A DNA stretch of 64,000 nucleotides from Bacteroidales bacterium. Its GTDB lineage: Bacteria > Bacteroidota > Bacteroidia > Bacteroidales > UBA3663. The translations under genes were made by a program, and so were the position numbers. The stretch lies in the NCBI GenBank assembly GCA_024694125.1, contig JAILKE010000060.1, positions 35,247 to 99,246 on the forward strand. Direction: 5' to 3'. How positions within the stretch are numbered: position 1 is the stretch's first letter; each line of letters opens with the position of its first letter. Positions 1-64,000 of this stretch are shown piece after piece. The notes beneath the pieces were generated by a model that saw only the letters and a program-made list of their open reading frames with translations, was not told where the DNA came from and did no database searches.

Positions 1-67
1 CGAAGAAAAAAGGAAAAGGGAAGACCAAGATAGATATTAATATTAACCGTTAAATCCCTCCTACCCT

Positions 68-484
68 ATGGAAACAAGCACTCTGAATTTTGATTACAAT
101 GCGAAACTCGTTTATCTCGTGACGCGCAATCTATTCGAGAGGAAGAGGACGAGATTCTCGAGCGTGAAGTTCAACGATGAGCTGTACATCATCGAGGCTC
201 GGCGGGGCGCCTGGCTGACCCCATTCTCCGAACAGGTCAAGATCAAGGTGGTAGCAACCAGTACCGACACCAGCAAGGTGGTGCTCGAATCTTCGTCGCG
301 CTCATGGCTCAATCTGCTCAACTTCGGGGCGAACAGCACGAACATCAGCGACCTGAGCGACTACATCAACAACGAGGTCTTCAAGATGCACCGTGTGGTC
401 GAAGTATCGGACGACTCCATGGACGATGCAGAGCAGGATCACAGCGCCATCAGGATAGTCAAACCCCGCATCCGCTTCAAGTAA
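68..484 (+). CDS. hypothetical protein (138 aa)
   Basis: Intact ATG-TAA ORF with composition like the neighbouring core genes. I can assign no motif. A stem-loop (AATGCCCCA 549-557 / TGGGGCATT 580-588) lies downstream. Confidence 0.5.
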   Translation: METSTLNFDYNAKLVYLVTRNLFERKRTRFSSVKFNDELYIIEARRGAWLTPFSEQVKIKVVATSTDTSKVVLESSSRSWLNLLNFGANSTNISDLSDYINNEVFKMHRVVEVSDDSMDDAEQDHSAIRIVKPRIRFK

Positions 485-1046
485 CCCTTCATCCTGTCAT
501 TGCCCCGAACAATGACCACATCCCCGTTCCATAGGGAAAGTGACGATAAATGCCCCACCCTCAGCGCTAAGACTGGTGATGGGGCATTATATAGTTATAA
601 GGCTGAGAAGGCTGAATGCGGTGAGGCTGATTGTAGCAATAATCCAGCACGAAGGGAAACGACTTGAAATCCTTACTATTATGCCAACTTTTAAGTAGTC
701 ATTCAAAATTATTTTTACATATCAAGTAGTATTGTTCAAGAGACTATCTTTTCCATTCTTGGGCGCATCTTTCAGCTTTTCGCTCGGTCACAATGTAACA
801 GTTCGCAAGTCCCTTGCAGACATTTTCTCGATTCAGCATAAGAACAAGTTCTTCTGCATTCATCTTAACGAAAACGTTGCTCCCTCGCTCAAAACCAAAA
901 TCTGCATCCCAATCTCTGAAAAATATAGCTAAATAATTTTGAACAACTACTTACCATAATTCAAGTTCTTTTTCTCCAATAATATGCAGAAGAAATACTA
1001 AAGAGAGATTAAATTGAGGGAGAAAATGAATTTTATGGTCAATTTC

Positions 1047-1078
1047 TTTGTTTATTTTCAAAATGTTCAGTATTTTTG
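1047..1078 (+). promoter_or_regulatory. Bacteroidetes-type promoter (-33 TTTG at 1047-1050, -7 TATTTTTG at 1071-1078)
   Basis: Matches the TTTG / TAnnTTTG consensus with a 20-nt spacer, 45 nt upstream of the ATG at 1123. Confidence 0.55.
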
Positions 1079-1122
1079 CAGCGTTCAGCAATCAATGAAC
1101 AATAACACATAAATGAACAACC

Positions 1123-2106
1123 ATGATAGGAAGAGAACAAGAACTCATTGTTACAGCAAGTGCCAATCTGTCTAAGACCTTGGGATGCGACGACGTGACA
1201 ACAGAATCAGGAGCGAAAGACTGTGATTACATCCTATCTATCGCAGGAACATCGTTCTGCGTAATTACGAAAGGAGTATTGACCAATGCGAACCTCCCCT
1301 TTGCTCTGCAACAAGCCAGCAAGGTTCAAGCAGCTACCCGGAACCCAGTTCTTCTTGTGGTAGGATATGCTTCCCCTGCCATTATGCAAACATTGTACGA
1401 AAACGGCATAAGTGTCATTGACTATGTAGGGAACTGCATGATCAAACACGGACTGCTGCGCGTGAATGTATCTGGCCGCAAGAACACCTATAGAAACGAT
1501 ACGAAGAGCAATACTCTTTCTGAGTCTGCCATAAAACTGATTTACCTATTTATGGCAGACAAGGAATTGATAGGGAAATCCTATCGAGTTATTTCAAGTA
1601 TATCAGGTCAGTCTCTTGGCTCTATCAAGAATACCATTGAAGAACTAACCAACAGACAATACGTCTTGCATACAGACAAAGGGCGAAAACTGATAAACGA
1701 AGACAAACTTCTGGAAATGTGGACACAGGCATACAATCAAATCTTAAGGCCTAAGATTACGCTACGCAGGATGAGTTTCAGGTATGACGAAATGCGTAGT
1801 GAATGGCAGAAAATGCAACTCCCTGCAGGTATGTCTTGGGGTGGAGATTGTGGAGCCAATCTTACAGATGGCTATCTTATCCCTGGCTCTTTCGAGATAT
1901 ACACCTCCCAGCCGAGCGCATTACTCATGACTACTGGAATGGTTACACCTGATGACCATGGTGAAATCACACTCTATCAGAAGTTCTGGAATGATGCATC
2001 CGATGGAACTATTGCTCCAAAGCAAATCATATATGCAGACCTAATGAATAATGGAGATAGTCGTCAGATAGAAGCAGCACAAAAGTTAATCAAAGATGGA
2101 ATATAA
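1123..2106 (+). CDS. AbiEi-like (AbiEi_3-type) transcriptional regulator / putative antitoxin
   Basis: 327-aa ORF. It has a central winged-helix-like segment (SESAIKLIYLFMADKELIGKSYRVISSISGQSLGSIKNTIEELTNRQYV). The C-terminal tail IYADLMNNGDSRQIEAAQKLI resembles AbiEi_3 antitoxins (recognised from memory). It overlaps the next ORF by 11 nt. Confidence 0.5.
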   Translation: MIGREQELIVTASANLSKTLGCDDVTTESGAKDCDYILSIAGTSFCVITKGVLTNANLPFALQQASKVQAATRNPVLLVVGYASPAIMQTLYENGISVIDYVGNCMIKHGLLRVNVSGRKNTYRNDTKSNTLSESAIKLIYLFMADKELIGKSYRVISSISGQSLGSIKNTIEELTNRQYVLHTDKGRKLINEDKLLEMWTQAYNQILRPKITLRRMSFRYDEMRSEWQKMQLPAGMSWGGDCGANLTDGYLIPGSFEIYTSQPSALLMTTGMVTPDDHGEITLYQKFWNDASDGTIAPKQIIYADLMNNGDSRQIEAAQKLIKDGI

Positions 2107-2959
2107 ATTAGACAAAGCCACACTTGCCAACGCTCCTCTGTTCGATACGTTGTCTGCCCTGCATCAGTCTTTGGTCTCACTACACCTACGATTATATGTT
2201 GTTGGAGCATGCGCCAGAGATATTGCCATGAAAATACTTGGTGTCCCAGCTTCCACTCGACGCACTATTGATATAGACGTAGCAATAGCACTGGACAACT
2301 GGGAAATGTTTGGCATTGTATCACAACTCCTTCAGCAGAACTATTTTGAAAAAGATACAATAGCTAAGCAGAAGTTCTATTATAAAGGAGCCGACAACAA
2401 GAACGATTATGAGGTTGACATAGTACCTTTTGGACCCCTCGCCCACAATGAAGTGATTGGGTGGCCTCCGGAAGGGAATCCCGAAATGTCCGTAAGGTGC
2501 TTTGAGGATGTCATGAAAGATGCCGACATGATTATCATTGATGACCTTCAATTCCACATTGCATCCCTCAGCGGTCAATTCTTAATAAAACTCGATGCCT
2601 GGATAGACCGACATATGAAGACGGACAAAGATGCCAAAGACATGTTTTATATCATCGACAATTTCTATTGGACTACAATTGTCAACAAGTTTCCACCTCC
2701 CAAACAAGTGACTGATTCAGACGACATATCGTTCGATGCATTCATAGCTGGAGCACAATGGATAGCGACAGAACTCCATTCATTACTCACAGAAGGACAT
2801 CGTGCATACTATATAGACTTCATCAACAATGAACTATCGCTTGAAGAAGACAGCAAACTGGTTCAGCACCTTGTGTCGGCTTCCAACAATAGCCATGCTC
2901 AAAACTATTTGAAGATTAGAACAGCGTTGCAAAATATCAAAAACATCCTTTCTGAATGA
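2096..2959 (+). CDS. AbiEii/AbiGii (DUF1814)-type nucleotidyltransferase, putative toxin
   Basis: 287-aa ORF with pol-beta NTase motifs YVVGACARD (aa 34-42), TIDIDVAI (D59, D61) and YEVDIVPF (aa 105-112). It also has the AbiEii-like C-terminal motif LIKLDAWIDRHMKTDKDAKDMFYII. Its stop overlaps the next start (ATGA at 2956-2959). Confidence 0.6.
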   Translation: MEYKLDKATLANAPLFDTLSALHQSLVSLHLRLYVVGACARDIAMKILGVPASTRRTIDIDVAIALDNWEMFGIVSQLLQQNYFEKDTIAKQKFYYKGADNKNDYEVDIVPFGPLAHNEVIGWPPEGNPEMSVRCFEDVMKDADMIIIDDLQFHIASLSGQFLIKLDAWIDRHMKTDKDAKDMFYIIDNFYWTTIVNKFPPPKQVTDSDDISFDAFIAGAQWIATELHSLLTEGHRAYYIDFINNELSLEEDSKLVQHLVSASNNSHAQNYLKIRTALQNIKNILSE

Positions 2960-3570
2960 AAACTGAACTATTTACACATGGATACGACAACCAAAATGAG
3001 GATTATTGTATAGTCACAAAGCAAAATGGAGGCACCATTGTCGTAATGGCAGACGGCATGGGAGGATTATCACTTGGAAAAGAGGCAGCCCAATGCGTAT
3101 GCGATAGTATTCGAGATTATCTGGGGAAAAATATTGATGCTGAAGATATGTGGCAGAAGGCTTTTACCTATGCTGACAAAGAACTTCGCCAGCTCAGTCT
3201 TGCCTACCATAGCAATATGGGTGCAGCGGTCACAGCAATGATGCTATTCAACGACCATTTCGAAGTAGCATGGCAAGGAAATGTCCGACTATACATTAGT
3301 AGTAACAACGAATTGCTGCAGATAACGACTGACCATGTAATGAATGACGGATATGGACACAAACTGCTGACACGCTGTTTGAAAGGCTGTGGGTTGCGGG
3401 ACAATGTACCCCACATCATATCACCTCTCCAAGAAGGAGATACCCTTTATCTTTGTACGGATGGATTCTACGATGTTCTCGCGACAGAAACAGCATATGG
3501 AAAATTCCCATCCGTACCAGATGAAGGCAGATTCAATGATGATGCCACCTGTTTGACAATAAAATACTAA
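2956..3570 (+). CDS. PP2C-family serine/threonine protein phosphatase (compact, 204 aa)
   Basis: All PP2C metal-binding motifs are present: NEDY, VMADGMGG, LCTDGFYD and FNDDATCL. It is translationally coupled to the NTase gene. Confidence 0.8.
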   Translation: MKTELFTHGYDNQNEDYCIVTKQNGGTIVVMADGMGGLSLGKEAAQCVCDSIRDYLGKNIDAEDMWQKAFTYADKELRQLSLAYHSNMGAAVTAMMLFNDHFEVAWQGNVRLYISSNNELLQITTDHVMNDGYGHKLLTRCLKGCGLRDNVPHIISPLQEGDTLYLCTDGFYDVLATETAYGKFPSVPDEGRFNDDATCLTIKY

Positions 3571-3817
3571 ATGTCACAAATAATACGGCAACTCGACAAA
3601 TCCGAAACATCACACAACATCGTACAGGAATACATTTAGTTGACAATATTGAATTTTGAGATACAATAATTGACAATGAATAGGGACATAATATAGGAAA
3701 CTCCGCTATCTTTGCACCAGTATCAACCAACAAAAAAAAAACAACAATATGATGCAAAAATGTACCCCAAAATACTTATTTTGGCACGAAAGATGTACAA
3801 TGATAGATAAAAATATG

Positions 3818-3825
3818 TATCTTTG
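3818..3825 (+). promoter_or_regulatory. -7 box TATCTTTG
   Basis: Exact TAnnTTTG match about 210 nt upstream of the ATG at 4037. No well-spaced -33 TTTG was found. Confidence 0.4.
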
Positions 3826-3831
3826 CCAAGC

Positions 3832-3984
3832 CACTCGGTCACTGACAATGCGACCTGAGATGCAGCGCAGCGAGATGCATATTCAACAGGAGAAAAGGTG
3901 TCCCTCTGCGCTTCGTCCAAAGCGTGTTGGTACTTCGCATCTACTTATTGTTGGTTAGGGCGAAGCAATGAGGGCGCCATTTTT
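3832..3984 (+). ncRNA. candidate small RNA or structured 5' leader/attenuator of the DUF445 gene
   Basis: The segment lies downstream of the -7 box. A long imperfect hairpin pairs GGTGTCCCTCTGCGCTTCGTCC (3897-3918) with GGGCGAAGCAATGAGGGCGCC (3958-3978) and is followed by ATTTTTA. I recognised no known RNA family. Confidence 0.3.
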
Positions 3985-4036
3985 ACGGCTAACTCCCATG
4001 AACACATAGTGATCAACCTTATAACTGTACTATCTC

Positions 4037-4942
4037 ATGACTACATTTTTCGTTGCCCCTATCGTGGGCGGATTGATAGGATATCTCACCAATGACATAG
4101 CCATCAGAATGCTGTTCCGGCCCCACAAGCCGAGATACATCTTCGGATGGCACCTGCCGCTCACACCGGGTATCATCCCGCGGGAGAAAGGCCGTATCGC
4201 CAAGGCTATGGGCGATGCCATCAGCGGTAATCTGATGAACAAGGAGGTGCTGGAACGTACGCTTATGTCGGACGACATCATCAACAAGATCTATGACAGC
4301 ATCGACTCGTTCTGCGCCGAGCAGAGCCACAACCCCGAGTCGGTCCGCTCTTTCCTGTCGCACTATATGTCCGATGCCGAGGTGCAGTCTATCGTGGACA
4401 GCGCCACTGCTCAACTCGAGACTTTACTCTCGGACAAACTGTCTAACTCGAACTTCGGCGACGACATCGCTCACATGGCCATCGAACATGCCATGCAAAA
4501 GGTGGGCGTTGGACTGCTGGGTATGTTCGGCGCCGACAAGCTGCTTCGCCCCATCGCCGAGGCTGCCGAACCAATGCTGGCCCAAGAGGTCAACTCGATG
4601 ATTCGCTACAACTCGGGCACGGTCATCTCTCACCTGATAGACAACCAGACGAACGAGTTCCTCAATATGCCGATGCTACAACTCTTCGCTGACCGCGAAA
4701 AGGAGATTGAACAAGCCAAGAAAACTATCATATCGGTCTATCGCACCATCATCTCGGAGCACCTGCCCAAGATGCTGGCCTCTATCGACATCAGCCACAT
4801 GATCGAAGAACGGATCAACGAAATGGACATGGAGGAGATAGAACCTATCATACTGGAATTGATGGACAAGGAACTGAAGGCGATTATTTGGTTCGGAGCA
4901 GGACTAGGAGCCCTGATTGGATGCGGCAACTGGTTCATCTAA
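4037..4942 (+). CDS. DUF445 family membrane protein
   Basis: The N-terminus IVGGLIGYLTNDIAIRMLFRPHKP is the typical DUF445 signature, and there is a C-terminal TM segment. Confidence 0.75.
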   Translation: MTTFFVAPIVGGLIGYLTNDIAIRMLFRPHKPRYIFGWHLPLTPGIIPREKGRIAKAMGDAISGNLMNKEVLERTLMSDDIINKIYDSIDSFCAEQSHNPESVRSFLSHYMSDAEVQSIVDSATAQLETLLSDKLSNSNFGDDIAHMAIEHAMQKVGVGLLGMFGADKLLRPIAEAAEPMLAQEVNSMIRYNSGTVISHLIDNQTNEFLNMPMLQLFADREKEIEQAKKTIISVYRTIISEHLPKMLASIDISHMIEERINEMDMEEIEPIILELMDKELKAIIWFGAGLGALIGCGNWFI

Positions 4943-4974
4943 CGAACTAGAAACCGTGAATTTAATATATTTAA

Positions 4975-5230
4975 TTTACTAGAATTTGAGAATAAATATT
5001 TTTTACTAGAATTCGAGAATTATAAGAATTATTCTTATGGCCGACAAGAATTCGAGATTAACTGGAATTAATTGTTATAGTTCACTAGAATTTGAGAATT
5101 ATAAGAATTAGTTTATATGGTCAATAGAATTTGAGAATAAATATTTTTTACTAGAATTTGAGAATTATAAGAATTATTTTTTATGGTCAATAGAATTTGG
5201 GAATTATAGGAATTAGTTTCTTTAGTTCTA
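4975..5230. repeat. AT-rich complex tandem repeat (TAGAATTTGAGAAT[A/T]A... words)
   Basis: At least six copies of the ACTAGAATT[T/C]GAGAAT core are present. A ~70-bp higher-order unit (tagaatttgagaataaatattttttactagaatt.gagaattataagaattatt) occurs at ~4981-5040 and ~5115-5185. Confidence 0.85.
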
Positions 5231-5283
5231 CATTCAAAAATTAATAATGTTTGACACAATAACCAACTTAAATATATATAATT

Positions 5284-5679
5284 ATGGAGAACAAAGTACC
5301 TGATCAGCAAATGATCATCGCAAGCCAGAAGCACTACTCGGAAGAGGGACTCTGGGACAAAGTGAAGAGTGTGGCCAAGAAGGCCGGCATCAAGGTTATC
5401 TACCTCGCACTGCTGCTCTACTACACGGCAACTGCCGAATCAACCCCTACTGCCAAGAAGGGTATCATCTACGGTGCACTGGGATACTTCATCCTGCCCA
5501 TCGACCTGATTCCCGATGTCATTCCTGTGGCTGGTTTCAGTGACGACCTCGCTGCTCTGCTTGCCTGCGCTGCCGCTGTTGCTTCGTGCATCACACCCGA
5601 AATCAAACAACAGGCCAAGGATAAACTCACTGAATGGTTCGGCGAGTTCGACGAGAGCCAATTAGACAAACTGGCATAA
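5284..5679 (+). CDS. YkvA/DUF1232 family membrane protein
   Basis: YFILPIDLIPDVIPVAGFSDDLAAL is the DUF1232 hallmark. Confidence 0.8.
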   Translation: MENKVPDQQMIIASQKHYSEEGLWDKVKSVAKKAGIKVIYLALLLYYTATAESTPTAKKGIIYGALGYFILPIDLIPDVIPVAGFSDDLAALLACAAAVASCITPEIKQQAKDKLTEWFGEFDESQLDKLA

Positions 5680-5700
5680 CCATCATATCTAATATTACTT

Positions 5701-5747
5701 CATCCCGCCCGTACTTCAATCCGAAGTGCGGGCGGGATGTGTTTATT
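5701..5747 (+). terminator. Rho-independent terminator
   Basis: A 17-bp stem pairs CATCCCGCCCGTACTTC (5701-5717) with GAAGTGCGGGCGGGATG (5723-5739), with one G-U pair. It is followed by TGTTTATT. Confidence 0.8.
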
Positions 5748-5748
5748 A

Positions 5749-5845
5749 ACGAAAAAACTGCGTACGAAAACGAAAAAACTGCGTACGAAAACGAAAGAAC
5801 TTCGTACCAAAACGATAACGAAAACGAAAAAAGCAACGAGAAAAC
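5749..5845 (+). repeat. 21-bp tandem repeat (ACGAAAAAACTGCGTACGAAA)
   Basis: Two perfect units (5749-5769, 5770-5790), one degenerate unit (5791-5811) and an ACGA-rich tail. A reverse-complement relative lies at 27843-27912. Confidence 0.9.
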
Positions 5846-5950
5846 AATAATTATTGCGCGTTAATTGTATAGCAACACACTACTCATTCCATTTTATTCA
5901 CTTCAGCAGAAATACAGATATCCGATTTATATAGGTCTCATCATCTCTTT

Positions 5951-5958
5951 TTAACTTT
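5951..5958 (+). promoter_or_regulatory. -7 box TAACTTTG
   Basis: TAnnTTTG match about 80 nt upstream of the ATG at 6038. Confidence 0.45.
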
Positions 5959-6037
5959 GCATCGACAACAGGAATAGGCCTCTTGTACAACACGCTAAAG
6001 ACTCTCGATGTCACACAAGTGGGAATCGAACGATGCA

Positions 6038-6550
6038 ATGAAAAAGTATATTACTACATTAGTATGGGCAATGATGATGACGATACAGACGATGGCTGCG
6101 GACATGCAGTACTACCTTGCCCAAGACAACCAAGCCGATTGCGTGGTCACATCCATGGCCAACGCACACCTAATCTTCTACGGCGACACGCTCGAGGACG
6201 CTGCGCAGATGCGCGAACAGTACAAGTTCATGCACCAATACATCATCGAGGCTGTCGGTGCCAACTTCAGCGGCGTCAAGTACAGCAATATCCGCACGCT
6301 GCTCAAGCACGCGGGCTTCAGTCCCGTGTCGGTCGAATGTACTGACACCATGGGCATGACGACATTGCTCAATCAGGGACGTTTCCTGCTGGGTATGCTC
6401 TACGATGGTGCAGAGGGCCACGCAGTGCGCATTCTCTCGGTCGATGGGGACCTCATCCAATATATGGATTATCTCGCTATGGCCGAAGCCTCCGCCCCCT
6501 GCAAGAAGTTCATGCCTGTAGTGTATGGACTGAAGAAACCGGAATTTTAA
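6038..6550 (+). CDS. secreted papain-fold (C39-like) cysteine peptidase-like protein
   Basis: The signal peptide is MKKYITTLVWAMMMTIQTMAA. There is a Q...C motif (QDNQADCVVTSMANAHLIFYG) and a downstream GHAVRILSVDGDLIQYMD (His/Asp). An alternative upstream ATG is at 6008. Confidence 0.4.
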   Translation: MKKYITTLVWAMMMTIQTMAADMQYYLAQDNQADCVVTSMANAHLIFYGDTLEDAAQMREQYKFMHQYIIEAVGANFSGVKYSNIRTLLKHAGFSPVSVECTDTMGMTTLLNQGRFLLGMLYDGAEGHAVRILSVDGDLIQYMDYLAMAEASAPCKKFMPVVYGLKKPEF

Positions 6551-6745
6551 AGGAAGTGACAAAGAAGTGACAGGGAAGTGACAAAGTACAAAGTGACAAA
6601 GTACAAAGTACAAAGTGACAAAGTTCAAAGAGTGACAAGGACGATAGCATCGACTAATGGAATGCTATCGTCCTCTAATATTCCGATTGGAACTATACTA
6701 TTTCTATCCTCCTCTATGATTTCTATTGAAACTATATGACCGCGT
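6551..6745 (+). repeat. composite intergenic element: AAAGTGAC/AAAGTAC word array + GGACGATAGCAT hairpin + ~9-bp CTAT-periodic array
   Basis: The word array spans 6551-6638, the hairpin 6639-6673, and CTAT recurs at 6693-6735. The same module order recurs at 61441-61577. Confidence 0.85.
6639..6673. terminator. hairpin between convergent genes (likely bidirectional terminator)
   Basis: A 12-bp perfect stem pairs GGACGATAGCAT (6639-6650) with ATGCTATCGTCC (6662-6673), with an 11-nt loop. It lies between the 3' ends of 6038-6550 (+) and 6760-8172 (-). Confidence 0.6.
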
Positions 6746-6759
6746 TTATAGCTCCTCAC

Positions 6760-8172
6760 TTACAGGTTCAATTCGTCCACGGGAATCCTTTCGATATGAT
6801 AATTTTCGAGGTTTTTCTTGGTGATAGGGATATAGAGCAGGATATCGTCGAAAGCCAGATAAATCTTGTCTTCGACATACAAAAGACCGACTTTGCTCTG
6901 CATGTTCATCTGGGCAAAACCATCGTAGCTCGACTTGGGGACCTTGTACATAATCCCCTCTTCATCAGGACCGATATATAGGTGAGTCTGAGTTACAGCA
7001 TATATAAGCGTATAAAATTCATATCTGAAACTATCCTTGTCATTCACCTCCTTGCAGTCGTTCATCCAATGTTCGTACTGCGCGAGCAGAGCGGGGTCTG
7101 TGCATCGGGTCAAGTGCCTCTCCAGTGGCCAATGGGGTGAATTGGAGTCCATGGCACGATCCATGCGCAGTTCATCCGGTCGCAGGTCTGTTGGATCGGA
7201 GAAGTACCAGGCACAGTCATTGTCCCCTGCCGGCACCCCACGAACCAGATGCTTGATGAAAATAGGATGCACCCAATAATACCCCCACACATCCTCGTTC
7301 TCCTTATAGACAAATAGAGTATAGAAGGTACTGACCAATGTATTGTCGGCCTTCTTACTATAGAAAGTAGCGAAGTAATTACCGGTCAACCCTGGGGCTT
7401 CGATTACCCAAAAGTTGGTCGATACCGTATGTCCGTCCCCCTCGACCCATACACCACTGATGTCCAGATCGAACATCTTCTCCTGCATTTCAACAGCCTT
7501 GCGACGCATCGACTCTGGGCCAATAAAATCTTGGTAGACGTCCAATACATGTTGGACATAGTCAATCAGCATGAGGCGAGACTTATCTCCATATTCCCTG
7601 GCGGCCTTGACAGCCGGCAGCATCTCGAAGATAGCCCCGCCGGACGTAAACTGCTCGAAGAAAGACTGCACACGGAAAAAGTCCCGCTCGATGTCAACTA
7701 CATCACCTTCCTTCGAGTCATAGCCAGGCAGTACGCGTAGCAACATCAGCACCAGCATAGGCACATTGAGTTCCTTATCGAGGATCAGCTGATAGGTCTC
7801 CCGTTTGCGGGCGCTCATCTTGGCACGTGCGCTACGTGGGTAGCAGTAATGCAGCATCTCGGTTACCACCGCCTCGGGATTGGCGCGGCGGTACAGGTGT
7901 TCACGGTAGAAAACCCATGTCCGATGGTACTGTCGGAGCAGTTCGTCCAGGTCAATATAGTCCGAGGTCAGTTCAGCCACCTCGCACTTCAGGTCACGGT
8001 AGGCCGAGCGCGAACGCGACAGCGCGCCGAAGCAGCGCTTGATGCCGTTGCTGTGTATCGCCTGGGTGCCGAGCATCTGCTCGATTTCAGCCATTGTATT
8101 GTATATCAATCGAGTATTGACTATCGTAGTCAGTTTATCCTCGTATAAAGTCTTTTCGTCTTTCATTATCAA
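6760..8172 (-). CDS. hypothetical protein (470 aa), no recognisable motifs
   Basis: Long intact ORF with no signal peptide and no motif I can place. Confidence 0.6.
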   Translation of the reverse strand: MIMKDEKTLYEDKLTTIVNTRLIYNTMAEIEQMLGTQAIHSNGIKRCFGALSRSRSAYRDLKCEVAELTSDYIDLDELLRQYHRTWVFYREHLYRRANPEAVVTEMLHYCYPRSARAKMSARKRETYQLILDKELNVPMLVLMLLRVLPGYDSKEGDVVDIERDFFRVQSFFEQFTSGGAIFEMLPAVKAAREYGDKSRLMLIDYVQHVLDVYQDFIGPESMRRKAVEMQEKMFDLDISGVWVEGDGHTVSTNFWVIEAPGLTGNYFATFYSKKADNTLVSTFYTLFVYKENEDVWGYYWVHPIFIKHLVRGVPAGDNDCAWYFSDPTDLRPDELRMDRAMDSNSPHWPLERHLTRCTDPALLAQYEHWMNDCKEVNDKDSFRYEFYTLIYAVTQTHLYIGPDEEGIMYKVPKSSYDGFAQMNMQSKVGLLYVEDKIYLAFDDILLYIPITKKNLENYHIERIPVDELNL

Positions 8173-8189
8173 TCACAATATTGACTATT

Positions 8190-8222
8190 CAAGTTTCGCA
8201 AGTCTTCAACTTACGAAACTTG
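8190..8222. repeat. hairpin of the CAAGTTTCGCAAGT family
   Basis: CAAGTTTCGCAAGT (8190-8203), loop CTTCA, ACTTACGAAACTTG (8209-8222), with one mismatch. It lies just downstream of the AraC gene stop. Relatives are at 13614, 48410, 59646 and 59814. Confidence 0.8.
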
Positions 8223-8234
8223 CTTAAAACAACA

Positions 8235-9080
8235 TCAGCCGCGGCGTCCCTCCGATGGAGAACGGCCAGTGCGCATCTTGTAGAACCGGCTGAAGGTAGC
8301 CTGGTCCACGAAGCCCAGCAGTTCCGCCGCCTGCTGTACCGTCATGCCAGGGCGCTCCAGCAGCGTCTTGGCCCGCAGTGCCACATAGTTGCTGATCCAG
8401 TCGTGCGCATTGATGCCGGTCAGTTGCTTGATGACAGCGGCAAAGTGCTTGGGCGACATACACAGTAGGTTGGCATAGAAACTCACCTCGCGGCTCTCCC
8501 GATAGTGGGTCACGAGAGCCTCGTAGAACCTGTCGAATAGTACTTCGCGTGGCGAGAGTTGCATTTCGCCATTGGCCAACAGACTATAGTCCTTCAGAAT
8601 CAAGAAAAAAGCCTGCAGCAGGCCGCTCAGAATCAGTTTGTGGTTGGGGCCGCCCTGTCTGCCCAAATTGCGCATCAGCCTCATCTGGTTATAAACATCA
8701 CCGAACTGGCTGTTGGTCAGTTTCACGTCCGGATGATGCACATAGTGGTTCATCTGGACGAAGAGTGACGGCAACTTACCCTTCATCTCCGCAATGACCT
8801 TGGGAGCCACGACAATCATCATGGCGAGGTAATCGTCCGACGACTGGTAGGCGCACAGCGAATGGTCAGGATGGACAATAGCCAGATCGTGCCGTTCGAA
8901 GAGGACAGGCCGCATGTCCAGTTCAGCCTTGACCCATCCTTGAATGTTGAGCGCCACGATGAGATAAGGCGAAATGAAAGCCTCGCCATATACGGGCATG
9001 CTGCGCACGTCATCCAGCACCATGATACCCTCTCGTTCTATAGCCTCAGCATTGAGCAGCAGTGGATGATTGTTAGTCAT
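8235..9080 (-). CDS. AraC family transcriptional regulator
   Basis: The C-terminal AraC HTH is LLCMSPKHFAAVIKQLTGINAHDWISNYVALRAKTLLERPGMTVQQAAELLGFVDQATFSRFYKMRTGRSPSE. Confidence 0.9.
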   Translation of the reverse strand: MTNNHPLLLNAEAIEREGIMVLDDVRSMPVYGEAFISPYLIVALNIQGWVKAELDMRPVLFERHDLAIVHPDHSLCAYQSSDDYLAMMIVVAPKVIAEMKGKLPSLFVQMNHYVHHPDVKLTNSQFGDVYNQMRLMRNLGRQGGPNHKLILSGLLQAFFLILKDYSLLANGEMQLSPREVLFDRFYEALVTHYRESREVSFYANLLCMSPKHFAAVIKQLTGINAHDWISNYVALRAKTLLERPGMTVQQAAELLGFVDQATFSRFYKMRTGRSPSEGRRG

Positions 9081-9238
9081 AATCGTCTATTTTATAGTAT
9101 CAGATTTCGGACCGAAGGCGGGGAAAACCGCCCTTTTGACATGCAAAAATAGTCATTTTTTCAATATATTCACTAAAAAAAGGAAAAAATGCAAAATTTT
9201 TCGGCTATTTGGCTACAATCACTCTCAAAAAAAGCCCA

Positions 9239-9246
9239 TATCTTTG
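9239..9246 (+). promoter_or_regulatory. -7 box TATCTTTG
   Basis: TAnnTTTG match 80 nt upstream of the ATG at 9327, in the spacer shared divergently with the AraC gene. Confidence 0.5.
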
Positions 9247-9326
9247 CACCGTCAACCAGTTAATATACTATTATACAATAATTAAATACCACAATACTCA
9301 CAATAATTATAAATACCCCAAATTCT

Positions 9327-10718
9327 ATGAAAAGAAATTTACTCATCATTGCTACCTTAGTTATCTCAACGCTCTCCATGCAGGCCCAACCACCTGCTGA
9401 CACTACACCTTCTTGTCCATCGGGCGCTACCTACACGCTGACAGACGGCAGCACCGTGACCAAGTCGGGCGAGTCCCTCACATCCAGTACCCAGTACTAC
9501 AACATCGTACAGGTGACCAATGGCACACTCAATTTGACCAATTGCACCATGACCAAAACGGGCGATGGCTCGAGCGGTGACAACTCCAGTTTCTACGGTA
9601 ACAACTCCAGCATCTATGCCGGCGACGGCACAGGCAGCAGCAGCACCAGCAGTGCCAGCAGCGCCGTGATCAATATCTCGGGCGGCACGATAACCAGTTC
9701 GTCGCAGGGCGCCAACGCCGTCTTTGCCACCAACGGAGCCACCATCGTGGTGGATGGCATCACTATAGACAATTCCCTCTCTGTATCACGCGGCCTGCAC
9801 TGCACCTTCGGCGGCAAGATTGTAGCCACCAATGTCGATATCACCACCCGCAGTGAAACATCATCCACCATCGCTACCGACCGTGGCAGCGGCACTGTCA
9901 CCGTGACAGGCGGCACCGCCACAGCCAAGGGTTCCAACAGCGCCGTCCTCTATTCGACCGGCACCATCACTGCCACCGACCTGACAGGCACATCGGAGCA
10001 GGGCGAGATAGCAGTAGTGGAGGGCGACAACGGCGTCATCATGAAGAACTGCACGATGACCAGTGGATCTTCCAACCGAGGTCTGATGATGTTGCAATCC
10101 GGTTCGGGCGATGCCGAGGGCTCGAACGCCTACATTACCGCCACCAGTTCCACCCTCACCGTGACCGGCAGCAGCGTACCGCTGTGCGAGGTTCCTACGC
10201 TCAACAACGGCACCCTCACCCTGACCGACGTCACCCTCTCTGTAGCCAGCGGCATATTGATGTATGTCGATTACAACACACAGTGGAGCACCTACGGCGG
10301 TTATGGCAACCTGATACTGGCCACGACCCAGGACAGCTGGACCTACACCGGTACTGCCGACGCCGACTCATACAGCAACCTCACAGTCCAGGTAGGTGAG
10401 AACGTCACCTGGAACGGCGCAGTCGATACCGACAACAATGCCAAGACTGCCTCCGTGACCATAGCCAGCGGCGCCGTATGGAACCTCACAGCCAATACCT
10501 ACGTATCGACATTGGTCAATAACGGCACCATCAACAAGAATGGCTTCACCCTCACCGCAGGCTCCACCAGCGGCAGCGGCACGATGAGCGAGACTTCGAC
10601 CCTCATCAATACCGAGGCTGATGCCACCGACGCTACCCTCTACTCCATCGACGGCACCCAGGCCAAGTCCGATGCCCGCGGCTTAGTTATCCGCAACGGG
10701 GTCAAGGTAATGCGCTAA
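9327..10718 (+). CDS. secreted T/S/G-rich beta-helix-like surface protein with T9SS C-terminal sorting tail
   Basis: The signal peptide is MKRNLLIIATLVISTLSMQAQ. The body has repetitive TxTGGTxT-type segments. The C-terminus LYSIDGTQAKSDARGLVIRNGVKVMR looks like a T9SS CTD. Confidence 0.7.
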   Translation: MKRNLLIIATLVISTLSMQAQPPADTTPSCPSGATYTLTDGSTVTKSGESLTSSTQYYNIVQVTNGTLNLTNCTMTKTGDGSSGDNSSFYGNNSSIYAGDGTGSSSTSSASSAVINISGGTITSSSQGANAVFATNGATIVVDGITIDNSLSVSRGLHCTFGGKIVATNVDITTRSETSSTIATDRGSGTVTVTGGTATAKGSNSAVLYSTGTITATDLTGTSEQGEIAVVEGDNGVIMKNCTMTSGSSNRGLMMLQSGSGDAEGSNAYITATSSTLTVTGSSVPLCEVPTLNNGTLTLTDVTLSVASGILMYVDYNTQWSTYGGYGNLILATTQDSWTYTGTADADSYSNLTVQVGENVTWNGAVDTDNNAKTASVTIASGAVWNLTANTYVSTLVNNGTINKNGFTLTAGSTSGSGTMSETSTLINTEADATDATLYSIDGTQAKSDARGLVIRNGVKVMR

Positions 10719-10913
10719 CAACTGATCCAACCACACGATTCGCAGCAACTGTGTATGCCCATTTTCAAATCATTTTAGTTCTGCCCCAGGCGGAAGGAGT
10801 CAACAACAACAGAGGAGTCAACCGGAGTCCACAACTTCTGCCGATTCTCAGCAGGAAGCGGTCCCTCCTGTTTTCTCCCCATTGACTCCTTTACATACAA
10901 AAAAAACTCCCCA

Positions 10914-11312
10914 ATGAGACATTTCCTTACAACACTGTTAGTCCTTGCCACAGCCATCACGGCACAGGCATACGACTACCCATATCTGGCACTGCAGACC
11001 ACCTCGGGCACAGTGACGCAGGTAGCTACCGAGTCCCTGTCGCTCACCATCAGCGGCACACAGCTCAAGGCCACCAACAGCGAGGGCACTCAGACCTTCA
11101 CACTCTCGGAGCTGAGTTGCATGTACTTTGTGGCATCTGCCACAGGCATCGACACCATCGACCTCAACCAGGCAGGTCCTGTCGAGGTCAGCACCTTGAC
11201 GGGCGCATCCGTAGGCCGTTATGAAAGCCTCAGTGCTGCATGCAGCACCCTGCCTGCAGGCGTATATATCGTCCAGACCAAGTCCAACACCCTCAAAATT
11301 GCTGTACAATGA
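10914..11312 (+). CDS. small secreted protein with T9SS C-terminal sorting tail
   Basis: The signal peptide is MRHFLTTLLVLATAITAQA and the C-terminus is LPAGVYIVQTKSNTLKIAVQ. Its stop overlaps the next start (ATGA at 11309-11312). Confidence 0.65.
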   Translation: MRHFLTTLLVLATAITAQAYDYPYLALQTTSGTVTQVATESLSLTISGTQLKATNSEGTQTFTLSELSCMYFVASATGIDTIDLNQAGPVEVSTLTGASVGRYESLSAACSTLPAGVYIVQTKSNTLKIAVQ

Positions 11313-13360
11313 AAAAGATACTATTTTCGGCCGCAATGCTCGTCATGTCGGCATCGGCCATAGCACAGACACTCAATGTACAGGTGGGCAACGTCACCTA
11401 TCAGTTTCCCGCTGCCCAGACAGGACAGATGACCTACACCGACGGCACATCGCTCTCCATCATGGGCAAGACATTCACATTGAGCGAGGTATCGGGTATG
11501 ACGATCGATGACAGCACGGTCAACGACGACTCGGTCAGCGTAGTGTATAACGGTACATCGGCCACAGTTACCGTGAGCGGCAACATAGCCCAGTACCTGA
11601 CCATCACGCAGAGCGGCGCCCACGTCAGCATCGTACAGAGCGACGACGTGGCCAGCGAGATCACCTACCAGCTGCAAGGCAACACGACGGACGGCGGCTT
11701 CTACACCGAGGGCTCGTACAAGGCAACCGTGGTGCTCAATGGATTGACCCTGACCAACACATCAGCCACCTACAGCGGAGCCGCACTGCACGTGCAGAAC
11801 GGCAAGCGCATCAAGATCAAGACCGTCGAGGGTACGACCAATACGCTGGTCGATGCAGCCGACGGTTCGCAGAAGGGCTGCATCTATGTCAAGGGCCATG
11901 CAGAGTTTGCCCAGAAGGGCACGCTGAACGTGACCGGACAGGTCAAGCACGGTATCAAGACCGGCGAGTACATGTCGCTCAAGAAGACGACACTCAATAT
12001 CCTGTCAGCTGCCAGCGACGGCATCAACTGCGCCCAGTACCTACTCGTGGAGAGCGGCTCCATCACCATCAGTGAGTCCGGCGATGACGGCATCCAGTGC
12101 GACATAGACGATACCGACGTCGGTTCCACCGGCGAGACGACCGACCACGAGGACGAGGACAGTGGCAATATCTACCTCAATGGCGGCACCGTCACCGTAT
12201 CGACCTCGGCCACGGCTGCCAAGGGCGTCAAGGGCGAGGGCAGCATCTACATCACCGATGAGGCGGTCGTCAATGTCACTACCTCCGGCAACGGCGAGTG
12301 GGACAGCGATGACCTGGAGACCAAGGCTGCCTGCGGCGTAAGCAGCGATGCCAACATCTACATCACGGGCGGCACCATCACACTCACCGCCACCGGTTCG
12401 GGTGGCAAGGGATTGAAGTGCGACAGCGTGCTCAACATCTCGGGCGGCACCATGACCATAGTCACCTCAGGCGGTCTGTATTACAACAACGGCACCACCG
12501 AGAATACCAACTATACCGGCGATACCGACAATGTAGATAGCGACTACTACTCATCGCCCAAGGGTATCAAAGCGGGCACCAAAACCGAAGTGACCTCAAC
12601 CAGCTACACCTATGCCGGAGCAGTCGTCATCAGCGGCGGTACGATCAATGTCACCACCAGCGGACAGAATGCCGAAGGCATAGAGAGCAAGAATACGTTC
12701 GACGTCACAGGCGGATACATCTACGTCGATGCCCACGACGACGCACTCAATTCGGCTCAAGACATGACCATCTCCGGCGGATACATCTATGCACGTGCTT
12801 CCAGCAATGACGGAATCGATGCCAACGGCAACTGCTACATCTCGGGCGGTCTGATTTATGCCATCGGCGCCACCTCTCCCGAAGTAGCCATCGACGTCAA
12901 CAGCGAAGACTCAAAGCAGCTTTACTTCACGGGCGGAACACTCATTGCCCTGGGAGGTCTCGAGTCAGGAGCCTCGCTCTCGCAGGACTGCTACAGTGCT
13001 GCATCGTGGAGCGCCAACACATGGTATGCCCTGTCAGCAGGTGACCAGGAGATAGCCTTCCTCACTCCTGCCTCGATAGACGGTGCCACACTGGTTGTTT
13101 CAGCAGCCTCCAAACCGACTCTCTACTCGGGTGTAACAGTACAAAGTGGCACAGAAATTTGCAATAGTAAAATTTTTATTGATGTTTCATACAATAAATC
13201 TGATTCTGTCACGTTATCTAATTACACGGGTGGAAATAGCGGCCAAACAGGCGGTGACCAAGGCGGTGACCAAGGCGGCGACCAAGGCGGCGACCAACCG
13301 GGTGGAGATAACAACAATCAGCCAGGCGGTGGAGGTTCTACTCCTGGAGGAGGATTTTAG
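11309..13360 (+). CDS. secreted carbohydrate-binding beta-helix protein (DUF4353/Cthe_2159-like)
   Basis: The start was moved to MKKILFSAAMLVMSASAIAQ. DGI/KG[VIL]K repeats recur (SDGINCAQ, GDDGIQCD, AKGVKGEG, GKGLKCDS, PKGIKAG, AEGIESKN, NDGIDANG). The C-terminal tail is G/D/Q-rich. Confidence 0.7.
   Translation: MKKILFSAAMLVMSASAIAQTLNVQVGNVTYQFPAAQTGQMTYTDGTSLSIMGKTFTLSEVSGMTIDDSTVNDDSVSVVYNGTSATVTVSGNIAQYLTITQSGAHVSIVQSDDVASEITYQLQGNTTDGGFYTEGSYKATVVLNGLTLTNTSATYSGAALHVQNGKRIKIKTVEGTTNTLVDAADGSQKGCIYVKGHAEFAQKGTLNVTGQVKHGIKTGEYMSLKKTTLNILSAASDGINCAQYLLVESGSITISESGDDGIQCDIDDTDVGSTGETTDHEDEDSGNIYLNGGTVTVSTSATAAKGVKGEGSIYITDEAVVNVTTSGNGEWDSDDLETKAACGVSSDANIYITGGTITLTATGSGGKGLKCDSVLNISGGTMTIVTSGGLYYNNGTTENTNYTGDTDNVDSDYYSSPKGIKAGTKTEVTSTSYTYAGAVVISGGTINVTTSGQNAEGIESKNTFDVTGGYIYVDAHDDALNSAQDMTISGGYIYARASSNDGIDANGNCYISGGLIYAIGATSPEVAIDVNSEDSKQLYFTGGTLIALGGLESGASLSQDCYSAASWSANTWYALSAGDQEIAFLTPASIDGATLVVSAASKPTLYSGVTVQSGTEICNSKIFIDVSYNKSDSVTLSNYTGGNSGQTGGDQGGDQGGDQGGDQPGGDNNNQPGGGGSTPGGGF
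13250..13297 (+). repeat. in-frame 12-bp tandem repeat x4 (GGCGG[T/C]GACCAA = GGDQ)
   Basis: Four consecutive units encode GGDQGGDQGGDQGGDQ inside the CDS tail. Confidence 0.95.
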
Positions 13361-13548
13361 TCAGACATACAGCAGTTAGTTCAACTGTCTAACTGACTGA
13401 TTAAGACATAACAAGTGGCCTCGATATCGGATGTATTGAAATGCTCTATTGCTCGTAATGCCACATAAGAGGCCCAAATAGGATTGTTGTGTATCGATAT
13501 AAAAAGACATTATTTTGGTGTGTATTGATATAAATAAGTATTTTGGGG

Positions 13549-13589
13549 GGAGACTGATCGTGAGATTAGTCTCCTCATTTTTTTATTTT
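13549..13589 (+). terminator. Rho-independent terminator
   Basis: The stem pairs GGAGACT (13549-13555) with AGTCTCC (13568-13574). It is followed by CATTTTTTTATTTT. Confidence 0.6.
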
Positions 13590-13613
13590 AAAAGGATTCA
13601 AATTGTTATTTTA

Positions 13614-13662
13614 AAATAATTCAAGTCTCGCAAGTTCAAGACTTGCGAGACTTGAATTATTT
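13614..13662. repeat. 22-bp-stem perfect hairpin (CAAGTCTCGCAAGT family)
   Basis: AAATAATTCAAGTCTCGCAAGT (13614-13635), loop TCAAG, ACTTGCGAGACTTGAATTATTT (13641-13662). It lies between the convergent 3' ends of 11309-13360 (+) and 13702-14610 (-). Confidence 0.9.
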
Positions 13663-13701
13663 AAGGGGAGCAGGAAAAATGGAAAAAAGTATGCTGAGCA
13701 G

Positions 13702-14610
13702 TTAGTTTGTTTTCTGGCACTGCCACAGCGGCTCCTCCTCCCATCCAAGAGGGAAACCCATCATGGTGGGTTGAACACTGGGATATTTCGTTAGAAGAGA
13801 TTTGAAGTCCTGAACAAAAGTATTCTGAGGATTGATGCTGTTAAGCCAATAGGCAATACAACATAGTTGAGGATAAAGGCGGTCGATAGGGAAATTGAAG
13901 TTTGTTATCCACCGCTGACGCATTCGTGAGGTTATCTTTGGACGCACAGCAAAGTGTGCATTCCAAAGACGTGCATGATGGGCACAATAGTTGCGGACGA
14001 TAGTGAGACTTTCCAACCAACTGCGCAGATACTCATGTTGGGGCATATCGAAATCGCGAGCCACCCGCTTCATCAGATTGAAGTCGTTCATGTTGTTGTA
14101 AAGTTTGGAAAGCGTTCCGAAAGATGCCACTTCAAGTGTTTTCCATGATGGAGGGAACTCGGGTGAATCATATTTCCTGAAGTGTTCCAGAATGAATTCG
14201 TCGCGACAACGTCCTAACTCCGTGCGCAAAGATTCCAGATTTTTATTGTAGCGGTATTCATTGGCAGCAAACGTGGAATCCATAAACCAGAAGGATCCAT
14301 AGGTCATGGCAAAGTGATGGTTTATTTTTGTCCTTGATGCAATCTCAATATGCTGCAGGGCTTTGAATACCAAAGAGCGAAGCTCGCTATCGAAGTTGTA
14401 AAGTGTCAGAACTGACGAGAATCTGCTTCCACTACGAAAACGATGTATGCGGCTGTTCTCTTCCATTACACGCCAATAACTGGCAAGTCGAAAGTAACTA
14501 ATGTGGTTGAGAACGCTCTGTGCTTCGTTCTCATTTTCAATAATAAGCCCTCGCTGTTTCAGTATGTCTATCTGTTCACCGATGGTGATAGGTTGCTTTG
14601 TGTATTCCAT
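13702..14610 (-). CDS. Abi family protein (AbiD/AbiF-like, Abi_2; HEPN superfamily)
   Basis: The N-terminus has QIDILKQRGL...ISYFRLASYW. The signature is IVRNYCAHHARLWN (Rx4-6H). The gene sits in a visibly AT-richer segment. Confidence 0.85.
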   Translation of the reverse strand: MEYTKQPITIGEQIDILKQRGLIIENENEAQSVLNHISYFRLASYWRVMEENSRIHRFRSGSRFSSVLTLYNFDSELRSLVFKALQHIEIASRTKINHHFAMTYGSFWFMDSTFAANEYRYNKNLESLRTELGRCRDEFILEHFRKYDSPEFPPSWKTLEVASFGTLSKLYNNMNDFNLMKRVARDFDMPQHEYLRSWLESLTIVRNYCAHHARLWNAHFAVRPKITSRMRQRWITNFNFPIDRLYPQLCCIAYWLNSINPQNTFVQDFKSLLTKYPSVQPTMMGFPLGWEEEPLWQCQKTN

Positions 14611-14677
14611 TTAAAAAGAAACGTCCCACCCTGGTCCACTGGTCATGCGACGAGAAGCGTGGTGGGATTTGTTGTTG

Positions 14678-14685
14678 CAAAGGTA
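14678..14685 (-). promoter_or_regulatory. -7 box TACCTTTG (minus strand)
   Basis: The reverse complement of CAAAGGTA matches TAnnTTTG about 70 nt upstream of the Abi start at 14610. Confidence 0.45.
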
Positions 14686-14849
14686 CTGCTTTTATTTGGA
14701 ATAGCCAATTTTTTTGAAGAGAAAGAGTAAAAGTAGCCTAAGAAATCGTCATTTTGCATCAAAAAACATCCTTTTCATATCTTTTTGAATCAATTTGCAC
14801 CAAAAATTAAATAGCGGTACAAGAACCTAATTCTACCCAGTTATTCCCT

Positions 14850-14882
14850 TTCAAGTGGGGGGCAAATTGTCCCCCACTTGAA
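14850..14882. terminator. 12-bp perfect hairpin downstream of the sensor gene
   Basis: TTCAAGTGGGGG (14850-14861), 9-nt loop, CCCCCACTTGAA (14871-14882). There is no clear U tract. Confidence 0.4.
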
Positions 14883-14985
14883 TTTCAGCTCAGGGTCACA
14901 CCTAAGCATCTTTTTATGTAATCACTTGGATTCACTGAATCTGTTAAGACCTGCACTATATCCTGCTCTATATCCCATGCTCGCT

Positions 14986-17900
14986 TTATTTCCTCACATA
15001 GTCGGCATACTCGGAGGGCATCATGCCGAACTCCTTCTTGAAGCAGGTGCTGAAGTAACGTGGGTCACTGTAGCCGACGGCATACGCCAGTTCGCTGACA
15101 CGGATGCCCTTCTTGTCATCCAGGATGCGGCAGGCGGCATTCATGCGCACGCCACGGATCAGGGCGGCAAAGCCCATGCCCGTCATGCTCTTGAGTTTGC
15201 GGAAACAGGTCGATTTGGAGATACCCATATCGATGATGAACTGCTGCTGGTCATAGTTCGGGTTGTCCAGATTGTGATTGATCAGTTCCAGAGCCTTGCG
15301 CAGGAACTCCTCGTCACTGCTGTTGATCTCCACATCCTGAGCCTCGAAGACCAGTTTGGTCTTGTCCGACGCCGTCTGTTGCTCCTGCTTGAACTGCTGC
15401 TGCATCTCCTGGCGGGTCTGGGCGATGATGGAAGCCTGTCGCTCCGCCTCACGTTCCTTATCCCTACGCGCACGTTCGAAGACACGCATGCGGAGAATCT
15501 GCATCCGGTGCATGCGTTGCCGCATGAGGTAATAGGTCAGGCACAGCAGGGCGATGCCCAGGAAGACATAGATGACATACGCCCACCACGAACGCCAGAA
15601 GGGAGGTCGGACATAGACCTGCACACGACGTTCGTACTTGCCGTCGGGGCTGCCCAGCACGAATGTATAGTAACCCGGAGTCAGGTTGCTGTAATAGGCC
15701 TTATTGCGCCCTTCCTCGATGTCTATCGGATGGTCGTCGAATCCCTGCATCATATACTGATAGCGGACACGGTCCAGATCGACGTAGTCAAAAGACGAGA
15801 ATACAAAAGTGATAGAGTTCTGGTCGTAGTCGAGGATGAACGACTCCGTATATTCGGGCGACAGAGCCGAGATGTCATTGCGTTTCTGCTCGGGCATCTT
15901 GAACCACGATTCGCCACGGACCAGGAAGTCGGTCAGATTGACCCGCAGGTCGTGTTTGCGCTCCACCACATACTTGGGGTAGAAGGCATTGTACCCCAGG
16001 TTGCCGCCCATATATATACGGCCGTCCGATGCACGGGTGGCTGCATTGCGGTTGAAGATATTGTCCTGCAGACCATCCTCCACCTGATAGCGGCGCACCT
16101 CCGCCACATCGGCATCCGAGTTGAGGTTCAGGCTGACGATGCCGGCATTGGTCCCGAGCCAGAACGAACTGGCAGTCTCCTCGACGATGCTGTTGACCGC
16201 ATCGCCCGGAATCTGCCACTTGCGCTGCAGCGACTCGAAGGTGTCACTGTCCGGCCTGTACAGATGCAGGCCGTAGCTGGAGGTGCCTACCCATACGCGG
16301 CCCTTGCGGTCCACGTGGACACACTGGGCATTGTCCGACTGCAGCAGTCCATTATGGAGATTGTACAACTTGGCAGTCCACACACCGTTGGTCTGCGACA
16401 CCCTTATCACGCCATCGTGCTGCGTAGCCAACCAGATACGGCCGTCGCTGTCCTCCGCCATATTGTATATCACCAAGTCATACAGCGTACGGCTGTCATC
16501 GACGTAGATGGTATCGAGCAACAGATGCGTTCCATCCACCCCGCGTCGGCTGAAGTTGCGTTTGCCACCGAACCACAGGTTGCCGTCATGATCCTCCAAT
16601 ATACTGTATATCAGACCGCTGGTGAGCCAGGGGCACTCGCGCGGGCTATGCTTGGTGACACGCTTACCCTCAGGTGCATCGGGGTCAATCTCCACCACAT
16701 ACATAGAGAGGCACGCCATCCAGATGTGTCCGTCGCGGCGGGACTGGACGATGGACTCAATGGTGGACATCGTCGCATCCTGGGCAAACTCGGGGATGTC
16801 GCGCCACGAGACGAACTGTCCTGTAGTGGTATCGCGCACGATGAAACCCGTAGTGGACAGACCCTCGACGAGTTTGCCATGATTGTCGGACAACAGACTG
16901 CGGCACCCGGTCGTGCCGTGGCGGAACGATACGTCGTACTGCCGATGGACGTCGAACAGATAACCCGAAGGATCGATGGCACACATGCCCTTGCCCTGCA
17001 TACCTGCCCAGTAGAGGCCGTTCCGTCCCTTGCGGAATGCCACGAGCTGTTCGCCGGGATAGACCATGCCGTTCGGATGAGTGACATTGTACGGACGCAA
17101 CGTAGTGCCAGCCTCCTGGCGGGAGTCGAACATAGACAACCCCTTGGGCGTACCTGCAAAGACGAGGTGCGCCTGATGGTCGGCATAGAGCGTATAGATG
17201 ATGTCGTGGTACAGGCCAGAGTTTGCGCGGTCTATCGTGGTATAGCGGCACTGGGCAGGGTCCCATGCCTGTTCCAGCACCTGTATGCCGCACTGCCAGG
17301 AGCCTATCCAGATACGGTGCCGGTCATCCTCGCATATAGACGAAACCGAATTGCGCTCATTGACCCGCGGGTACTCCACTATCTGGCCCGTGCTGCGCTC
17401 ATATCGGAACAATCCCATGTCCCAGGTACCTATCCACACGTCGCCGCGCGAGTCCTGCATCAGGCAGGTGATACCTACCGAGGTCTGACGGTCGGACAGC
17501 GCCTGGGTCAGACAGATGTAGGACTGGTCCGCCGGCCGGTAGAGCCACATGCCATACAGACCGCCCAGCCAGACAGAACCGTCGCTGGAGGTGATGATGG
17601 CCGATACATGTTGCGGCTGCATGGTGCCGGGACTGGTGATGTGCTCCAGCAGGCCCGTCCTCTTGTCATACCGGTCCAGTCCTGCCGTCGAGGCGAACCG
17701 GATGCGGCGGTAGGCATCTTCCGCGACGGACTTTATCTCATTGCCCGATATCATACCCGGGTGATTCAGGTCCGACCGGAACACCTGGTAATGGTAGCCG
17801 TCATACTGGTACAGGCCATTCTGCGTAGCTATCCACAGGTAGCCGTCACTGTCCTGGATGAAACCGCTCACATCCTTGTTCGGCAGGTCCTTCAGGAAAG

Positions 17901-18036
17901 TCAATCGGTTATTGCCGACATCGAAATAGGTTCCTCCTGGCGTCGTGACACGAGGTCCAGCCCCTCCCTGAGACAGGAAGAGGATATGGAACATCAATAA
18001 AAGGACCGCGATGCGGGTCCAGGGACTGTTTCTCAT
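14986..18036 (-). CDS. beta-propeller/Y_Y_Y sensor fused to an AraC-type HTH (HTCS-like but lacking kinase and receiver domains)
   Basis: The periplasmic part has repeated WIGT/WFGG propeller motifs. It is followed by one TM segment (WWAYVIYVFLGIALLCLTYYL), a coiled coil, and an AraC HTH (ISKSTCFRKLKSMTGMGF...GYSDPRYFSTCFKKEFGMMPSEY). The start was set at MRNSPW because the upstream ATG (18093) would include the promoter box. Confidence 0.8.
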   Translation of the reverse strand: MRNSPWTRIAVLLLMFHILFLSQGGAGPRVTTPGGTYFDVGNNRLTFLKDLPNKDVSGFIQDSDGYLWIATQNGLYQYDGYHYQVFRSDLNHPGMISGNEIKSVAEDAYRRIRFASTAGLDRYDKRTGLLEHITSPGTMQPQHVSAIITSSDGSVWLGGLYGMWLYRPADQSYICLTQALSDRQTSVGITCLMQDSRGDVWIGTWDMGLFRYERSTGQIVEYPRVNERNSVSSICEDDRHRIWIGSWQCGIQVLEQAWDPAQCRYTTIDRANSGLYHDIIYTLYADHQAHLVFAGTPKGLSMFDSRQEAGTTLRPYNVTHPNGMVYPGEQLVAFRKGRNGLYWAGMQGKGMCAIDPSGYLFDVHRQYDVSFRHGTTGCRSLLSDNHGKLVEGLSTTGFIVRDTTTGQFVSWRDIPEFAQDATMSTIESIVQSRRDGHIWMACLSMYVVEIDPDAPEGKRVTKHSPRECPWLTSGLIYSILEDHDGNLWFGGKRNFSRRGVDGTHLLLDTIYVDDSRTLYDLVIYNMAEDSDGRIWLATQHDGVIRVSQTNGVWTAKLYNLHNGLLQSDNAQCVHVDRKGRVWVGTSSYGLHLYRPDSDTFESLQRKWQIPGDAVNSIVEETASSFWLGTNAGIVSLNLNSDADVAEVRRYQVEDGLQDNIFNRNAATRASDGRIYMGGNLGYNAFYPKYVVERKHDLRVNLTDFLVRGESWFKMPEQKRNDISALSPEYTESFILDYDQNSITFVFSSFDYVDLDRVRYQYMMQGFDDHPIDIEEGRNKAYYSNLTPGYYTFVLGSPDGKYERRVQVYVRPPFWRSWWAYVIYVFLGIALLCLTYYLMRQRMHRMQILRMRVFERARRDKEREAERQASIIAQTRQEMQQQFKQEQQTASDKTKLVFEAQDVEINSSDEEFLRKALELINHNLDNPNYDQQQFIIDMGISKSTCFRKLKSMTGMGFAALIRGVRMNAACRILDDKKGIRVSELAYAVGYSDPRYFSTCFKKEFGMMPSEYADYVRK

Positions 18037-18072
18037 TTTCAAGATTAGCTGATGGGTACGTTTTAGCTTGGG

Positions 18073-18080
18073 CAAAGATA
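18073..18080 (-). promoter_or_regulatory. -7 box TATCTTTG (minus strand)
   Basis: The reverse complement of CAAAGATA lies about 37 nt upstream of the ATG at 18036. Confidence 0.5.
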
Positions 18081-18139
18081 ATAAAAAAATCAAATAACCG
18101 TAGAAAAAGGCAACAAAAAAGTTGCATTTCAGGCCTCAT

Positions 18140-19234
18140 CTACCCACGGAAGGCCTGCAATGCAGCGATTATGGTGTCAACTTCGGCATCGGTCATGGCC
18201 GGATGACAGGGGATGGAGAGTTCACATGCAGCGATACGTTCGGTAATGGGGAACGACAGATGTGACCACTCGCGGTATGCCTCCTGGCGGTGCGGCGGAA
18301 TGGGGTAATGGGTCAGGGTACGAATATCCTGGCTCAAGAGCCATTGCTGCAGCGCATCCCTATGTTCCGTGATGAGCGGGAAAATGTGCCACACGTGCTG
18401 TGCCCTTGCCTGCGGCATCGTATAGAGCGGATGCTGCACCTGGGCACAATAGCGGGCAGCTATGGCACGGCGTCGCTCATTGCACTGCGCCAAGTGGGGC
18501 AACTTGATGCGGAGCACGGCAGCCTGAACCTCGTCCATGCGTGAGTTGAGCCCCTTGTATCGATGCACATACTTGCGCACGCTGCCGTAGAAGCCCAGTT
18601 GGCGCACCACCGTGAGCAACTCAGCATCGGCCGAGGTCACAGCACCTGCATCGCCCAGCGCGCCCAGATTCTTGCCTGGATAGAAACTCCATGCCTGTGC
18701 ATCGCCCATATAACGGTCTGTCACACCGTGACACTGCGCACAGTCCTCCAGCACCAACAGACCGTGACGCGTGGCAATCTCCATGATGGACTGCATGTCG
18801 CACATCTGTCCGTACAGGTGCACAGGCAATATCACCCGCGTGCGGGCGGTGATGGCATCCTCTATGCGAGTGGGGTCAATGAGATAGGTGACCGGATCGG
18901 GTTCGACCGGCACTGGCACCAGTCCGGCATCGGACACAGCCAGTATGGAGGCGATGTAGGTATTGGCAGGCACGATGACCTGATCGCCCTCCTGCAGGCG
19001 CCCCATCTCTACCCAGGCGCGCAGCACCATACGCAGGGCATCCAGGCCATTGGCACAAGCCACTGCCCCACCCTGTCCATCGGTCAGTCCGCAATAGGCT
19101 GCCCACTCATGCTCGAACGCCTCGACCTCGTGCCCGAACAGATACCAGCCGGACGTGACCACACGCTGCATGGCGGCGGTCATCTCCTGCTCGTAGGGAG
19201 CATTGACACGTTTCAAGGGTAGATAATCGATCAT
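18140..19234 (-). CDS. DegT/DnrJ/EryC1/StrS-family sugar aminotransferase (FdtB/QdtB-like)
   Basis: MIDYLPLKRVNAPYEQEM..., followed by ALRMVLRAW, PANTYIASILAV and LVLEDCAQCHG. The start at 19234 forms an ATGA overlap with the upstream GNAT stop. Confidence 0.85.
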   Translation of the reverse strand: MIDYLPLKRVNAPYEQEMTAAMQRVVTSGWYLFGHEVEAFEHEWAAYCGLTDGQGGAVACANGLDALRMVLRAWVEMGRLQEGDQVIVPANTYIASILAVSDAGLVPVPVEPDPVTYLIDPTRIEDAITARTRVILPVHLYGQMCDMQSIMEIATRHGLLVLEDCAQCHGVTDRYMGDAQAWSFYPGKNLGALGDAGAVTSADAELLTVVRQLGFYGSVRKYVHRYKGLNSRMDEVQAAVLRIKLPHLAQCNERRRAIAARYCAQVQHPLYTMPQARAQHVWHIFPLITEHRDALQQWLLSQDIRTLTHYPIPPHRQEAYREWSHLSFPITERIAACELSIPCHPAMTDAEVDTIIAALQAFRG

Positions 19235-20187
19235 AATGCAAGAAAATAGGTCTGATAGACGACGCCCCGTCCTCCGAGGCTCTCCTTGTAGTGGATGAGC
19301 GAAGCATTGAGCGTGCGTCCGGCATCCTCGTTGCTGGTTCCGAAGTCGAAGTAGCGCACCTCCTCCTCCATCGCATAGACACGCAACAGCGAACCGTACA
19401 GATAGTCCAGCGCGCTGCAGCGCTTGCCCTGTTCCGAGGCACTGCTGTACTGGGTGTGGACCACCTGTCCGGTCTCGTATAGCACCGTGCCGCCCAGCGC
19501 CACGCCCTCGGGACTGCGCACCACGCAACACAGAATCTGGTCGGGGAACGCCTTCTGCAGTCGCTGCATCTCGTCCAACGTATGCACAGGGCTGGCGCCA
19601 TAACGTTGCTGCAGGTTGTCGGTCAAGATGGGCCAGAACTCCGCAAGCGGCACCTCCCAATCGACGGTATAACCCTCGCGCTGCAGACGGCCGAACATGT
19701 TGCGGCGGCAGTACTCCGGGCGGTGCAATGCAGGGTCAGCGTGCAGGTCGATGACCGCCGAGAGATTGCACACCTCGACCTGGGCACCCATCCGCCACAG
19801 CGCATAGAGGTCGTCCTGTGCCGGGGCACGATGATAGATGTGGGGCATCGGTTTGTAGTGCAATGTCCGGAAGCCGGCCGATCGGGCATAATCGACGATG
19901 GCCTGCAGCGCCGTGAGTACATCGGCCGATACCACCTTGGGTGCCACCAGCAGTCCGCCGTAGGTCAGTCCCTGGTGCGACCACAGCGCGCCGTCAGCCT
20001 CATTGGCTGGCAGCACAGCCACCAGTGCCCCCTTGTCATTATAGCAGAGCAACGAGTGGTCCGTAAAGCGGTCACTGTGATAGTCCATATAGGCACGCTC
20101 GAAGAGGAACGTCGCATTGCGCGCCGTCCGGACAAAGGCGTCCCACACGGGAGCATCAGCGGGCGTATATCTCTTTATACTGATCAT
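19231..20187 (-). CDS. GNAT/FemAB-like N-acyltransferase
   Basis: 318 aa starting at MISIKRYTPADAPVWDAFV. I judge the organisation to be a two-lobed acetyltransferase fold (low-resolution call). It lies between the isomerase and aminotransferase genes. Confidence 0.55.
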   Translation of the reverse strand: MISIKRYTPADAPVWDAFVRTARNATFLFERAYMDYHSDRFTDHSLLCYNDKGALVAVLPANEADGALWSHQGLTYGGLLVAPKVVSADVLTALQAIVDYARSAGFRTLHYKPMPHIYHRAPAQDDLYALWRMGAQVEVCNLSAVIDLHADPALHRPEYCRRNMFGRLQREGYTVDWEVPLAEFWPILTDNLQQRYGASPVHTLDEMQRLQKAFPDQILCCVVRSPEGVALGGTVLYETGQVVHTQYSSASEQGKRCSALDYLYGSLLRVYAMEEEVRYFDFGTSNEDAGRTLNASLIHYKESLGGRGVVYQTYFLAL

Positions 20188-20563
20188 AGTCGCGGATATA
20201 ATCGTTTTCGTCGAAGGCGTGGCTCGCCAATACCAGGCACAGGGCACCCGAGGAGAATGAGTGTTCGTGCGCCCAGATGCCAGGTGGCACGAGCAGTCCG
20301 AAGTAGGGACGGTCCAGCGTATATTCGCGCGACTCGTGCCCGTCATCGACCGTCACCTTGAATGCTCCCGATGCTGCGATGATGAACTGCCAGCACTCCC
20401 GGTGGGCATGTGCCCCTCGATCCTTTCCTGCCGGCACGTCGTATATATAGAATACTCGCTTTATATCGAATGGCACCTGCACATTGTTGTATATATAGGT
20501 GAGGTTGCCACGAGGATCTTCCTCCTGGGGTAGCGACAATATCTTGCAATCCGAAAGGGTCAT
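20156..20563 (-). CDS. WxcM-like sugar 3,4-ketoisomerase (FdtA/QdtA-like cupin)
   Basis: DPRGNLTYIYNNVQVPFDIKRVFYIYDVPAGKDRGAHAHRECWQFII is typical of FdtA-family cupins. Confidence 0.85.
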   Translation of the reverse strand: MTLSDCKILSLPQEEDPRGNLTYIYNNVQVPFDIKRVFYIYDVPAGKDRGAHAHRECWQFIIAASGAFKVTVDDGHESREYTLDRPYFGLLVPPGIWAHEHSFSSGALCLVLASHAFDENDYIRDYDQYKEIYAR

Positions 20564-20598
20564 ATCAAAAGGTAGTTTTAAAAGGTATTAAAGGGGAG

Positions 20599-20669
20599 GA
20601 TAGAAGCTATAGAAACTATAGAAACTATAGAAACTATAGATGCTATAGAAACTATAGAGACTATAGAAA
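20599..20669. repeat. 9-bp tandem array CTATAGAAA x7
   Basis: Units begin at 20607, 20616, 20625, 20634, 20643, 20652 and 20661. Five are perfect and two are variant (CTATAGATG, CTATAGAGA). The array fills the spacer between the M23 gene stop (20672) and the ketoisomerase start (20563). Confidence 0.95.
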
Positions 20670-20671
20670 TC

Positions 20672-22030
20672 CTAATGGGACAGCCATGCCTCGGGGTTCT
20701 CGGCCTCGTTACGGCCGAAGATCCAGAACATCAGTTCGGCGCAGTGACCGTCTATGTCCTCCTTGACCCGGCCGATGGACTGGCGCATCTTGACCTTCTG
20801 TCCCTCGCTGACGTGGCAAGCCGAGAGGTTGCTGTACACACTCATATACTCACCGTGGCGGATGATGACCGTCCAGTCCTCGGACGACTTGGCGACACGT
20901 TGTACCGTACCCTCGAAGATGGCACAGGCATGGGCACCTACACCCGTCGAGAGCGTGATGCTGTAGTTACCGTCCTTGGTATAGTGCGACAGGATAGAGA
21001 AGTCCGTATCGACCGGGAAGGGCATGCGGCCCTTGTTCTGGCGGAACGAGCCGGTGAGCTGTACCGATTCCGGCGACGAGTAGTCGAACGCCGGTTTGCT
21101 CTTGCCCGACTTACCGCCGGACTTGCCAGCATCGGCCGACTTGCGGCGCTCCTCCTCGATCATCTTGGTGATGAGGCGCTGTATCTGGCGCTGTTTCTTC
21201 TGGTCGCGTGCCAGTGCGGCCTTCAGTTCACGCTGCTTGGACTTGAGTTTGCGCAGTGCCGTCTCCTGTCGTGCCTGTTTCTTGGCGAGGATATTCTTCT
21301 CCTTCTGCAGGCTCTGCATCACGCGTTCACGTTCCTGGCGTGTCAGGACCAGTTTCTCCTGGACCGACTCGGTGGCCATACGTTGGCGAGCCAGTTGGTG
21401 CGCCTCCTGCTGGCGCCACTTGCTGTACTGGCGCAGATAACGCACACGGCGCATGCTCTGCGCCAGGTCCTGGGCGGACAGGACGAAGAGCCACTCGTCG
21501 TAGCCGCTGCGCCACTTGAAGATATGCTGCACTGCGGCGGCATACTTATCCTGCTTGCCGCGGTACTCCGAACGCAACTGTGCGATGCGGCGGCTGAGCG
21601 AGTCCTCCTCCTGCCGGATGCTCTCTATCTCGTCCTGCATGGATTGGAGCAAAGCCTGTCGCTTGCGTATCTCGTCCTGGCGCAACTTGATGTCACGGCT
21701 CTGGCTGAGCACCGACTTGTCGTTGTCCGTTATCATCCGTTCGGTCGCGGCTATCTGGCGTATCAGCTCGTTCTGTTGTTGTTCGTACTCGGCGCGGCTC
21801 AATTTACGCTGTGGGGTTGTACTCTTGGATGTAGTAGTTTTTTTGGTCGATGCCTTGCTTGATGTGGTCTTTTTCTTGGCCGATGTCTTGCTCTGGGTCT
21901 TGCGGTTGGTCTGCTGGGTACGCCGCGTCTGGGCAGTCTTTTGCTGTGCAGACACGTTGACGGGCACATCCGCCATCGGGCCGACACACAGTAGCATTAG
22001 CAGCAGGAAACGTAACAATCTCATAAGCAA
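20672..22030 (-). CDS. EnvC-like murein hydrolase activator / M23 peptidase-domain protein
   Basis: Signal peptide, then a K/T/S-rich low-complexity segment and a long coiled coil. The C-terminal LytM/M23-like domain is HGEYMSVYSNLSACHVSEGQKVKMRQSIGRV. Confidence 0.8.
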   Translation of the reverse strand: MLMRLLRFLLLMLLCVGPMADVPVNVSAQQKTAQTRRTQQTNRKTQSKTSAKKKTTSSKASTKKTTTSKSTTPQRKLSRAEYEQQQNELIRQIAATERMITDNDKSVLSQSRDIKLRQDEIRKRQALLQSMQDEIESIRQEEDSLSRRIAQLRSEYRGKQDKYAAAVQHIFKWRSGYDEWLFVLSAQDLAQSMRRVRYLRQYSKWRQQEAHQLARQRMATESVQEKLVLTRQERERVMQSLQKEKNILAKKQARQETALRKLKSKQRELKAALARDQKKQRQIQRLITKMIEEERRKSADAGKSGGKSGKSKPAFDYSSPESVQLTGSFRQNKGRMPFPVDTDFSILSHYTKDGNYSITLSTGVGAHACAIFEGTVQRVAKSSEDWTVIIRHGEYMSVYSNLSACHVSEGQKVKMRQSIGRVKEDIDGHCAELMFWIFGRNEAENPEAWLSH

Positions 22031-22049
22031 GTGTGTTATTAATTCAAGG

Positions 22050-22898
22050 TCAATGTTTGAGGTTCTTGAGGATTTCCAACAGTTCGGCGAAGGTCACCTC
22101 ACGATAGGCATCGGTGGCGCGGAATGCCGATCCAGCCTTCTTGCCCAGTGCCGGAGCACTCAGCGTGAGAGTGGCCGACAAGGAGTGGCTGCCCGTTGCC
22201 GTGAGCGTATGCTGGGCAGGGACAGAGGTCTGTTCCAACGTCAGGGGCCCGGCGTACTCCCAGACAAAAGTAGATTCACGGTCCGGCACACGCACCTGCG
22301 TAGCCACCAACTGATTGGCAGCATCCAGCACATACGACAGTTGGTAGCGCTCGGTCAGATAGTCTGCCTGCATCTCGCCACCATCCATGGGGTACCAGGC
22401 GAACTTGGCGAAGTCGCCCTTGGCAGCCTCGCCGGAGCCTGGCAGATACATACGGCCCAACAGCAACGCCTCCAGCGTCTCCAGTCGTGCCTCGTCCTGC
22501 AGACCTATGCGTGCTGCAGCCTCGGCGATGGAGGTCCGGGCATAGACCTTGTCCACCTTATCGACCACCAGCACCTGGTCCGGAGTGGCCTCGATGCGTG
22601 CTACCTCGATACCGAGCACAGTCACTGTGAGCGTGACTCGCTTGCCATGGTCTATGTAGAGGCGACCGCCCAGGCTCTTGCCCTCCATTCCATACTTGAC
22701 CTTAGCCTGCATGGTGGTGTAGGTTGTATTGCGTGCCACGACAGCCTCGTAGCGCGTACGGGCGGTACCGAGCTGTTCCTGGGTCAGACCGCCTGTGCTC
22801 TGCTTGGAACTGCGGCAGGCTGACAGGGGCAACAGGAGCAGCAATAGGCAGAGGCCCTGCAGCAGGTGCAATGTCGTGTGACGGGATATATTATTCAT
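22050..22898 (-). CDS. DUF4292-like lipoprotein
   Basis: The lipoprotein signal is LLLLLPLSAC. The position between the TPR and M23 genes matches a conserved Bacteroidetes cluster (from memory). Confidence 0.55.
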   Translation of the reverse strand: MNNISRHTTLHLLQGLCLLLLLLPLSACRSSKQSTGGLTQEQLGTARTRYEAVVARNTTYTTMQAKVKYGMEGKSLGGRLYIDHGKRVTLTVTVLGIEVARIEATPDQVLVVDKVDKVYARTSIAEAAARIGLQDEARLETLEALLLGRMYLPGSGEAAKGDFAKFAWYPMDGGEMQADYLTERYQLSYVLDAANQLVATQVRVPDRESTFVWEYAGPLTLEQTSVPAQHTLTATGSHSLSATLTLSAPALGKKAGSAFRATDAYREVTFAELLEILKNLKH

Positions 22899-22904
22899 AA
22901 AACA

Positions 22905-23087
22905 ATATTTTAAGGGTTTAAAAGGGTAGGGAAAGGGAGTAAAAAGGATATTAAATGGAGGGAAAAAGATATTAAGGGGAGAGAAAGGGACGTTTGCTGT
23001 TCCTGACTGAAGTTCTCAGAGTATTTTTGTATCGTCCTTGTCACTTCTTTGTCAATTCCTTGTCACTTCCTTGTCACTTCCTTTATA
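22905..23087. repeat. intergenic word arrays: AAGGG/GGGAG words, GGGACG..CGTCC spacer, reverse-complement GTCACTT words
   Basis: taagggtttaaaagggtagggaaagggagtaaaaagg...aggggagagaaaGGGACGtttgctgttcc...tgtatCGTCCttgtcacttctttgtcaattccttgtcacttccttgtcacttcc. The arrays fill the whole spacer between the TPR stop and the DUF4292 start. Confidence 0.85.
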
Positions 23088-24839
23088 TTATTCTTTTGTC
23101 TCCAACGACTCGGGCAACGGTTCGCCAAGTGCCTCGAGGATAGCCTTGTAGTGCTTGACCAGTTCCTCGCTGGGGTGGCCCTCGGAGCGGTCCATGGCGC
23201 GCTGCTGGTAGAATTTGGCCAGCATGTAGTTACCCTGCTTGTAGTATATCCAGGCATAGGTATCGAGGTAGGTCGGCTCGTCGGGGAACTTCTGCACCAC
23301 TTTCGCCACCATGCTCTCGGCCTTCATCAGGTCGCCGCCCTCCTCGCACAGGAAGTAGGCATAGTTGTTGAGCACCACATAATTGAGGTTGTTGTAGCGC
23401 AGAGCCAGGTCATAGTACTCGTAGCACCGCACCGTGTCACCCATCTCGTGGTACAGGTCACCCATCATGCCATAGATGTGCGATTGGAAGTTGGCATCCT
23501 TGGCATCGGTTGCGGTGAGGGCTTCGCGGTAAGCCGCCATGGCACTGTCGTTCTGATGGCGCTGCACATAGACGAAGGCGCGGGTCAGGTAGATCTCCTT
23601 GAGCTGGGGATGACGTGCCTGCGCCTGGGCTGCCAACTGCATCACGCGGTCCAGGTCTCCAGCCGCTGCAGCATAGCCGAGCGCCTTGCCCCAGTACTTG
23701 GTCTCGGATGGTTTGAGATCGACCGCAAAGAGTATCTGCGCCATGGCTGCACTGTCCTGACCGATGGCTGCCAGATATTCGGCATGCAGGTCATAGACCT
23801 CGGCGGCGGTAGGGTGCATGGTCGATACGGTCACGAAGAGGCTGTCCACACCCGGCAGTGATATGGCTGTGGAGTCCGATGCTTCGGCCTTCTCCTTCGA
23901 CACCTTTTCAATCGTATTCTTGAGGTACTCAGTGAGCATCTCGATCTTGGTCGATATGTCGAGGTTGGCATTGACCAGGGCGCAGTGCACGAGCGAGTCA
24001 GCCGCCTGCTGATTGCCGGTGATGCTGTAGTAGTTGGAGAGCGCCAACCACACATAGGCGTCATTCGGGTCGAGGGCAGCTGCCTGGTCGTAGGTCTTCT
24101 TGGCCTGCGGTATCATGCCCGACTTCATCTGCAGGTCGCCCAGCTGCAGGCGGTACGAGATGTCGTAGGGGTGACGGGCTATCAGCTTGTCGTACTCGGC
24201 AAAAGCCTCATCGACCATACCCCGTTCGCGCAACACGTAGAACTTCTGCAATGTCAGGTTCGGGTTGGGACCATCTATCTCCTCGATGTGCTGCAGGGCG
24301 TCGAAGCAGTCCCGGAGGCTGTCCATACGCACATAGATGTCCGCCAGACTGTAGTAGGAGTCGCTCTTGGTGGGATGCAGGCGGGTGATGCGGCGGAAAC
24401 AGTCGATGGCCTTGTCGTACATGTTGCTACGGCGATACAGGTTACCCAGCAGGTCACTGTACCAGAAGTTGGTCGAATCGACCTGCACGGCCACCTCCAG
24501 GTCGTGGATGCAGGAGCGCATCCACTCATCGCGGTACTGGCTCAATATCCCTCCCAACGAGGCATACATCAGTCGGCCACGCATATAACGTGCCGGCGCC
24601 GAGAGGCTGTCCACCTCCAGTGCCTCGTTCAGACGGTTGACTGCCTCGCCGCCGCGGTCCTGCATGCTGAGCGACACCGCCTCAAAGTAGAGCGAGTCGA
24701 ACGCCAGGCGCTGCTGGTCAGTCAGCACCAGCGGCTGCATCTCGGTCTGTACCTTCTTATGCCGACGGGCGTACAGCGACTGTGGCTGCAACATCAGCGG
24801 GACGAGGGTGAGCAGTATGTAATACAATACACGTGTCAT
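23088..24839 (-). CDS. tetratricopeptide repeat protein
   Basis: Signal/anchor N-terminus, with many TPR-like A..Y..AL repeats throughout the 583 aa. Confidence 0.8.
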   Translation of the reverse strand: MTRVLYYILLTLVPLMLQPQSLYARRHKKVQTEMQPLVLTDQQRLAFDSLYFEAVSLSMQDRGGEAVNRLNEALEVDSLSAPARYMRGRLMYASLGGILSQYRDEWMRSCIHDLEVAVQVDSTNFWYSDLLGNLYRRSNMYDKAIDCFRRITRLHPTKSDSYYSLADIYVRMDSLRDCFDALQHIEEIDGPNPNLTLQKFYVLRERGMVDEAFAEYDKLIARHPYDISYRLQLGDLQMKSGMIPQAKKTYDQAAALDPNDAYVWLALSNYYSITGNQQAADSLVHCALVNANLDISTKIEMLTEYLKNTIEKVSKEKAEASDSTAISLPGVDSLFVTVSTMHPTAAEVYDLHAEYLAAIGQDSAAMAQILFAVDLKPSETKYWGKALGYAAAAGDLDRVMQLAAQAQARHPQLKEIYLTRAFVYVQRHQNDSAMAAYREALTATDAKDANFQSHIYGMMGDLYHEMGDTVRCYEYYDLALRYNNLNYVVLNNYAYFLCEEGGDLMKAESMVAKVVQKFPDEPTYLDTYAWIYYKQGNYMLAKFYQQRAMDRSEGHPSEELVKHYKAILEALGEPLPESLETKE

Positions 24840-25612
24840 GCTATCGAAATATTAAATCCTTCGGCCACCAGCGGAGCGACCAGTTCGGCCATCTCCTCCT
24901 TGCTGACGCGTACCAACAGGCGTTCGGGTGTAGGGCGGTCCAACGAATAGACCATGATCTGATGGGGGCGCACCTCGCGCATCAAGTCGCACCAGGCAGC
25001 CACCTCGGCAGGTGTGGTGTTATCGACCTTCTGTCCGTTGTGCTCGCCGCGCACGAACATGGTCTGCACGATGAGCTGGCCCTGGAAGGCCTTCATCCCC
25101 TCCACCAACTGACGCACGGAGTAGTGACTATCAGCAGGCTGGTCTATCTGGTGTATGGTGGCGTCGTATGCGCCGTCTATCTTGAGGATATTGTTATCTA
25201 CGCGCAGCAGAGCCTCACGCACCTGTGGTCGGCCTATCTGTGTGGCATTGCTGAGCACGCTCACCTTGGCCGACGGATAGTACTGGTCACGCAGTTGGAT
25301 GGTACGGTCTATGACGCGGGGGAAGTCTGGATGCAGGGTCGGTTCGCCATTACCGGCAAAGGTGATCACATCGAGCCCGGCACCCTCGCTCTGCATCTGG
25401 CGCAGCTTCTGCTCCAACTGTTCCATCACTCTGTCGGCATCCGGCAGGTGTCCGCCGCGATGATCGGCATTCCAGCCGCACTCACAGTAGAGGCAGTCGA
25501 ACGAGCACAACTTACCATCGATGGGCAGCAGGTTGACACCCAGCGAGATGCCCAACCGACGACTGTGGATGGGCCCGACGATGTTGCTGTCGAAGATATC
25601 TGGATTTGCCAT
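24836..25612 (-). CDS. radical SAM protein
   Basis: The CSFDCLYCECG (CxxxCxxC) cluster lies near the N-terminus. The stop forms an ATGA-type overlap with the downstream TPR gene. Confidence 0.8.
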   Translation of the reverse strand: MANPDIFDSNIVGPIHSRRLGISLGVNLLPIDGKLCSFDCLYCECGWNADHRGGHLPDADRVMEQLEQKLRQMQSEGAGLDVITFAGNGEPTLHPDFPRVIDRTIQLRDQYYPSAKVSVLSNATQIGRPQVREALLRVDNNILKIDGAYDATIHQIDQPADSHYSVRQLVEGMKAFQGQLIVQTMFVRGEHNGQKVDNTTPAEVAAWCDLMREVRPHQIMVYSLDRPTPERLLVRVSKEEMAELVAPLVAEGFNISIA

Positions 25613-25643
25613 TCTTTATTTATTCCTTATATATAAAACGCCG

Positions 25644-25651
25644 CAAAGTTA
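25644..25651 (-). promoter_or_regulatory. -7 box TAACTTTG (minus strand)
   Basis: The reverse complement of CAAAGTTA lies about 32 nt upstream of the ATG at 25612. Confidence 0.45.
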
Positions 25652-25844
25652 ATACAAAAATCGGAAAAAAGCAAAAATATGAGGTATAAAATGCTGTAAT
25701 GTAGTATAATTTTTTTGCTGTCATTGTCCAAAAATCAACGACTTCGGACAACTGATTGCGAATCTTAGATAACAAAAGAGTGAGAATCGGCTGCATTGCA
25801 TCAAAAACCGGGAGGAAGATGAAGGTCGGATGAAATAATTTTAT

Positions 25845-25852
25845 TATTTTTG
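25845..25852 (+). promoter_or_regulatory. -7 box TATTTTTG
   Basis: TAnnTTTG match about 53 nt upstream of the hflX ATG. Confidence 0.5.
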
Positions 25853-25904
25853 CAGCTATTGCGCCATGGGCGCCAGGACGTTAATAAAGCACTTCCTAAT
25901 TTAG

Positions 25905-27332
25905 ATGAAAGAATTTATATTAAGCCAAAGTAAAAGCGAAAATGCCATCCTGGTCGGTCTGATCACCAAGACTCAGAACGAGCAGAAGACAACTGAATAT
26001 CTGGACGAACTGGCCTTCCTGGCCGACACAGCAGGTGCCGTGCCGGTCAAGCGCTTCGTGCAGCGACTGGAGACTCCCAACAATGCAACCTATGTCGGAC
26101 CTGGCAAACTGGACGAAATCAAGCAGTTCTGCAAGATGCGCGATGACGAGTACGAGGGATATCTGGCCGACTACAAGGAGCAGTTGGCCCAGGCCCGCAA
26201 CAAGAAAGAGGCACAGGACATCCCCTTGCCTCCCGACCCCCGCATCGGTATGGTCATCTTCGACGACGACCTGGGTCCCAAGCAGTTGCAGATCTTGGAG
26301 AGGGAACTGGGATGCAAGATCCTGGACCGTACGTCGCTCATCCTCGACATCTTCGCCAGCCGCGCCCAGACCGACACGGCCAAGACGCAGGTCGAACTGG
26401 CTCAGTACCAGTACCTGCTGCCCCGACTGACTGGACTGTGGACGCACCTGGAACGACAGAAAGGTGGTATCGGTATGCGCGGACCTGGTGAGACACAGAT
26501 TGAGACGGACCGCCGTATCGTGCTGGACCGCATCTCGCTGTGCAAACGCTGGCTGGAACAGATAGACCGCCAGAAGGCCACCCAACGTAAGAACCGCGGC
26601 AAACTGGTCCGCGTGGCGCTGGTGGGCTACACCAACGTCGGCAAGTCCACCCTCCTGAACCTGTTGGCCAAGAGCGACGTCTTCGCCGAGAACAAACTCT
26701 TCGCCACGCTCGATACGACCGTGCGCAAGGTCATCGTGGACAATCTGCCCTTCCTGATGTCCGATACGGTCGGCTTCATCCGCAAGTTGCCTACCCACCT
26801 GGTCGAGTCGTTCAAGAGCACCCTGGACGAGGTGCGCGAGGCGGACCTGCTGGTACACGTGGTCGATATCTCGCACCCTACCTTCGAGGACCAGATCCGC
26901 GTCGTGGAGGAGACCCTCAACGACATCTGCCGTGACATGACGGTGCGCGACGAACGTCGTGACGACCGCAACGGATACAACCGCAAGGACAAGCGCCAGT
27001 TCGAACGCAACCTGAAGGACCAGGGCCACGACAAACCGATGCTGCTGGTCTTCAACAAGGTCGATAACTACACCTTCACCCCGAAGGACGAAGACGACCT
27101 CACTCCTGCCACACGCGAGAACATCTCGCTCGAAGAGATGAAGCAGACCTGGATGGCTCGCATGAGCAACAACTGTATCTTCATCTCAGCCAAGACCGGG
27201 CAGGGCATAGACGAACTGAAAAATCGCCTGTACGAGATGGTCAAGGAGATTCACACCAAACGTTTCCCATACAACGACTTCCTCTTCCAGAAGTACGAGG
27301 AACTGGACGAAACCGACGCCGAGCAGGAGTAA
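25905..27332 (+). CDS. hflX: GTPase HflX
   Basis: The N-terminal HflX domain is followed by G1 GYTNVGKSTLLN, DTVGFIRKLPTHLVESFKSTL and NKVD. A charged insertion lies before G4. Confidence 0.92.
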   Translation: MKEFILSQSKSENAILVGLITKTQNEQKTTEYLDELAFLADTAGAVPVKRFVQRLETPNNATYVGPGKLDEIKQFCKMRDDEYEGYLADYKEQLAQARNKKEAQDIPLPPDPRIGMVIFDDDLGPKQLQILERELGCKILDRTSLILDIFASRAQTDTAKTQVELAQYQYLLPRLTGLWTHLERQKGGIGMRGPGETQIETDRRIVLDRISLCKRWLEQIDRQKATQRKNRGKLVRVALVGYTNVGKSTLLNLLAKSDVFAENKLFATLDTTVRKVIVDNLPFLMSDTVGFIRKLPTHLVESFKSTLDEVREADLLVHVVDISHPTFEDQIRVVEETLNDICRDMTVRDERRDDRNGYNRKDKRQFERNLKDQGHDKPMLLVFNKVDNYTFTPKDEDDLTPATRENISLEEMKQTWMARMSNNCIFISAKTGQGIDELKNRLYEMVKEIHTKRFPYNDFLFQKYEELDETDAEQE

Positions 27333-27391
27333 CCTGCCGACGTCGTTTCACTCTCTCCGTACAATATCCCTTTCGATGAGGGTACTTTCAT

Positions 27392-27495
27392 AGTGCGATT
27401 GGTGTGCGATTGAAATGCGATCGGTGTGCGATCGGTCATCCCTACCCTATCGTACACGAAGCGCTATCCCATCGCGAAGCGAGTGCACTCGGGAG
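27392..27495 (+). repeat. dispersed GTGCGATTGG-repeat element, copy A
   Basis: agtgcgattggtgtgcgattgaaatgcgatcggtgtgcgatcggtcatccctaccctatcgtacac... is near-identical by eye to 55661-55727. Both copies start about 60 nt after the stop of a plus-strand gene. Confidence 0.9.
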
Positions 27496-27598
27496 ACGAT
27501 ATGAGAGTCATGAAAGAGTCTTTTAAGGGAAGATAAAGGGTCATTAAAGGGGAGTGAAAAGGTAGTAAAAGGGACGTTTGATACTACCATTGGACTTT

Positions 27599-27664
27599 TA
27601 TATCTCGCAGAGAGAAATGAGTGTAAAAGAGTTTTAAATGTGCACTATTTAACGTCCTCATTCC
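27599..27664 (+). repeat. 66-bp direct repeat, copy 1
   Basis: tatatctcgcagagagaaatgagtgtaaaagagttttaaatgtgcactatttaacgtcctcattcc recurs at 27742-27807 with a single mismatch. Confidence 0.95.
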
Positions 27665-27741
27665 GCTCCTTTTCCTCTGTGAGAGTATTATAAGAGTATT
27701 AGATTCATTTATCAATTCAACGCCCTCCTTCCTCTCTTTTT

Positions 27742-27807
27742 TATATCTCGCAGAGAGAAATGAGTGTAAATGAGTTTTAAATGTGCACTATTTAACGTCC
27801 TCATTCC
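27742..27807 (+). repeat. 66-bp direct repeat, copy 2
   Basis: See copy 1. The offset is 143 bp. Confidence 0.95.
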
Positions 27808-27842
27808 TCTTCTTTCCCTCAGCGAGAGATTATTTTTCAATT

Positions 27843-27912
27843 TCACTTTTTTTCGTTATCGTTATCGTTTTTGTACGAAGTTTCTTCGTTTTTGTACGAA
27901 GTTTTTGTTTTT
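27843..27912 (-). repeat. 21-bp repeat family (reverse complement of the 5749-5845 family)
   Basis: cgttatcgttatcgtttttgtacgaagtttcttcgtttttgtacgaagtttttg is the reverse complement of ACTTCGTACAAAAACGAAGAA units. It abuts the ATG at 27913. Confidence 0.85.
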
Positions 27913-28875
27913 ATGTTCTGGCATATACTTGCATTACTCACAGCATGCATATGGGGCTCGACCTTCGCAGCCAGCAGCCTGCTGATAAGGGCGGGACTCA
28001 CCCCAGCCGAAATAATGTGTCTGCGATTCATCATCGCCTATCTACTGATGTTGCCCTTCGAACTGCGGGGCATGATACAGCGTGCACGGGCGCACCGATT
28101 CAGTGACCGCGCAGCACTGTGGATGACCATCAGGGACGAGGGACTGTTCGTGCTGCTGGGCCTGACAGGTGGCTCGCTCTACTTCCTGAGCGAGAACTAC
28201 GCCGTGAAGTTGACCAACTTCACATCGACCGTAGCTCTCATCGTGTGCACCTGTCCGATATGGACAGCATTGCTCAACCGCCTGATATGGCGCAGCGAAC
28301 ACATCACCAACCGATTCATATTCGGCTCCGTAACGGCAGTGGCTGGCGTCACGCTGGTGGTGCTGAATGGCGTCTTTGTGCTCGATGACAATCCCTGGGT
28401 GATACTGCTCAGCTTCGGCGCTGCCCTGATGTGGGCGATATACAGTCTGATACTCAAAGTCCTGGACCGCCGATATTCCAGCGCCGTCATCACGCGCAAG
28501 GTCTTCTGGTGGGGCGTATTGACCATGCTGCCCGTGGTGTGCATCGAGGCTCGCATGGGCGAGAGCCAACTGTGGAACCTGACGGACCACGCTGCTGCAT
28601 GGGGCGAGAGCCTGTTCAACCTCGACCTGATTACCCAACCCGAGGTGTGGGTGACGCTCCTGTTCCTGTCGCTGATAGCCTCGCTGGGCTGCTTCCTGAC
28701 CTGGAACATCGTATGCAAGCGCCTCTCCATCGTTACCGCAAGCAACTACCTGTACTTCAACCCCGTAACCTCGCTCTGGATGGGTGCCATCCTGCTGGGC
28801 GAACAGGTGACTTGGCCCGCTCTGATAGGCTGCGCCGTCACCATAGCAGGAGTATATTTGTGTAATAGGAAGTGA
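27913..28875 (+). CDS. EamA/DMT family transporter
   Basis: About ten TM segments. The N-terminus is MFWHILALLTACIWGSTFAAS. The start was moved downstream of the repeat array (the ORF-track start 27871 lies inside the repeat). Confidence 0.8.
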   Translation: MFWHILALLTACIWGSTFAASSLLIRAGLTPAEIMCLRFIIAYLLMLPFELRGMIQRARAHRFSDRAALWMTIRDEGLFVLLGLTGGSLYFLSENYAVKLTNFTSTVALIVCTCPIWTALLNRLIWRSEHITNRFIFGSVTAVAGVTLVVLNGVFVLDDNPWVILLSFGAALMWAIYSLILKVLDRRYSSAVITRKVFWWGVLTMLPVVCIEARMGESQLWNLTDHAAAWGESLFNLDLITQPEVWVTLLFLSLIASLGCFLTWNIVCKRLSIVTASNYLYFNPVTSLWMGAILLGEQVTWPALIGCAVTIAGVYLCNRK

Positions 28876-28940
28876 CAAAGTACAAAGTGACAAAGTACAA
28901 AGTACAAAGTACAAAGTGACAAAGTACAAAGTGACAAGGA
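28868..28940 (+). repeat. AAAGTGAC/AAAGTAC word array
   Basis: aggaagtgac aaagtac aaagtgac aaagtac aaagtac aaagtac aaagtgac aaagtac aaagtgac aagg. The array begins inside the last codons of the transporter gene, and the stop TGA (28873-28875) is part of the first word. Confidence 0.95.
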
Positions 28941-29016
28941 CGAATGATGCTACTAAACGAATGTTGCCACTAAACGAATGTTGCTACTATCTGAAATTTT
29001 CAACAGGAATTTGTAT

Positions 29017-29075
29017 TGTCCTTCTCTCTCCATTTTCTCTCCTTTTCCCCTCCCCTAAATATCCTTTTCTTTACG
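29017..29075 (-). repeat. reverse-complement GGGAG/AAAGG word array
   Basis: gtccttctctctccattttctctccttttcccctcccctaaatatccttttctttac is the reverse complement of the GGGGAGGGGAAAAGGAGAGAAAATGGAGAGAGAAGGAC family. Confidence 0.7.
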
Positions 29076-29156
29076 ATAAATTGAAAGAAAAAATAAAAAC
29101 CGTTAAAACTGAATAGTTTTTAACGACAAAAAAATACAGGATTCAGAAAATTTCAT

Positions 29157-29164
29157 TATCTTTG
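29157..29164 (+). promoter_or_regulatory. -7 box TATCTTTG
   Basis: TAnnTTTG match about 35 nt upstream of the ATG at 29199. Confidence 0.55.
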
Positions 29165-29198
29165 CGCACGTCCATTTATAGACGGACCGCTAAACTCT

Positions 29199-29927
29199 AT
29201 GGACTTACTCACGATAATACTTCTTTGCCTGATGGCCCTCGGCGCTGCATTGGTACAGCGCATATCGGGGTTCGGATTCGGCATTTTCATAATGACCGCA
29301 CTGCCCCTGCTGATGCCATCATACGGCGAGGCATTGACCCTGAGCGGAGCATTGGCGCTGGTCACCTCAGCCATCATCGTATGGCACATGCACCGCTACA
29401 TCGCATGGGGCAAGTTGCTGCCCATATTGATCACCTTCCTGATCGTATCGTGGATAGCAGGTGAGTGCCTCACACTGGCAGGCGACAAACTGCTCAAACA
29501 CATACTGGGCGTGATGCTGATATTGGCCAGCATCTGGTTCTTCTGCCTGAGCGAACGCATACACATCAACCCGACCATGCCGATGCAGATAGGTCTGGGC
29601 ACACTGTCGGGCGTCATGGGCGGTCTGTTCGGTATGCAGGGACCACCGGCAGTGCTGTATTTCCTCGCCTCGGCATCGCGCAAGGAGGAATACATGGCGA
29701 TGGCGCAATGCTACTTCCTGGTCGGCAACCTATGCATGACGGGCCACAGGGCATGGTTGGGTCTGTTCACCCACAACGTGGCACTGGCATGGGCGTGCTG
29801 CCTGCCGACCGTGCTGCTGGGTACCTGGATAGGCAGTCTGGTCTATCAGCGCCTGCCCATACGCATCATACGCAAGATAGTCTATGCCTACATGGGCATC
29901 AGCGGCGTGATAGCCCTGCTGCAGTGA
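29199..29927 (+). CDS. TauE/SafE family sulfite-exporter-like membrane protein
   Basis: Polytopic membrane protein with GAALVQRISGFGFGIF and GLFGMQGPP motifs. Confidence 0.75.
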   Translation: MDLLTIILLCLMALGAALVQRISGFGFGIFIMTALPLLMPSYGEALTLSGALALVTSAIIVWHMHRYIAWGKLLPILITFLIVSWIAGECLTLAGDKLLKHILGVMLILASIWFFCLSERIHINPTMPMQIGLGTLSGVMGGLFGMQGPPAVLYFLASASRKEEYMAMAQCYFLVGNLCMTGHRAWLGLFTHNVALAWACCLPTVLLGTWIGSLVYQRLPIRIIRKIVYAYMGISGVIALLQ

Positions 29928-29975
29928 TCGGACATCGGCACACACACTCGACCCACTCGAAACCCTGTTTGTACT

Positions 29976-30809
29976 ATGAGCAATGACACTCCACGCAAAC
30001 CCGTCGATCTCAACACGATCGAAGAACTGAACTACATCTCGACCCTGGAGGAGGATGCAGTCATCAACGCCTTCATCGACCAACTGCGGTCATGGGGCTA
30101 TGGCAGCATCAACCAGATGGCGGACCTGCAGGCGCTCCTTTGGACATTGGCCCAGAGGGGCATACCCCTGACCAAACTGAACCGTGTAGCGGTGGTGGAG
30201 TGCATTGAGCGCGAACCGTTGTACCTGCCCTTCCTCGCGATGGCGCGGCACTACAACAACTGGTTGCAGGGTCACCACCAACGTCTGCAGTCCGAGGCTG
30301 ACGCCCTGCGCCAGCAATTGAGCCAGACGCAACAGCAATTGGACCAGGCTAAAAAGGAAACGGAACAGGGCCAACAGCAACTGATGGATGCCCGACTGGA
30401 GATGGTCAAGCTGAAGCACGAGATGACGGAACTGAAACTGAAGGCCAAGCCGCAACGCGAGAGTGCCCAGGTGCACCAACTGCGCTACGAACTGAAACGG
30501 GAATACAACCTGCAACTCACGGAGTGGCACAACAAACACCGCCCTGCCAAGAGGGTCTATCAGCAGATGATGCACGAACTGGTCAATCCATGCAGCCCGA
30601 TATGCTGCGCCTACGACCTGACGCAGGAGGAGGACGCCAAGGCATACATCGAGTGGTTCCGCATCGCCCAACGCAAGATCAACAACCCCACCATGAAGGT
30701 GCTCCGCTCCCGATACGAGGGACAGGACATCTCGGCCTTCGAACAACTGGTTGAACTGTACAACCAGGAGTGGAACGGAAAGGAAGAAGATGATGAATTT
30801 ACTATTTGA
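29976..30809 (+). CDS. hypothetical coiled-coil protein (277 aa)
   Basis: Intact ORF with a central Q/E/K-rich heptad region (LRQQLSQTQQQLDQAKKETEQGQQQLMDARLEMVKLKHEMTELKLK). No family was recognised. Confidence 0.6.
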   Translation: MSNDTPRKPVDLNTIEELNYISTLEEDAVINAFIDQLRSWGYGSINQMADLQALLWTLAQRGIPLTKLNRVAVVECIEREPLYLPFLAMARHYNNWLQGHHQRLQSEADALRQQLSQTQQQLDQAKKETEQGQQQLMDARLEMVKLKHEMTELKLKAKPQRESAQVHQLRYELKREYNLQLTEWHNKHRPAKRVYQQMMHELVNPCSPICCAYDLTQEEDAKAYIEWFRIAQRKINNPTMKVLRSRYEGQDISAFEQLVELYNQEWNGKEEDDEFTI

Positions 30810-30942
30810 CGATTTACAATTTACTATTTATTTGATTATTTAGTAATTCTATCATTTCACCGCCTGACGAAAGGGACGGCGGGAAACTCGGACCCTCTCA
30901 ACCATACAACCTCACATCGTATAACCTCACAACCCTATATCA

Positions 30943-33219
30943 ATGAAACAAACGAATTACCACCTCTTCGACTTCCTGGACTTCGACCCGCAGCTGCAGG
31001 CCGACGAGTCACTGTGGACCGCCTGCCGCCCTACACGCATTGAGTCCATAGGGGGAACGATAGAGATGGAGGTACCCTTCCAACGACAATTGCTCCAGAA
31101 CGACATGCAGGCCGACACCGACGCCCCACGCGAAGTGCACCGCCTGCAGTTGCGCCTATACAACAACCAGACATTGCGCCTGACCATCACGTTGGGCCAC
31201 CCTCAGCTGGCAGCACAGACGGGCGACCTGACCAACGACGAGATGCTCAGCTACGAACCATCGGTCCACACCCTGCCACTGCAGGTGCGCCTGGCAGAAC
31301 AGGACCTGTACGAGGTGGTGGGCGACGACGGCCGCATCTATGCCCGACTGGACAACCGCGAACCGGTACTGGACCCATGGAGCGACCTGCTGCCCGCACC
31401 ACAGGAGACATTGGCCCTGACCCTCTACCCCGAGGGCAACGACAAGGCGGTCCACCTGTCGGCCTATGACCACTTCTCGCCCCCTCGCTACGATGCGCTG
31501 CCATTGGCCTACGTGCGCCGCAACGGCCGCATAGACAGCACGACGCTGTCGGTGGAGTGCCTGCCGGACGAATGCTTCGTCGGCTCGGGCGAACGGTTCA
31601 CCAAGATGGACCTGTCGGGCCGCACCTTCCAGCTCAAGAACCAGGATGGACAGGGTGTCAACAACCGCCGCTGCTACAAGAACGTACCGTTCTGCATGAG
31701 CAACCGCATGTACGGCCTGTTCTACCACACATCGGCGTACAGCAAACTGTCACTGGCGGACCACTCGACCCGCTCGGTACAGATGTTGAGCGAAGAACCG
31801 CAGATGGACCTGTTCGTCATAGGCGGCGAGGTGCCCGAACGCATCCAGTACCACTACCGCCAGTTGACGGGATTCTCGCCGATGCTGCCGCTGTGGAGCT
31901 TCGGCATCTGGATGAGCAGGATGAGCTACTTCTCGGCGGACGAGGTGCAGGCTATCTGCGACCGTCTGCGCCGCGAACACTACCCTTGCGACGTGATCCA
32001 TCTGGACACCGGCTGGTTCAGGACGGACTGGCTGTGTGAGTGGAAGTTCAACGAGGAGCGCTTCCCCGACCCTCGCGGCTTCGTACAGGGGCTGCTGCAC
32101 GACGGGTTCCGCGTGTCGCTGTGGCAGTTGCCCTACGTGGCCGAGGAGGCGGAGCAGTTGGACGAAGCAGTCGCACACCAGTACATTGCCCCTCGCCCCA
32201 ACCGCAAGAGCAACGGCTCGGGCTCGAACTTCTCGACATTGGACTACGCCGGTACCATCGACTTCACCAACCCCGAGGCTGTGGAGTGGTACCAGGGTCT
32301 GCTGCGCCGATTGCTCGACCTGGGCGTGACCTGTATCAAGACCGACTTCGGCGAGAACATCCACATGGATGCACACTACCACGACGGCCGTACGCCCGAA
32401 CAGTTGAACAACATCTACTCCATCCTGTACCAACGCTCGGCATGGGAAGTGACGCGCCAGGTGTGTGGCGACGGCATCGTGTGGGGACGCTCTGCCTGGG
32501 CTGGCGGCCAACGCTACCCACTGCACTGGGGCGGCGACTCGGCTCACTCGTGGGACGGCATGGCAGGCAGCTTGAAGGGTGGACTGCACTTCGGCCTGTC
32601 GGGCTTCTCCTTCTGGAGCCACGACGTACCGGGCTTCCACTCATTGCCCAACTTCATGAACTCGCCTCTGCACGACGACATCTATGTGCGCTGGACCCAG
32701 TTCGGGGTCTTCACCTCGCACATGCGCTACCACGGCACCTGCAAACGCGAACCCTGGGAGTACCCTGCCATCGCCCCTATCGTGCGCCGCTGGTGGCAAC
32801 TGCGCTACCGCCTGATGCCCTACATCGTCCAGCAGGCTGAACAGTGCACGCACTCGGGCTACCCGATGGTGCGCGCCCTGCTCTACCATCACCCGGACGA
32901 CGTGACGGTATGGCACATCGACGATGAATATTACTTCGGCGACTCGTTCCTGGTCTGCCCTGTGATGAACTCGGACAACCGCCGCGACATCTACCTGCCC
33001 GAAGGCGAGTGGGTACATTTCTTCACTGGCCAGAAGTGGCAAGGCGGTCGCTGGTACAAGCAGGTTGAGGTTCCCCTGGAACAGATGCCTGTCTTCGTGC
33101 ATCCCGGCACTGTGATTCCGGTCTATCCCGACCAGGTGGAGTGCACCGACCAGATGGACCTGTCGCGCCAGACCAGCCTCGTGATCGATGAAGAGTTTCA
33201 TGGGATGAAAATGGATTAG
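30943..33219 (+). CDS. glycoside hydrolase family 31 (alpha-xylosidase/alpha-glucosidase-like)
   Basis: The GH31 catalytic region is VTCIKTDFGE, followed by PLHWGGDS and WTQFGVFTSHMRYHG. There is no signal peptide. Confidence 0.88.
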   Translation: MKQTNYHLFDFLDFDPQLQADESLWTACRPTRIESIGGTIEMEVPFQRQLLQNDMQADTDAPREVHRLQLRLYNNQTLRLTITLGHPQLAAQTGDLTNDEMLSYEPSVHTLPLQVRLAEQDLYEVVGDDGRIYARLDNREPVLDPWSDLLPAPQETLALTLYPEGNDKAVHLSAYDHFSPPRYDALPLAYVRRNGRIDSTTLSVECLPDECFVGSGERFTKMDLSGRTFQLKNQDGQGVNNRRCYKNVPFCMSNRMYGLFYHTSAYSKLSLADHSTRSVQMLSEEPQMDLFVIGGEVPERIQYHYRQLTGFSPMLPLWSFGIWMSRMSYFSADEVQAICDRLRREHYPCDVIHLDTGWFRTDWLCEWKFNEERFPDPRGFVQGLLHDGFRVSLWQLPYVAEEAEQLDEAVAHQYIAPRPNRKSNGSGSNFSTLDYAGTIDFTNPEAVEWYQGLLRRLLDLGVTCIKTDFGENIHMDAHYHDGRTPEQLNNIYSILYQRSAWEVTRQVCGDGIVWGRSAWAGGQRYPLHWGGDSAHSWDGMAGSLKGGLHFGLSGFSFWSHDVPGFHSLPNFMNSPLHDDIYVRWTQFGVFTSHMRYHGTCKREPWEYPAIAPIVRRWWQLRYRLMPYIVQQAEQCTHSGYPMVRALLYHHPDDVTVWHIDDEYYFGDSFLVCPVMNSDNRRDIYLPEGEWVHFFTGQKWQGGRWYKQVEVPLEQMPVFVHPGTVIPVYPDQVECTDQMDLSRQTSLVIDEEFHGMKMD

Positions 33220-33308
33220 TTTTGCATATATAGCTTTATTATTGGCCAATCAAGCCCTCTTTTGTCACTTTTTCTACTATAAATCATGCAGATTTAAGTA
33301 AAAATATA

Positions 33309-33316
33309 TACCTTTG
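33309..33316 (+). promoter_or_regulatory. -7 box TACCTTTG
   Basis: TAnnTTTG match about 17 nt upstream of the ATG at 33333. Confidence 0.5.
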
Positions 33317-33332
33317 CAAAAAATATACTGAT

Positions 33333-33554
33333 ATGGAAGCAATTACTTTTAACCCAGCTCAAGTGCATGTGCTCAATTTGATGTCACATATCAAGTCACC
33401 TGTAGGTTTGGAGCAATTGAAAAAGCAACTTGCTGACTTCTATGCCAAACAGGTAGATGACGAGATGGACGCTCTATGGGAAAGTGGACAATGGGACGAA
33501 AAGAAAATGCAGGAATTGCGCGGTTCTCATTTCCGTACCCCCTATAACAAATAA
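33333..33554 (+). CDS. putative antitoxin of the PIN toxin (73 aa)
   Basis: Small acidic ORF ending 3 nt before the PIN gene. The call rests on position only. Confidence 0.5.
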   Translation: MEAITFNPAQVHVLNLMSHIKSPVGLEQLKKQLADFYAKQVDDEMDALWESGQWDEKKMQELRGSHFRTPYNK

Positions 33555-33557
33555 GAG

Positions 33558-33980
33558 ATGAATCCAGTAGTTATCGACACAAATTGTCTGCTGCAGATTA
33601 TAGCCCGCCAAAGTCCCTATCGTCCGATATGGGACGCTTTCATTGCGGGCCAATATGAACTGTGTGTATCGAATGAGATTCTTGAGGAGTATCAGGAGAT
33701 TCTGGCGCAACAAATAACGCCCTCCATAGCGGAGAATATCGTTTTGCTTATTTTGAATAAAGAGAACGTAAGATTCGTTGACCCTCATTTCCGCATGATG
33801 ATTATTACGGCAGACCCGGATGACAACAAGTTCGTCGATTGTGCCTTTGCTGCTGGAGCGGATTATCTGGTAACGGAGGACAACCATTTCAATGTGCTGC
33901 ACTCCACTCCTTTTCCCCAGTTGAACCTTGTCACTCTGGACGAGTTTATGCGGACAAGAATCATAAATGGCAATTTGTGA
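33558..33980 (+). CDS. PIN-domain toxin (PIN_3-like putative RNase)
   Basis: The N-terminal VVIDTNCLLQ carries the first acidic residue. ILEEYQEIL, DPDDNKFVDCA and YLVTEDNHF are typical of PIN_3 toxins. Confidence 0.8.
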   Translation: MNPVVIDTNCLLQIIARQSPYRPIWDAFIAGQYELCVSNEILEEYQEILAQQITPSIAENIVLLILNKENVRFVDPHFRMMIITADPDDNKFVDCAFAAGADYLVTEDNHFNVLHSTPFPQLNLVTLDEFMRTRIINGNL

Positions 33981-34024
33981 TTAATTATTAGTAATTTGTA
34001 ATTAGTATTTATTCTCTCTATACT

Positions 34025-36889
34025 ATGAAGACGTGGAAAGACAACATGGCCGAAACCAAGCAACACTACATTGACTGGTGGAACCATAAAGGCATAGTAC
34101 TCAACATGTGGGAACACTTCCAGGTGGGAGTGAAACCACACGGCCCATACGCTGGGGAGGAACCTGTGCGCGAGGCTCAATCGACGGGTTTCGGCACGGG
34201 CAACGTCATACCCGGCGCCCCTGTACCGAAGGACAATGACCAGAAATGGTTTGACCCGGAGTGGAGAGCCGAATATCTGGACTGGTACGTCGGACACTCC
34301 TGCCTCAAGGCCGATATGTTGCCTGTAGCCAACACGCAGCTGGGACCTGGCTCGATGTCGGCCATACTGGGCGCTCAGTTCGAGGGCGGTGACGATACCA
34401 TCTGGATTCATCCCGACCCGAACTATACGGACGACTTCCAGTTTGACCCCAATCACCCGAACTACCTGCTGCACAAACGTCTGCTGCAGGCGTGCAAGAA
34501 GCGCGCCCAGGGACACTACTACGTAGGTATGCCCGACCTGATGGAGGGCATCGACGTACTGGCTGGCATGAAGGGTACTGACCGCGTGATGATGGACATC
34601 ATGGAACAGCCAGAGGTGCTCGAGGCACAGATGCAACGCATCAACGATGCCTACTTCAAGGTCTTTGACGAACTGTACGACATCATCAAGGAGGAGGACG
34701 GCGAGATGGCTTTCTGCTACTTCTCGGCATGGGCGCCGGGCAAGATGTCCAAGCTGCAGTGCGACCTATCGACCATGCTGAGCGACGAGGACTACCGACG
34801 CTTCGTGCAGCCGTTCATCCGCGAGCAGTGCCAGCACATCCCATACACAATCTATCATCTGGACGGCGTGGGCGCCATGCACCATCTGCCTGCATTGCTC
34901 GAAATCAAGGAACTCAAAGCCATTCAGTGGACTCCCGGCGTAGGCGAACCCCAAGGTGGATCGCCCAAGTGGTATGACCTGTACCGCAAGATACTGGCTG
35001 GCGGCAAGAGCGTGCTTATCTCGTGGGTCACTCTGCCGGAACTGCGTCCGCTGCTGGAAGCAATCGGCACCGATGGCGTGCATCTGGAAATGGACTTCCA
35101 CAACGAGGAGGAGGTGGCCGAGGCACAGCGCATCATCGACGAGGTTCGCGCTGCCCAACTACGCCCCCGCGGCTCGGCACTGGCCATGGGCCAGTTTGCT
35201 CCAACATCGGGCTACAAACCTATCGCCGTACAACGCCCGCCCCTGGAGGAGGTGATGCGCCAGCGTATCCTCATCTTCGACGGCGCGATGGGTACCACCA
35301 TCCATGCCCTGCACCTGACGGGTACCAGCGGCAGCAACGAGTATCTCAGCATCGAACGCCCCGAGGTGATAGGCGAGATCTACCGCCGTTTCCTGGATGC
35401 GGGATCGGACATCATCACGACCAATACGTTCAATGCACAACGCTGCTCACTGCCCGCTCAGTTTGCGGACCAGACGCGCGAGATCAACATAGCTGCCACC
35501 CGACTGGCACGTCAGATGGCTGACGCCTTCACATTGGCCCATCCCGACAAACCCCGTTACGTCCTGGGCGGTGCAGGTCCAACACGCGAGACAATCTCGA
35601 TGGAGGGCTCGGCGCTCAACTTCGACCAGTTGGTCCAGATATACCAGGAACAGTGCGAGGCGCAACTGGAAGCCGGCGTGGACGGTCTGTTGAATGAGAC
35701 TATCTTCGACACGCAGAACTGCGAAGCCTATCTGCACGCCGCCATGGCTGCAATGCAGCGGACTGGCATACGGGTACCGCTCTTACTGAGTTTCACGGTA
35801 CGCACGGCTGAGGGTTACAATATGGTGGGACAGAACGTCATAGACTTCTGCAAGCAGTTGCACCCGGACTACCACGTGCTGTCGGTGGGCATCAACTGCA
35901 ACCCCGACATCCCGATGGTGACCGACCTGACACGCCGCCTCGCCACCGAGACGCCTTACTATATCTCGGTCTTCCCCAACGCGGGCATCCCGGATGCAGA
36001 CGGGGTCTTCCCCACTCAGCCGGACCTGTTCCAGCGCCAGATGTGGCCGATGTTCGACGAACATATCATCAACATCGTGGGCGGTTGCTGTGGTACGCAC
36101 GACGGTCACATGCGGGCATTGGCCCAACTGGTCGAGCCCGCTCCCGGCTGCTTTGTCTCTCCCCGCATCCCGGGCAAGTGGCCCGCAGTCGGCACATCGG
36201 CCCCAACCGCCGCACAAGGTACCCAGTCATCGGCCGAAACTGGTCCTAAAGTCACTCCGCTGCAGCAGGCAGTCCTGTCGGGCAAGGTAGCCGATGCCCA
36301 ACCATTGGTCCAGACCATGCTCAATGAGGGCACTCCAGGCAGCGACATCATCAACGAGATGATTGGCGCAATGAGCATACTGGGCAGCCGATTCGAGGAG
36401 GGCAAGGCCTTCGTGCCGCAACTGCTGATGGCGGGCAAGACGATGAAGGCTGCCATGGCTATCATCAAGGAATACCAGACCTCGCACGGCGGCTCGGACC
36501 AAGTAGAGAGCCTCGGCAAGGTTGTGGTCGGCACGGTCAAAGGCGACCTGCACGACATCGGCAAGAACCTGGTCATCTCGATGCTGGAAGGCTCCGGATT
36601 CGAGGTCATTGACCTGGGCATCGATGTCCCTGCCGAGAAGTTCGTCGAAGCGGTCAAACGTGAGAAAGCCGACATCCTCAGTATGTCTGCCCTACTCACC
36701 ACCACCATGACCTATATGCCCGAAGTCCTGAAAGCCCTCTGCGATGCCGGCATCCGCGACCAGGTCAAGGTCATGATAGGTGGCGCTCCCGTCACTCAGG
36801 ACTTCTGTGACCGCATCGGCGCCGATGCCTACACGGACAATGCCAACCAGGCCGTCGCCTGCGCCAAGGAGTTGATGAAGAAGAAATGA
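34025..36889 (+). CDS. MetH-like corrinoid-dependent methyltransferase: unknown N-terminal module + homocysteine S-methyltransferase domain + B12-binding cap/Rossmann domains
   Basis: Hcy domain, aa ~408-705: IFDGAMGT, IITTNTFNA, ETIFDT, VGINC and GGCCGTHDGH (Zn cysteines). B12 domain, aa ~743-954: GTVKGDLHDIGKNLV, SALLTTTM and MIGGAP. Aa 1-380 carry no motif I can place, and I saw no pterin-binding (GERxN-type) or AdoMet-reactivation domain. Confidence 0.75.
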   Translation: MKTWKDNMAETKQHYIDWWNHKGIVLNMWEHFQVGVKPHGPYAGEEPVREAQSTGFGTGNVIPGAPVPKDNDQKWFDPEWRAEYLDWYVGHSCLKADMLPVANTQLGPGSMSAILGAQFEGGDDTIWIHPDPNYTDDFQFDPNHPNYLLHKRLLQACKKRAQGHYYVGMPDLMEGIDVLAGMKGTDRVMMDIMEQPEVLEAQMQRINDAYFKVFDELYDIIKEEDGEMAFCYFSAWAPGKMSKLQCDLSTMLSDEDYRRFVQPFIREQCQHIPYTIYHLDGVGAMHHLPALLEIKELKAIQWTPGVGEPQGGSPKWYDLYRKILAGGKSVLISWVTLPELRPLLEAIGTDGVHLEMDFHNEEEVAEAQRIIDEVRAAQLRPRGSALAMGQFAPTSGYKPIAVQRPPLEEVMRQRILIFDGAMGTTIHALHLTGTSGSNEYLSIERPEVIGEIYRRFLDAGSDIITTNTFNAQRCSLPAQFADQTREINIAATRLARQMADAFTLAHPDKPRYVLGGAGPTRETISMEGSALNFDQLVQIYQEQCEAQLEAGVDGLLNETIFDTQNCEAYLHAAMAAMQRTGIRVPLLLSFTVRTAEGYNMVGQNVIDFCKQLHPDYHVLSVGINCNPDIPMVTDLTRRLATETPYYISVFPNAGIPDADGVFPTQPDLFQRQMWPMFDEHIINIVGGCCGTHDGHMRALAQLVEPAPGCFVSPRIPGKWPAVGTSAPTAAQGTQSSAETGPKVTPLQQAVLSGKVADAQPLVQTMLNEGTPGSDIINEMIGAMSILGSRFEEGKAFVPQLLMAGKTMKAAMAIIKEYQTSHGGSDQVESLGKVVVGTVKGDLHDIGKNLVISMLEGSGFEVIDLGIDVPAEKFVEAVKREKADILSMSALLTTTMTYMPEVLKALCDAGIRDQVKVMIGGAPVTQDFCDRIGADAYTDNANQAVACAKELMKKK

Positions 36890-36970
36890 CTCATATTGAA
36901 CAACGTTCGTAAAAAAAACTCATTGAGATACAGCATTTTAACTCAATTACAATCAAAAACAAGGAAAGTC

Positions 36971-37020
36971 GCTACTTCGGATCTTTCGCGAAAATCCGAA
37001 GTAGCACTCCCGATTTTCTC
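36971..37020 (+). terminator. hairpin terminator after the MetH-like gene
   Basis: A 12-bp perfect stem pairs GCTACTTCGGAT (36971-36982) with ATCCGAAGTAGC (36994-37005). GATTTTCTC follows a few nt downstream. Confidence 0.5.
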
Positions 37021-37211
37021 TGAATATCTGAAGTAAAGACCCCCCTTACGTCCGAGAACCGTTCCAACTGTTCCGGACTCTACATCGTGCACAACCTCTG
37101 TCCCCCATAAAAATGCTTTCGGTTGTGCGCATTTTCTCACTTTCGTGCAAAGAATTGGTCAAATATCCAACAAATTGGCCCCTACACACAAAAACATTCC
37201 CATTTTTTCAT

Positions 37212-37219
37212 TATATTTG
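37212..37219 (+). promoter_or_regulatory. -7 box TATATTTG
   Basis: TAnnTTTG match about 67 nt upstream of the ATG at 37286. Confidence 0.5.
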
Positions 37220-37285
37220 CGAGTTGAATTATTGTGGGCGGCACACGCGGCAAGTGGGTCGTCACAATATAAAACTTATACAACC

Positions 37286-38929
37286 ATGACAGAACAGCTA
37301 CATATCATTGATTGGGTCATATTGGCCACGTATTTCATTGTATTGCTGGCGATAGGCCTGTGGGCATCGCGACAGCAGAAACAGACAGGCAAGGGTGCAT
37401 TCCTGGCGAGCAAGTCGCTCAGCTGGCATCACATCGGCCTGAGTATGTGGGGAACCAATGTAGGACCTTCGATGCTGATAGCCTCATGTTCGAGCGGCTT
37501 TGCTGCTGGCGTGGTATCGGGCAACTATGCATGGTATGCCTTCGTCTTCATCGCCCTGCTGGCATTCGTCTTTGCGCCGCGGTACCTGGGCGAGAACATC
37601 TCGACCCTGCCGGAGTTCATGGGCAGGAGGTTTGGTTCTTCGACACGGACCATGCTGGCATGGTACACCATCGTGACGATATTGATCTCGTGGCTGGCAT
37701 TGACGCTCTTTGCCGGCGGCGTATTGATCAGACAGATATTCGGCATCCCGATGTTCTGGTCAGCGCTGATTCTGTTGGCCATAGCGGCATTCTTCACGAT
37801 GCTGGGCGGCCTGCGCGCAGTGGCCTACACGAACGTCTATCAGATGACATTGCTCATCGTGGTATCGACCCTGCTCACCGTGGCTGGCATAGTCAAACTG
37901 GGCGGCGGCTCGTTCATGGGTGGCATCGATGTATTGAGCAACCCCGACATCGTGCCAGCACATTACTGGAACCTGTTCCAGCCACTCTCAGACCCGGACT
38001 TCCCCTGGTTGCCCATCCTGCTGGGCTATCCCGTGATGGGTATCTGGTTCTGGTGCACCGACCAGAGTATGGTCCAACCGGTTCTGGCTGCCCGCTCCCT
38101 GCGCGAGGGACAGAAAGGCGCCAACTTCTGCGGCTGGCTCAAAATATTGGACGTAGCCATCTATATCATACCGGGCATCGTGTGCTTCGCATTGTGCAAG
38201 ACCGGAGTCTTCACCCAGACTCCATCGGCCGATGACTCGTATATGTTCATGGTGACCAATATCTTCCCCGTCGGAATGGTGGGTCTGGTACTGGCCGTAC
38301 TGACCGCTGCATTGGTATCGACCATCGGATCGGCGCTCAATGCACTGTCAACCGTCTTCACGATGGACATCTATGTGAAGAACTTCCAGCAGGATGCCAC
38401 CGAGGCACAGATACGCCGCACGGCTCACATCGTCACCGTACTGGGCGCATTGGTCAGCATAGTGATATGCGTGGCAGTGGACCTGATCAAGGACATTCCG
38501 TTGTTCAACATCTTCCAGTCTGTACTGTCGTTCATCGCACCGCCTATGGCAGCCGTATTCGTGATGGGCGTATTCTGGAAACGTTGCACACCACTGGCTG
38601 CCAACCTGACATTGACCTTCGGCACCGGAGTCTGCCTCCTGGTCGGCATATTGTACTACACGATGCCCGATGGCGTGATTCCGGCCTCGGTAGTGACGTC
38701 GGAATTCGGCATAGTGACGGGAGTGCTCAAATGGCCACACTTCATGATGCTGTCGTTCTACCTCTTCGTCATGCTGATATTGGCTATGGTCATCATCAGC
38801 CTGTGCGACAAGACTCCGAACAACCGTACCGACATGCGTCGCGTGAGTGAACCAATGTCCCGCAGCGTGTGGATATCGTGGATTGCCTTGGCCGTGGTGA
38901 TGGTAGGACTGTATATATTCTTCAATTGA
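37286..38929 (+). CDS. sodium:solute symporter (SSS) family transporter
   Basis: The start is at MTEQLHIIDWVILATYFIVLLAIGLWASRQQ (typical SSS N-terminus), followed by about 13-14 TM segments. The upstream part of the ORF-track frame includes the promoter. Confidence 0.85.
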   Translation: MTEQLHIIDWVILATYFIVLLAIGLWASRQQKQTGKGAFLASKSLSWHHIGLSMWGTNVGPSMLIASCSSGFAAGVVSGNYAWYAFVFIALLAFVFAPRYLGENISTLPEFMGRRFGSSTRTMLAWYTIVTILISWLALTLFAGGVLIRQIFGIPMFWSALILLAIAAFFTMLGGLRAVAYTNVYQMTLLIVVSTLLTVAGIVKLGGGSFMGGIDVLSNPDIVPAHYWNLFQPLSDPDFPWLPILLGYPVMGIWFWCTDQSMVQPVLAARSLREGQKGANFCGWLKILDVAIYIIPGIVCFALCKTGVFTQTPSADDSYMFMVTNIFPVGMVGLVLAVLTAALVSTIGSALNALSTVFTMDIYVKNFQQDATEAQIRRTAHIVTVLGALVSIVICVAVDLIKDIPLFNIFQSVLSFIAPPMAAVFVMGVFWKRCTPLAANLTLTFGTGVCLLVGILYYTMPDGVIPASVVTSEFGIVTGVLKWPHFMMLSFYLFVMLILAMVIISLCDKTPNNRTDMRRVSEPMSRSVWISWIALAVVMVGLYIFFN

Positions 38930-39035
38930 TTGTATTTAATCATGGTAAGCAGCAATACATCGTGCCTCACATTATGGAATGCCTTGCCTGGGGTTCGGGT
39001 CCAATCATGGCGAACATTGGGACGACCAATATGTT

Positions 39036-39083
39036 TAAAAAACAATACCCACTAACTTGACCTTTCGGCCAGAGGTTAGCGGG
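39036..39083 (-). terminator. hairpin with a U tract only in the minus orientation
   Basis: CCCACTAAC (39048-39056) pairs with GTTAGCGGG (39075-39083), with one mismatch. The minus strand continues TATTGTTTTTT (39046-39036). Confidence 0.35.
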
Positions 39084-39144
39084 ATTCATCGGCGCAAAGA
39101 TACAACGATTTTTGAAAAAATCCAAATTTTGAAGAGAAATATTT

Positions 39145-39837
39145 ATGAATTATAGCGATTTTGAGCATTTTATGTCGCAAAAGCGACTTAGCAGATACCT
39201 TTCGGCTTGCCACAACGACAAACGGAAGGCCATGACTCTCTATCGTTTAAATATGAGATTGGCGCAAGAACTGCTGACAATGGTGGCATGCTTCGAAGTC
39301 TCGTTGAGAAACGCTATTGACAATATTCTAGTACCTCAATTTGGGGCGGAATGGCTGAAAGATTCAGTTTCACCAGGAGGCATATTCACCAATCCAAAGC
39401 TCTGCAAGACATTCAAAACCATAGACAATGCCCTGCGCAAACTCAGTTCCCAAGGCACATATTCTCACTCCAAATTATTAGCCCAAATGGACTTCGGCAT
39501 GTGGAAATACATGTTCTCGCCAGTTCAGTACACCCTGACCAATCAGTCGTTACTGAAAGCATTTCCTTTCAAGCAGCGTTCTACACCCCAATTGCACATT
39601 AACCAATCATACATATTCAACGAACTGGACAAGGTAAACACCTTGCGAAACAGGATTGCTCACCACGAACCGCTCTGTTTCCCTGTTGGACAAGCTGTGA
39701 TTGACACAACTTACGTCAGAGTTGAGTACAACAAAATCAAAACTCTATATGCTTGGATGGGCATCGACAGCAGTTCCATGCTCTACGGCCTGGACCACGT
39801 ACTGCAGGTGTGTGACAAAATAGACAAATTACAATAA
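39145..39837 (+). CDS. Abi_2-like / HEPN-domain protein (230 aa)
   Basis: The N-terminus has FMSQKRLSRYL...MTLYRLNMRLAQELL..EVSLRN and the C-terminal motif is LRNRIAHHEP (Rx4-6H). The segment is AT-richer. The gene ends 9 nt before rlmI. Confidence 0.7.
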   Translation: MNYSDFEHFMSQKRLSRYLSACHNDKRKAMTLYRLNMRLAQELLTMVACFEVSLRNAIDNILVPQFGAEWLKDSVSPGGIFTNPKLCKTFKTIDNALRKLSSQGTYSHSKLLAQMDFGMWKYMFSPVQYTLTNQSLLKAFPFKQRSTPQLHINQSYIFNELDKVNTLRNRIAHHEPLCFPVGQAVIDTTYVRVEYNKIKTLYAWMGIDSSSMLYGLDHVLQVCDKIDKLQ

Positions 39838-39846
39838 ACTATATAT

Positions 39847-41148
39847 ATGACAACCATCATTCTGAAACATCATAAGGAGGAGAGCTTGAAGCGCTTTCAT
39901 CCATGGGTATTCTCGGGCGCCATCTACAGGATGGAGGACGAATTCGGCAACGAAGTACAACCCACTGAAGGCGACTGGGTTCGCGTGGTGAGCAGCGCAG
40001 GCGAGTTCCTGGCATTGGGCCAATATCAGATTGGTTCGATTGCTGTGCGCGTATTCACGTTCGAGGAGGACGAGATGGACGACACGTTCTTCCTGCGCCG
40101 CCTGCAGTCGGCCTATGACCTGCGCCGCACCTTGGGCCTGATCCGTCCGGACAACAATGCCTTCCGTCTGGTACACGGCGAGGGCGACGGTCTGCCGGGA
40201 CTGATCATCGATGTATATGACGGTACTGCCGTGATGCAGGCACACACGCCGGGCATACACGACATACGCGAGGCACTCGCCGAAGACCTGATACGTGTGG
40301 CAGGGGCCGATATCCGCAATGTCTATTACAAGTCCGAGACCACATTGGGCTACAAGACCGAAGCCCGCCAGACCGCCGAGGCCGAAGGTGAGTCGGTCAA
40401 CGGTTACCTCATCATCGACGGCAAGAAGGTGCAGTCGGCCGAAGAGGGCCGCGCGCTGGAGGCATCCATCAGCGACGTGGCACTGGAGAATGGACTGAAG
40501 TTCCACGTTGATTGGCTCAAGGGCCAGAAGACGGGCTTCTTCGTGGACCAACGTGAGAACCGCGCCCTGGTCGAGAAGTACGCCGCTGGACGCAAGGTGC
40601 TGAATATGTTCTGCTACACAGGCGGATTCTCGTTCTACGCCATGCGCAGCAATGCCGTGTTGGTTCATTCGGTCGATGTCTCGAAGCAGGCTATCTCGTT
40701 CACCGAAGCCAATGTAACGCTCAATTTCCCGGGTGACAAACGGCACAGCGCCTTTGCAGCCGATGCGTTCGATTATTTGGACAATCCGCAACGCTTCGGT
40801 GCCGACATTGAGCCCGATGCCGACGGATACCTGCCCTACGACCTGGTGATACTCGACCCACCGGCCTTTGCCAAGCACCGCAACGTACTGCGCAATGCCC
40901 TGCGTGGCTATCAGCGGCTCAATGCCAAAGCCCTGGAGAAGATGCGCCCCGGCAGCATACTCTTCACCTTCTCCTGCAGTCAGGTGGTCACCAAGGACGA
41001 CTTCCGCTGTGCCGTTTTCTCGGCCGCAGCCCAGACTGGCCGCCGCGTGCGCATCCTGCACCAGTTGCACCAGCCAGCCGACCACCCCATCAATATCTAT
41101 CACCCCGAGGGTGAATACCTGAAGGGACTGGTACTGTACGTCGAATAA
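39847..41148 (+). CDS. rlmI: 23S rRNA (cytosine-C5) methyltransferase RlmI-like, class I SAM MTase with PUA domain
   Basis: LKRFHPWVFSGAI (PUA N-terminus), VLNMFCYTGGFS (SAM motif I), LDPPAF (motif IV) and TFSCS. Confidence 0.85.
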   Translation: MTTIILKHHKEESLKRFHPWVFSGAIYRMEDEFGNEVQPTEGDWVRVVSSAGEFLALGQYQIGSIAVRVFTFEEDEMDDTFFLRRLQSAYDLRRTLGLIRPDNNAFRLVHGEGDGLPGLIIDVYDGTAVMQAHTPGIHDIREALAEDLIRVAGADIRNVYYKSETTLGYKTEARQTAEAEGESVNGYLIIDGKKVQSAEEGRALEASISDVALENGLKFHVDWLKGQKTGFFVDQRENRALVEKYAAGRKVLNMFCYTGGFSFYAMRSNAVLVHSVDVSKQAISFTEANVTLNFPGDKRHSAFAADAFDYLDNPQRFGADIEPDADGYLPYDLVILDPPAFAKHRNVLRNALRGYQRLNAKALEKMRPGSILFTFSCSQVVTKDDFRCAVFSAAAQTGRRVRILHQLHQPADHPINIYHPEGEYLKGLVLYVE

Positions 41149-41193
41149 CCTGAACCGGGAGTCAGCTCCCACTAAACCATCACCCACTACCCA

Positions 41194-41670
41194 ATGAACA
41201 TCATCGTCGCAGCCTCCGAGAACAACGTCATCGGCAACAAAGGAGGGATGCCCTGGCACCTGTCGGGCGACCTCAAGTACTTCAAGCAGACCACCATGGG
41301 TCACGCCATCATCATGGGGCGCAAGAACTTCGAGTCGATAGGCAGGGCACTGCCTGGCCGACGCAACATCGTCATTTCACGCCAGGCGGACCTGGTTCTG
41401 CCCGAAGGCGTCGAACTCTTTCCGACGCTCGATGCAGCCCTTGCCGCTGCCGGCGACGATGCCTTCGTCATAGGCGGCGGACAGATCTACGCCCAGGCAT
41501 GGGACAAGGCGGACCGCTACTACATCACCCGCGTGCACGCCATCATTGACGAGTACGATACCGTCATTCCTCCATTGCCCGAGGGCGTGCGTCTGGTATC
41601 GAGCCAGGACCAACCTGCCGACGAGAAGAACGACTACGCCGTCTCTTTCCAGGTGTGGGAGCGGGTGTAA
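41194..41670 (+). CDS. folA: dihydrofolate reductase
   Basis: IVAASENNVIGNKGGMPWHLSGDLKYFKQTTMGHAIIMGRKNFESIG and VIGGGQIYA. Confidence 0.93.
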   Translation: MNIIVAASENNVIGNKGGMPWHLSGDLKYFKQTTMGHAIIMGRKNFESIGRALPGRRNIVISRQADLVLPEGVELFPTLDAALAAAGDDAFVIGGGQIYAQAWDKADRYYITRVHAIIDEYDTVIPPLPEGVRLVSSQDQPADEKNDYAVSFQVWERV

Positions 41671-41728
41671 CGAGCAACCCGGAACCAGCCTACAAATGAG
41701 TACCCCGATTGTAAAGCACCTGACCACA

Positions 41729-42541
41729 ATGAAGCCCATCCTCCTTCCACTGACCCTCGCCCTGCTGTCGGCCTGCGCACCCAAAGCCGAGCCGACGCCA
41801 GCCGAACCCGTCCCCGAACCGCAACCACTGCTATCGGGCATAGCCGACAGCATCTATGTGGCAGGTTCGATGGCCGATGTCCGCCCCTGGCAGACGGCGG
41901 CGGACTCCGACTTCGTGCGACTGGCGGACGTGGTGCCCGACATCGTGCAGGAGATCCGCTACTACACGACCTACAACTTCGTGGGCCGACGCATCCCCGG
42001 ATACGAGGCCCCCGTGGCACTGCTGACCCGCCGCGCAGCGGACAGTCTCGCACTGGTCAGCCGCGACGTGATGGAGCAGGGTTACAGACTCAAGGTATTC
42101 GATGCCTACCGCCCGCAGCGCGCGGTGCTCTACTTCATCGGTTGGGCACGACAAGAGGCCGACACGCTGATGAAGCCCTACTTCTATCCCGGCACAGACA
42201 AGGCTGACTGCTTCCGCCTGGGCTACCTGGCGCACAGGTCAGGGCACACGCGAGGTTCGACCATCGACTTGACTCTGTTCGACATGCAGACTGGCAAGGA
42301 GGTCGATATGGGTGGACCGTACGATTACTTCGACTCCATCTCGCACTACTGGCACCGTGAGGGTGTGACTGCCCAACAGTTCCGCCACCGCCGTCTGTTG
42401 CGCGAGAGCATGATGCGCCACGGTTTCAAACCGATAGGCACGGAATGGTGGCACTTCACATTGATCAATGAACCCTACCCCACCCGCACGTTCGACTTTC
42501 CCATCACGGACATCGAGCACACTACTGTAGCGTATCGTTGA
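41729..42541 (+). CDS. D-alanyl-D-alanine dipeptidase (M15D, VanX/DdpX-like) lipoprotein
   Basis: The lipoprotein signal is MKPILLPLTLALLSAC. Motifs are FDAYRPQRAV, SGHTRGSTIDLTL and EWWHFTL. An alternative ATG is at 41696. Confidence 0.85.
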   Translation: MKPILLPLTLALLSACAPKAEPTPAEPVPEPQPLLSGIADSIYVAGSMADVRPWQTAADSDFVRLADVVPDIVQEIRYYTTYNFVGRRIPGYEAPVALLTRRAADSLALVSRDVMEQGYRLKVFDAYRPQRAVLYFIGWARQEADTLMKPYFYPGTDKADCFRLGYLAHRSGHTRGSTIDLTLFDMQTGKEVDMGGPYDYFDSISHYWHREGVTAQQFRHRRLLRESMMRHGFKPIGTEWWHFTLINEPYPTRTFDFPITDIEHTTVAYR

Positions 42542-42759
42542 GCGTATTTTTAAAGTAAGACCAGCCATAGTGCAGCGTAAGACCAGCGTAAGTGAAAAGT
42601 CTTACTCTTGTCTTACGCTGAACTTATGCAGACCCATCCCATCGCCCCCGTTGTCCGATACCCCAAGGTACCCCGATGCAAGGGATTCGTCTCCTTATTT
42701 TGGGGGCCGATAGCCAGGGCAGCCCCTTGTACCATCATTGTTATTTTGTTCAATAGATA

Positions 42760-42829
42760 CGTCCTTGGTCCCTTTGTACTTTGTACCTTGTCACTTTGTA
42801 CTTGGTCCTCTGTCCCTTTGTCACTTACC
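42760..42829 (-). repeat. reverse-complement AAAGTGAC/AAAGTAC word array
   Basis: CGTCCttggtccctttgtactttgtaccttgtcactttgtacttggtcctctgtccctttgtcactt ends 3 nt before the ATG at 42833. Confidence 0.9.
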
Positions 42830-42832
42830 ATC

Positions 42833-43525
42833 ATGTTGATTCTCATCCCCGATTCATGCACAGGGCCCGACATAACGGCGGGCATCAATTACGCCAACGC
42901 CGTGATGCGCGCTGGCCACACCCCCATGGTATTGCCCCACACCGATGACCCCGAAACGATATGCCGGGCGATGACCCAGGCGGACGGACTGCTGCTGCCA
43001 GGCGGCGAAGATGATGTCGCGCCCTGGCACTATGGCGAGAGTCCATTGCCCGAGATTGGTCCCGTCAACGAACGGCGCGACGCCTTCGAGATGGCACTGC
43101 TGCGCCAGGCAGCCGCACAGCGCAAACCCGTACTGGGCATATGTCGCGGCATTCAGGTCATCAATGCCTGCTTCGGCGGCAGCCTGTGGCAAGACCTGCC
43201 TACCCAGATGCCCCACAGCGACATCGAGCACAACCGCCCCGATGCCAAGTGGAGCGGCGTGCACGACATCGACATCGAACCACAATCGCGCCTGGCCCAC
43301 ATACTGGGCGTCACCCATGCGTCGGTCAACAGCACGCACCACCAGGCGGTACATTGTCCCGCTCCCGGCTTCGTCACATCGGCCCACAGCGCCGACGGAG
43401 TAGTCGAGGCAATCGAGCACACCGAGCTGCCCATCATCGGCGTACAGTTCCACCCCGAGCGTTTAGCTACCGGCGACGACACGGTATTCACCCGTCTGTT
43501 CCAGATGAATTTCGGCCAACATTGA
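42833..43525 (+). CDS. gamma-glutamyl-GABA hydrolase-like class I glutamine amidotransferase (peptidase C26)
   Basis: PVLGICRGIQVIN (nucleophile Cys elbow) and GVQFHPE. The start was moved to MLILIP downstream of the repeat array. Confidence 0.85.
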   Translation: MLILIPDSCTGPDITAGINYANAVMRAGHTPMVLPHTDDPETICRAMTQADGLLLPGGEDDVAPWHYGESPLPEIGPVNERRDAFEMALLRQAAAQRKPVLGICRGIQVINACFGGSLWQDLPTQMPHSDIEHNRPDAKWSGVHDIDIEPQSRLAHILGVTHASVNSTHHQAVHCPAPGFVTSAHSADGVVEAIEHTELPIIGVQFHPERLATGDDTVFTRLFQMNFGQH

Positions 43526-43666
43526 GCACTGTCACACCGAACGACGACGGACCCACATCGGTCATAAATGCTCAATGCAGTTTACAATTGAGCAAAATAA
43601 AGCACAAAAACGCCCCAATTCCCGAAGAATTAAGGGACATGCGGCACCTATATGATTGAAAAAATG

Positions 43667-43674
43667 TATCTTTG
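43667..43674 (+). promoter_or_regulatory. -7 box TATCTTTG upstream of rplM
   Basis: TAnnTTTG match about 130 nt upstream of the rplM GTG start. The intervening leader contains the palindrome GACAAGCTTGTC flanked by CCCCG..CGGGG. Confidence 0.55.
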
Positions 43675-43802
43675 CAAGCCGATTTGCGAAGAAGGTATCA
43701 GCCGACGACGCTCAAAACGGTGGCATTCCCCGACAAGCTTGTCCGTAAGCCGGGGCTCTGCACAGGTAATACATTTATTAATTATTAAATCCAAAATCAA
43801 CA

Positions 43803-44261
43803 GTGGATACTTTATCTTACAAGACCATTTCTGTCAACAAAGCAACTGCGCAGAAAGAATGGGTTGTAGTGGACGCTACTGATCAGGTAATGGGTCGTCT
43901 CTGCGCTAAGGTCGCAAAGATCCTCCGTGGTAAGTACAAGCCAAGCTACACCCCTAATGTTGATTGTGGTGACAACGTCATCATCATCAACGCTGAGAAA
44001 GTGACTATGACCGGCAACAAGTGGACTGAGCGCGAGTGGCTCACCTTCACTGGTTATCCAAGCGGCCAGCGTGTACACACCGCAGCCAGCGTAACCGCCA
44101 AGAACGGCTATGCAGCTCTCTTCCAAATCGTGCTCAAGGGCATGCTCCCAAAGAACAAACTGGGTGCTCAGCTTCTGAAGAACGTTCGTGTTTACGAGGG
44201 TTCAGAATACAAAGAGGTAGCTCAGCAGCCTAAGGTAATTGACATTAACACTCTTAAGTAA
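43803..44261 (+). CDS. rplM: 50S ribosomal protein L13
   Basis: KEWVVVDATDQVMGRLCAKVAKILRGKYKPSYTPNVDCGDNVIIINAEKV. The start codon is GTG. Confidence 0.97.
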   Translation: MDTLSYKTISVNKATAQKEWVVVDATDQVMGRLCAKVAKILRGKYKPSYTPNVDCGDNVIIINAEKVTMTGNKWTEREWLTFTGYPSGQRVHTAASVTAKNGYAALFQIVLKGMLPKNKLGAQLLKNVRVYEGSEYKEVAQQPKVIDINTLK

Positions 44262-44270
44262 TAGACAAGT

Positions 44271-44660
44271 ATGGCAGAAGTAATCAATGCAATCGGTCGT
44301 CGTAAAGCAGCCGTTGCCCGCGTTTATGTTGCTGCTGGTGCCGGTAACATCACCATCAACAAGAAGGATCTCCAGGCCTACTTCCCATCGTCTATCCTTC
44401 AGTTCATCGTTAAGCAGCCTCTCAACGAAGTAGGCGTTGCTGAGCAGTATGACGTAAAGGTTACCCTTCAGGGTGGTGGCTACAAAGGCCAGGCTGAGGC
44501 TCTTCGCCTCGCCATCGCACGTGCACTCGTCAAGATTGATGCCGAGAACAAGGCAGCTCTCCGCAAGGCAGGCTTCCTCACTCGTGATGCACGTATCGTT
44601 GAACGTAAGAAGCCAGGTCAGCCAAAGGCTCGTCGTCGCTTCCAGTTCAGCAAGCGTTAA
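44271..44660 (+). CDS. rpsI: 30S ribosomal protein S9
   Basis: GRRKAAVARVYV...GGGYKGQAEALRLAIARAL...KPGQPKARRRFQFSKR. Confidence 0.97.
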   Translation: MAEVINAIGRRKAAVARVYVAAGAGNITINKKDLQAYFPSSILQFIVKQPLNEVGVAEQYDVKVTLQGGGYKGQAEALRLAIARALVKIDAENKAALRKAGFLTRDARIVERKKPGQPKARRRFQFSKR

Positions 44661-44790
44661 TATCCCCAGCCGCGTGAAGCGTGCTGAGATATTTACGCGT
44701 TTAGTATCTAAATCCGACAGGACCCTGCCCACAGCAGACTACCTGCGGGTTGCATAACAAGAATGTAAACAAAAAAAATCATTGACAAAT

Positions 44791-45618
44791 ATGTCACGTA
44801 CAAATTTTGATCAACTTTTGGAGGCCGGCGTTCACTTCGGACACCTCAAGAGCAAGTGGAACCCAGCAATGGCTCCTTACATCTTCATGGAGCGTAACGG
44901 CATCCATATCATAGACCTGAATAAGACAGTTGCTAAAATCGACGAGGCAGCTGAGCAGCTCAAGGCTATCGCCAAGAGCGGCAAGAAGGTGCTTTTCGTC
45001 GCTACTAAGAAGCAGGCCAAGGAGGTCGTAGCCGAGAAGGCTCAGGCCGTTGGCATGCCATACGTGATCGAGCGCTGGCCAGGCGGTATGCTCACCAACT
45101 TCACCACCATCCGCAAGGCTGTGAAGAAGATGGCCAACATCGACAAGCTCACCAAGGACGGTACTTTCAATAACCTCTCTAAGCGCGAGCGTCTGCAGAT
45201 CAGCCGCCAGCGTGAGAAGTTGGAGAAGAACCTCGGTTCTATCGCCGACCTGAACCGTCTCCCATCGGCTCTCTTCGTAGTCGATGTAATGAAGGAGCAC
45301 ATCGCCGTTGCTGAGGCTGTTCGTCTGGGCATCCCAGTATTCGGTATGGTCGATACCAACTCGAACCCACGTGATATCGATTATGTAATCCCTGCTAACG
45401 ATGACGCTACCAAGTCTATCGACGCTGTCATGACTGCTATCTGCCAGGCTATCGCCGAGGGTCTCGAGGAGCGCAAAGTAGAGAAGGCCGACAGCGATGC
45501 TGCTGAGGCATCGGGCAAGGCTCCACGCAAGAGCAAGAAGGCCGAGGCTGCTGCAGAGGCTGAGACCGAGCAGGTTGCTGAGGCTGCTGCTGAGGAGGCA
45601 GAGGAGGCTGAGGCTTAA
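44791..45618 (+). CDS. rpsB: 30S ribosomal protein S2
   Basis: [32 protein letters not shown], with an A/E-rich C-terminal extension. The ATG at 44791 is preferred over the TTG at 44782. Confidence 0.96.
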
Positions 45619-45648
45619 TACATAACCCCTTAATTACTGAATACAATT

Positions 45649-46635
45649 ATGGCAGTTTCAATTGCAGATATCAAGAAACTTCGTGAACTCACCCAGGCTG
45701 GTATGGGCGACTGCAAAAAGGCGCTCGAGGAGTCAAACGGCGACTTCGATGCAGCTGTAAAGTGGATTCGCGAGAAGTTTACCAAAATCGCAGCCAAGCG
45801 TGAAGCTCGCGACGCTGCTCAGGGTGTAGTCATCGCTCGTACTGAAGGCGACTTCGGTGCTATCATGGCTCTCAAGTGCGAAACCGAGTCGGTTGCCAAC
45901 AACGACCGCTTCCAGGATCTTGCCAAGGCTATCATGGACCTCATCATGGCCAACAAGCCAGCCGACCAGGCTGCCCTGCTCGCTCTCCCTCTCGAGGGCA
46001 GCAACGTACAGGACGTCATCACCGAGCGCAGTGGTGCTTGCGGTGAGAAGATGGAGGTAGTCTATGACTTCGTCAAGGGTGCCGGTGTAGTAGCATACAA
46101 CCACTTCAACCACATGCTCTCTTCAGTAGTAGCTTTCAACGCTAATGCTTCGGAGGAGGCTCTCAAGGCCGTTGCATGCCAGGTAGTTGCTATGAACCCA
46201 GTAGCTGTAAACGCTGACGAGATTCCACAGGAGAAGAAGGACGAGGAGCTCAACATCGCTATCATCAAGACCAAGGAGGAGCAGATTCAGAAGGCAGTCG
46301 AGGCTGCACTGAAGAAGGCTGGTCTCAATCCTAACCACTTCGACAGCGAGGATCACATCGAGAGCAACATGTCTAAGGGCTGGATTACTGCCGAGCAGGC
46401 AGAGCAGGGTCGCAAGATCATGAAGGAAGCTGCTGAGCAGAAGGCTGCCAACTTGCCTGAGGCCATGATTCAGAACATCGCCAAGGGTCGTCTGAACAAG
46501 TTCTTCAAGGAGAATTGCCTTGTTGAGCAGGAGTTCATCAACGACGCTAAGATGAATGTACAGCAGTACATGGATTCTGTACAGAAGGGCCTGACGGTTA
46601 CCGCTTTCAAGCGTATCAACCTCAATCAGGATTAA
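45649..46635 (+). CDS. tsf: translation elongation factor Ts
   Basis: IKKLRELTQAGMGDCKKALEESNGDFDAAVKWIREK (UBA-like N-terminus). The gene follows rpsB, the conserved order. Confidence 0.95.
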   Translation: MAVSIADIKKLRELTQAGMGDCKKALEESNGDFDAAVKWIREKFTKIAAKREARDAAQGVVIARTEGDFGAIMALKCETESVANNDRFQDLAKAIMDLIMANKPADQAALLALPLEGSNVQDVITERSGACGEKMEVVYDFVKGAGVVAYNHFNHMLSSVVAFNANASEEALKAVACQVVAMNPVAVNADEIPQEKKDEELNIAIIKTKEEQIQKAVEAALKKAGLNPNHFDSEDHIESNMSKGWITAEQAEQGRKIMKEAAEQKAANLPEAMIQNIAKGRLNKFFKENCLVEQEFINDAKMNVQQYMDSVQKGLTVTAFKRINLNQD

Positions 46636-46646
46636 ACAATAAATAT

Positions 46647-46681
46647 TTTCTTTCCATCGCCCTGTGTGCGATGGAAAGAAA
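46647..46681 (+). other. 14-bp perfect hairpin between tsf and tRNA-Pro (processing or termination signal)
   Basis: TTTCTTTCCATCGC (46647-46660), loop CCTGTGT, GCGATGGAAAGAAA (46668-46681). There is no U tract. Confidence 0.5.
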
Positions 46682-46688
46682 ATTACCA

Positions 46689-46761
46689 CGGGGTGTGGCG
46701 CAGTTGGTAGCGCGCTACGTTCGGGACGTAGAGGCCGCCCGTTCGAGTCGGGTCACCCCGA
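46689..46761 (+). tRNA. tRNA-Pro (anticodon CGG)
   Basis: The cloverleaf was folded by hand. Acceptor CGGGGTG/CACCCCG, D arm GCGC..GCGC, anticodon stem CTACG/CGTAG with loop TTCGGGA, T arm GCCCG-TTCGAGT-CGGGT. No CCA is encoded. Confidence 0.9.
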
Positions 46762-46871
46762 CAGATGTTCAGTTCACAGTTTACGGAAGTCCGTCTTTGG
46801 TTACTCATTTCCATTGCTGATCACTGAATGAAGTCGGAACAACATACCGTTTACTTTAATAAACAGAACAG

Positions 46872-46905
46872 TAGCCGCAGATTGTCGAAATCTGTGGCTA
46901 TTTTT
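46872..46905 (+). terminator. Rho-independent terminator after tRNA-Pro
   Basis: TAGCCGCAGAT (46872-46882) pairs with ATCTGTGGCTA (46890-46900), with one G-U pair. It is followed by TTTTT. Confidence 0.7.
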
Positions 46906-47000
46906 ATGTTGTACAACATCTAAAGGCATTGAAAAACAACTATTTTCGGGTAAAAGTGAAAATTTATTAGAATAAAGTTTGTGCAATAAAATAAAATTTC

Positions 47001-47008
47001 TATATTTG
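47001..47008 (+). promoter_or_regulatory. -7 box TATATTTG
   Basis: TAnnTTTG match about 32 nt upstream of the ATG at 47040. Confidence 0.5.
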
Positions 47009-47039
47009 CAGTACGGAAAATTATTTAATACTTAAGGCC

Positions 47040-48083
47040 ATGAAGTTTTATAGAATTACACTAATTTGCACATTGATAGTGTGTAGTATCGTAGGCCTTT
47101 ATTCATGCGGTCATAACGAGGAATTGGAGGATGATATTCCACACGCAATGAAGAGCCTAAACAGCAAAGCAGACTTTATGGCTCTGCTACAGGACGGTTC
47201 TGTAATGTTCTTCAAGAAGACATCAGAGAACACCTGCGCTGTAGTTTCTAACCCCAACGGCATCATGGGAGATGTCGAAATACCTACTTCTGTTTACTTT
47301 GAGAGTGTCAGGTATCAAGTGACGAGCATCAACGCCGGTGCGTTCAGCGGCTGCGTAGGACTCACTTCCCTCTCCATTCCTAATACTGTGAGCAGTATTG
47401 GAGAGCGAGCCTTTGCTGGTTGCGAGCACATGGCTACGGTACTGATACCGGAGCAGCTCAAGGAGATACCATACCGTACATTCTACAAGTGCAAGAGGCT
47501 CAGCAAGGTCGAGCTGCCTACTTCCATCAAGAGCATTGACAAGGAAGCATTCTCGGGCTGCCAGAACCTGACGAACTTCAACTTGCCGGACAGCTTGATC
47601 TTCATTCGCGAAGGAGCATTCAAGAACTGCTCTAACCTGCGTGGACTCAGCCTGCCGAAGACCATCAACGAAATCGAGGCCGACGCCTTTGCCGGATGCT
47701 CCAATCTGGAGGCATTACCATTGCCAGGCAATATCCGTCACATCGAGTCGTGGATGTTCAAGGACTGCGAGCAGTTGCGCGAACTTCGCATGACGGACAA
47801 TGTAGTCTATATCGCCGACTACGCCTTCAAGGGTTGCGTCAGCCTTACCTACATCGAGTTGTCAGCATCGTTGCTCAACATTGGACGCTGGGCGTTCACC
47901 GACTGTGACAGCATCCAGACGATTGTATGTCGAGCTGCCGAGCCGCCACATCTGCTCAACAGTTCATTCGACTGCTACGATTACGCCGTCCTATTGGTTC
48001 CCGAAGGCAGTCTTGAAGCCTATCGAAATGCTCCATACTGGAGTCAGTTCAAGACCATACGCGAAATCAAGATCGACAAGTAA
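47040..48083 (+). CDS. BspA-type leucine-rich-repeat (LRR_5) lipoprotein/surface protein
   Basis: The lipoprotein-like signal is LICTLIVCSIVGLYSC. Repeats of ~23 aa recur (IPNTVSSIGERAFAGCEHM, LPTSIKSIDKEAFSGCQNL, LPDSLIFIREGAFKNCSNL ...). Confidence 0.85.
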   Translation: MKFYRITLICTLIVCSIVGLYSCGHNEELEDDIPHAMKSLNSKADFMALLQDGSVMFFKKTSENTCAVVSNPNGIMGDVEIPTSVYFESVRYQVTSINAGAFSGCVGLTSLSIPNTVSSIGERAFAGCEHMATVLIPEQLKEIPYRTFYKCKRLSKVELPTSIKSIDKEAFSGCQNLTNFNLPDSLIFIREGAFKNCSNLRGLSLPKTINEIEADAFAGCSNLEALPLPGNIRHIESWMFKDCEQLRELRMTDNVVYIADYAFKGCVSLTYIELSASLLNIGRWAFTDCDSIQTIVCRAAEPPHLLNSSFDCYDYAVLLVPEGSLEAYRNAPYWSQFKTIREIKIDK

Positions 48084-48262
48084 GGCCCTCACATCGGCCC
48101 ACTATACCACAGTAAAACTGCTAAACTGCAATCGATACACCATTAACTGCGACAACGACAAGTAACTGTACTACGAGAGATGACAAGACGACTGAATCCC
48201 AACAACTGCATTTTACTGTACAACAGCTGAAGCGACTGACCATCAGTTACGGCATTCATCAT

Positions 48263-48346
48263 ACCACAAGGTGCACATGGCACCAAAAGGCACACATCGT
48301 ACCACAAGGTGCACATGGTACCAAAAGGCACACATAGTACCACAAC
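48263..48346 (+). repeat. 38-bp tandem duplication (2.2 copies)
   Basis: accacaaggtgcacatggcaccaaaaggcacacatcgt (48263-48300) is repeated at 48301-48338 with three mismatches, followed by a partial third copy. Confidence 0.9.
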
Positions 48347-48362
48347 TGAATACAAAATATAA

Positions 48363-48404
48363 CGGCAGGAGTATCGAAAGGTACTCCTGCCGCACTTATT
48401 TTAT
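48363..48404. terminator. bidirectional hairpin terminator
   Basis: An 11-bp stem pairs CGGCAGGAGTA (48363-48373) with TACTCCTGCCG (48382-48392). T-rich tracts lie on both sides. Confidence 0.6.
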
Positions 48405-48409
48405 ATATA

Positions 48410-48453
48410 CAAGTTTCGCAAGTCTTCAACTTGCGCACTTTACTATCGAAGGG
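48410..48453 (+). repeat. CAAGTTTCGCAAGTCTTCAACTTGC-family element (one arm only)
   Basis: caagtttcgcaagtcttcaacttgcgcactttactatcgaaggg closely matches 59646-59690. It lies directly downstream of the stop of 48456-49208 (-). Confidence 0.8.
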
Positions 48454-48455
48454 AA

Positions 48456-49208
48456 TTACTGCTTGTTGAACTTAAAACCGACCTTCATGCCCTCGTACTT
48501 GCTGGCCAGGCTGGATACAGTGCTAAGCATCGAGAAGCGGCTGCCGAGCGTCTTCATGAAGGTGAGGAACTTGTCACCGTCGAAGGTGAGCAGCATCTGT
48601 TCGCCCGATACAGTGACGTAGCAGCGGAACGAGGTGCCGGTCTGAGTGGTGAGGGTGATGGTCTTGGTACTGTTGTCGAAGGTGTAAGTACCGGTGCGCT
48701 GTATGCTGCCCACAGAGTAAGTCATGTTACCGTTCGACTCGAAGGTGAAGGTCATACGGCCTGGCTTGATGCTTGCCAATTTATAGAGCGAAGCCAGCTT
48801 CTCCTCGAGTTTCTCGGCTATGGCAGTACCGCCAGCCTGAGTGAGGTAATCCTGGCTCTCGAACTGTACGCTTGGAGAGTCGTATGCCCATGTTCCGACC
48901 ACAGTGGCCGATGTAGTTGTCACGTCACCTGCAACGGATGCAATGAGGTTGGAAAGGAGACTGCCAGTCGATTCCGACACCTCGGAAGTGGTGGTGCTGA
49001 CTACGCTGTTGAGCACCGAACCGAGCACGTTGGAAGAGGTGGTCGATGAGGTACCCTGCGTACCGGAATTGTCTGTTGTAGTGGTCGCACCTTGAGCAGC
49101 GGCATTCGCCATCTGCGAGAGCAAGTTAGACAGGACACTCTGAGCCTGTACAGGTTGAGCAGCCATGCAGAAAGCAGCCAACGCACTTGCAAAGAAAATC
49201 TTTTTCAT
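48456..49208 (-). CDS. DUF4923-like secreted lipocalin-like protein
   Basis: The start is at MKKIFFASALAAFCMAAQPVQAQ (signal peptide). A T/S-rich linker is followed by VVGTWAYDSP...GTYTFDNSTKTITL. Confidence 0.6.
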   Translation of the reverse strand: MKKIFFASALAAFCMAAQPVQAQSVLSNLLSQMANAAAQGATTTTDNSGTQGTSSTTSSNVLGSVLNSVVSTTTSEVSESTGSLLSNLIASVAGDVTTTSATVVGTWAYDSPSVQFESQDYLTQAGGTAIAEKLEEKLASLYKLASIKPGRMTFTFESNGNMTYSVGSIQRTGTYTFDNSTKTITLTTQTGTSFRCYVTVSGEQMLLTFDGDKFLTFMKTLGSRFSMLSTVSSLASKYEGMKVGFKFNKQ

Positions 49209-49282
49209 AGTTGTAGTTAATGATATTGAGAGTTTGATTAATTCTTTTGGGGGCATTACTTGTACATGATATTTCAGCGATG

Positions 49283-49290
49283 CAAAGATA
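49283..49290 (-). promoter_or_regulatory. -7 box TATCTTTG (minus strand)
   Basis: The reverse complement of CAAAGATA lies about 75 nt upstream of the ATG at 49208. Confidence 0.5.
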
Positions 49291-49329
49291 AATCTTTTTA
49301 TTGATTCAGCCAAATATATGTTCTAAATT

Positions 49330-50040
49330 TTAGCACTTTAGGAGTTTTTCGGCCAATATCAAGTCCTCGGGATAGGTAATTTTGATATTGGTCGATTCCC
49401 CTGGCACGACACATATCGGCACATCGGGCAAGTACTTGTGTACCACGCTGCAGTCATCGGTCGTGACGAAGTTCGGGTCAGCCAATCCGCGGCGGTATGC
49501 ATCGACCAATACATCCAGGCGGAAAGCCTGCGGCGTCTGCACATTGCGCAGGTGCGAACGTTGCGGCATACGCACGATATGCTCCTGGTCATCCACCTCG
49601 ATGATGGTGTCCGTACAAGGGATAGCCACATCCACGGCGCGGTATTCATGCAGTGCACGCACACAGTCGGAGATGATACGATCGCTGACCAGACAACGCA
49701 CACAGTCGTGAATCAAGACATTGATCCGGTCCAGAGGGACATTGGGCACGTCAGCGTCGTTACCTTCATAGACATTCAGGGCAGCGAGGGTCGAGTCATA
49801 CCGTTCGCGACCGCCGCGCACCACGTGTCGGACCTTGGGGTATGGAGCAACGATGTCCGACACCCTGGACAGATAATCCGGGTGACAGACAATGACAATT
49901 TCATCTATGTCTGCATTACGGTCGAAAGCGCGGATGCTGTGTTCGAGCAACGTCCGTCCTGCCACTTCTATGAACTGTTTTGGCTCGGGTCCGCCCATGC
50001 GTCGGCCGCTGCCACCAGCCAATAAAACTGCTACATTCAT
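49330..50040 (-). CDS. ispD: 2-C-methyl-D-erythritol 4-phosphate cytidylyltransferase
   Basis: VAVLLAGGSGRRMGGPEPKQFIEVAGRTLLEHS and QTPQAF. Confidence 0.9.
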   Translation of the reverse strand: MNVAVLLAGGSGRRMGGPEPKQFIEVAGRTLLEHSIRAFDRNADIDEIVIVCHPDYLSRVSDIVAPYPKVRHVVRGGRERYDSTLAALNVYEGNDADVPNVPLDRINVLIHDCVRCLVSDRIISDCVRALHEYRAVDVAIPCTDTIIEVDDQEHIVRMPQRSHLRNVQTPQAFRLDVLVDAYRRGLADPNFVTTDDCSVVHKYLPDVPICVVPGESTNIKITYPEDLILAEKLLKC

Positions 50041-50056
50041 ATAGATATATTTGTTG

Positions 50057-50064
50057 CAAAGATA
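50057..50064 (-). promoter_or_regulatory. -7 box TATCTTTG (minus strand)
   Basis: The reverse complement of CAAAGATA lies about 17 nt upstream of the ispD ATG. Confidence 0.5.
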
Positions 50065-50159
50065 CTCAAATATGCAATATTTGACAAACGAAGTGCAGAA
50101 AAACAGCTTTCAAAACATATAAAAAAGTCTAAAATAGACTATATATCAAAAAAAAACAC

Positions 50160-50167
50160 TATTTTTG
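50160..50167 (+). promoter_or_regulatory. -7 box TATTTTTG
   Basis: TAnnTTTG match about 18 nt upstream of the ATG at 50185. Confidence 0.45.
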
Positions 50168-50184
50168 CAACAATAATTTGCACT

Positions 50185-50970
50185 ATGTCGCCGAAACTTA
50201 AAGTACTGATCAATTTCCTGTGGAAGAAACGTACGTTGTACGTCCTGCTTGGTATGCTGATAGCCGTCGGCATCTTCATCCTCATACTTGCCACCACACT
50301 CAACGTTTATCTGCCCGGTTACCTGGATGTAGATAAGCGCGCCTTTGTGATGGAGAGTGCCCTGCGCATAGACAGTCTTGAGGTGGAGAACAATCTCCGC
50401 ATGGCCTACCTGAACAATATGCTCGACATACTGCACGACAGGGTCAAGACAGACAATCTCCTGCCCTACGACTCGACCGTACCCCGCATCCAGGACACCC
50501 TCCTGCCAGCATCCGAACGCGAACAGGCCTTCGTCGCCAAGTACGAGAACCGAGAGCGGTTCGGTCTCAATGCCTTGGACCAGCTCAATCCGACCACGCC
50601 GACCATCGTCTTCCTGGCTCCGGTACGCGGCCGCATCATACACTATGACGACGATGCCACGCCGACCGAGACACACATCGAACTGGATGGCAACGTCACC
50701 GTATTGGCGCCCACCGAGGGCACTGTTGTCTCCGTGTCCTACCTGATGAACATAGGAGGCTATCAGCTCGTCCTACAGCACGCACAGGACTACTTGACCA
50801 TATACAACAACCTCACTTCCGTGATGGTCGAGCCCGGCCAGAAGGTCAAGTCCGGACAGGTGATGGGCCACGCCGGCAATGTCGAGGACCCCTCGGACAG
50901 TTGGATGGGCCTCTCTGCCTGGCACAAGGGCGAGTACATCGACCCCGAGACCATCATGCCCATCGAGTGA
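50185..50970 (+). CDS. membrane-anchored M23 family metallopeptidase
   Basis: N-terminal TM anchor. The C-terminus LVLQHAQDYLTIYNNLTSVMVEPGQKVKSGQVMGHAGN is M23-like. Confidence 0.75.
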   Translation: MSPKLKVLINFLWKKRTLYVLLGMLIAVGIFILILATTLNVYLPGYLDVDKRAFVMESALRIDSLEVENNLRMAYLNNMLDILHDRVKTDNLLPYDSTVPRIQDTLLPASEREQAFVAKYENRERFGLNALDQLNPTTPTIVFLAPVRGRIIHYDDDATPTETHIELDGNVTVLAPTEGTVVSVSYLMNIGGYQLVLQHAQDYLTIYNNLTSVMVEPGQKVKSGQVMGHAGNVEDPSDSWMGLSAWHKGEYIDPETIMPIE

Positions 50971-51007
50971 CGGCGGCAGCGTGACATAACGATATTATAG
51001 AGTAACA

Positions 51008-52240
51008 ATGAGAACAATAGCAATATTAGGCAGCACAGGCAGCATCGGCCGACAGACACTCGAAGTAGTGGCCGAGCACCCGGATGCCTTCGAAGTATAT
51101 GCCATCACGGCACATCGCAGTGCCGACCTGCTCATCGAGCAGGCACGACAGTTCAAGCCCGAGGTGGTAGTCATCGTCGATGAAACCTATTACGACAAGG
51201 TCAAGGATGCCCTTGCCGACCTGCCCATCAAGGTATGGACCGGAGCCGATTCCCTCTGTCAGGTCGTCACGGCTGGACCCATCGACGTAGTGGTGACCGC
51301 CATGGTCGGTTTCGCCGGTCTGCGCCCCACCGTAGCCGCAATCAAGGCACAGAAGGCGCTTGCCCTCGCCAACAAGGAGACCCTCGTCGTGGCAGGACAG
51401 TACATCGAGTCACTCTGCACCGAGTACCAGGTACCCATCCTGCCGGTGGACAGCGAACATTCCGCCATCTTCCAGTGCCTTCAGGGCGAGGCAGTCGCCC
51501 GTGGCTGTTTCCCCTGGTTGGCTCAGGCCAATACCAGCGATGACGCCGAGCAGCAGCGCCCCTATCTGGACAATCCCGTCGAGAAACTCATCATCACGGC
51601 ATCGGGCGGACCATTCCGCACCTTCACTATGGACCAGATGCGCGATGTCACGGCGGCTCAGGCCTTGAAGCACCCCAACTGGGACATGGGCGCCAAGATC
51701 ACCATCGACTCCGCCTCGATGATGAACAAGGGCTTCGAGGTGATCGAGGCCAAGTGGCTGTTCGGCATGAACACCGACCAGATCGAGGTTGCAGTCCATC
51801 CTCAGAGCATCGTACACAGCATGGTACAGTTCGCCGACGGAGCCATCAAGGCCCAGTTAGGCTGTCCCGACATGAAAGTACCGATTGCCTATGCCCTCAG
51901 TTACCCCGAGCGTATGACCTCGCACATCAATGGCAAGCTCCGCATGGAGGACTATGCCTCGCTCACCTTCGAGCGTCCCGACCTGGAGCGGTTCCCCAAC
52001 CTGCGACTGGCCTTCGACGCACTCGCCGAAGGTGGCGACCGCACCTGTGTGCTCAATGCAGCCAACGAGGTGACCAACGAAGCCTTCCGCCGTGGCGAGT
52101 GCCGTTTCCTGCAAATGGCCGAGGTCAATGCAGCGACACTGGCCGCCATGCCCCGTGTGGCACAACCATCGCTCGATGACTACTTCGCCATCGATGCCGA
52201 AGCGCGCATCAAGGCTCGCGAGATCCTGCAGGGACACTGA
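51008..52240 (+). CDS. dxr: 1-deoxy-D-xylulose-5-phosphate reductoisomerase
   Basis: IAILGSTGSIGRQTLEVV, LANKETLV, PVDSEHSAIFQC and NKGFEVIEA. Confidence 0.95.
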   Translation: MRTIAILGSTGSIGRQTLEVVAEHPDAFEVYAITAHRSADLLIEQARQFKPEVVVIVDETYYDKVKDALADLPIKVWTGADSLCQVVTAGPIDVVVTAMVGFAGLRPTVAAIKAQKALALANKETLVVAGQYIESLCTEYQVPILPVDSEHSAIFQCLQGEAVARGCFPWLAQANTSDDAEQQRPYLDNPVEKLIITASGGPFRTFTMDQMRDVTAAQALKHPNWDMGAKITIDSASMMNKGFEVIEAKWLFGMNTDQIEVAVHPQSIVHSMVQFADGAIKAQLGCPDMKVPIAYALSYPERMTSHINGKLRMEDYASLTFERPDLERFPNLRLAFDALAEGGDRTCVLNAANEVTNEAFRRGECRFLQMAEVNAATLAAMPRVAQPSLDDYFAIDAEARIKAREILQGH

Positions 52241-52297
52241 TTCCCACACAACAGACGTTTCACACACAATCCATAAGATACAGACACTTTCTACAAT

Positions 52298-53671
52298 ATG
52301 TTCGATTCAACATTTTGGTTCAAAGCATTGGAGTTGATCCTGAGTCTCTCCATTCTGGTATTCATTCACGAGTTAGGGCACTTCATGTGGGCGCGCATCT
52401 TCAAGGTGGGCGTTGACAAGTTCTACCTGTTCTTCGATGCCTACGACTTCGCGTTGGTTCGTTGGAACAAGAAGGGTCTGCACCTGTGCGAACTGATACA
52501 TTTCCCAACGTTGGTCAACCCCAGCAGCACCGAATACGGTATAGGCTGGATTCCGCTGGGCGGCTATTGTGCCATAGTAGGCATGATCGACGAGACGCAC
52601 GATGCCGAGCATGCCGACACAGACCGTCCCGACGCCTTTGTGAAGAAAGGTCCGTTCGCCCGTTTCATGATACTCTTTGGCGGTGTGCTCAATAACCTGT
52701 TGCTCGCCATCATCATCTACATCGGCATGGCATGGCATTGGGGCAAGGATATCCTCGAGATTCGCAACCTCCCCTACGGCATGGAGTACAACGAGGTAGC
52801 GCACAACGTCGGTTTCCAGGACGATGACGTCATCATCCGCCTGGACGGCAACGACGTGAGCGATATGATGTCGCTGCAGAGCGGTCTCCTGTTGGCCAAC
52901 GATGTCACCGTACTGCGTCAGGGCGCCGAGGTCACCATCACATTGCCCGATACCCTGGGCACCCACTTCCTGACCTACAAGGACATAGCATCCTTCGTCA
53001 CCATCCGTCAGCCCATGGTAGTTGATTCCGTCATGCCCGGTACCGAGGCAGCCCGCATCGGCTTGCTCCCGGGCGACAGCATCGTGTCGGTGGACAGCAT
53101 CCCCACCCCCTACATCGCCGGCGTACATGCACAGTTCTCAGCCCATCACGGCGACACCATCCTGCTCAGCTACTACCGTGGCGACTCGCTCCACACTACC
53201 CAGGCATTCATGGGTGAGCAGGGCAAGTTGGGCTTCTACTTCCGCAACATGATCACTCCCCAGATGTTCACCCACATCGACTATAGTTTCGCCGAGGCTA
53301 TCCCTGCTGGCATCACGCGCGGCTGGGACATGCTCTATAATTATGTCCGACAGTTCAAACTCGTCTTCACCAAGGAGGGCGCCAAGGAGTTGGGCGGCTT
53401 TGGTTCAATGGGAGCCATCTTCCCCGAGGAGTGGATCTGGAAGGCCTTCTGGGGTCTGACCGCCTTCATCTCCGTCGCCCTGGCCTTCATGAACATCCTG
53501 CCTATCCCGATGTTGGATGGTGGTCACATCCTGATACTCCTCATCGAGACCATCATGCGCCGACCACTCAGCGACAAGTTCAAGGACCGCCTGCAGTACA
53601 TCGGCTTCGGCTTCATCGTGCTGCTTATGATAGCGGTCAATGCCAACGACATCATCAAGTTCTTCTTCTGA
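52298..53671 (+). CDS. rseP: RIP zinc metalloprotease RseP
   Basis: FIHELGHFMWAR (HExxH), PDZ-like middle region, and NILPIPMLDGGH. Confidence 0.92.
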   Translation: MFDSTFWFKALELILSLSILVFIHELGHFMWARIFKVGVDKFYLFFDAYDFALVRWNKKGLHLCELIHFPTLVNPSSTEYGIGWIPLGGYCAIVGMIDETHDAEHADTDRPDAFVKKGPFARFMILFGGVLNNLLLAIIIYIGMAWHWGKDILEIRNLPYGMEYNEVAHNVGFQDDDVIIRLDGNDVSDMMSLQSGLLLANDVTVLRQGAEVTITLPDTLGTHFLTYKDIASFVTIRQPMVVDSVMPGTEAARIGLLPGDSIVSVDSIPTPYIAGVHAQFSAHHGDTILLSYYRGDSLHTTQAFMGEQGKLGFYFRNMITPQMFTHIDYSFAEAIPAGITRGWDMLYNYVRQFKLVFTKEGAKELGGFGSMGAIFPEEWIWKAFWGLTAFISVALAFMNILPIPMLDGGHILILLIETIMRRPLSDKFKDRLQYIGFGFIVLLMIAVNANDIIKFFF

Positions 53672-53721
53672 TAGATTTCAGCAATAGTTATCGGAGTTAC
53701 TCAGCAAGATAACTGGAGTTA

Positions 53722-53761
53722 ACGGACGATACACCTTCCTATGTATCGTCCGTTTATTATT
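53722..53761 (+). terminator. Rho-independent terminator (GGACGATA..TATCGTCC stem)
   Basis: An 11-bp perfect stem pairs ACGGACGATAC (53722-53732) with GTATCGTCCGT (53743-53753). It is followed by TTATTATT. Confidence 0.75.
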
Positions 53762-53781
53762 GCCTTAATACCACACGCGAC

Positions 53782-55602
53782 ATGAAAACTTTCCTTACAC
53801 CACTCCTCTCACTTTTTACCTTAGTATTATCGTTCAGTTCGCCGATGTATGCCGCCCACGTCACACATCTGCAGGCTGGACCGGACCTGCACGCCACGCT
53901 GCGTGAGGCGCGCGAGATGCGCCGCCTGGGTCACCTTGCACCTACCGACACCCTCTGCATCACCTTGCCCGACGGCGAGTACCACCTCACGTCGCCCCTG
54001 CTGTTGCGCCCCGAGGACAGCGGCACACCCCAGGGTCCCACCGTTCTGCGCGCAGCCCATCCCGGCCGTGCCATCATAGACGGAGGCGTAGCCCTGCAGG
54101 GGTGGCGTCGTCCCACGGCAGTCGAGGCTCGCGATGTACCAGCCGCAGTCCGTCAGCAGTTGTGGGTGTGCGATGCCCCACGCGTGAATGGCCGCATCGT
54201 CTATACCCGCCAACTGTGGCAGGACGGACGTCGTCTGCCCCAGGCCTCGCTCGTCCCCACGGACAGTCTGTTGCCCATGCTCGGCTTCGACCGTCAGCGC
54301 CGCGAGATAGTCATCCCCACCTCCGTACTGCCTGGTGGCACGGTACTCACGTCTGGTTTCCAGTGCACGATGTTGGTGCACCAGCGTTGGGCCATAGCCC
54401 TGCTCCGCATCGCCTCGATGCGCTCAGAGGCCGACGGCACGCACGTCACATTCTTTGAGCCCGAGAGCCAGCGGGAGTTCGACCATCCCTGGCCACAACC
54501 CGTCATAGGCGACACCCTGCAAGATGACCGCATCGTCTCGTCGTCGTTCAATCTGGTGGGCGCACCCGCACTCCTGGACCGCCCCGGCGAATGGGTACAG
54601 CGTTACCCTGACGGCCTCATCTATATGCTCAGCGACGACCCCGGTGGAGCCGCCCCTGCTGCACCCGTCATCATCCCTGTCACCGAACAGCTGGTACAGG
54701 TACAGGGCACCATCAGTCGCCCCGTGCACGACATCCAGTTCGAGGGACTCACCTTCCGCCACACCCAGTGGAACACCCCTACCAGCCAGGGCTGGGTCAC
54801 CCTGCAGGCAGGACTGCCCATCATCGATGCCTACAAGCTCCATCAGCCCGGCCTGCCGCACAAGGCCTCGCTCGAAAACCAAGCCTGGATAGGCCGTCCC
54901 CAGTCAGCCATCACCCTGAGTGGCGTGCAGCGCATCCACTTTGACCGATGCACGGTCACCCATACCGGGGCGTGCGGCATTGACTACACCGAGGCAGCCT
55001 CGGCGTGTCACGTCACCCAGTGTTCGTTCACCGACATCGGCAGCACCGCCATCCTGGTGGGCCACTTCCCCGACGGCGGTTACGAGACGCACGTCCCCTT
55101 CATGCCCGACAGTCCCGAACAGATCTGCCACGACATCACCCTGAGTCACAATCGCGTCACCGACATCGGCATGGACGATTGGGGCGCCTGTGCCATCAAT
55201 GCCGGCTACGTGCACCACACCACCATTGCCGACAACGAGGTCTCCGGCTGCAAGTGGAGCGGCATCTGCCTGGGCTGGGGTTGGTTGCCCCGTCCCGCCT
55301 CGCGCAGCGTACGCCGGCAGTGGACCATGCACCACAACCACCTGCTCCGCAACTACGTGCACCACTTCGGACAGCAGTTGCACGACTGCGGTGCCCTCTA
55401 TACCCTCTCCTGGCAGCCCTACTCCACCATCGTCGGCAACCGTCTGGAGCAGATGGGCCGTGCCCCCTATGCCACCAATGACCGCGTCTTCTACATCTAT
55501 TTCGACGAGGCGACCGATGCCTTCGACGTGCACGACAACCAGATGCCCGAACTCCGCGTGGGCTACAATCAGCCCGGCCCCGACCTGCGCACCGACTTCT
55601 GA
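53782..55602 (+). CDS. secreted right-handed parallel beta-helix repeat protein
   Basis: The signal peptide is MKTFLTPLLSLFTLVLSFSSPMYA. PbH1-like repeats are present (HTGACGIDY, NRVTDIGMDDWGACAINAG, ADNEVSGCKWSGICLGWGW). Confidence 0.7.
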   Translation: MKTFLTPLLSLFTLVLSFSSPMYAAHVTHLQAGPDLHATLREAREMRRLGHLAPTDTLCITLPDGEYHLTSPLLLRPEDSGTPQGPTVLRAAHPGRAIIDGGVALQGWRRPTAVEARDVPAAVRQQLWVCDAPRVNGRIVYTRQLWQDGRRLPQASLVPTDSLLPMLGFDRQRREIVIPTSVLPGGTVLTSGFQCTMLVHQRWAIALLRIASMRSEADGTHVTFFEPESQREFDHPWPQPVIGDTLQDDRIVSSSFNLVGAPALLDRPGEWVQRYPDGLIYMLSDDPGGAAPAAPVIIPVTEQLVQVQGTISRPVHDIQFEGLTFRHTQWNTPTSQGWVTLQAGLPIIDAYKLHQPGLPHKASLENQAWIGRPQSAITLSGVQRIHFDRCTVTHTGACGIDYTEAASACHVTQCSFTDIGSTAILVGHFPDGGYETHVPFMPDSPEQICHDITLSHNRVTDIGMDDWGACAINAGYVHHTTIADNEVSGCKWSGICLGWGWLPRPASRSVRRQWTMHHNHLLRNYVHHFGQQLHDCGALYTLSWQPYSTIVGNRLEQMGRAPYATNDRVFYIYFDEATDAFDVHDNQMPELRVGYNQPGPDLRTDF

Positions 55603-55660
55603 GCGGGTCTGCCATATCAGCAATATTGTACAATAACCCTATCGCTGGCGTATCGTTCAG

Positions 55661-55747
55661 AGTGCGATTGGTGTGCGATTGGAATGCGATTGGTGTGCGA
55701 TTGGTCATCCCTATCGGATCGTACACTAAGCGCACTCCGACCGGGAG
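55661..55747 (+). repeat. dispersed GTGCGATTGG-repeat element, copy B
   Basis: agtgcgattggtgtgcgattggaatgcgattggtgtgcgattggtcatccctatcggatcgtacac... is a paralog of 27392-27495. Confidence 0.9.
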
Positions 55748-55816
55748 CCGACAGGACTTAGTCCGGAATCAGATAATAGGGACACAGAGGTCCGAAAGTC
55801 AAACGGGCGAAAACGA

Positions 55817-55846
55817 ATCAGCCAGACCCGCTTGGGCCTGGCTGAT
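55817..55846. terminator. hairpin between convergent genes
   Basis: ATCAGCCAGACCC (55817-55829), loop GCTT, GGGCCTGGCTGAT (55834-55846), with one mismatch. Confidence 0.6.
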
Positions 55847-55873
55847 CTTGTCTTGTATGGGAGCGGGCTTACC

Positions 55874-58800
55874 TCACCGCTTCAACTCATCGAGCACATA
55901 CCGGGATGGGGATTGGCTCAATATATACTTTATATAGTCGAGCGTGACCATGATGTTGCAGGTACGGGACGGACGTGGGTAGTAGATGGCCGAGAGGCTC
56001 GATATCTCGCGGTCGAAGTTGAGGCCTATCAGTTCGCCCCGGGCATTGAGCACAGGACTGCCCGACTGGCCCGCGGCAGTCTCGGCTGTCGAGGTGAAGC
56101 AACAGGGGACGGGGACGCCAGGTTTGTGGCTCAGTTCGCCCACACGGCCGGCCGAGTAGCGGAGCGTCTTGTTGGCATCAATGACCGGAGTCGATCCCTG
56201 CTGATACTCGCTCAGGGCCGTCATATAGAGGGCATAGAGGTCGGAGTTGCGGCGGCGGAACGAGATGGCATCACGGTTGATGCGCGAGACCCGGTTCACA
56301 TAGAACGAGAGAAGGAAACGGTACAGGGCATCGTCCTGCAACGCCTGTGTGCCCTCCTCGACCACCTTATCGACCCAGGCGTACAGTCGCGCACTGTCCG
56401 TCAGCATGGAGTGGGCATAGAGGCTGTCCAGGTTCGATGCCTGGCGCAGGATATCCTCCTCGACATAGGCGGCATTGATCCCTTTCAGATAGTAAGGGAC
56501 CAGCAGCTTCATCATCGCCAGGTCCAGGTCGTAGTCGAACGCCGCATAGAACTCCTGCATGTTGCGGTGCAGGTCCTTCAGTTCACGTTCCATAGCCCGG
56601 ACGCGGTTCTTGCGGTTGGCACGGTCTATGGCGATGAGCTTCTCGAACTTGCCGGCGAAGGGGAAGACATTCGGGCCATTGAGCACACACTGCAGGAAGA
56701 CCTCCTCCATGTGGTTGAACTGCGTCAGGACCTGGTAGTTGCTCTGCATGTCGGCCAGCAACGTAGCGCCGTAACGCTGCGAGCGCACCGAGTCGTCACA
56801 GATCCACTGCTGCAACGCCTGGTCATCCAGTCTGCGGCGTTCGATGATATTGTCGCGCAGCGTACCTTCCACTTCGCCCTTGGCGCGCAGATAGGTATTG
56901 TTGATGCTGCTGATGCGGGCGGCACAGTCAGCCTGGCGGCGGGCAGGGCCATCGGCCATCATCGCGGCGAGCAGCTCCATCTTGGCACGGCTCACCTCCA
57001 TGCGGAAGCGGGTATCGTAGTTGACGATACGGTCTATGGCGAACCACGGTATGTGCTTGCGCGTCTGGGCTGGATAGCCTGCCACCAGTACCAGTTCGCC
57101 TGGACGGACAGAGTCGGTCGCCAGTGGCAGATACGTCTCCGGATGATAGGGGACATTCCCCTTGTGATAGTTCGCCGGCTTGTTCTTGGCGCTGCCATAC
57201 ACACGCAGCACGGCGAAGTCGGCCGACACACGTGGCCATCGCCAGTTGACCGTGTCGCCCCCCTCCATCGCCAGCGACTGCGGCGGTGCAGCCACGATAC
57301 GCACGTCGTTGAACGACCTGTATTTGGCCACTACATACTGCGTACCGCCCATCATTGAGTATGCACGATACGACTCCTTGGCCGACTTGGGCAGCCGTTT
57401 CATCATCTCCTCGGCACGTTGGGAGACCACAGCCTGCCGTTCGCGCACCGTGAGTGTGTCGCTCAGGTCGCAGCACAGGGAGTCGGTCACATCCGTGCAC
57501 CACAGCAACTGGTTGAGTTGCAGCCCGAAGAGCGGAGCCTCCTCCTCGCGGCTCTGGGCATAACAGCCGTAGCGCAGGTATTCGGGCCCGCGGTCAGAGA
57601 GCCGTTCTATGTAGCGGCGCACCGAATGGAAATTGGTCAGTACCAGACCATCGGCCGAGATAAATGCTGCCGATGACGTGGGCGAGAAGGTGCCGCCGTC
57701 CTGGCTCACCGAGAGTATCGCCTGGTTCACACACGCCTCGTTGATGCTGTTGATCTGCTGCGCACTGAGGGCCAGTCCCTCGTTGTGCAACATAGCCATT
57801 ACCGTGTCCGACGTCAGCTGGTGGGGCAACAGCAACCCCGGCAGTGCCTGCGGACGGGCTGCCGGACGCGACATCACAGCCAGCATCTTGCTGCGCGCTG
57901 CCTCCACCTGGGCATTGGCACGGCGGGCAGCAGCTGCCACGGCAGTATCGGCCGCCGCCTCGGGTTGCAGCAGGAAGCGGTACCCATCGGTCAGTTCGCG
58001 TTGCAGCATGGCCTGCTGGGCAGGAGCATCACGTCCTGGCAGCAGGTGACCCAGCAGTTCGAAGTAATACTGTTGCAACTCGCTCCTCGATGCCGGCATA
58101 CCCTCATACGGGTCTGCATGACCGGGGTTCCACTGGGCGATATGTCCGTCGATGTAGCGCAGGTTCCTGATACCATATTCGGTCGATGCCAGCGCATCAT
58201 TGCCCAGGTCCGAAGCCTGCACGTCGATGGCATCGGCATCGGACTGAGAGCGGCGCATCAGTCGCTTGTAGAGGCAGACCGATTGGCTCTGGTGTGCATC
58301 GACATAGGCGCGGTACTCGGCATCGGTCCCGAACTGTCCATATCCTGCCTGGATGGCGTAGATGTCGTAGTCGCCCAGATAGGGTGGACAGACCTGCGTC
58401 ACGCCGTCACCCGGCTGCGCCACATAGTTGAAGCGGGCATAGTCCATGATGCTGGGCGTGGTGCCGCAGCGGGCACAGAACGATGGGTCACGCAGCGAGT
58501 CGGTCGCATAGGCGAACGATGCACGGAAATTGTGTTCCAGTCCCAGGCAGTGTCCCACCTCGTGTGCAGCGGCATACCGGATGATGCGCCGCAGCGTGCT
58601 GTCCGGGAGAACCTGCCGCGCCTCGGGATTGTAGGCAGCCGTCTGCAGGAAGTACCACGACCGCAGGCGCTCTATCACGTTGGAGTAGAACAGCACACTG
58701 GCGGTCAATATCTCGCCGCTGCGCGGGTCACAGTAGTGCTTGCCCTCGGCATTGGCGAACTCACTGTCCACACACCAGAACATGTTGGTACCGAAGGCGA

Positions 58801-59560
58801 ACGGGTCGAAACGGCGTCCCGCCCGGCTCATGGGCACAGCCTGTATCAGGTCGGGACGACCCAGGGCAGCAAAGGCGCGGTTCCAGTCCTCGATGCCCTG
58901 GCAGATAGCCTCCTGCCACAGTGGGGAGAAGGCACTGTCCACATAGAATGTCACATGCTCCCTCCTGTCGATGTCGAAGCGACTGATGCAGTCGCGCACC
59001 TCACACCGATACCCCACGCGCGGGTCGTAGTTGCGGCGCGCCATGGGCTGCTCCGCCAGACGGACCAGCGCCTTGCGCACCGAGATGCAGTATGGGACCG
59101 AGTCGGTCCGGTAGGTGTAATCGACCCTCGCCTCGAGGTGCTCGGCATCGTCCTGCAGCACATTGACCTGTACATCGGTGAGTGTGCCGGGCTGGTACCT
59201 GCCGCTTATCACATCGACCCCCTTCATCACCTGGGCAAAGTAGGGACGCATATCGACATAGAGCGACTGGCCACGCTGCTTGGCTACCGGCAACGTACAG
59301 GTGGAGGACTTGCGGCGGTCATCGGTCATAACGATGCACAGGCTGTCACCCCGCAGACTGAGCCGGGTGAGACGGGGCTGATACAGACGCAGACCTCGGC
59401 ACACACGCATCTTGCCCTGGCTCCAGGGACTGCTCACCTGCTCTACCTGAGCCGAGACCACATAATCCTGGTCCAGGACTCGCTTGGGTATTTTGGTCAA
59501 TGACTGGGCCTGCGACAGGCAGACGCTGGAAAGGAGGATGCATAGGAGACGGAGACGCAT
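55874..59560 (-). CDS. secreted fusion protein: zinc metalloprotease (HEVGHxLGLxHNF type) + S46 family dipeptidyl-peptidase
   Basis: The signal peptide is MRLRLLCILLSSVCLSQAQS. The N-terminal half carries AAHEVGHCLGLEHNF. The C-terminal ~690 aa carry S46 motifs: GGTFSPTSSAAFISADGLVLTNFHSV (His) and TAETAAGQSGSPVLNARGELIGLNFD (Ser). Confidence 0.8.
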   Translation of the reverse strand: MRLRLLCILLSSVCLSQAQSLTKIPKRVLDQDYVVSAQVEQVSSPWSQGKMRVCRGLRLYQPRLTRLSLRGDSLCIVMTDDRRKSSTCTLPVAKQRGQSLYVDMRPYFAQVMKGVDVISGRYQPGTLTDVQVNVLQDDAEHLEARVDYTYRTDSVPYCISVRKALVRLAEQPMARRNYDPRVGYRCEVRDCISRFDIDRREHVTFYVDSAFSPLWQEAICQGIEDWNRAFAALGRPDLIQAVPMSRAGRRFDPFAFGTNMFWCVDSEFANAEGKHYCDPRSGEILTASVLFYSNVIERLRSWYFLQTAAYNPEARQVLPDSTLRRIIRYAAAHEVGHCLGLEHNFRASFAYATDSLRDPSFCARCGTTPSIMDYARFNYVAQPGDGVTQVCPPYLGDYDIYAIQAGYGQFGTDAEYRAYVDAHQSQSVCLYKRLMRRSQSDADAIDVQASDLGNDALASTEYGIRNLRYIDGHIAQWNPGHADPYEGMPASRSELQQYYFELLGHLLPGRDAPAQQAMLQRELTDGYRFLLQPEAAADTAVAAAARRANAQVEAARSKMLAVMSRPAARPQALPGLLLPHQLTSDTVMAMLHNEGLALSAQQINSINEACVNQAILSVSQDGGTFSPTSSAAFISADGLVLTNFHSVRRYIERLSDRGPEYLRYGCYAQSREEEAPLFGLQLNQLLWCTDVTDSLCCDLSDTLTVRERQAVVSQRAEEMMKRLPKSAKESYRAYSMMGGTQYVVAKYRSFNDVRIVAAPPQSLAMEGGDTVNWRWPRVSADFAVLRVYGSAKNKPANYHKGNVPYHPETYLPLATDSVRPGELVLVAGYPAQTRKHIPWFAIDRIVNYDTRFRMEVSRAKMELLAAMMADGPARRQADCAARISSINNTYLRAKGEVEGTLRDNIIERRRLDDQALQQWICDDSVRSQRYGATLLADMQSNYQVLTQFNHMEEVFLQCVLNGPNVFPFAGKFEKLIAIDRANRKNRVRAMERELKDLHRNMQEFYAAFDYDLDLAMMKLLVPYYLKGINAAYVEEDILRQASNLDSLYAHSMLTDSARLYAWVDKVVEEGTQALQDDALYRFLLSFYVNRVSRINRDAISFRRRNSDLYALYMTALSEYQQGSTPVIDANKTLRYSAGRVGELSHKPGVPVPCCFTSTAETAAGQSGSPVLNARGELIGLNFDREISSLSAIYYPRPSRTCNIMVTLDYIKYILSQSPSRYVLDELKR

Positions 59561-59592
59561 AGGAATATAGGAGGGAGTTTACAGAAGGTATA

Positions 59593-59640
59593 AAGGAGTT
59601 ATAAGGGAGTCAGTTGGAATTGACTCCCTTCAACTCCTTA
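59593..59640. other. nested 8+8-bp hairpin
   Basis: AAGGAGTT-ATAA-GGGAGTCA-GTTGGAAT-TGACTCCC-TTCA-AACTCCTT. Confidence 0.8.
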
Positions 59641-59857
59641 TTGATTAGTTTCGCAAGTCTTCAACTTGCTCACTTTCAGTAAAGAAGGGGAGTGAAAGGG
59701 GAGTGAAAAGGGAGTGAAAGGGACGTTTACTGTTACCAGCGGGAGCCTTCAGGGATTGATTGTATCGTCCCTTTCTCTCCCCTTTTACTACTTTTTTTAG
59801 CCTTTCCCTACTCTCAACTGAAGCTTGCGAAAGTTGAGTTATTGATTAGTTCCGCAC
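59638..59857. mobile_element. MITE-like ~200-bp imperfect palindromic element flanked by direct repeats
   Basis: The direct repeats are TTATTGATTAGTTTCGCA (59638-59655) and TTATTGATTAGTTCCGCA (59839-59856). The ends are inverted (GTTTCGCAAGTCTTCAACTTG vs reverse complement CTTTCGCAAGCTTCAGTTG). The inner arms are GGGAGTGAAA words and their reverse complement, closing on AAAGGGACG (59718-59726) / CGTCCCTTT (59766-59774). Confidence 0.55.
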
Positions 59858-59868
59858 GGGCGAAACCA

Positions 59869-61425
59869 TTATTTCTTGACTATTGCTTTCTTGCCATTGA
59901 CGATGACGAAGCCCTTGTAATCGGCCCCTACTGGCATACCTGCCAGATTGACGGCGACCGATGTGGCAGCGTCGGCATTGACCTGCTCGATAGCGGTGGT
60001 CTCGGCTACCGGACCTGTCCATGGGATGAAGGAGAGAGCCTCCTGCGTGGTGCCCAGTGTCGTAGCGATGTTGCCGACGGCAGTGGTGTTGAGAGGCAGG
60101 TAGAGGTGCTGGCCCTCGCCCAGTGCGCACGATGTGTAGTTGTCGGCGGCATAGGTCTCATCACGCACGAAGCCTACGCTGTCTGCATTGTTGACAAAGC
60201 GGTAGAGCATACGGTTCTTCCTGTAGGCGACGCCTGGAGTCTGGTCCAACCAATATACGACGGTCGAGTTGAACTTGGCCTGGATGGAATCGGTGGTGAA
60301 GTGCAACGTATATTCGCCTGGCTGGGCAGTCAGGATGACCGACCCATACATGAATACGCTGTCGCCCTGATGATTCAGGTAGTTGAGGGCAGTCGATTTG
60401 GCTGTAGCATTGATGCTCGATACCATGACGTCGGCCGATGTGCGGAAGTTGGAGCTGACATTGATAGCCAGGTGACCAGTGGCTGGGATGACTACGGTCG
60501 AATCGATTTCCGACACATACTCGCGTGGACGGATTGTGGTCGATACGGCGAGGTCGTTGGTCGAGTTGTCGGTATCGGCCAGTACGATGCGGTTGGTGAG
60601 CAGGCGGGCACTCTTGCGGTAGTAGGTCTCGCCGCTGTAGCTGGCGCATATCTGGTAGCCGGCATCGATGGTATCATACAGATGCTTGTACTCGGCATCG
60701 CTGTAGTTCTTGTTCATCAGCTCGATGCCATCTATCACGTACTTGGCAGGCACGCGCTTATAGACATTGCCCGTCTCCTTGCCGTACGCATAGGTATCCT
60801 GCAGTGCGGCAATCTCGTCGTCTGTAGCCGAGAAGAGGCTCAGGTGCAATGGACCGGCCTGTGACAGCAGCATATAGGTGACGGTTGAATAGGCGGTGTA
60901 GGTGAGCTGGAGCGAATCGACGTCGGCATGATTGGTCTTTTTGCCCTTGATGTCGCGCACCTCGAAGTCTGCGCCGGACAGGTCCGACTCGTAGCTGCTG
61001 ATGGCTGTATGGTCCATGGCGCTGTTGCATATCACGATGCTGGCACCCGGAGCGAGGATGCTCTTGCTGCACGATGGAATCCGGAAGATCTGCTTCATCG
61101 TGATGGTCGAATCGTTGTAGGCCTCCTTGATACGAGAGATGTTCCACATCAAGGTATTGCTGTCTGCCTCGCCGTTGCCGATGTAGAGGCCACCCAGGTC
61201 GAGGGTATCCGAACTCTGGTTGTAGATCTCGATGTACTGGCCATCCAGGTAGTTCTTGCCAGTGGAGCTTTCTGCTTTGGGCGTACCGCCATAATAGATT
61301 TTGCTGATTACGACCTTGCCCTTCTCGGGAGCATAGATCTTAGCACTTGCCTCGGTTGCGACACAAGCCATACCGAGAACTGCGATGGCCGAAACACAGG
61401 CCGAAAGAGTAGAAGTTTTGATCAT
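59869..61425 (-). CDS. lamin-tail-domain (LTD)-like surface protein (DUF4876-like) with T9SS C-terminal sorting tail
   Basis: Signal peptide. The LTD-like N-terminus is VVISKIYYGGTPKAE...GQYIEIYNQSSDTLDLGGLYIG. The C-terminus is AGMPVGADYKGFVIVNGKKAIVKK. Confidence 0.7.
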   Translation of the reverse strand: MIKTSTLSACVSAIAVLGMACVATEASAKIYAPEKGKVVISKIYYGGTPKAESSTGKNYLDGQYIEIYNQSSDTLDLGGLYIGNGEADSNTLMWNISRIKEAYNDSTITMKQIFRIPSCSKSILAPGASIVICNSAMDHTAISSYESDLSGADFEVRDIKGKKTNHADVDSLQLTYTAYSTVTYMLLSQAGPLHLSLFSATDDEIAALQDTYAYGKETGNVYKRVPAKYVIDGIELMNKNYSDAEYKHLYDTIDAGYQICASYSGETYYRKSARLLTNRIVLADTDNSTNDLAVSTTIRPREYVSEIDSTVVIPATGHLAINVSSNFRTSADVMVSSINATAKSTALNYLNHQGDSVFMYGSVILTAQPGEYTLHFTTDSIQAKFNSTVVYWLDQTPGVAYRKNRMLYRFVNNADSVGFVRDETYAADNYTSCALGEGQHLYLPLNTTAVGNIATTLGTTQEALSFIPWTGPVAETTAIEQVNADAATSVAVNLAGMPVGADYKGFVIVNGKKAIVKK

Positions 61426-61440
61426 AAAAAAATATTTAAT

Positions 61441-61577
61441 TGTTAAAGGGAATTTAAAGGAAGTGACAGGGAAGTGACAAGGAAGTGACAGGGACGATAG
61501 AATCGGCTATTGAGCTCTATTGCTTCTATAGCGTCTATAGCAACTATAGCGTCTATAGCTTCTATTGACCTATAGCC
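61441..61577 (+). repeat. composite intergenic element (AAGGG words + AAGTGACA words + GGACGATAG hairpin + 9-bp CTATAGC array)
   Basis: aggaagtgacagggaagtgacaaggaagtgacagGGACGatagaatcgg...ttctatagcgtc. CTAT then recurs every ~9 bp from 61507 to 61573. The element is co-linear with 6551-6745. Confidence 0.85.
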
Positions 61578-61587
61578 TCCTTCTTTG

Positions 61588-63144
61588 TCAGTTCATTATT
61601 CCTATGGACAGCCCCACTGCCTGGGAACTGAGGTCGTGTTGCGCCTGCCACGTCTGGGCTTGGACTCGGACAAAGCCGACGAAACGGTAGCCCTTCAGTT
61701 GCAGCGGATGCTGGTAGAGCAGGTCCAATCCGGCGTTGAGGCAGTTGGACCGATAGTAGGTCATATCGGGTAGGAGCACGCTCTGGGCATAGGGCGTCGT
61801 GGCATCGGCCAGATCCATATCTGCACGGGCGGACACGAGGTAACCCACACGGGCAGTGAGCCACAGTCGGCGGGATGGGAACAACGTCTGCCCATACTCT
61901 GCACCCAGACGGACGGTACTCCAGTCGAAGGTCGAGGTGGGCAGCAGATGTTTCTGGCTGATGCTGCTCCAGTCACATTCGGCCTGCAGGTAGCGCTGCA
62001 CCGCTGCTGCCCGCACTGCGGCGAGGCGGTATGACAGGTGCGCGGACAGGGACTGCATCTGGTAGCGCTTGCGGTAGGTGAGCAGGTTATCGTAGCGATA
62101 GGAGCTGTAGCCATTGTCGGCATCGAGCGTCACGACCAACTGCGGGCGGTACTCGTCGGCATAGGCCTGTGCGGCATCCATCGTCCAGTCTATCTGATGC
62201 ACCCGGGTGCCTCGCGTGACGCGGTGACGGCTCTGCAATTGTGACTGGTAGGTATAGTAGTGCCCCGGCTCACGTTCGTACTGCTCGAACATTGACTCTG
62301 TTCCATAGGTGATGTTTGCCGCATAGACAGCAGCATAGTCTCGGCGCCGCATGGCATATTGGACCTCTCCCCCACACTCGTGGTTGACATACTCGCGACT
62401 GTAGCCGCTGTAGCCGCCCACGGTACCCGTCACAGCCTCCATGCCCGACATCTGGTAGTAGTAGAGATTGGGGTTGTTCTGCACGGTGATGATACCGGGC
62501 AACTTCTCCTTGTACCGGCGATACCATGCCGACACTCCGACGGAATGGATGCCGAACGTGCGGCACACTGCAGGTGCCAGCCGAAAGTCCAGCATCCGCG
62601 AACGGGAACGGGGGTCTCGCAGACGGCTCAGGTCTCCCACCCGATAATCGAGCCTGATGCCGTAACGCCATCCTGCCAGGTCCACCGTACCGACACTGGC
62701 GACGAAGTCCAGGTTCTGCTCATCGTATGCTCCCGCTACGGACGAACCCGACAGGAAAGGATTGCTCCCATAGGTGCGCATCACGTCACTCCAGGCACGA
62801 CCCTTGGTCCTGCCCTGCTCGAAGGCGAACGAGCCGTAGCCATACAGGTAGCGGCCTATGGACTGATACCGTTCGGAGTAGAATCCCACGCTGTTCGTCT
62901 GCCGTCCCTCCTGCACGCGGTGATAGTCGCCCGACTGGTGGTTCACACCGATGGACGAGTATCCTCGCTGGGTCAACGAGTCGAGTGTCAGTCCCGCTGC
63001 ACTCACCGTATGTCGCCACAGTGCCATGGCATCGGCATACATATATTCGCTCACGCCGGGCAGGGCATCCTGCGCCGACGTACATCCGCAGCCCATAGCC
63101 AGCATGGCTGCGCACAGGGATAGTTTACTCTTGGCAGTCATCAT
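61588..63144 (-). CDS. putative outer-membrane beta-barrel protein (518 aa)
   Basis: The start is at MMTAKSKLSLCAAMLAMGCGCTSAQ (signal peptide). The sequence is Y/R/G-rich and alternating, typical of OM barrels. It lies between the two LTD-like genes. The family label (DUF6850-like) is from memory only. Confidence 0.55.
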   Translation of the reverse strand: MMTAKSKLSLCAAMLAMGCGCTSAQDALPGVSEYMYADAMALWRHTVSAAGLTLDSLTQRGYSSIGVNHQSGDYHRVQEGRQTNSVGFYSERYQSIGRYLYGYGSFAFEQGRTKGRAWSDVMRTYGSNPFLSGSSVAGAYDEQNLDFVASVGTVDLAGWRYGIRLDYRVGDLSRLRDPRSRSRMLDFRLAPAVCRTFGIHSVGVSAWYRRYKEKLPGIITVQNNPNLYYYQMSGMEAVTGTVGGYSGYSREYVNHECGGEVQYAMRRRDYAAVYAANITYGTESMFEQYEREPGHYYTYQSQLQSRHRVTRGTRVHQIDWTMDAAQAYADEYRPQLVVTLDADNGYSSYRYDNLLTYRKRYQMQSLSAHLSYRLAAVRAAAVQRYLQAECDWSSISQKHLLPTSTFDWSTVRLGAEYGQTLFPSRRLWLTARVGYLVSARADMDLADATTPYAQSVLLPDMTYYRSNCLNAGLDLLYQHPLQLKGYRFVGFVRVQAQTWQAQHDLSSQAVGLSIGIMN

Positions 63145-64000
63145 ATTGGCGCGGTTTAATGGTTGTAGAGGTCTGGCAGTCATTGCTGCTGTTGTTGGTA
63201 TCGACCAGTACCTTGTGGCCGGACTGCATGCAGCGGGTACGTCTATATACCACCTCGGCATTCCAGCCCGACACGGCATTGATGCTCGTATATCCGGCAT
63301 CGATACAGTCTGGCAGGCGTTTGGTCGTCACGTCTATGCCGGACGTCTTGCGGCGCAGGGCCTCCATCCCGTCCAGTATGCACGATGTCGGACACACCAC
63401 ATACTGCAGACCGGACGTAGCACCGTACTTATAGACCTTGGTCCAGGCGGTCACATCCTGGTCCGTGCGGAATATCACCACACCGGTCGGACCGCTCTGC
63501 ACCAGGTTCATCACACTGGTACCGGCATATATCTGATATATCATCTGCATGGCAGGCACCGCCGGATTGTTCTGGTAGTTGCCCTGGGTGTCCTTGACCT
63601 CGAAGTCTGCCCCCGTCAGGTCGCTCTCCCGGTCATTGCCGTCAGTATGGTCTATGGCGCTGTTGCATATCACTACCGTGCCGCCCGGAGCCACCATATA
63701 ACTGTCATCCGTCGGGATGCGATATATCTGTTTGAGCAGTATCGCTGCCCCACTGCCGTAGGTCTGGTCCAGGTCTGACCGGGTCCATGCCTGGGTGCTC
63801 TCACTCTCAGTCAGCCCGATGTAGAGGCCACTCACATCGACCGTATCATCGCTCTGGTTGTAGAGTTCGATGTACTTTCCTGCCATGTAATTGCGGTTGT
63901 TGTTGTCCTTGGAACCGGCGTAGTACACCTTGCCTATCACGATGTCGCGCTGTGCCGAGGCCAACAACTGCATATACAGCACCTCGGCACCTGCGATGAG
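63125..64000 (-). CDS. LTD-like protein, paralog of the N-terminal half of 59869-61425 (5' end outside the window)
   Basis: IVIGKVYYAGSKDNNNRNYMAGKYIELYNQSDDTVDVSGLYIG and ICNSAIDHT..ESDLTGADFEVKD align with the downstream paralog. The reading frame stays open to the window edge. The stop overlaps the start of the barrel gene by 20 nt. Confidence 0.65.
   Translation of the reverse strand, partial: LIAGAEVLYMQLLASAQRDIVIGKVYYAGSKDNNNRNYMAGKYIELYNQSDDTVDVSGLYIGLTESESTQAWTRSDLDQTYGSGAAILLKQIYRIPTDDSYMVAPGGTVVICNSAIDHTDGNDRESDLTGADFEVKDTQGNYQNNPAVPAMQMIYQIYAGTSVMNLVQSGPTGVVIFRTDQDVTAWTKVYKYGATSGLQYVVCPTSCILDGMEALRRKTSGIDVTTKRLPDCIDAGYTSINAVSGWNAEVVYRRTRCMQSGHKVLVDTNNSSNDCQTSTTIKPRQYDDCQE

Follow-up and report, generated by a model that had tools for sequence, protein, structure and literature searches.

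Several described repeat systems resemble the arrays analysed here. Long simple sequence repeats (LSSRs; Mrazek and colleagues 2007, summarised in PMC4679880) include the cyanobacterial STRR-type heptamers and the TAACTGA arrays of Beggiatoaceae, Cyanobacteria and some Bacteroidetes. LSSRs are tandem arrays of 5-11-nt units, mostly intergenic and phylogenetically sporadic, and are frequently located beside start or stop codons; they show unit-increment indels between strains, and relatives of the same gene order have shorter, repeat-free spacers. BrickBuilt and PgRS/464 are MITEs of Porphyromonas gingivalis (PMC4596501). They belong to the Bacteroidales, are strictly intergenic, non-coding and restricted to one or few species, occur in tens of copies, and carry a minisatellite of imperfect units with variable copy number. 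REP/BIME and Correia elements are single palindromes of 20-150 nt dispersed between genes, often past stop codons or between convergent genes, in both orientations, with mosaic modules and concerted evolution per genome; REPs are defined by a conserved GTAG head and a RAYT transposase, and Correia elements by a TA duplication and an IHF site. Foldback (FB) transposons, which are eukaryotic, kilobase-sized and mobilisable by an element-encoded protein, have long inverted arms of variable-number short tandem repeats around a short loop. The parC site of plasmid R1 has a core with a block of five 11-bp repeats on either side; its repeats are direct, it is a single plasmid locus, and its binding protein is known.

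The DNA analysed here, referred to as the window, is a 64-kb stretch of a 113,934-bp contig from a metagenome-assembled Bacteroidales genome. The initial annotation had described five arrays built from two words, AAAGTAC (S) and AAAGTGAC (L), and all five are present at or close to where it had placed them: 6551-6638, 28868-28940 and 61456-61490 in plus orientation, 23035-23087 and 42764-42829 in reverse complement. The arrays (loci 1 to 5), the sequences adjoining them and the related elements are as follows.

6551-6638, plus strand: purine arm of locus 1, three 11-mers (6551-6586), then 7/8-mers in the order S-L-S-S-L-S'-L'
6639-6673, no strand assigned: core hairpin of locus 1, GGACGATAGCAT, an 11-nt loop and ATGCTATCGTCC, fold z-score -2.4
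6674-6745: pyrimidine-rich tail of locus 1, directly after the core hairpin
20600-20669, plus strand: array of ATAGAAACT x7.8 that fills the M23>FdtA junction
22899-23032, plus strand: partner of locus 4, in which AAAGGGAG units (about 21 nt) form a purine arm ending in GGGACG (22987-22992)
23033-23087, minus strand: arm of locus 4, TAA-TAT-AAAGG, then four 11-mers, terminus AAGGACG
27514-27576, plus strand: related purine arm of AAGGGGAGTGA/AAAAGGTAGTA units, terminus GGGACGTTTG
28868-28942, plus strand: purine arm of locus 2, GGAAGTGAC-S-L-S-S-S-L-S-L, terminus AAGGACG
28940-29010, plus strand: core of locus 2, containing the 17-nt repeat ACGAATGTTGCTACTAA x2.9 (28940-28989)
29011-29057, plus strand: pyrimidine arm of locus 2, TTGTAT-TGTCC, then CTCTCC/CTTTTCC repeats (repeat family D6)
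42542-42758, plus strand: remainder of the 291-bp M15>C26 spacer, an 11-mer array of GTAAGACCAGC, a hairpin and unique structured sequence
42759-42829, minus strand: arm of locus 5, degenerate, of the 7/8-mer type, with the order S-L-S-S in common
59685-59815, plus strand: related element, purine arm of AAGGGGAGTGA x3.5, GGGACG, core, CGTCCC and pyrimidine arm (family D3)
61456-61496, plus strand: arm of locus 3, TTTAAAGG, then three AAGTGACARRG units, terminus GGGACG
61516-61565, plus strand: partner array of locus 3, TCTATAGCG x5.6 (repeat pair I6)

The arrays lie at gene boundaries, as had been proposed. At locus 1, AGGAAGTGAC is directly 3' of the TAA stop codon at 6548-6550; at locus 2, the TGA stop codon of the EamA ORF (28873-28875) falls within the first unit; the locus 4 arm directly follows the stop codon of the minus-strand TPR gene, whose edge is at 23088; and the locus 5 arm stops 3 nt short of the ATG of the Peptidase_C26 gene (42833). 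The array at 61459 does not follow a same-strand stop codon as had been thought. It sits between two minus-strand genes, antisense to both, 34 nt from the DUF4876 start codon. The genes flanking the arrays are ordinary (HflX, EamA, TauE, TPR and peptidases). A promoter-like TAtcTTTG motif of TauE lies further downstream of the locus 2 pyrimidine arm. The locus 3 partner array corresponds, in reverse complement, to the ATAGAAACT family at 20600-20669, and the 40-nt core that follows GGGACG in the locus 4 partner reads GGGACGTTTGCTG...TTGTAT-CGTCC. The repeat tool grouped the arm at 27514-27576 in family D3 with arrays at 59685, 61456 and 6538.

We then inspected the repeat units. The basic unit is an 11-mer, AAGTGAC-A-RR-G, and an arm usually has three to four copies, with a maximum of about 10. 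The two words hold as units only in part: AAGTGACARRG makes up loci 3 and 4 as well as the opening 36 nt of locus 1. The 7- and 8-mers appear to have arisen from the 11-mer by internal deletion; AAAGTGAC would be the 11-mer AAAG-AAG-TGAC less one AAG, and AAAGTAC would be the 8-mer AAAGTGAC less G. Across 54 arrays with 237 units from three species, positions 1-6, 8 and 11 of the unit are at least 93% conserved; in the same arrays, positions 9 and 10 are A or G at roughly 55-60% to 40-45%, and position 7 is C or A at 80:20. The eight conserved positions and a period of one helical turn suggest a sequence-specific constraint, for example a protein-binding site, and not drift. When arms were aligned on GGACG, the nearest two or three units were well conserved and conservation decayed further out. 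Neighbouring units are identical in 13% of cases, compared with 12-15% in shuffled arrays, which disfavours simple recent slippage. Period 11 is also the commonest among the other array families of these genomes, and occurs in none of 28 arrays in the next relatives. An arm usually has (T)TTAARGG as its border towards the gene and RGGACG as its inner border. The RGGACG terminus, which the initial annotation had overlooked, is common to all five arrays (AAGGACG or AGGGACG), and the stricter form ACA(A/G)GGACGW fits four of them.

Each composite element consists of a purine-rich arm, a short unique core and a pyrimidine-rich arm; the last is built either from AAGTGAC units in reverse complement or from different unit families. 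Because the parts come in that order, the element reads purine to pyrimidine on both strands. Of the seven array-bearing spacers that were scored, the five strongest show this. The left-versus-right purine excess is 0.22-0.52 in the five array spacers and in 53672-53781 and 59561-59868, but only 0.06 in the array-bearing M23>FdtA spacer and near 0 in other spacers. Of the regions that follow 57 arms, 35 are rich in pyrimidines and three in purines. Thirteen of these arms have a reverse-complement partner arm of the same family across a short core, and 16 have a CGTCC partner at most 160 nt away. In some copies the outer motif is inverted as TTAARGG...CCYTTAA; its TTAA is palindromic, and is present inside 22-nt unit variants as well.

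Within the window, AAGTGACA occurs 18 times against 2.0 expected, 17 of these within the five arrays, and a three-unit pattern has seven matches against none in 100 shuffles. RGGACGWWWR and TTAARGGRAG are found 11 and five times, with 2.5 and 0.17 expected, respectively. The per-base density in intergenic DNA exceeds that in coding DNA 20-fold for AAGTGAC and 53-fold for AAAGTGAC. Arrays take up 12.7% of the intergenic sequence and 0.19% of the coding sequence; across the five loci, Tandem Repeats Finder gave periods of 7, 11, 15 and 22. In addition to the five AAGTGAC arms and related arms in 64 kb, the related loci that we fetched provide an ensemble of ~58 non-redundant arms; the unit and arm statistics are drawn mostly from loci picked for containing the motif.

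Elements of this kind are common to a sister species and to a second, more distant Bacteroidales species from gut metagenomes. The TPR>DUF4292 spacer is 189 bp in the window and 227 bp in the sister species, but 32, 77 and 119 bp in the next relatives; the M23>FdtA spacer is 108 and 90 bp, compared with 15, 15 and 59 bp. The M15>C26 spacer (291 bp in the window, 340 bp in the sister species) has no counterpart in the second species, in which ATGA is shared by the ends of the two overlapping genes. Orthologous proteins of the second species are 67-93% identical to those of the window, and its coding DNA has no blastn match to it; there the TTAARGG and RGGACG boundaries recur, and arms occupy different junctions in different species. 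An exact filled/empty boundary, a target-site duplication and a source element were not found, and empty junctions are seen only in relatives whose divergence is too great for exact boundaries to be placed. As the homologues of the gene beside locus 1 are at most 47% identical, locus 1 lacks an orthologous comparison. Arrays are located after stops, before starts and within operons, in both orientations; in the relatives, arrays adjacent to stop codons and those adjacent to start codons in reverse complement make up about half each (assigned by eye, the automatic ORF call being ambiguous). One copy is flanked by a promoter-like TAtcTTTG motif and an ATG, and therefore is probably in a 5' leader.

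The family is dispersed, intergenic and rapidly rearranging, as had been supposed. Within species (about 96% identity), nearly all indels of at least 9 bp are whole repeat units, and two strains with identical HflX are one 12-nt unit apart. Between sister species (about 90-95% identity), array units are the only real indels of at least 7 bp over 13.8 kb, and over 15.6 kb, eight or nine of 11 such indels fall in repeat-built spacers. At locus 2 the core is kept in the sister species while the arm is different there, and the sister has 11-mers at locus 2 and 7/8-mers at locus 5. Loci 1 and 2 are identical over the first 43 nt (GGAAGTGAC-S-L-S-S) and one unit apart afterwards. The word order, which had been likened to a two-letter code, is not free: it is the same at loci 1, 2 and 5, and these loci are therefore copies of one another. 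Loci 2 and 4 of the sister species have a higher-order block in common, GGAAGTGACAAGGAAGrTTTTAAAGGAAGTGAC. Arrays that share a unit order at different loci of one genome indicate ectopic copying. The sister species has a single copy of the 38-nt unit that forms a x2.3 array at 48257-48345.

The best reading is that the arrays are a dispersed, slippage-prone family, a fresh variant of LSSRs or minisatellite-bearing MITEs; they look like selfish or neutral repeat DNA, not a new regulatory code. More specifically, we give about even credence to the arrays being the purine arms of lineage-specific, composite, non-coding intergenic repeats that have no dedicated function in uncultured gut Bacteroidales. 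Comparison of relatives shows that the elements were gained at gene junctions, probably in the ancestor of the two sister species, and a related set is located at other junctions of the second species. The arrays would gain and lose whole units through slipped-strand mispairing or unequal exchange, and ectopic copying (gene conversion) may homogenise them across loci, in which case the shared boundary motifs would supply the homology for it. As the signals of a function are absent, we infer neutrality: the repeat DNA would be tolerated in 3' trailers, 5' leaders and operon junctions, and its main effect would be to lengthen and separate transcription and translation units.

The elements share with LSSRs all of the features given at the outset, with head-to-tail units of 1-11 nt and counts above those expected from composition (none in 100 shuffles reached them). 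They differ in having 11 as the commonest period instead of 7, the TTAARGG/RGGACG boundary motifs, arms that belong to composite purine-core-pyrimidine elements, and copying between loci. They are not STRR heptamers, as the basic unit is an 11-mer and the host belongs to the Bacteroidales. Like BrickBuilt, they come as many non-coding intergenic copies under about 1 kb in a few species of Bacteroidales, with imperfect units in variable number; unlike it, the arrays form the outer arms and the unique part is central, and IS-like terminal repeats, target-site duplications or a related transposase were not found. Their dispersal, palindrome-like build, orientations, mosaic modules and concerted evolution recall REP/BIME and Correia elements, but the arms are tandem arrays and not single palindromes, and GGACG...CGTCC pairing is limited to 16 of the 57 arms. 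The 13 arms with a reverse-complement partner resemble FB arms, although most partner arms come from a different repeat family and only one of four folded elements forms an arm-to-arm hairpin. parC has the same 11-bp period, a short core flanked on either side by a few copies, and fixed versus free positions; here the arms are inverted, lie at many chromosomal junctions, and any binding protein is putative. The units are head-to-tail with no spacers, unlike a CRISPR array. A text search of the literature for the array sequence gave only unrelated papers. At gathering score, Rfam 15 matched tRNA only, and at E-values up to 1 its extra matches were chance plant miRNA-hairpin hits on 59680-59800. 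The view that this is not a described class thus survives for the sequence family itself, for which we found no Rfam family or paper, while the general kinds are known.

The 11-bp units could be iteron-like arrays for a putative DNA-binding protein (a transposase, a recombinase or a nucleoid/partition-type protein), with (AAGTGACAAGG)3 as candidate site, and the elements could belong to a mobile element of the foldback or MITE type, as its ends or remnants, or serve as chromosomal organising sites. We regard this as unlikely, but it accounts for the 11-bp period with eight fixed and three free positions, the typical three to four units between defined outer and inner boundaries, the 13 inverted partner arms across a short core, an orientation independent of transcription direction, the prevalence of period 11 in the other families here (0/28 in the next relatives), and arms at different junctions in different species. 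The same idea fits poorly with three of the five arms in the window species having shifted to 7/8-nt units, which breaks the 11-bp phase and partly loses GTGAC, yet persisting and being copied; the unrelated partner families of most arms also misfit a single transposase at both ends. A scan of 30 window proteins gave no transposase, no IS-like terminal repeat was recognised in the elements, a target-site duplication was not resolved, and BLAST against plasmid and phage collections returned no match. That the units are binding sites of a putative sequence-specific protein, arranged in helical phase and inward to RGGACG, as the bacterial counterpart of foldback transposons or as a new class of chromosomal organising sites, is a shade more doubtful still; were it true, the elements would have spread through gene junctions and split operon genes that formerly overlapped or were tightly spaced. 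Purely local slippage, with likeness due to mutational bias and not to copying, would agree with de novo tandem duplication, which is active at 48257-48345, with many unrelated unit families, with the separate arrays of related lineages, with similar AAAGTRAC arrays in many phyla, and with 5-11-nt LSSRs being known to arise in scattered genomes. It is quite improbable given that loci 1 and 2 have 43 identical nt, an irregular unit order and both boundary motifs in common, that one higher-order block is present at both loci 2 and 4 of the sister, that the boundaries recur in a species with only 67-93% identical orthologous proteins, and that adjacent units are not preferentially identical. Partial evidence for arms clustering by genome and not by locus points away from it as well.

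An RNA-level role had been suggested for the arrays, and arrays on which an RNA-binding protein, the ribosome or Rho lands could tune stability, translation or polarity. The arms do adjoin stop and start codons and are unstructured, trailers are rich in purines and leaders in pyrimidines regardless of how the genes are arranged, a role of this sort was proposed for TAACTGA heptamer arrays immediately 5' of start codons, and the G-poor pyrimidine arms with periodic YC dinucleotides presumably resemble Rho loading sites. However, AAGTGAC is sense at three loci and antisense at two, with about half of each (by eye) in the relatives, and the polarity carries no gene-specific information because it is automatic in a palindrome-like element. 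Moreover, unit type and number differ between sister species at one and the same housekeeping gene, at two junctions spacers of 15-32 bp are enough for the next relatives, and at a third the second species copes with overlapping genes. We consider such cis elements improbable, and the landing pad of the initial annotation is not borne out by the mixed sense of the motif. The termination role that it had also raised fares worse. The purine-to-pyrimidine order is the polarity of a bidirectional intrinsic terminator, and an expanded one would place a GGACG...CGTCC hairpin between an A-rich and a T-rich arm; among ordinary terminators, the scan flagged 53721-53754, where a plain GGACGATACA...TGTATCGTCC hairpin carries a T-run, locus 1 has the 12-bp GGACGATAGCAT stem, and 59680-59815 is a long hairpin. 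Nevertheless, none of the four arrays within the scanned range (bases 1-60,000, with locus 3 at 61456-61496 outside) was among the 50 flagged sites. A CGTCC partner lies within 160 nt of only 16 of the 57 arms, most stems would be 5-6 bp over 30-60 nt loops and lack a T-run, and some elements are inside operons whose genes overlap or abut in relatives, which leaves expanded terminators very improbable. An artefact of short-read assembly deserves almost no credence. Although the window is from a metagenome-assembled genome and repeats are prone to mis-assembly, the arrays are identical across samples and assemblers (L099 and L100; L144, L145 and L146), with two independent assemblies of the sister species agreeing at loci 2 and 4, and three at locus 5; they also occur in a third assembly set, that of the second species, and at 70-115 nt they are below the span of a read pair.

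Several further candidates were discarded. A long RNA hairpin between the arms is limited to few cases: the element at 59680-59815, which folds into a single long hairpin (z-score -3.7), and the locus 1 core (-2.4) beat shuffles, while the arms of locus 4 (-0.8) and locus 2 (+1.0) fold no better than shuffles. Shine-Dalgarno/anti-SD mimicry, in which AAAGGAAGTGA is compared with the complement of the 3' tail of 16S, was dropped because AAGTGAC-A is the conserved part and the GGA-like part is the variable RR linker. An inverton bounded by GGACG/CGTCC is contradicted by orthologous cores, which keep one orientation in all strain and species pairs. Nor are genes carried as cargo between inverted arms, since gene order is conserved in relatives without arms. 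Two viral-contig pattern matches were unrelated repeats, and a plasmid or phage origin was rejected. The arrays bear only a loose resemblance to DNA-uptake sequences.

Bacterial genomes are usually compact, and here about 13% of intergenic DNA is tandem arrays. Junctions that span 15-77 bp in the next relatives, or at which genes of the second species overlap by 4 bp, have expanded here to repeat-built DNA of 100-340 bp within otherwise conserved housekeeping neighbourhoods. In these uncultured gut Bacteroidales, the family offers a natural system in which to study slippage and ectopic gene conversion, and how well operons tolerate insertions. The hypervariable arms are usable as strain markers in metagenomics, and short-read assemblies are likely to break at them. 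Should the 11-bp unit turn out to bind a protein, the family would signal an unknown mobile element or DNA-organising system.

We do not claim a purine-then-pyrimidine foldback architecture across phyla, as only five of 86 loci in other genomes have at least two reverse-complement motifs downstream. Related lineages carry arrays of their own, TTACTCC and TCTAAGT. AAAGTRAC-like arrays were found in many phyla by a genome scan, in which the Nostoc matches are a separate GACAAGT/GACAAAG heptamer family.

All five arrays described in the initial annotation are present in the window, at positions exact or off by a few bases.

6551-6638, plus strand: locus 1; a TAA stop codon (6548-6550) is directly followed by AGGAAGTGAC.
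28868-28940, plus strand: locus 2; the stop codon TGA (28873-28875) of the EamA ORF lies within the first unit.
61456-61490, plus strand: locus 3; the array at 61459 is flanked by two minus-strand genes and antisense to both.
~23035-23087, reverse complement: locus 4; 23088 is the stop-codon edge of a minus-strand TPR gene.
~42764-42829, reverse complement: locus 5; the ATG at 42833 starts the Peptidase_C26 gene.

The proposed placement at gene borders holds at loci 1, 2, 4, and 5, but not for the array at 61459. The array start supplies the final three codons and stop of the EamA ORF (AAT AGG AAG TGA, 28861-28875), and likewise in the sister species. Tandem Repeats Finder gave periods of 7, 11, 15, and 22 across the five arrays. 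AAGTGACA has 18 occurrences where 2.0 are expected, 17 of them inside the arrays, and a three-unit pattern has seven matches in the window against none in 100 shuffles. On a gene map made from ORFs and Pfam matches, tandem arrays cover 12.7% of the intergenic and 0.19% of the coding bases of the window; per base, AAGTGAC and AAAGTGAC are 20-fold and 53-fold denser in intergenic than in coding sequence, respectively.

The arrays had been described as built from two words only, AAAGTAC (S) and AAAGTGAC (L). Such 7/8-mers make up the remainder, but loci 3 and 4 and the initial 36 nt of locus 1 are composed of the 11-mer AAGTGAC-A-RR-G, and locus 1 switches from 11-mers to 7/8-mers inside one array. 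By inspection, the 8-mer would be the 11-mer AAAG-AAG-TGAC minus one AAG, and AAAGTAC the 8-mer minus G. The word order does not behave as a free two-letter code: the first 43 nt of loci 1 and 2 match exactly (GGAAGTGAC-S-L-S-S), with an additional S, a substitution, and a small insertion setting them apart thereafter, and the S-L-S-S block is also found in locus 5. Most loci in the unit and arm statistics were picked by motif, and the counts describe the family, not its genome-wide frequency: in 237 units from 54 non-redundant arrays, positions 1-6, 8, and 11 are conserved at 93% or more, positions 9 and 10 are A or G at roughly 55-60% to 40-45%, and position 7 is C or A at 80:20. When units are anchored only at the GGACG end, the nearest two or three are well conserved and conservation decays farther out. 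Three or four units are present in 38 of the 54 arrays, and 13% of neighbouring units are identical, the same as in shuffled arrays. Period 11 is the most frequent among all tandem arrays of the window, the sister species, and a second species (RUG12191-like Bacteroidales), and is found in none of the 28 arrays of the next relatives.

Whole spacers read on the top strand have a recurrent layout, in which a purine-rich arm is followed by RGGACG, a short unique core, often CGTCC, and a pyrimidine-rich arm (e.g. 22899-23087, 28868-29057, 59685-59815, 61456-61565, and 6551-6745). RGGACG ends all five arrays as AAGGACG or AGGGACG, the stricter ACA(A/G)GGACGW fits four, and TTAAAGG opens three. Both boundary motifs are over-represented in the window, with 11 copies of RGGACGWWWR where 2.5 are expected and five of TTAARGGRAG where 0.17 are. 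The pyrimidine arm consists of reverse-complement AAGTGAC units or of units from a different family, CTCCCCTT or TCTATAGCG in the window and GATTATTCCGA, CATTCGTCC, or AACCCTTAAACGTT in relatives. Family D3 of the repeat tool unites the AAGTGAC arms at 6538 and 61456 with the AAGGGGAGTGA arms at 27536 and 59685. The left-over-right purine excess is 0.27-0.52 in the five spacers bearing the five arrays, 0.22 in two more (53672-53781 and 59561-59868), just 0.06 in the array-bearing spacer between the M23 and FdtA genes, and near zero in the remaining ones. As this composition is palindrome-like, the element reads purine to pyrimidine on both strands, and therefore stop-codon trailers are purine-rich and start-codon leaders pyrimidine-rich in any gene arrangement. 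CGTCC lies at most 160 nt from the arm in only 16 of 57 arms and a same-family partner arm accompanies 13, while the sequence after the arm is pyrimidine-rich in 35 and purine-rich in three.

The sister species (contigs L099, L100, and L144-L146; ~90-95% nucleotide identity to the window) has arrays at every shared junction. Over 15.6 kb, eight or nine of 11 indels of at least 7 bp fall in repeat-built spacers and most are whole-unit; over a further 13.8 kb, array units, measuring 51, 8, and 76 nt, account for all real indels of at least 7 bp. The longest is a 38-nt duplication at 48257-48345 (2.3 tandem copies) that is single-copy in the sister (L144, ~15416) and arose recently and in place. 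Between RUG12191 and metagenome contigs of 96% identity, indels of at least 9 bp are nearly all repeat units, and one 12-nt unit separates two strains with identical HflX. The description as a dispersed, rapidly rearranging intergenic repeat family is upheld, in that whole-unit indels dominate and the arrays are mostly intergenic. The arrays are not assembly artefacts, since independent samples and assemblers yield identical ones. Locus 2 has the same start (TAATAGGAAGTGAC) and core in window and sister, with an arm of 7/8-mers in the former and 11-mers in the latter; locus 5 has 7/8-mers in both, and the sister's loci 2 and 4 have a peculiar higher-order block in common. Arrays are thus closer to other loci of their own genome than to their orthologue, as is characteristic of ectopic copying by gene conversion. 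In the favoured reading, they evolve by whole-unit slippage or unequal exchange, and such copying homogenises them.

The next relatives L101, L102, and L103 (HflX 94, 90, and 87% identical; ~70-81% DNA identity), among which L102 is Candidatus Liminaster caballi with its HflX 90% identical to that of the window, have no arrays at shared junctions, and their spacers are short. The TPR-DUF4292 spacer measures 189 bp in the window, 227 bp in the sister, and 32, 77, and 119 bp in L101, L102, and L103; the M23-FdtA spacer measures 108, 90, 15, 15, and 59 bp in the same order. A metagenome scan with two units plus GGACG found 38 loci, nearly all from one assembly set and the same species as rumen MAG RUG12191 (95-97% identity), which is also the most frequent match in the genome scan. 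The arm, the two boundary motifs, and the overall layout recur in this second species; blastn found no match between its coding DNA and the window, and identity between orthologous proteins is only 67-93%. Its arms lie at other junctions, and its M15 and C26 genes (L118/L134) overlap by ATGA where the window has 291 bp with the locus 5 array, the sister 340 bp, and L101 61 bp. These differences show that elements were gained at gene junctions, in different places per lineage. The unique part of the M15-C26 spacer (42542-42758) is by eye about as conserved in the sister as flanking coding DNA and folds well (z-score -3.6), with CAGCGTAAGAC...GTCTTACGCTG forming a perfect stem of 11 bp; the sequence may represent a structured RNA or terminator acquired along with the arrays.

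The evidence best supports a dispersed family of non-coding repeats that was gained at gene junctions and is tolerated rather than used. A role in transcription termination, raised initially, finds no support: a terminator scan of bases 1-60,000 called ordinary terminators, including a plain GGACGATACA hairpin at 53721-53754, and none at the four arrays in that range (loci 1, 2, 4, and 5), and the folds of AAGTGAC-armed elements are not superior to those of shuffled sequences (z-scores -0.8 and +1.0). Better-than-shuffled folding was seen for the 59680-59815 element (z-score -3.7) and for the locus 1 core, a 12-bp hairpin (z-score -2.4). An RNA-binding landing pad fares no better. Loci 1, 2, and 4 have a sense-strand arm that follows a stop codon, and loci 3 and 5 an antisense arm that precedes a start codon. 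In the second species, stop-adjacent arms are by eye about as many as those abutting the reverse complement of a start codon, the automatic ORF call being ambiguous; in one case a promoter-like TAtcTTTG motif precedes the element and the ATG follows it. Arm orientation is independent of transcription direction, which argues against an RNA-level role of the AAGTGAC motif itself. Rfam gave no match for the arrays.

The main reservation to the tolerated-repeat reading is the 11-bp period with its sharp division into eight conserved positions and three free ones. This pattern resembles a protein-binding site, and the arms may accordingly be iteron-like sites of a putative mobile element or DNA-organising protein. 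However, three of the five window arms have moved to 7/8-nt units, breaking the phase, yet persist and spread. Plasmid and phage collections gave no match, and the 30 window proteins scanned include those of housekeeping and defence genes but no transposase. The observation is real and the main inference first drawn from it is right; the arrays are a variant within types of bacterial repeat DNA that are already known, without a demonstrated function. That they belong to no described class is correct insofar as literature and RNA databases yielded no paper or RNA family for this sequence family, but the general kinds are known. LSSR/heptamer arrays, including TAACTGA arrays, occur in Beggiatoaceae, Cyanobacteria, and a few Bacteroidetes, and are likewise intergenic, near start or stop codons, subject to unit-sized indels, and missing from close relatives (PMC4679880). 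The nearest Bacteroidales precedent is BrickBuilt of P. gingivalis, a MITE with a minisatellite; its array is central, with leader and tail segments around it and IS5-type terminal repeats, the reverse of the layout here (PMC4596501). The genome scan, in which the word was forced by the search pattern itself, found AAAGTGAC/AAAGTAAC-type arrays in many phyla, Bacteroidota prominently; beyond this lineage, few of them are arranged as foldbacks. Octamer arrays of this type followed by their own reverse complement were seen in Prolixibacteraceae, Acidobacteriota, and another Bacteroidota MAG (L074 72-260, L029, and L006), that at L074 72-260 being a near-perfect foldback bordered by TGCACGGTGTAAAA...TTTTTACACCGTGCA.

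Other repeats accompany the arrays. A 131-nt dispersed element has two copies of 79% identity directly past the stop codons of HflX (27359-27489) and a GH141-like gene (55628-55758), each with four GTGCGATTGGT 11-mers and the same variant third unit; it is kept in the sister species, and its folding does not exceed that of shuffles (z-score -1.05). Four intergenic regions carry hairpins of a REP-like family, CAAGTTTCGCAAGTCTTCAACTTGCGAAACTTG, in both orientations (8186-8224, 13618-13656, 48406-48444, and 59641-59679). The 21-nt array AACGAAAAAACTGCGTACGAA and its reverse complement (5748-5832 and 27848-27912; 59 nt, 90% complementary) form another family in both orientations, the latter copy just 5' of the EamA start codon. 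In RUG12191, a ~66-nt hairpin-containing sequence (TCCTCGCAGCGAACAGAAC...GTTCAGCGAGAAGACGAGG...) lies within AAGTGAC arms (L013 ~2006-2075 and L059 ~1812-1880) and not in the orthologous arm of L128; it looks like a small mobile insertion targeting arms. Genes for AbiEi antitoxin-like, Abi_2, and PIN-domain proteins are at 1123-2106, 13702-14610, and 33558-33980. The leftmost 14 kb of the window look like an accessory or defence region; outside the source MAG, homologues of the gene at 6760-8172 reach at most 47% identity. Different intergenic arrays of their own (TTACTCC, TTCCTCT, and TCTAAGT) are found in related lineages, and L102 carries 12.5 tandem copies of a 42-nt unit downstream of hflX (11487-12057).

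Follow-up and report, generated by a model that had tools for sequence, protein, structure and literature searches.

A Putative Three-Module Corrinoid Methyltransferase Linked to Glycan-Degradation Genes in Bacteroidales

Introduction

The gene at 34025..36889 of the window (the whole 64-kb stretch of DNA analysed here) encodes a protein that resembles the methionine synthase MetH (EC 2.1.1.13) in its homocysteine- and B12-binding parts but has no folate-binding domain, which raises the question of what supplies its methyl group. An earlier note on this DNA, made from the sequence, had suggested that the protein may be a single-chain system that takes a methyl group from a non-folate donor and delivers it to homocysteine. 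Comparative evidence from fold, gene fusions and neighbouring genes supports that reading; the donor can probably be narrowed to an O-methylated sugar, and the methyl source is likely to be the 2-O-methyl-xylose of rhamnogalacturonan-II (RG-II). We lean towards regarding the protein as a single-chain, three-module corrinoid methyltransferase operating from an O-methylated sugar to homocysteine.

If this is correct, the large and so far unnamed family to which the N-terminal module belongs would be a new class of substrate-specific corrinoid methyltransferase, anaerobic B12-dependent ether cleavage would reach beyond aryl methyl ethers and methanol to take in the methyl ethers of sugars, and dietary fibre, vitamin B12 and methionine supply would be connected in Prevotella-rich gut and rumen communities.

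Domain Architecture of the Fusion Protein

The gene and its modules are as follows.

34025..36889, + strand: whole fusion gene, 954 aa, ATG start; order N-module, homocysteine-binding (Hcy) domain, B12 cap, B12 Rossmann domain
34025..35164, + strand: N-module (aa 1-380), predicted URO-D/MtaA/MetE-like TIM barrel; proposed methyl-donor:corrinoid methyltransferase (MT1)
35165..35236, + strand: linker 1 (aa 381-404), predicted disordered; pLDDT below 50 at aa 380-396
35237..36139, + strand: homocysteine-binding barrel (aa 405-705), PF02574; proposed methyl-corrinoid:homocysteine methyltransferase (MT2)
36140..36250, + strand: linker 2 (aa 706-742), P/A/S/T/G-rich, predicted disordered; pLDDT below 50 at aa 721-740
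36251..36886, + strand: corrinoid module (aa 743-954), PF02607 and PF02310; four-helix cap and Rossmann domain

Pfam matches to the fusion protein comprise S-methyl_trans (PF02574; aa 416-702, E 5.7e-69), B12-binding_2 (PF02607; aa 746-815, E 2.6e-15) and B12-binding (PF02310; aa 831-944, E 3.1e-29). The Hcy domain carries the motifs VGINC (621-625) and GGCCGT (686-691), and the corrinoid module GDLHDIGKN (840-848), SALLTTT (888-894) and MIGGAP (917-922), which supply the DxHxxG residues D841, H843 and G846, the SxL at 888-890 and the GG at 919-920. Among 63 full-length homologues there is no variation at the zinc cysteines C625, C688 and C689, nor at D841/H843/G846. Neither Pterin_bind (PF00809) nor the AdoMet reactivation domain Met_synt_B12 (PF02965) was found in the protein with Pfam (the former at E up to 1), and the full-length AlphaFold model, in which the N, Hcy, cap and Rossmann modules are folded and aa 380-396 and 721-740 form disordered linkers, contains no hidden extra domain. 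These results bear out the earlier note's description of a complete Hcy domain with its zinc cysteines, a B12 cap plus DxHxxG Rossmann domain with every quoted motif in place, missing pterin-binding and AdoMet domains, and a separate module at aa 1-380.

The protein scores far below the cut-offs of the NCBIfam metH models TIGR02082 (376 bits against 1010.85) and NF007024 (336 bits against 1497), and has no Pfam or NCBIfam match to the MttB, MtgB or MtaB families. The nearest solved relatives of the Hcy domain are MetH Hcy domains, and those of the corrinoid module are 1y80, MttC (7xcn, chain 7xcn_M), 4jgi and MtmC (3ezx), with MetH fifth; the NCBIfam MtgC and pyl_corrinoid models match the latter module at E 1e-58, both with scores under their curated cut-offs. 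Judged by sequence, the B12 module belongs with the corrinoid proteins of methylotrophs rather than with MetH, and the fusion protein is a mosaic rather than a MetH minus its folate domain.

The N-Terminal Module

The N-module has no NCBIfam match, no sequence relative in the PDB when searched with the family profile, and a Pfam URO-D (PF01208) hit well under threshold (aa 182-292, E 0.27, 10.7 bits against a cut-off of 23.9). Its AF2 model (pLDDT 91.6) matches MtaA best in a Foldseek search of the PDB (4ay7/4ay8, E 4e-9, TM 0.54-0.63), followed by UroD (2inf, 1j93) and MetE, the latter more weakly than MtaA. Profile-profile comparison of the N-family with MtaA-like proteins by hhalign gives a probability of 93.3%. 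On the model, the module is a URO-D/MtaA/MetE-like TIM barrel, a fold predicted with high confidence, and the profile evidence makes it distantly homologous to MtaA-like proteins. What the earlier note had offered as a low-confidence resemblance to URO-D/MtaA-type methyltransferases is thereby strengthened. The contrary case that it named does not hold: aa 1-380 do not form a pterin-binding domain, and the best that DHPS-type pterin barrels reach is E about 0.02.

Among the motifs of the module are LGPGSMSAILG (106-116) and YTIYHLDG... (274-307), and its family-invariant residues include W19, W127, Q245, D247, H278, D280 and G281. The family's YHLDG aligns to the zinc motif LHNCG of MtaA-like neighbours, with the His retained and the Cys replaced by an invariant Asp; the third zinc-ligand region also differs. 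The His-x-Cys...Cys zinc site of the thiol-methylating URO-D/MtaA members is thus not found in the N-module. From its fold, its remote homology to MtaA-like proteins, and the fusions and neighbourhoods described below, we infer that the N-module acts as MT1; that the methyl group moves from donor to corrinoid, and which donor supplies it, is likewise proposed rather than shown.

Distribution and Fusions of the N-Family

The N-family, which no Pfam or NCBIfam model covers, is large: clustering at 50% identity gives about 2,000 groups, and species-representative genomes contain at least 590 loci. Three fused architectures were found. Full-length N+Hcy+B12 homologues form at least 120 clusters (55-98% identity) in Prevotellaceae and other Bacteroidales; an N+B12 form of 601 aa occurs in Bacteroides; and one metagenome protein (P0281) has its N-module behind pterin-binding and B12 domains (Pterin_bind+B12+N), with an AraC regulator and a GH31 gene nearby.

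Most often the family occurs as a free-standing protein whose gene lies close to GH31 and sugar transporter genes. At 44 metagenomic loci of distant free members, a GH31 gene is present within 8 kb in 24 cases and a GH141 gene in five. Directly adjacent genes most often encode MFS_2 sugar transporters, GH31 and altronate/galactarate-dehydratase-like proteins, followed by AraC regulators and GH2. Free members also adjoin methyl-transfer genes: one has a corrinoid protein, DUF1638 and URO-D as neighbours (L010), and four lie beside a corrinoid protein and a free homocysteine methyltransferase (L011, L127, L146, L168), L011 being an island of mixed methyltransferase genes that include MtaB and several paralogues of URO-D. 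DUF1638 and DUF2284 occur near some free or fused relatives. At the level of sequence, three independent fusions together with these gene clusters tie the family to corrinoid methyl transfer. No corrinoid protein lies within 8 kb in 41 of the 44 free loci; the tie to corrinoids comes from the fusions and from a minority of the clusters.

Conserved Gene Neighbourhood

The following features surround the fusion gene in the window.

30943..33219, + strand: GH31 alpha-xylosidase-like hydrolase, conserved partner (Pfam; NCBIfam PRK10658; co-occurrence)
33334..33980, + strand: antitoxin-like small ORF and PIN-domain toxin (Pfam PIN_3), an insertion between the GH31 gene and the fusion gene
36970..37006, no strand assigned: hairpin with a 16-bp stem, inside the 396 bp that separate the fusion gene from the transporter gene
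37286..38929, + strand: sodium:solute symporter (SSS) of sugar-transporter type, conserved partner (Pfam SSF; NCBIfam PRK10484, TIGR00813)
53782..55602, + strand: GH141 gene, 17 kb downstream (tblastn, 46% identical to the GH141 of the L006 cluster; Pfam GH141_M)

Co-occurrence was counted in species-representative genomes, at 47 loci of the long architecture and nine N+B12 loci. Around N+Hcy+B12 the partners are GH141 (30/47), GH31 (33/47), SSF (37/47), an MtaA-like gene (28/47) and Met_synt_B12 (23/47); around N+B12 the corresponding counts are 9/9, 9/9, 9/9, 8/9 and 8/9. The examination of conserved neighbours that the earlier note had called for yields a recurrent set, whose members stand in shuffled orders from genome to genome. 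In Bacteroidales these are a secreted GH141 resembling BT1002, a probably cytoplasmic GH31 resembling YicI, a sugar transporter of the SSS type, an MtaA-like protein and a reactivation domain encoded as a protein of its own. The GH141 of the cluster carries a signal peptide and is matched by BT1002 (5mqp, E 2.8e-155). The MtaA-like neighbour, with an intact zinc-thiol motif, accompanies both architectures and could make the assignment of MT1 and MT2 more complex; in the closest relative (locus L012) it was not seen nearby, and the fusion is intact.

The window GH31 has PDB 5f7c as its top match (E=0), followed by YicI, and is very similar to 5f7c and almost equal to it in length; it lacks a signal peptide and is therefore probably cytoplasmic. 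The antitoxin-like/PIN insertion is outside the system: GH31 abuts the fusion gene in the closest relative, and in L005 the same gap is occupied by a DNA methylase and a helicase. The GH141 gene 17 kb downstream is possibly a displaced member of the set. Within the 64-kb window we found no free Met_synt_B12 reactivation protein and no MtaA-like gene, and no RamA-type activator was seen.

The earlier note had suggested that the SSS transporter imports the methyl donor, with the reservation that a terminator-like hairpin separates the two genes. The SSS gene is confirmed and is a conserved partner at the frequencies given above; we propose that it imports a methylated sugar or disaccharide. The hairpin is present, but the terminator scan reports it for the minus strand alone, and the region has no more terminator-like sites than shuffled sequence leads one to expect. 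Mapped relatives have a shorter gap, of about 55 bp in L012 and about 150 bp in both L031 and L037. The hairpin is no argument against linkage of the fusion gene and the transporter gene.

RG-II as a Probable Methyl Source

BT1002 releases the RG-II side-chain-A disaccharide 2-O-Me-Xyl-alpha-1,3-Fuc (PMC10154630), and a Flavobacterium RG-II polysaccharide utilisation locus has GH31_3 adjoining GH141 at its end. In B. thetaiotaomicron, BT_0338 is listed as GH141, BT0339 as an alpha-xylosidase and BT_0340/0342/0343 as corrinoid proteins, the last three named 'Mta' by annotation only. This listing, taken from the descriptions in papers, agrees with the cluster order in B. ovatus, and B. thetaiotaomicron appears to carry the cluster. 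It is also reported to have a separate MetH, BT_0180, which indicates that the fusion is not the standard MetH of the clade, a possibility that the earlier note had raised against its own reading.

B. thetaiotaomicron is reported to be unable to cleave 2-O-Me-Xyl-alpha-1,3-Fuc and to accumulate it (PMC7939467), and B. cellulosilyticus likewise secretes it. Either B. thetaiotaomicron does not express its cluster in those conditions, or the cluster serves a substrate other than this disaccharide. This is reportedly the only RG-II disaccharide that the organism leaves untouched. The fusion is a concrete candidate for the handling of methylated RG-II sugars by gut bacteria and, if the proposal holds, gives a testable function to BT_0340/0342/0343 and probably to adjacent genes.

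Proposed Mechanism

In the proposed pathway, a secreted BT1002-like GH141, as encoded in the clusters of related genomes, would free 2-O-methyl-xylose-alpha-1,3-fucose from RG-II side chain A, the SSS transporter would take it up, and the cytoplasmic YicI-like GH31 would split it. The N-barrel (aa 1-380), acting as MT1, would then offer the O-methylated sugar to cob(I)alamin on the cap/Rossmann module, which would leave the sugar free and the corrinoid as methyl-cob(III)alamin. The B12 module would swing by means of the two flexible linkers to the central zinc homocysteine barrel (MT2), which would pass the methyl group to homocysteine to form methionine. Removal of the 2-O-methyl would thereby send xylose to catabolism and salvage the methyl group as methionine. 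Oxidised cob(II)alamin would be repaired in trans by the free AdoMet-binding reactivation-domain protein of related clusters, a protein not found in the window.

A further point counts against this scheme: cob(I) attack on an aliphatic methyl ether requires strong Lewis-acid or proton activation. Our most specific proposal is put forward as tentative and a little short of an even chance: that the N-family is the first corrinoid-dependent carbohydrate O-demethylase, acting on RG-II-derived 2-O-methyl-xylose, and that in Prevotellaceae and related Bacteroidales the same chain carries the methyl on to homocysteine, so that pectin methyl ethers would feed folate-independent, B12-dependent methionine synthesis in the gut.

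Alternative Explanations

The protein might deliver methyl groups to homocysteine from a small non-sugar compound, such as methanol from pectin methyl esters, methylthiol, methylamine or a methoxylated aromatic, with its glycosidase neighbours reflecting merely shared regulation in plant-fibre digestion. The free member in the L011 island, the proteins annotated in sources as di/trimethylamine corrinoid proteins and the failure of B. thetaiotaomicron to use the methyl-xylose disaccharide all fit such a donor. We nevertheless think it unlikely, since the GH31 link spans phyla and all three architectures, the adjoining transporters are of the sugar-type SSS or MFS_2 families, and MtaB and MttB family matches are absent; a weaker point is that Trp and Asp/Glu are frequent among the invariant residues, which is also a feature of sugar-binding sites.

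Slightly less probable again is that the N-module is a sugar-processing or sugar-sensing barrel with no part in methyl transfer, the donor-side enzyme being the MtaA-like neighbour or the B12 module being regulatory. Most free members indeed lie among GH31, oxidoreductase and sugar-acid dehydratase genes with no corrinoid protein nearby, and many clusters contain the MtaA-like gene. That gene, however, retains the thiol-activating zinc motif typical of acceptor-side enzymes, and it was not seen near the intact fusion either in the window or in the closest relative; the three covalent fusions join the N-module to B12 modules of methyl-carrier type; and to our knowledge the characterised members of its barrel superfamily are methyltransferases, UroD excepted. 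We give least credence, and very little, to a non-canonical methionine synthase using methyl-tetrahydrofolate, in which a MetE-like folate barrel would replace the pterin domain. MetE barrels do figure among the fold matches and the Hcy domain is nearest to MetH, but MetE ranks below MtaA and DHPS-type barrels barely match. Pterin_bind in P0281 would be redundant beside an N-module that bound folate, B. thetaiotaomicron has its reported BT_0180, and a housekeeping methionine synthase would offer no rationale for the conserved GH31/GH141/sugar-transporter link.

Comparison with Known Systems

The proposed sugar-to-homocysteine enzyme shares with MetH the zinc-Cys3 homocysteine barrel, the B12 cap, the DxHxxG Rossmann domain, a modular single chain with flexible linkers and, as expected, the half-reaction from methyl-cobalamin to homocysteine. 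It differs in lacking pterin-binding and AdoMet reactivation domains, in its order (N-module, Hcy, cap, B12), in a B12 module nearer to methylotroph corrinoid proteins, in a score one third of the NCBIfam metH cut-off and in a donor that we infer to be non-folate.

In Ruegeria pomeroyi, one corrinoid protein of a split MetH/MtgBCDE system serves both glycine betaine demethylation and methionine synthesis (PMC12478193). That system likewise joins a non-folate methyl donor to methionine synthesis, with a separate homocysteine-binding subunit, but it consists of separate subunits, its MT1 is a glycine betaine enzyme of the MttB superfamily, its methyl is proposed to pass via tetrahydrofolate with a pterin subunit, and its host belongs to the aerobic marine Alphaproteobacteria. 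A functional analogue is the cytochrome P450 6-O-methyl-D-galactose demethylase of marine bacteria, which removes a sugar methyl ether for glycan catabolism (PMC6292453). It too allows a methylated algal or plant glycan to be catabolised; its mechanism, in contrast, is unrelated: it is oxidative and oxygen-dependent, proceeds without a corrinoid and releases formaldehyde, so that the methyl group is not conserved.

Three-component systems (MT1, corrinoid protein, MT2 and activator) include the O-demethylases of Desulfitobacterium and Acetobacterium, MtaABC and MtgBCA. As in the fusion, two methyltransferase barrels share a mobile corrinoid module, which is of the same type (1y80, 4jgi, MttC). 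The MT1s of aromatic O-demethylases belong to a URO-D-like superfamily (PMC10418091), as does the N-barrel. The fusion differs in having all three modules in one chain, homocysteine rather than tetrahydrofolate or coenzyme M as acceptor, an N-family under Pfam URO-D thresholds, no visible RamA-type activator and, as its proposed donor, an aliphatic carbohydrate methyl ether rather than an aryl methyl ether, methanol or methylamine.

The chloromethane methyltransferase CmuA is an MtaA/CmuA-type domain fused to a corrinoid domain. It resembles the 601-aa Bacteroides form in the covalent joining of a donor-side URO-D-like barrel to a corrinoid domain; unlike the N-module, which matches no NCBIfam model, it belongs to the MtaA/CmuA family proper, and it has no homocysteine domain and a folate-linked acceptor side. 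The 601-aa N+B12 form also fits the description of B. thetaiotaomicron BT_0340.

Domain Organization of the Fusion Protein

The fusion protein is probably a modular corrinoid methyltransferase that joins a new, putative donor-side family to homocysteine and cobalamin modules in a new fusion architecture. In the window its gene is flanked by a GH31 gene and, on the other side, by a sodium:solute symporter (SSF) gene, the transporter that the earlier note had placed beside it:

30943-33219: GH31 gene
33334-33980: antitoxin-like small ORF and PIN-domain toxin gene, exactly between the GH31 and fusion genes
34025-36889 (+): fusion gene, ATG start, 954 aa
37286-38929: SSF gene

By Pfam, aa 416-702 form a homocysteine S-methyltransferase (Hcy) domain (E 5.7e-69), aa 746-815 a B12 cap, and aa 831-944 a B12 Rossmann domain, and neither a pterin-binding nor an AdoMet reactivation domain is detected in the 954 residues. 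When 63 full-length homologues are aligned, the zinc cysteines C625, C688, and C689 never vary, nor do the DxHxxG, SxL, and GG motifs. In a full-length AlphaFold model (pLDDT 81.7), the N-terminal (N), Hcy, cap, and Rossmann modules are all folded, with disordered linkers at aa 380-396 and 721-740 and no further hidden domain in the chain. The domain reading of the earlier note (a complete Hcy domain, a B12 cap with a DxHxxG Rossmann domain, a separate module at aa 1-380, and no pterin-binding or AdoMet domain) is borne out by these results, and every motif that it quoted lies at the residues it gave.

Curated metH models score the protein at about one-third of their cut-offs, and its C terminus matches the corrinoid-protein models MtgC, pyl_corrinoid, and MtbC at E ~1e-58. 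Because the pterin and AdoMet domains are absent and the curated cut-offs are not reached, the protein is not a MetH. For its corrinoid module, 1y80, MttC, the O-demethylase corrinoid protein of Desulfitobacterium (4jgi), and MtmC all rank ahead of MetH, which comes fifth, and its Hcy barrel is closest to MetH; these sequence relationships suggest a mosaic origin, with a methylotroph/O-demethylase-like corrinoid module and a MetH-like Hcy barrel. No canonical metH or pterin-domain gene was found among the annotated ORFs of the window. A 1,228-aa ORF at 55874-59560 (-), of a length suggestive of MetH, encodes a peptidase fusion comprising a Met-zincin domain (DUF4953) and a peptidase S46 domain. 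An exact-sequence lookup returned no database record for the fusion protein, and its context is taken from relatives at 55-98% identity.

A Proposed Donor-Side Methyltransferase Family

The N-module belongs to a large family for which neither Pfam nor NCBIfam has a model; a scan of 1.84 billion representative proteins recovered 1,962 clusters at 50% identity (E <=0.001). Most members are free proteins of approximately 360 aa that records from Verrucomicrobia, Planctomycetota, Opitutus, and Armatimonadota call "hypothetical". For ten representatives nothing in Pfam matched significantly (URO-D matches were all sub-threshold), the window's own N-module has no NCBIfam match, and a PDB search with the family profile yielded no relative by sequence, the best match being an aldolase (E 0.36). 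The mlp gene clusters of type 1 (PMC10418091), considered as possible relatives, encode other URO-D family proteins, which do not belong to the N-family, and occur in Firmicutes.

An AlphaFold model of the N-module built from a 60-sequence alignment is confident (pLDDT 91.6, pTM 0.89). Its top Foldseek match is MtaA, a methylcobalamin:coenzyme M methyltransferase (4ay8/4ay7, E 4e-9, TM 0.54-0.63, 10-12% identity), followed by uroporphyrinogen decarboxylases, MetE barrels, and DHPS-type pterin-binding barrels, these last at E ~0.02 only; the module is therefore not a pterin-binding domain that had been misread. Profile-profile comparison matches it to the MtaA-like proteins encoded beside relatives with 93% probability. 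The resemblance to URO-D/MtaA-type barrels that had been guessed at for aa 1-380 is thus correct at the level of fold. In Pfam, the URO-D model matches the protein only at E 0.27. The invariant YHLDG of the N-family aligns to the LHNCG zinc motif of the MtaA-like neighbors, retaining the His and replacing the Cys with an invariant Asp, whereas the neighbors keep the full His-x-Cys...Cys signature.

N-family domains occur in three independent covalent fusions. One, of 601 aa (N-module, cap, and B12 domain), is very common in Bacteroides and is labeled "corrinoid protein" by the sources; the second, that of the window, adds the Hcy domain (940-1,033 aa) and is represented by at least 120 clusters at 90% identity in Prevotella and other Bacteroidales; the third, in the metagenome protein P0281, joins a Pterin_bind domain, cap, and B12 domain to an N-family domain. 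Free members show related associations. On an Opitutus-type contig one adjoins DUF1638, a 210-aa corrinoid protein, and a URO-D family protein, and at four separate loci (L011, L127, L146, and L168) a free member accompanies a corrinoid protein and a free homocysteine methyltransferase. Since these three components also exist as separate genes, the window protein represents the fused form of the triad. Moreover, because the acceptor module varies (pterin, homocysteine, or MtaA-like) while the N-family module is constant, the role of a substrate-specific donor-side methyltransferase fits the N-module. A corrinoid protein is encoded within 8 kb of the free member at only 3/44 loci; in the remaining organisms either the corrinoid partner is encoded elsewhere or the N-module has a corrinoid-independent activity.

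Gene Neighborhood in Relatives

GTDB species-representative genomes contain at least 590 N-family loci. The best 80 of these are almost all labeled as Bacteroidales (Prevotella, Palleniella, Xylanibacter, Marseilla, Bacteroides, Phocaeicola, and Duncaniella) and include one MAG labeled Oscillibacter; the closest among the matches listed, with 90% identity, comes from an uncultured Bacteroidales MAG. In B. ovatus the order is GH141, GH31, the 601-aa gene, and the SSF transporter, with MtaA-like and Met_synt_B12 genes on the opposite strand. B. thetaiotaomicron, as known from published annotations (BT_0338 as GH141, BT0339 as alpha-xylosidase, and BT_0340/0342/0343 as "Mta" corrinoid proteins), appears to agree with this order. 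Prevotella-type contigs carry an AraC regulator, GH141, GH31, the triple fusion, and SSF, in that order.

Partner genes by architecture, for loci of at least 17 kb only
N-Hcy-B12 (47 loci): GH141, 30; GH31, 33; SSF, 37; MtaA-like, 28; Met_synt_B12, 23
N-B12 (9 loci): GH141, 9; GH31, 9; SSF, 9; MtaA-like, 8; Met_synt_B12, 8

GH31 (33/47) and SSF (37/47) are thus conserved neighbors of the window's architecture. An apparent class of loci without these two genes proved on tblastn mapping to contain both, rearranged, and the six genes of the set recur at related loci in several arrangements. Substitution of the Hcy domain for the MtaA-like partner was also considered; MtaA-like and reactivation genes accompany both architectures, so the domain comes on top of that partner instead of displacing it, and the MtaA-like protein could be an additional enzyme on either the acceptor or the donor side. 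The window itself has no MtaA-like or reactivation-domain gene. In mapped loci that have both, the MtaA-like gene (with intact His-x-Cys...Cys) and the free Met_synt_B12 gene share a strand and either adjoin or overlap, however the rest of the cluster is arranged (L001 13194-14874; L028, L031, L037, L074, and others).

More distant members were sampled at 44 metagenome loci of at least 6 kb with free, Verrucomicrobia-like N-family proteins. GH31 lies within 8 kb in 24/44 and GH141 in 5/44; the commonest families alongside are MFS_2 sugar transporters, GH31, and altronate/galactarate-dehydratase-like proteins, then AraC regulators, GH2, and GH141. One such locus places a divergent GH141 gene beside the N-family, MFS_2, and GH31 genes, and the P0281 gene is near an AraC regulator and GH31. 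Ten of the 44 (among loci L092-L106 and L115) have an altronate/galactarate-dehydratase-like gene a few kilobases upstream, with 77-100% mutual identity, and GFO/IDH/MocA oxidoreductases are found near others, which suggests a linked sugar-acid pathway in that clade.

The Methyl Donor

The GH141 of the relatives' clusters has a signal peptide and matches BT1002 (PDB 5mqp, E 2.8e-155). The window's transporter is of the sugar SSS type. Its GH31 lacks a signal peptide and has near-identical length and high similarity to PDB 5f7c, which we take to be BT_0339, its closest relative otherwise being the E. coli alpha-xylosidase YicI. According to PMC10154630, BT1002 frees 2-O-methyl-D-xylose-alpha-1,3-L-fucose from side chain A of rhamnogalacturonan-II (RG-II). 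A coherent RG-II disaccharide pathway follows from the GH141/BT1002 match, the cytoplasmic-type GH31, and the sugar SSS transporter. The methylated disaccharide would be released in the periplasm, imported, and cleaved by the cytoplasmic alpha-xylosidase, after which the 2-O-methyl group would be lost in a corrinoid-dependent step. A Flavobacterium RG-II utilization locus described in a 2026 preprint, which ends in three unknown genes, GH31_3, and GH141, fits this pathway when compared by its published gene listing. P. vulgatus BVU_2642-2648 are reported in a preprint to be co-regulated on RG-II, and these genes may correspond to the cluster described here.

[quoted passage not shown] Such a build-up despite the cluster may mean that the true substrate is another methylated glycoside, or the cluster may be silent in laboratory culture. 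Silence would also fit the one mention of these genes that we found, in which BT_0340/0342/0343 are listed by annotation among the B. thetaiotaomicron B12-binding proteins and form the only system of five that a B12 probe missed (PMC8941943). Our literature search found no paper that deals with the N-family, with sugar demethylation by corrinoid enzymes, or with what BT_0340-0343 do; the sole sugar methyl-ether demethylase that it turned up is an oxygen-dependent P450 (PMC6292453). We are fairly sure that the fusion protein is a corrinoid-dependent methyltransferase with a non-folate donor and homocysteine as predicted acceptor, and somewhat inclined to the fuller explanation in which the donor is an O-methylated sugar, which would probably be a new substrate class. 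Only tentatively do we propose the 2-O-methyl-xylose of RG-II, free or in the disaccharide, as the specific donor.

Proposed Mechanism

The mechanism builds on observed features: the domain content, the intact Hcy and B12 catalytic motifs, the MtaA-like N-terminal barrel, and the flexible linkers. The B12 module would shuttle between the two barrels. At the N-barrel, an activated sugar methyl ether would give up its methyl group to cob(I)alamin, and at the Hcy barrel a zinc-bound homocysteine thiolate would accept it to give methionine; cob(II)alamin formed by occasional oxidation would be reactivated in trans by the AdoMet-binding domain protein that related clusters encode separately. Speculatively, the His/Asp (possibly Glu/Asp/His 353-357) in place of the zinc-thiolate ligands of MtaA might suit a harder Lewis-acid site that activates the ether oxygen. 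The suggestion in the earlier note that a single chain delivers a non-folate methyl group to homocysteine is supported.

The fusion protein would thus resemble three-component O-demethylase/methylotroph systems in its first half-reaction and MetH in its second, differing from MetH in the missing pterin and AdoMet domains and in falling below the curated cut-offs. Its closest conceptual parallels are CmuA, in which a donor barrel is fused to a corrinoid domain, and the split MetH/MtgBCDE system of Ruegeria, in which glycine betaine demethylation and methionine synthesis share one corrinoid protein (PMC12478193).

Other Features of the Cluster and Window

The gap between the GH31 and fusion genes seems to serve mobile toxin or defense genes as an insertion site. 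In the closest relative (L012) GH31 abuts the fusion gene, and in another (L005) this gap is occupied by a DNA methyltransferase and a ResIII helicase. An Abi_2 (abortive-infection-like) gene at 39145-39837, directly downstream of the transporter gene, is another defense-type gene by the cluster. The gap between the fusion and transporter genes (36890-37285) is unusually long, at 396 bp (L012 has ~55 bp, and L031 and L037 have ~150 bp), and contains a hairpin with a 16-bp stem (36970-37006) that the scan called on the minus strand only. An Rfam scan of the whole window detected one tRNA and no cobalamin riboswitch.

A GH141 gene at 53782-55602, in a housekeeping context (dxr, M50 peptidase) and 17 kb away from the cluster, is 46% identical to the relatives' cluster GH141 and may be a displaced cluster member. 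In two Prevotella-type contigs (L006 and L008), LutABC-like lactate-utilization genes lie directly 3' of the cluster (14876-17665), which would fit catabolism of the fucose half via lactaldehyde and lactate. Just upstream of GH31, 29976-30809 encodes a 277-aa glutamine-rich, apparently coiled-coil protein without a Pfam match, and L005 has a 268-aa ORF, likewise without a match, at the equivalent position. Positions 1-6000 of the window have a G+C content of 42-45%, compared with ~55% elsewhere, and this segment may have been horizontally acquired.
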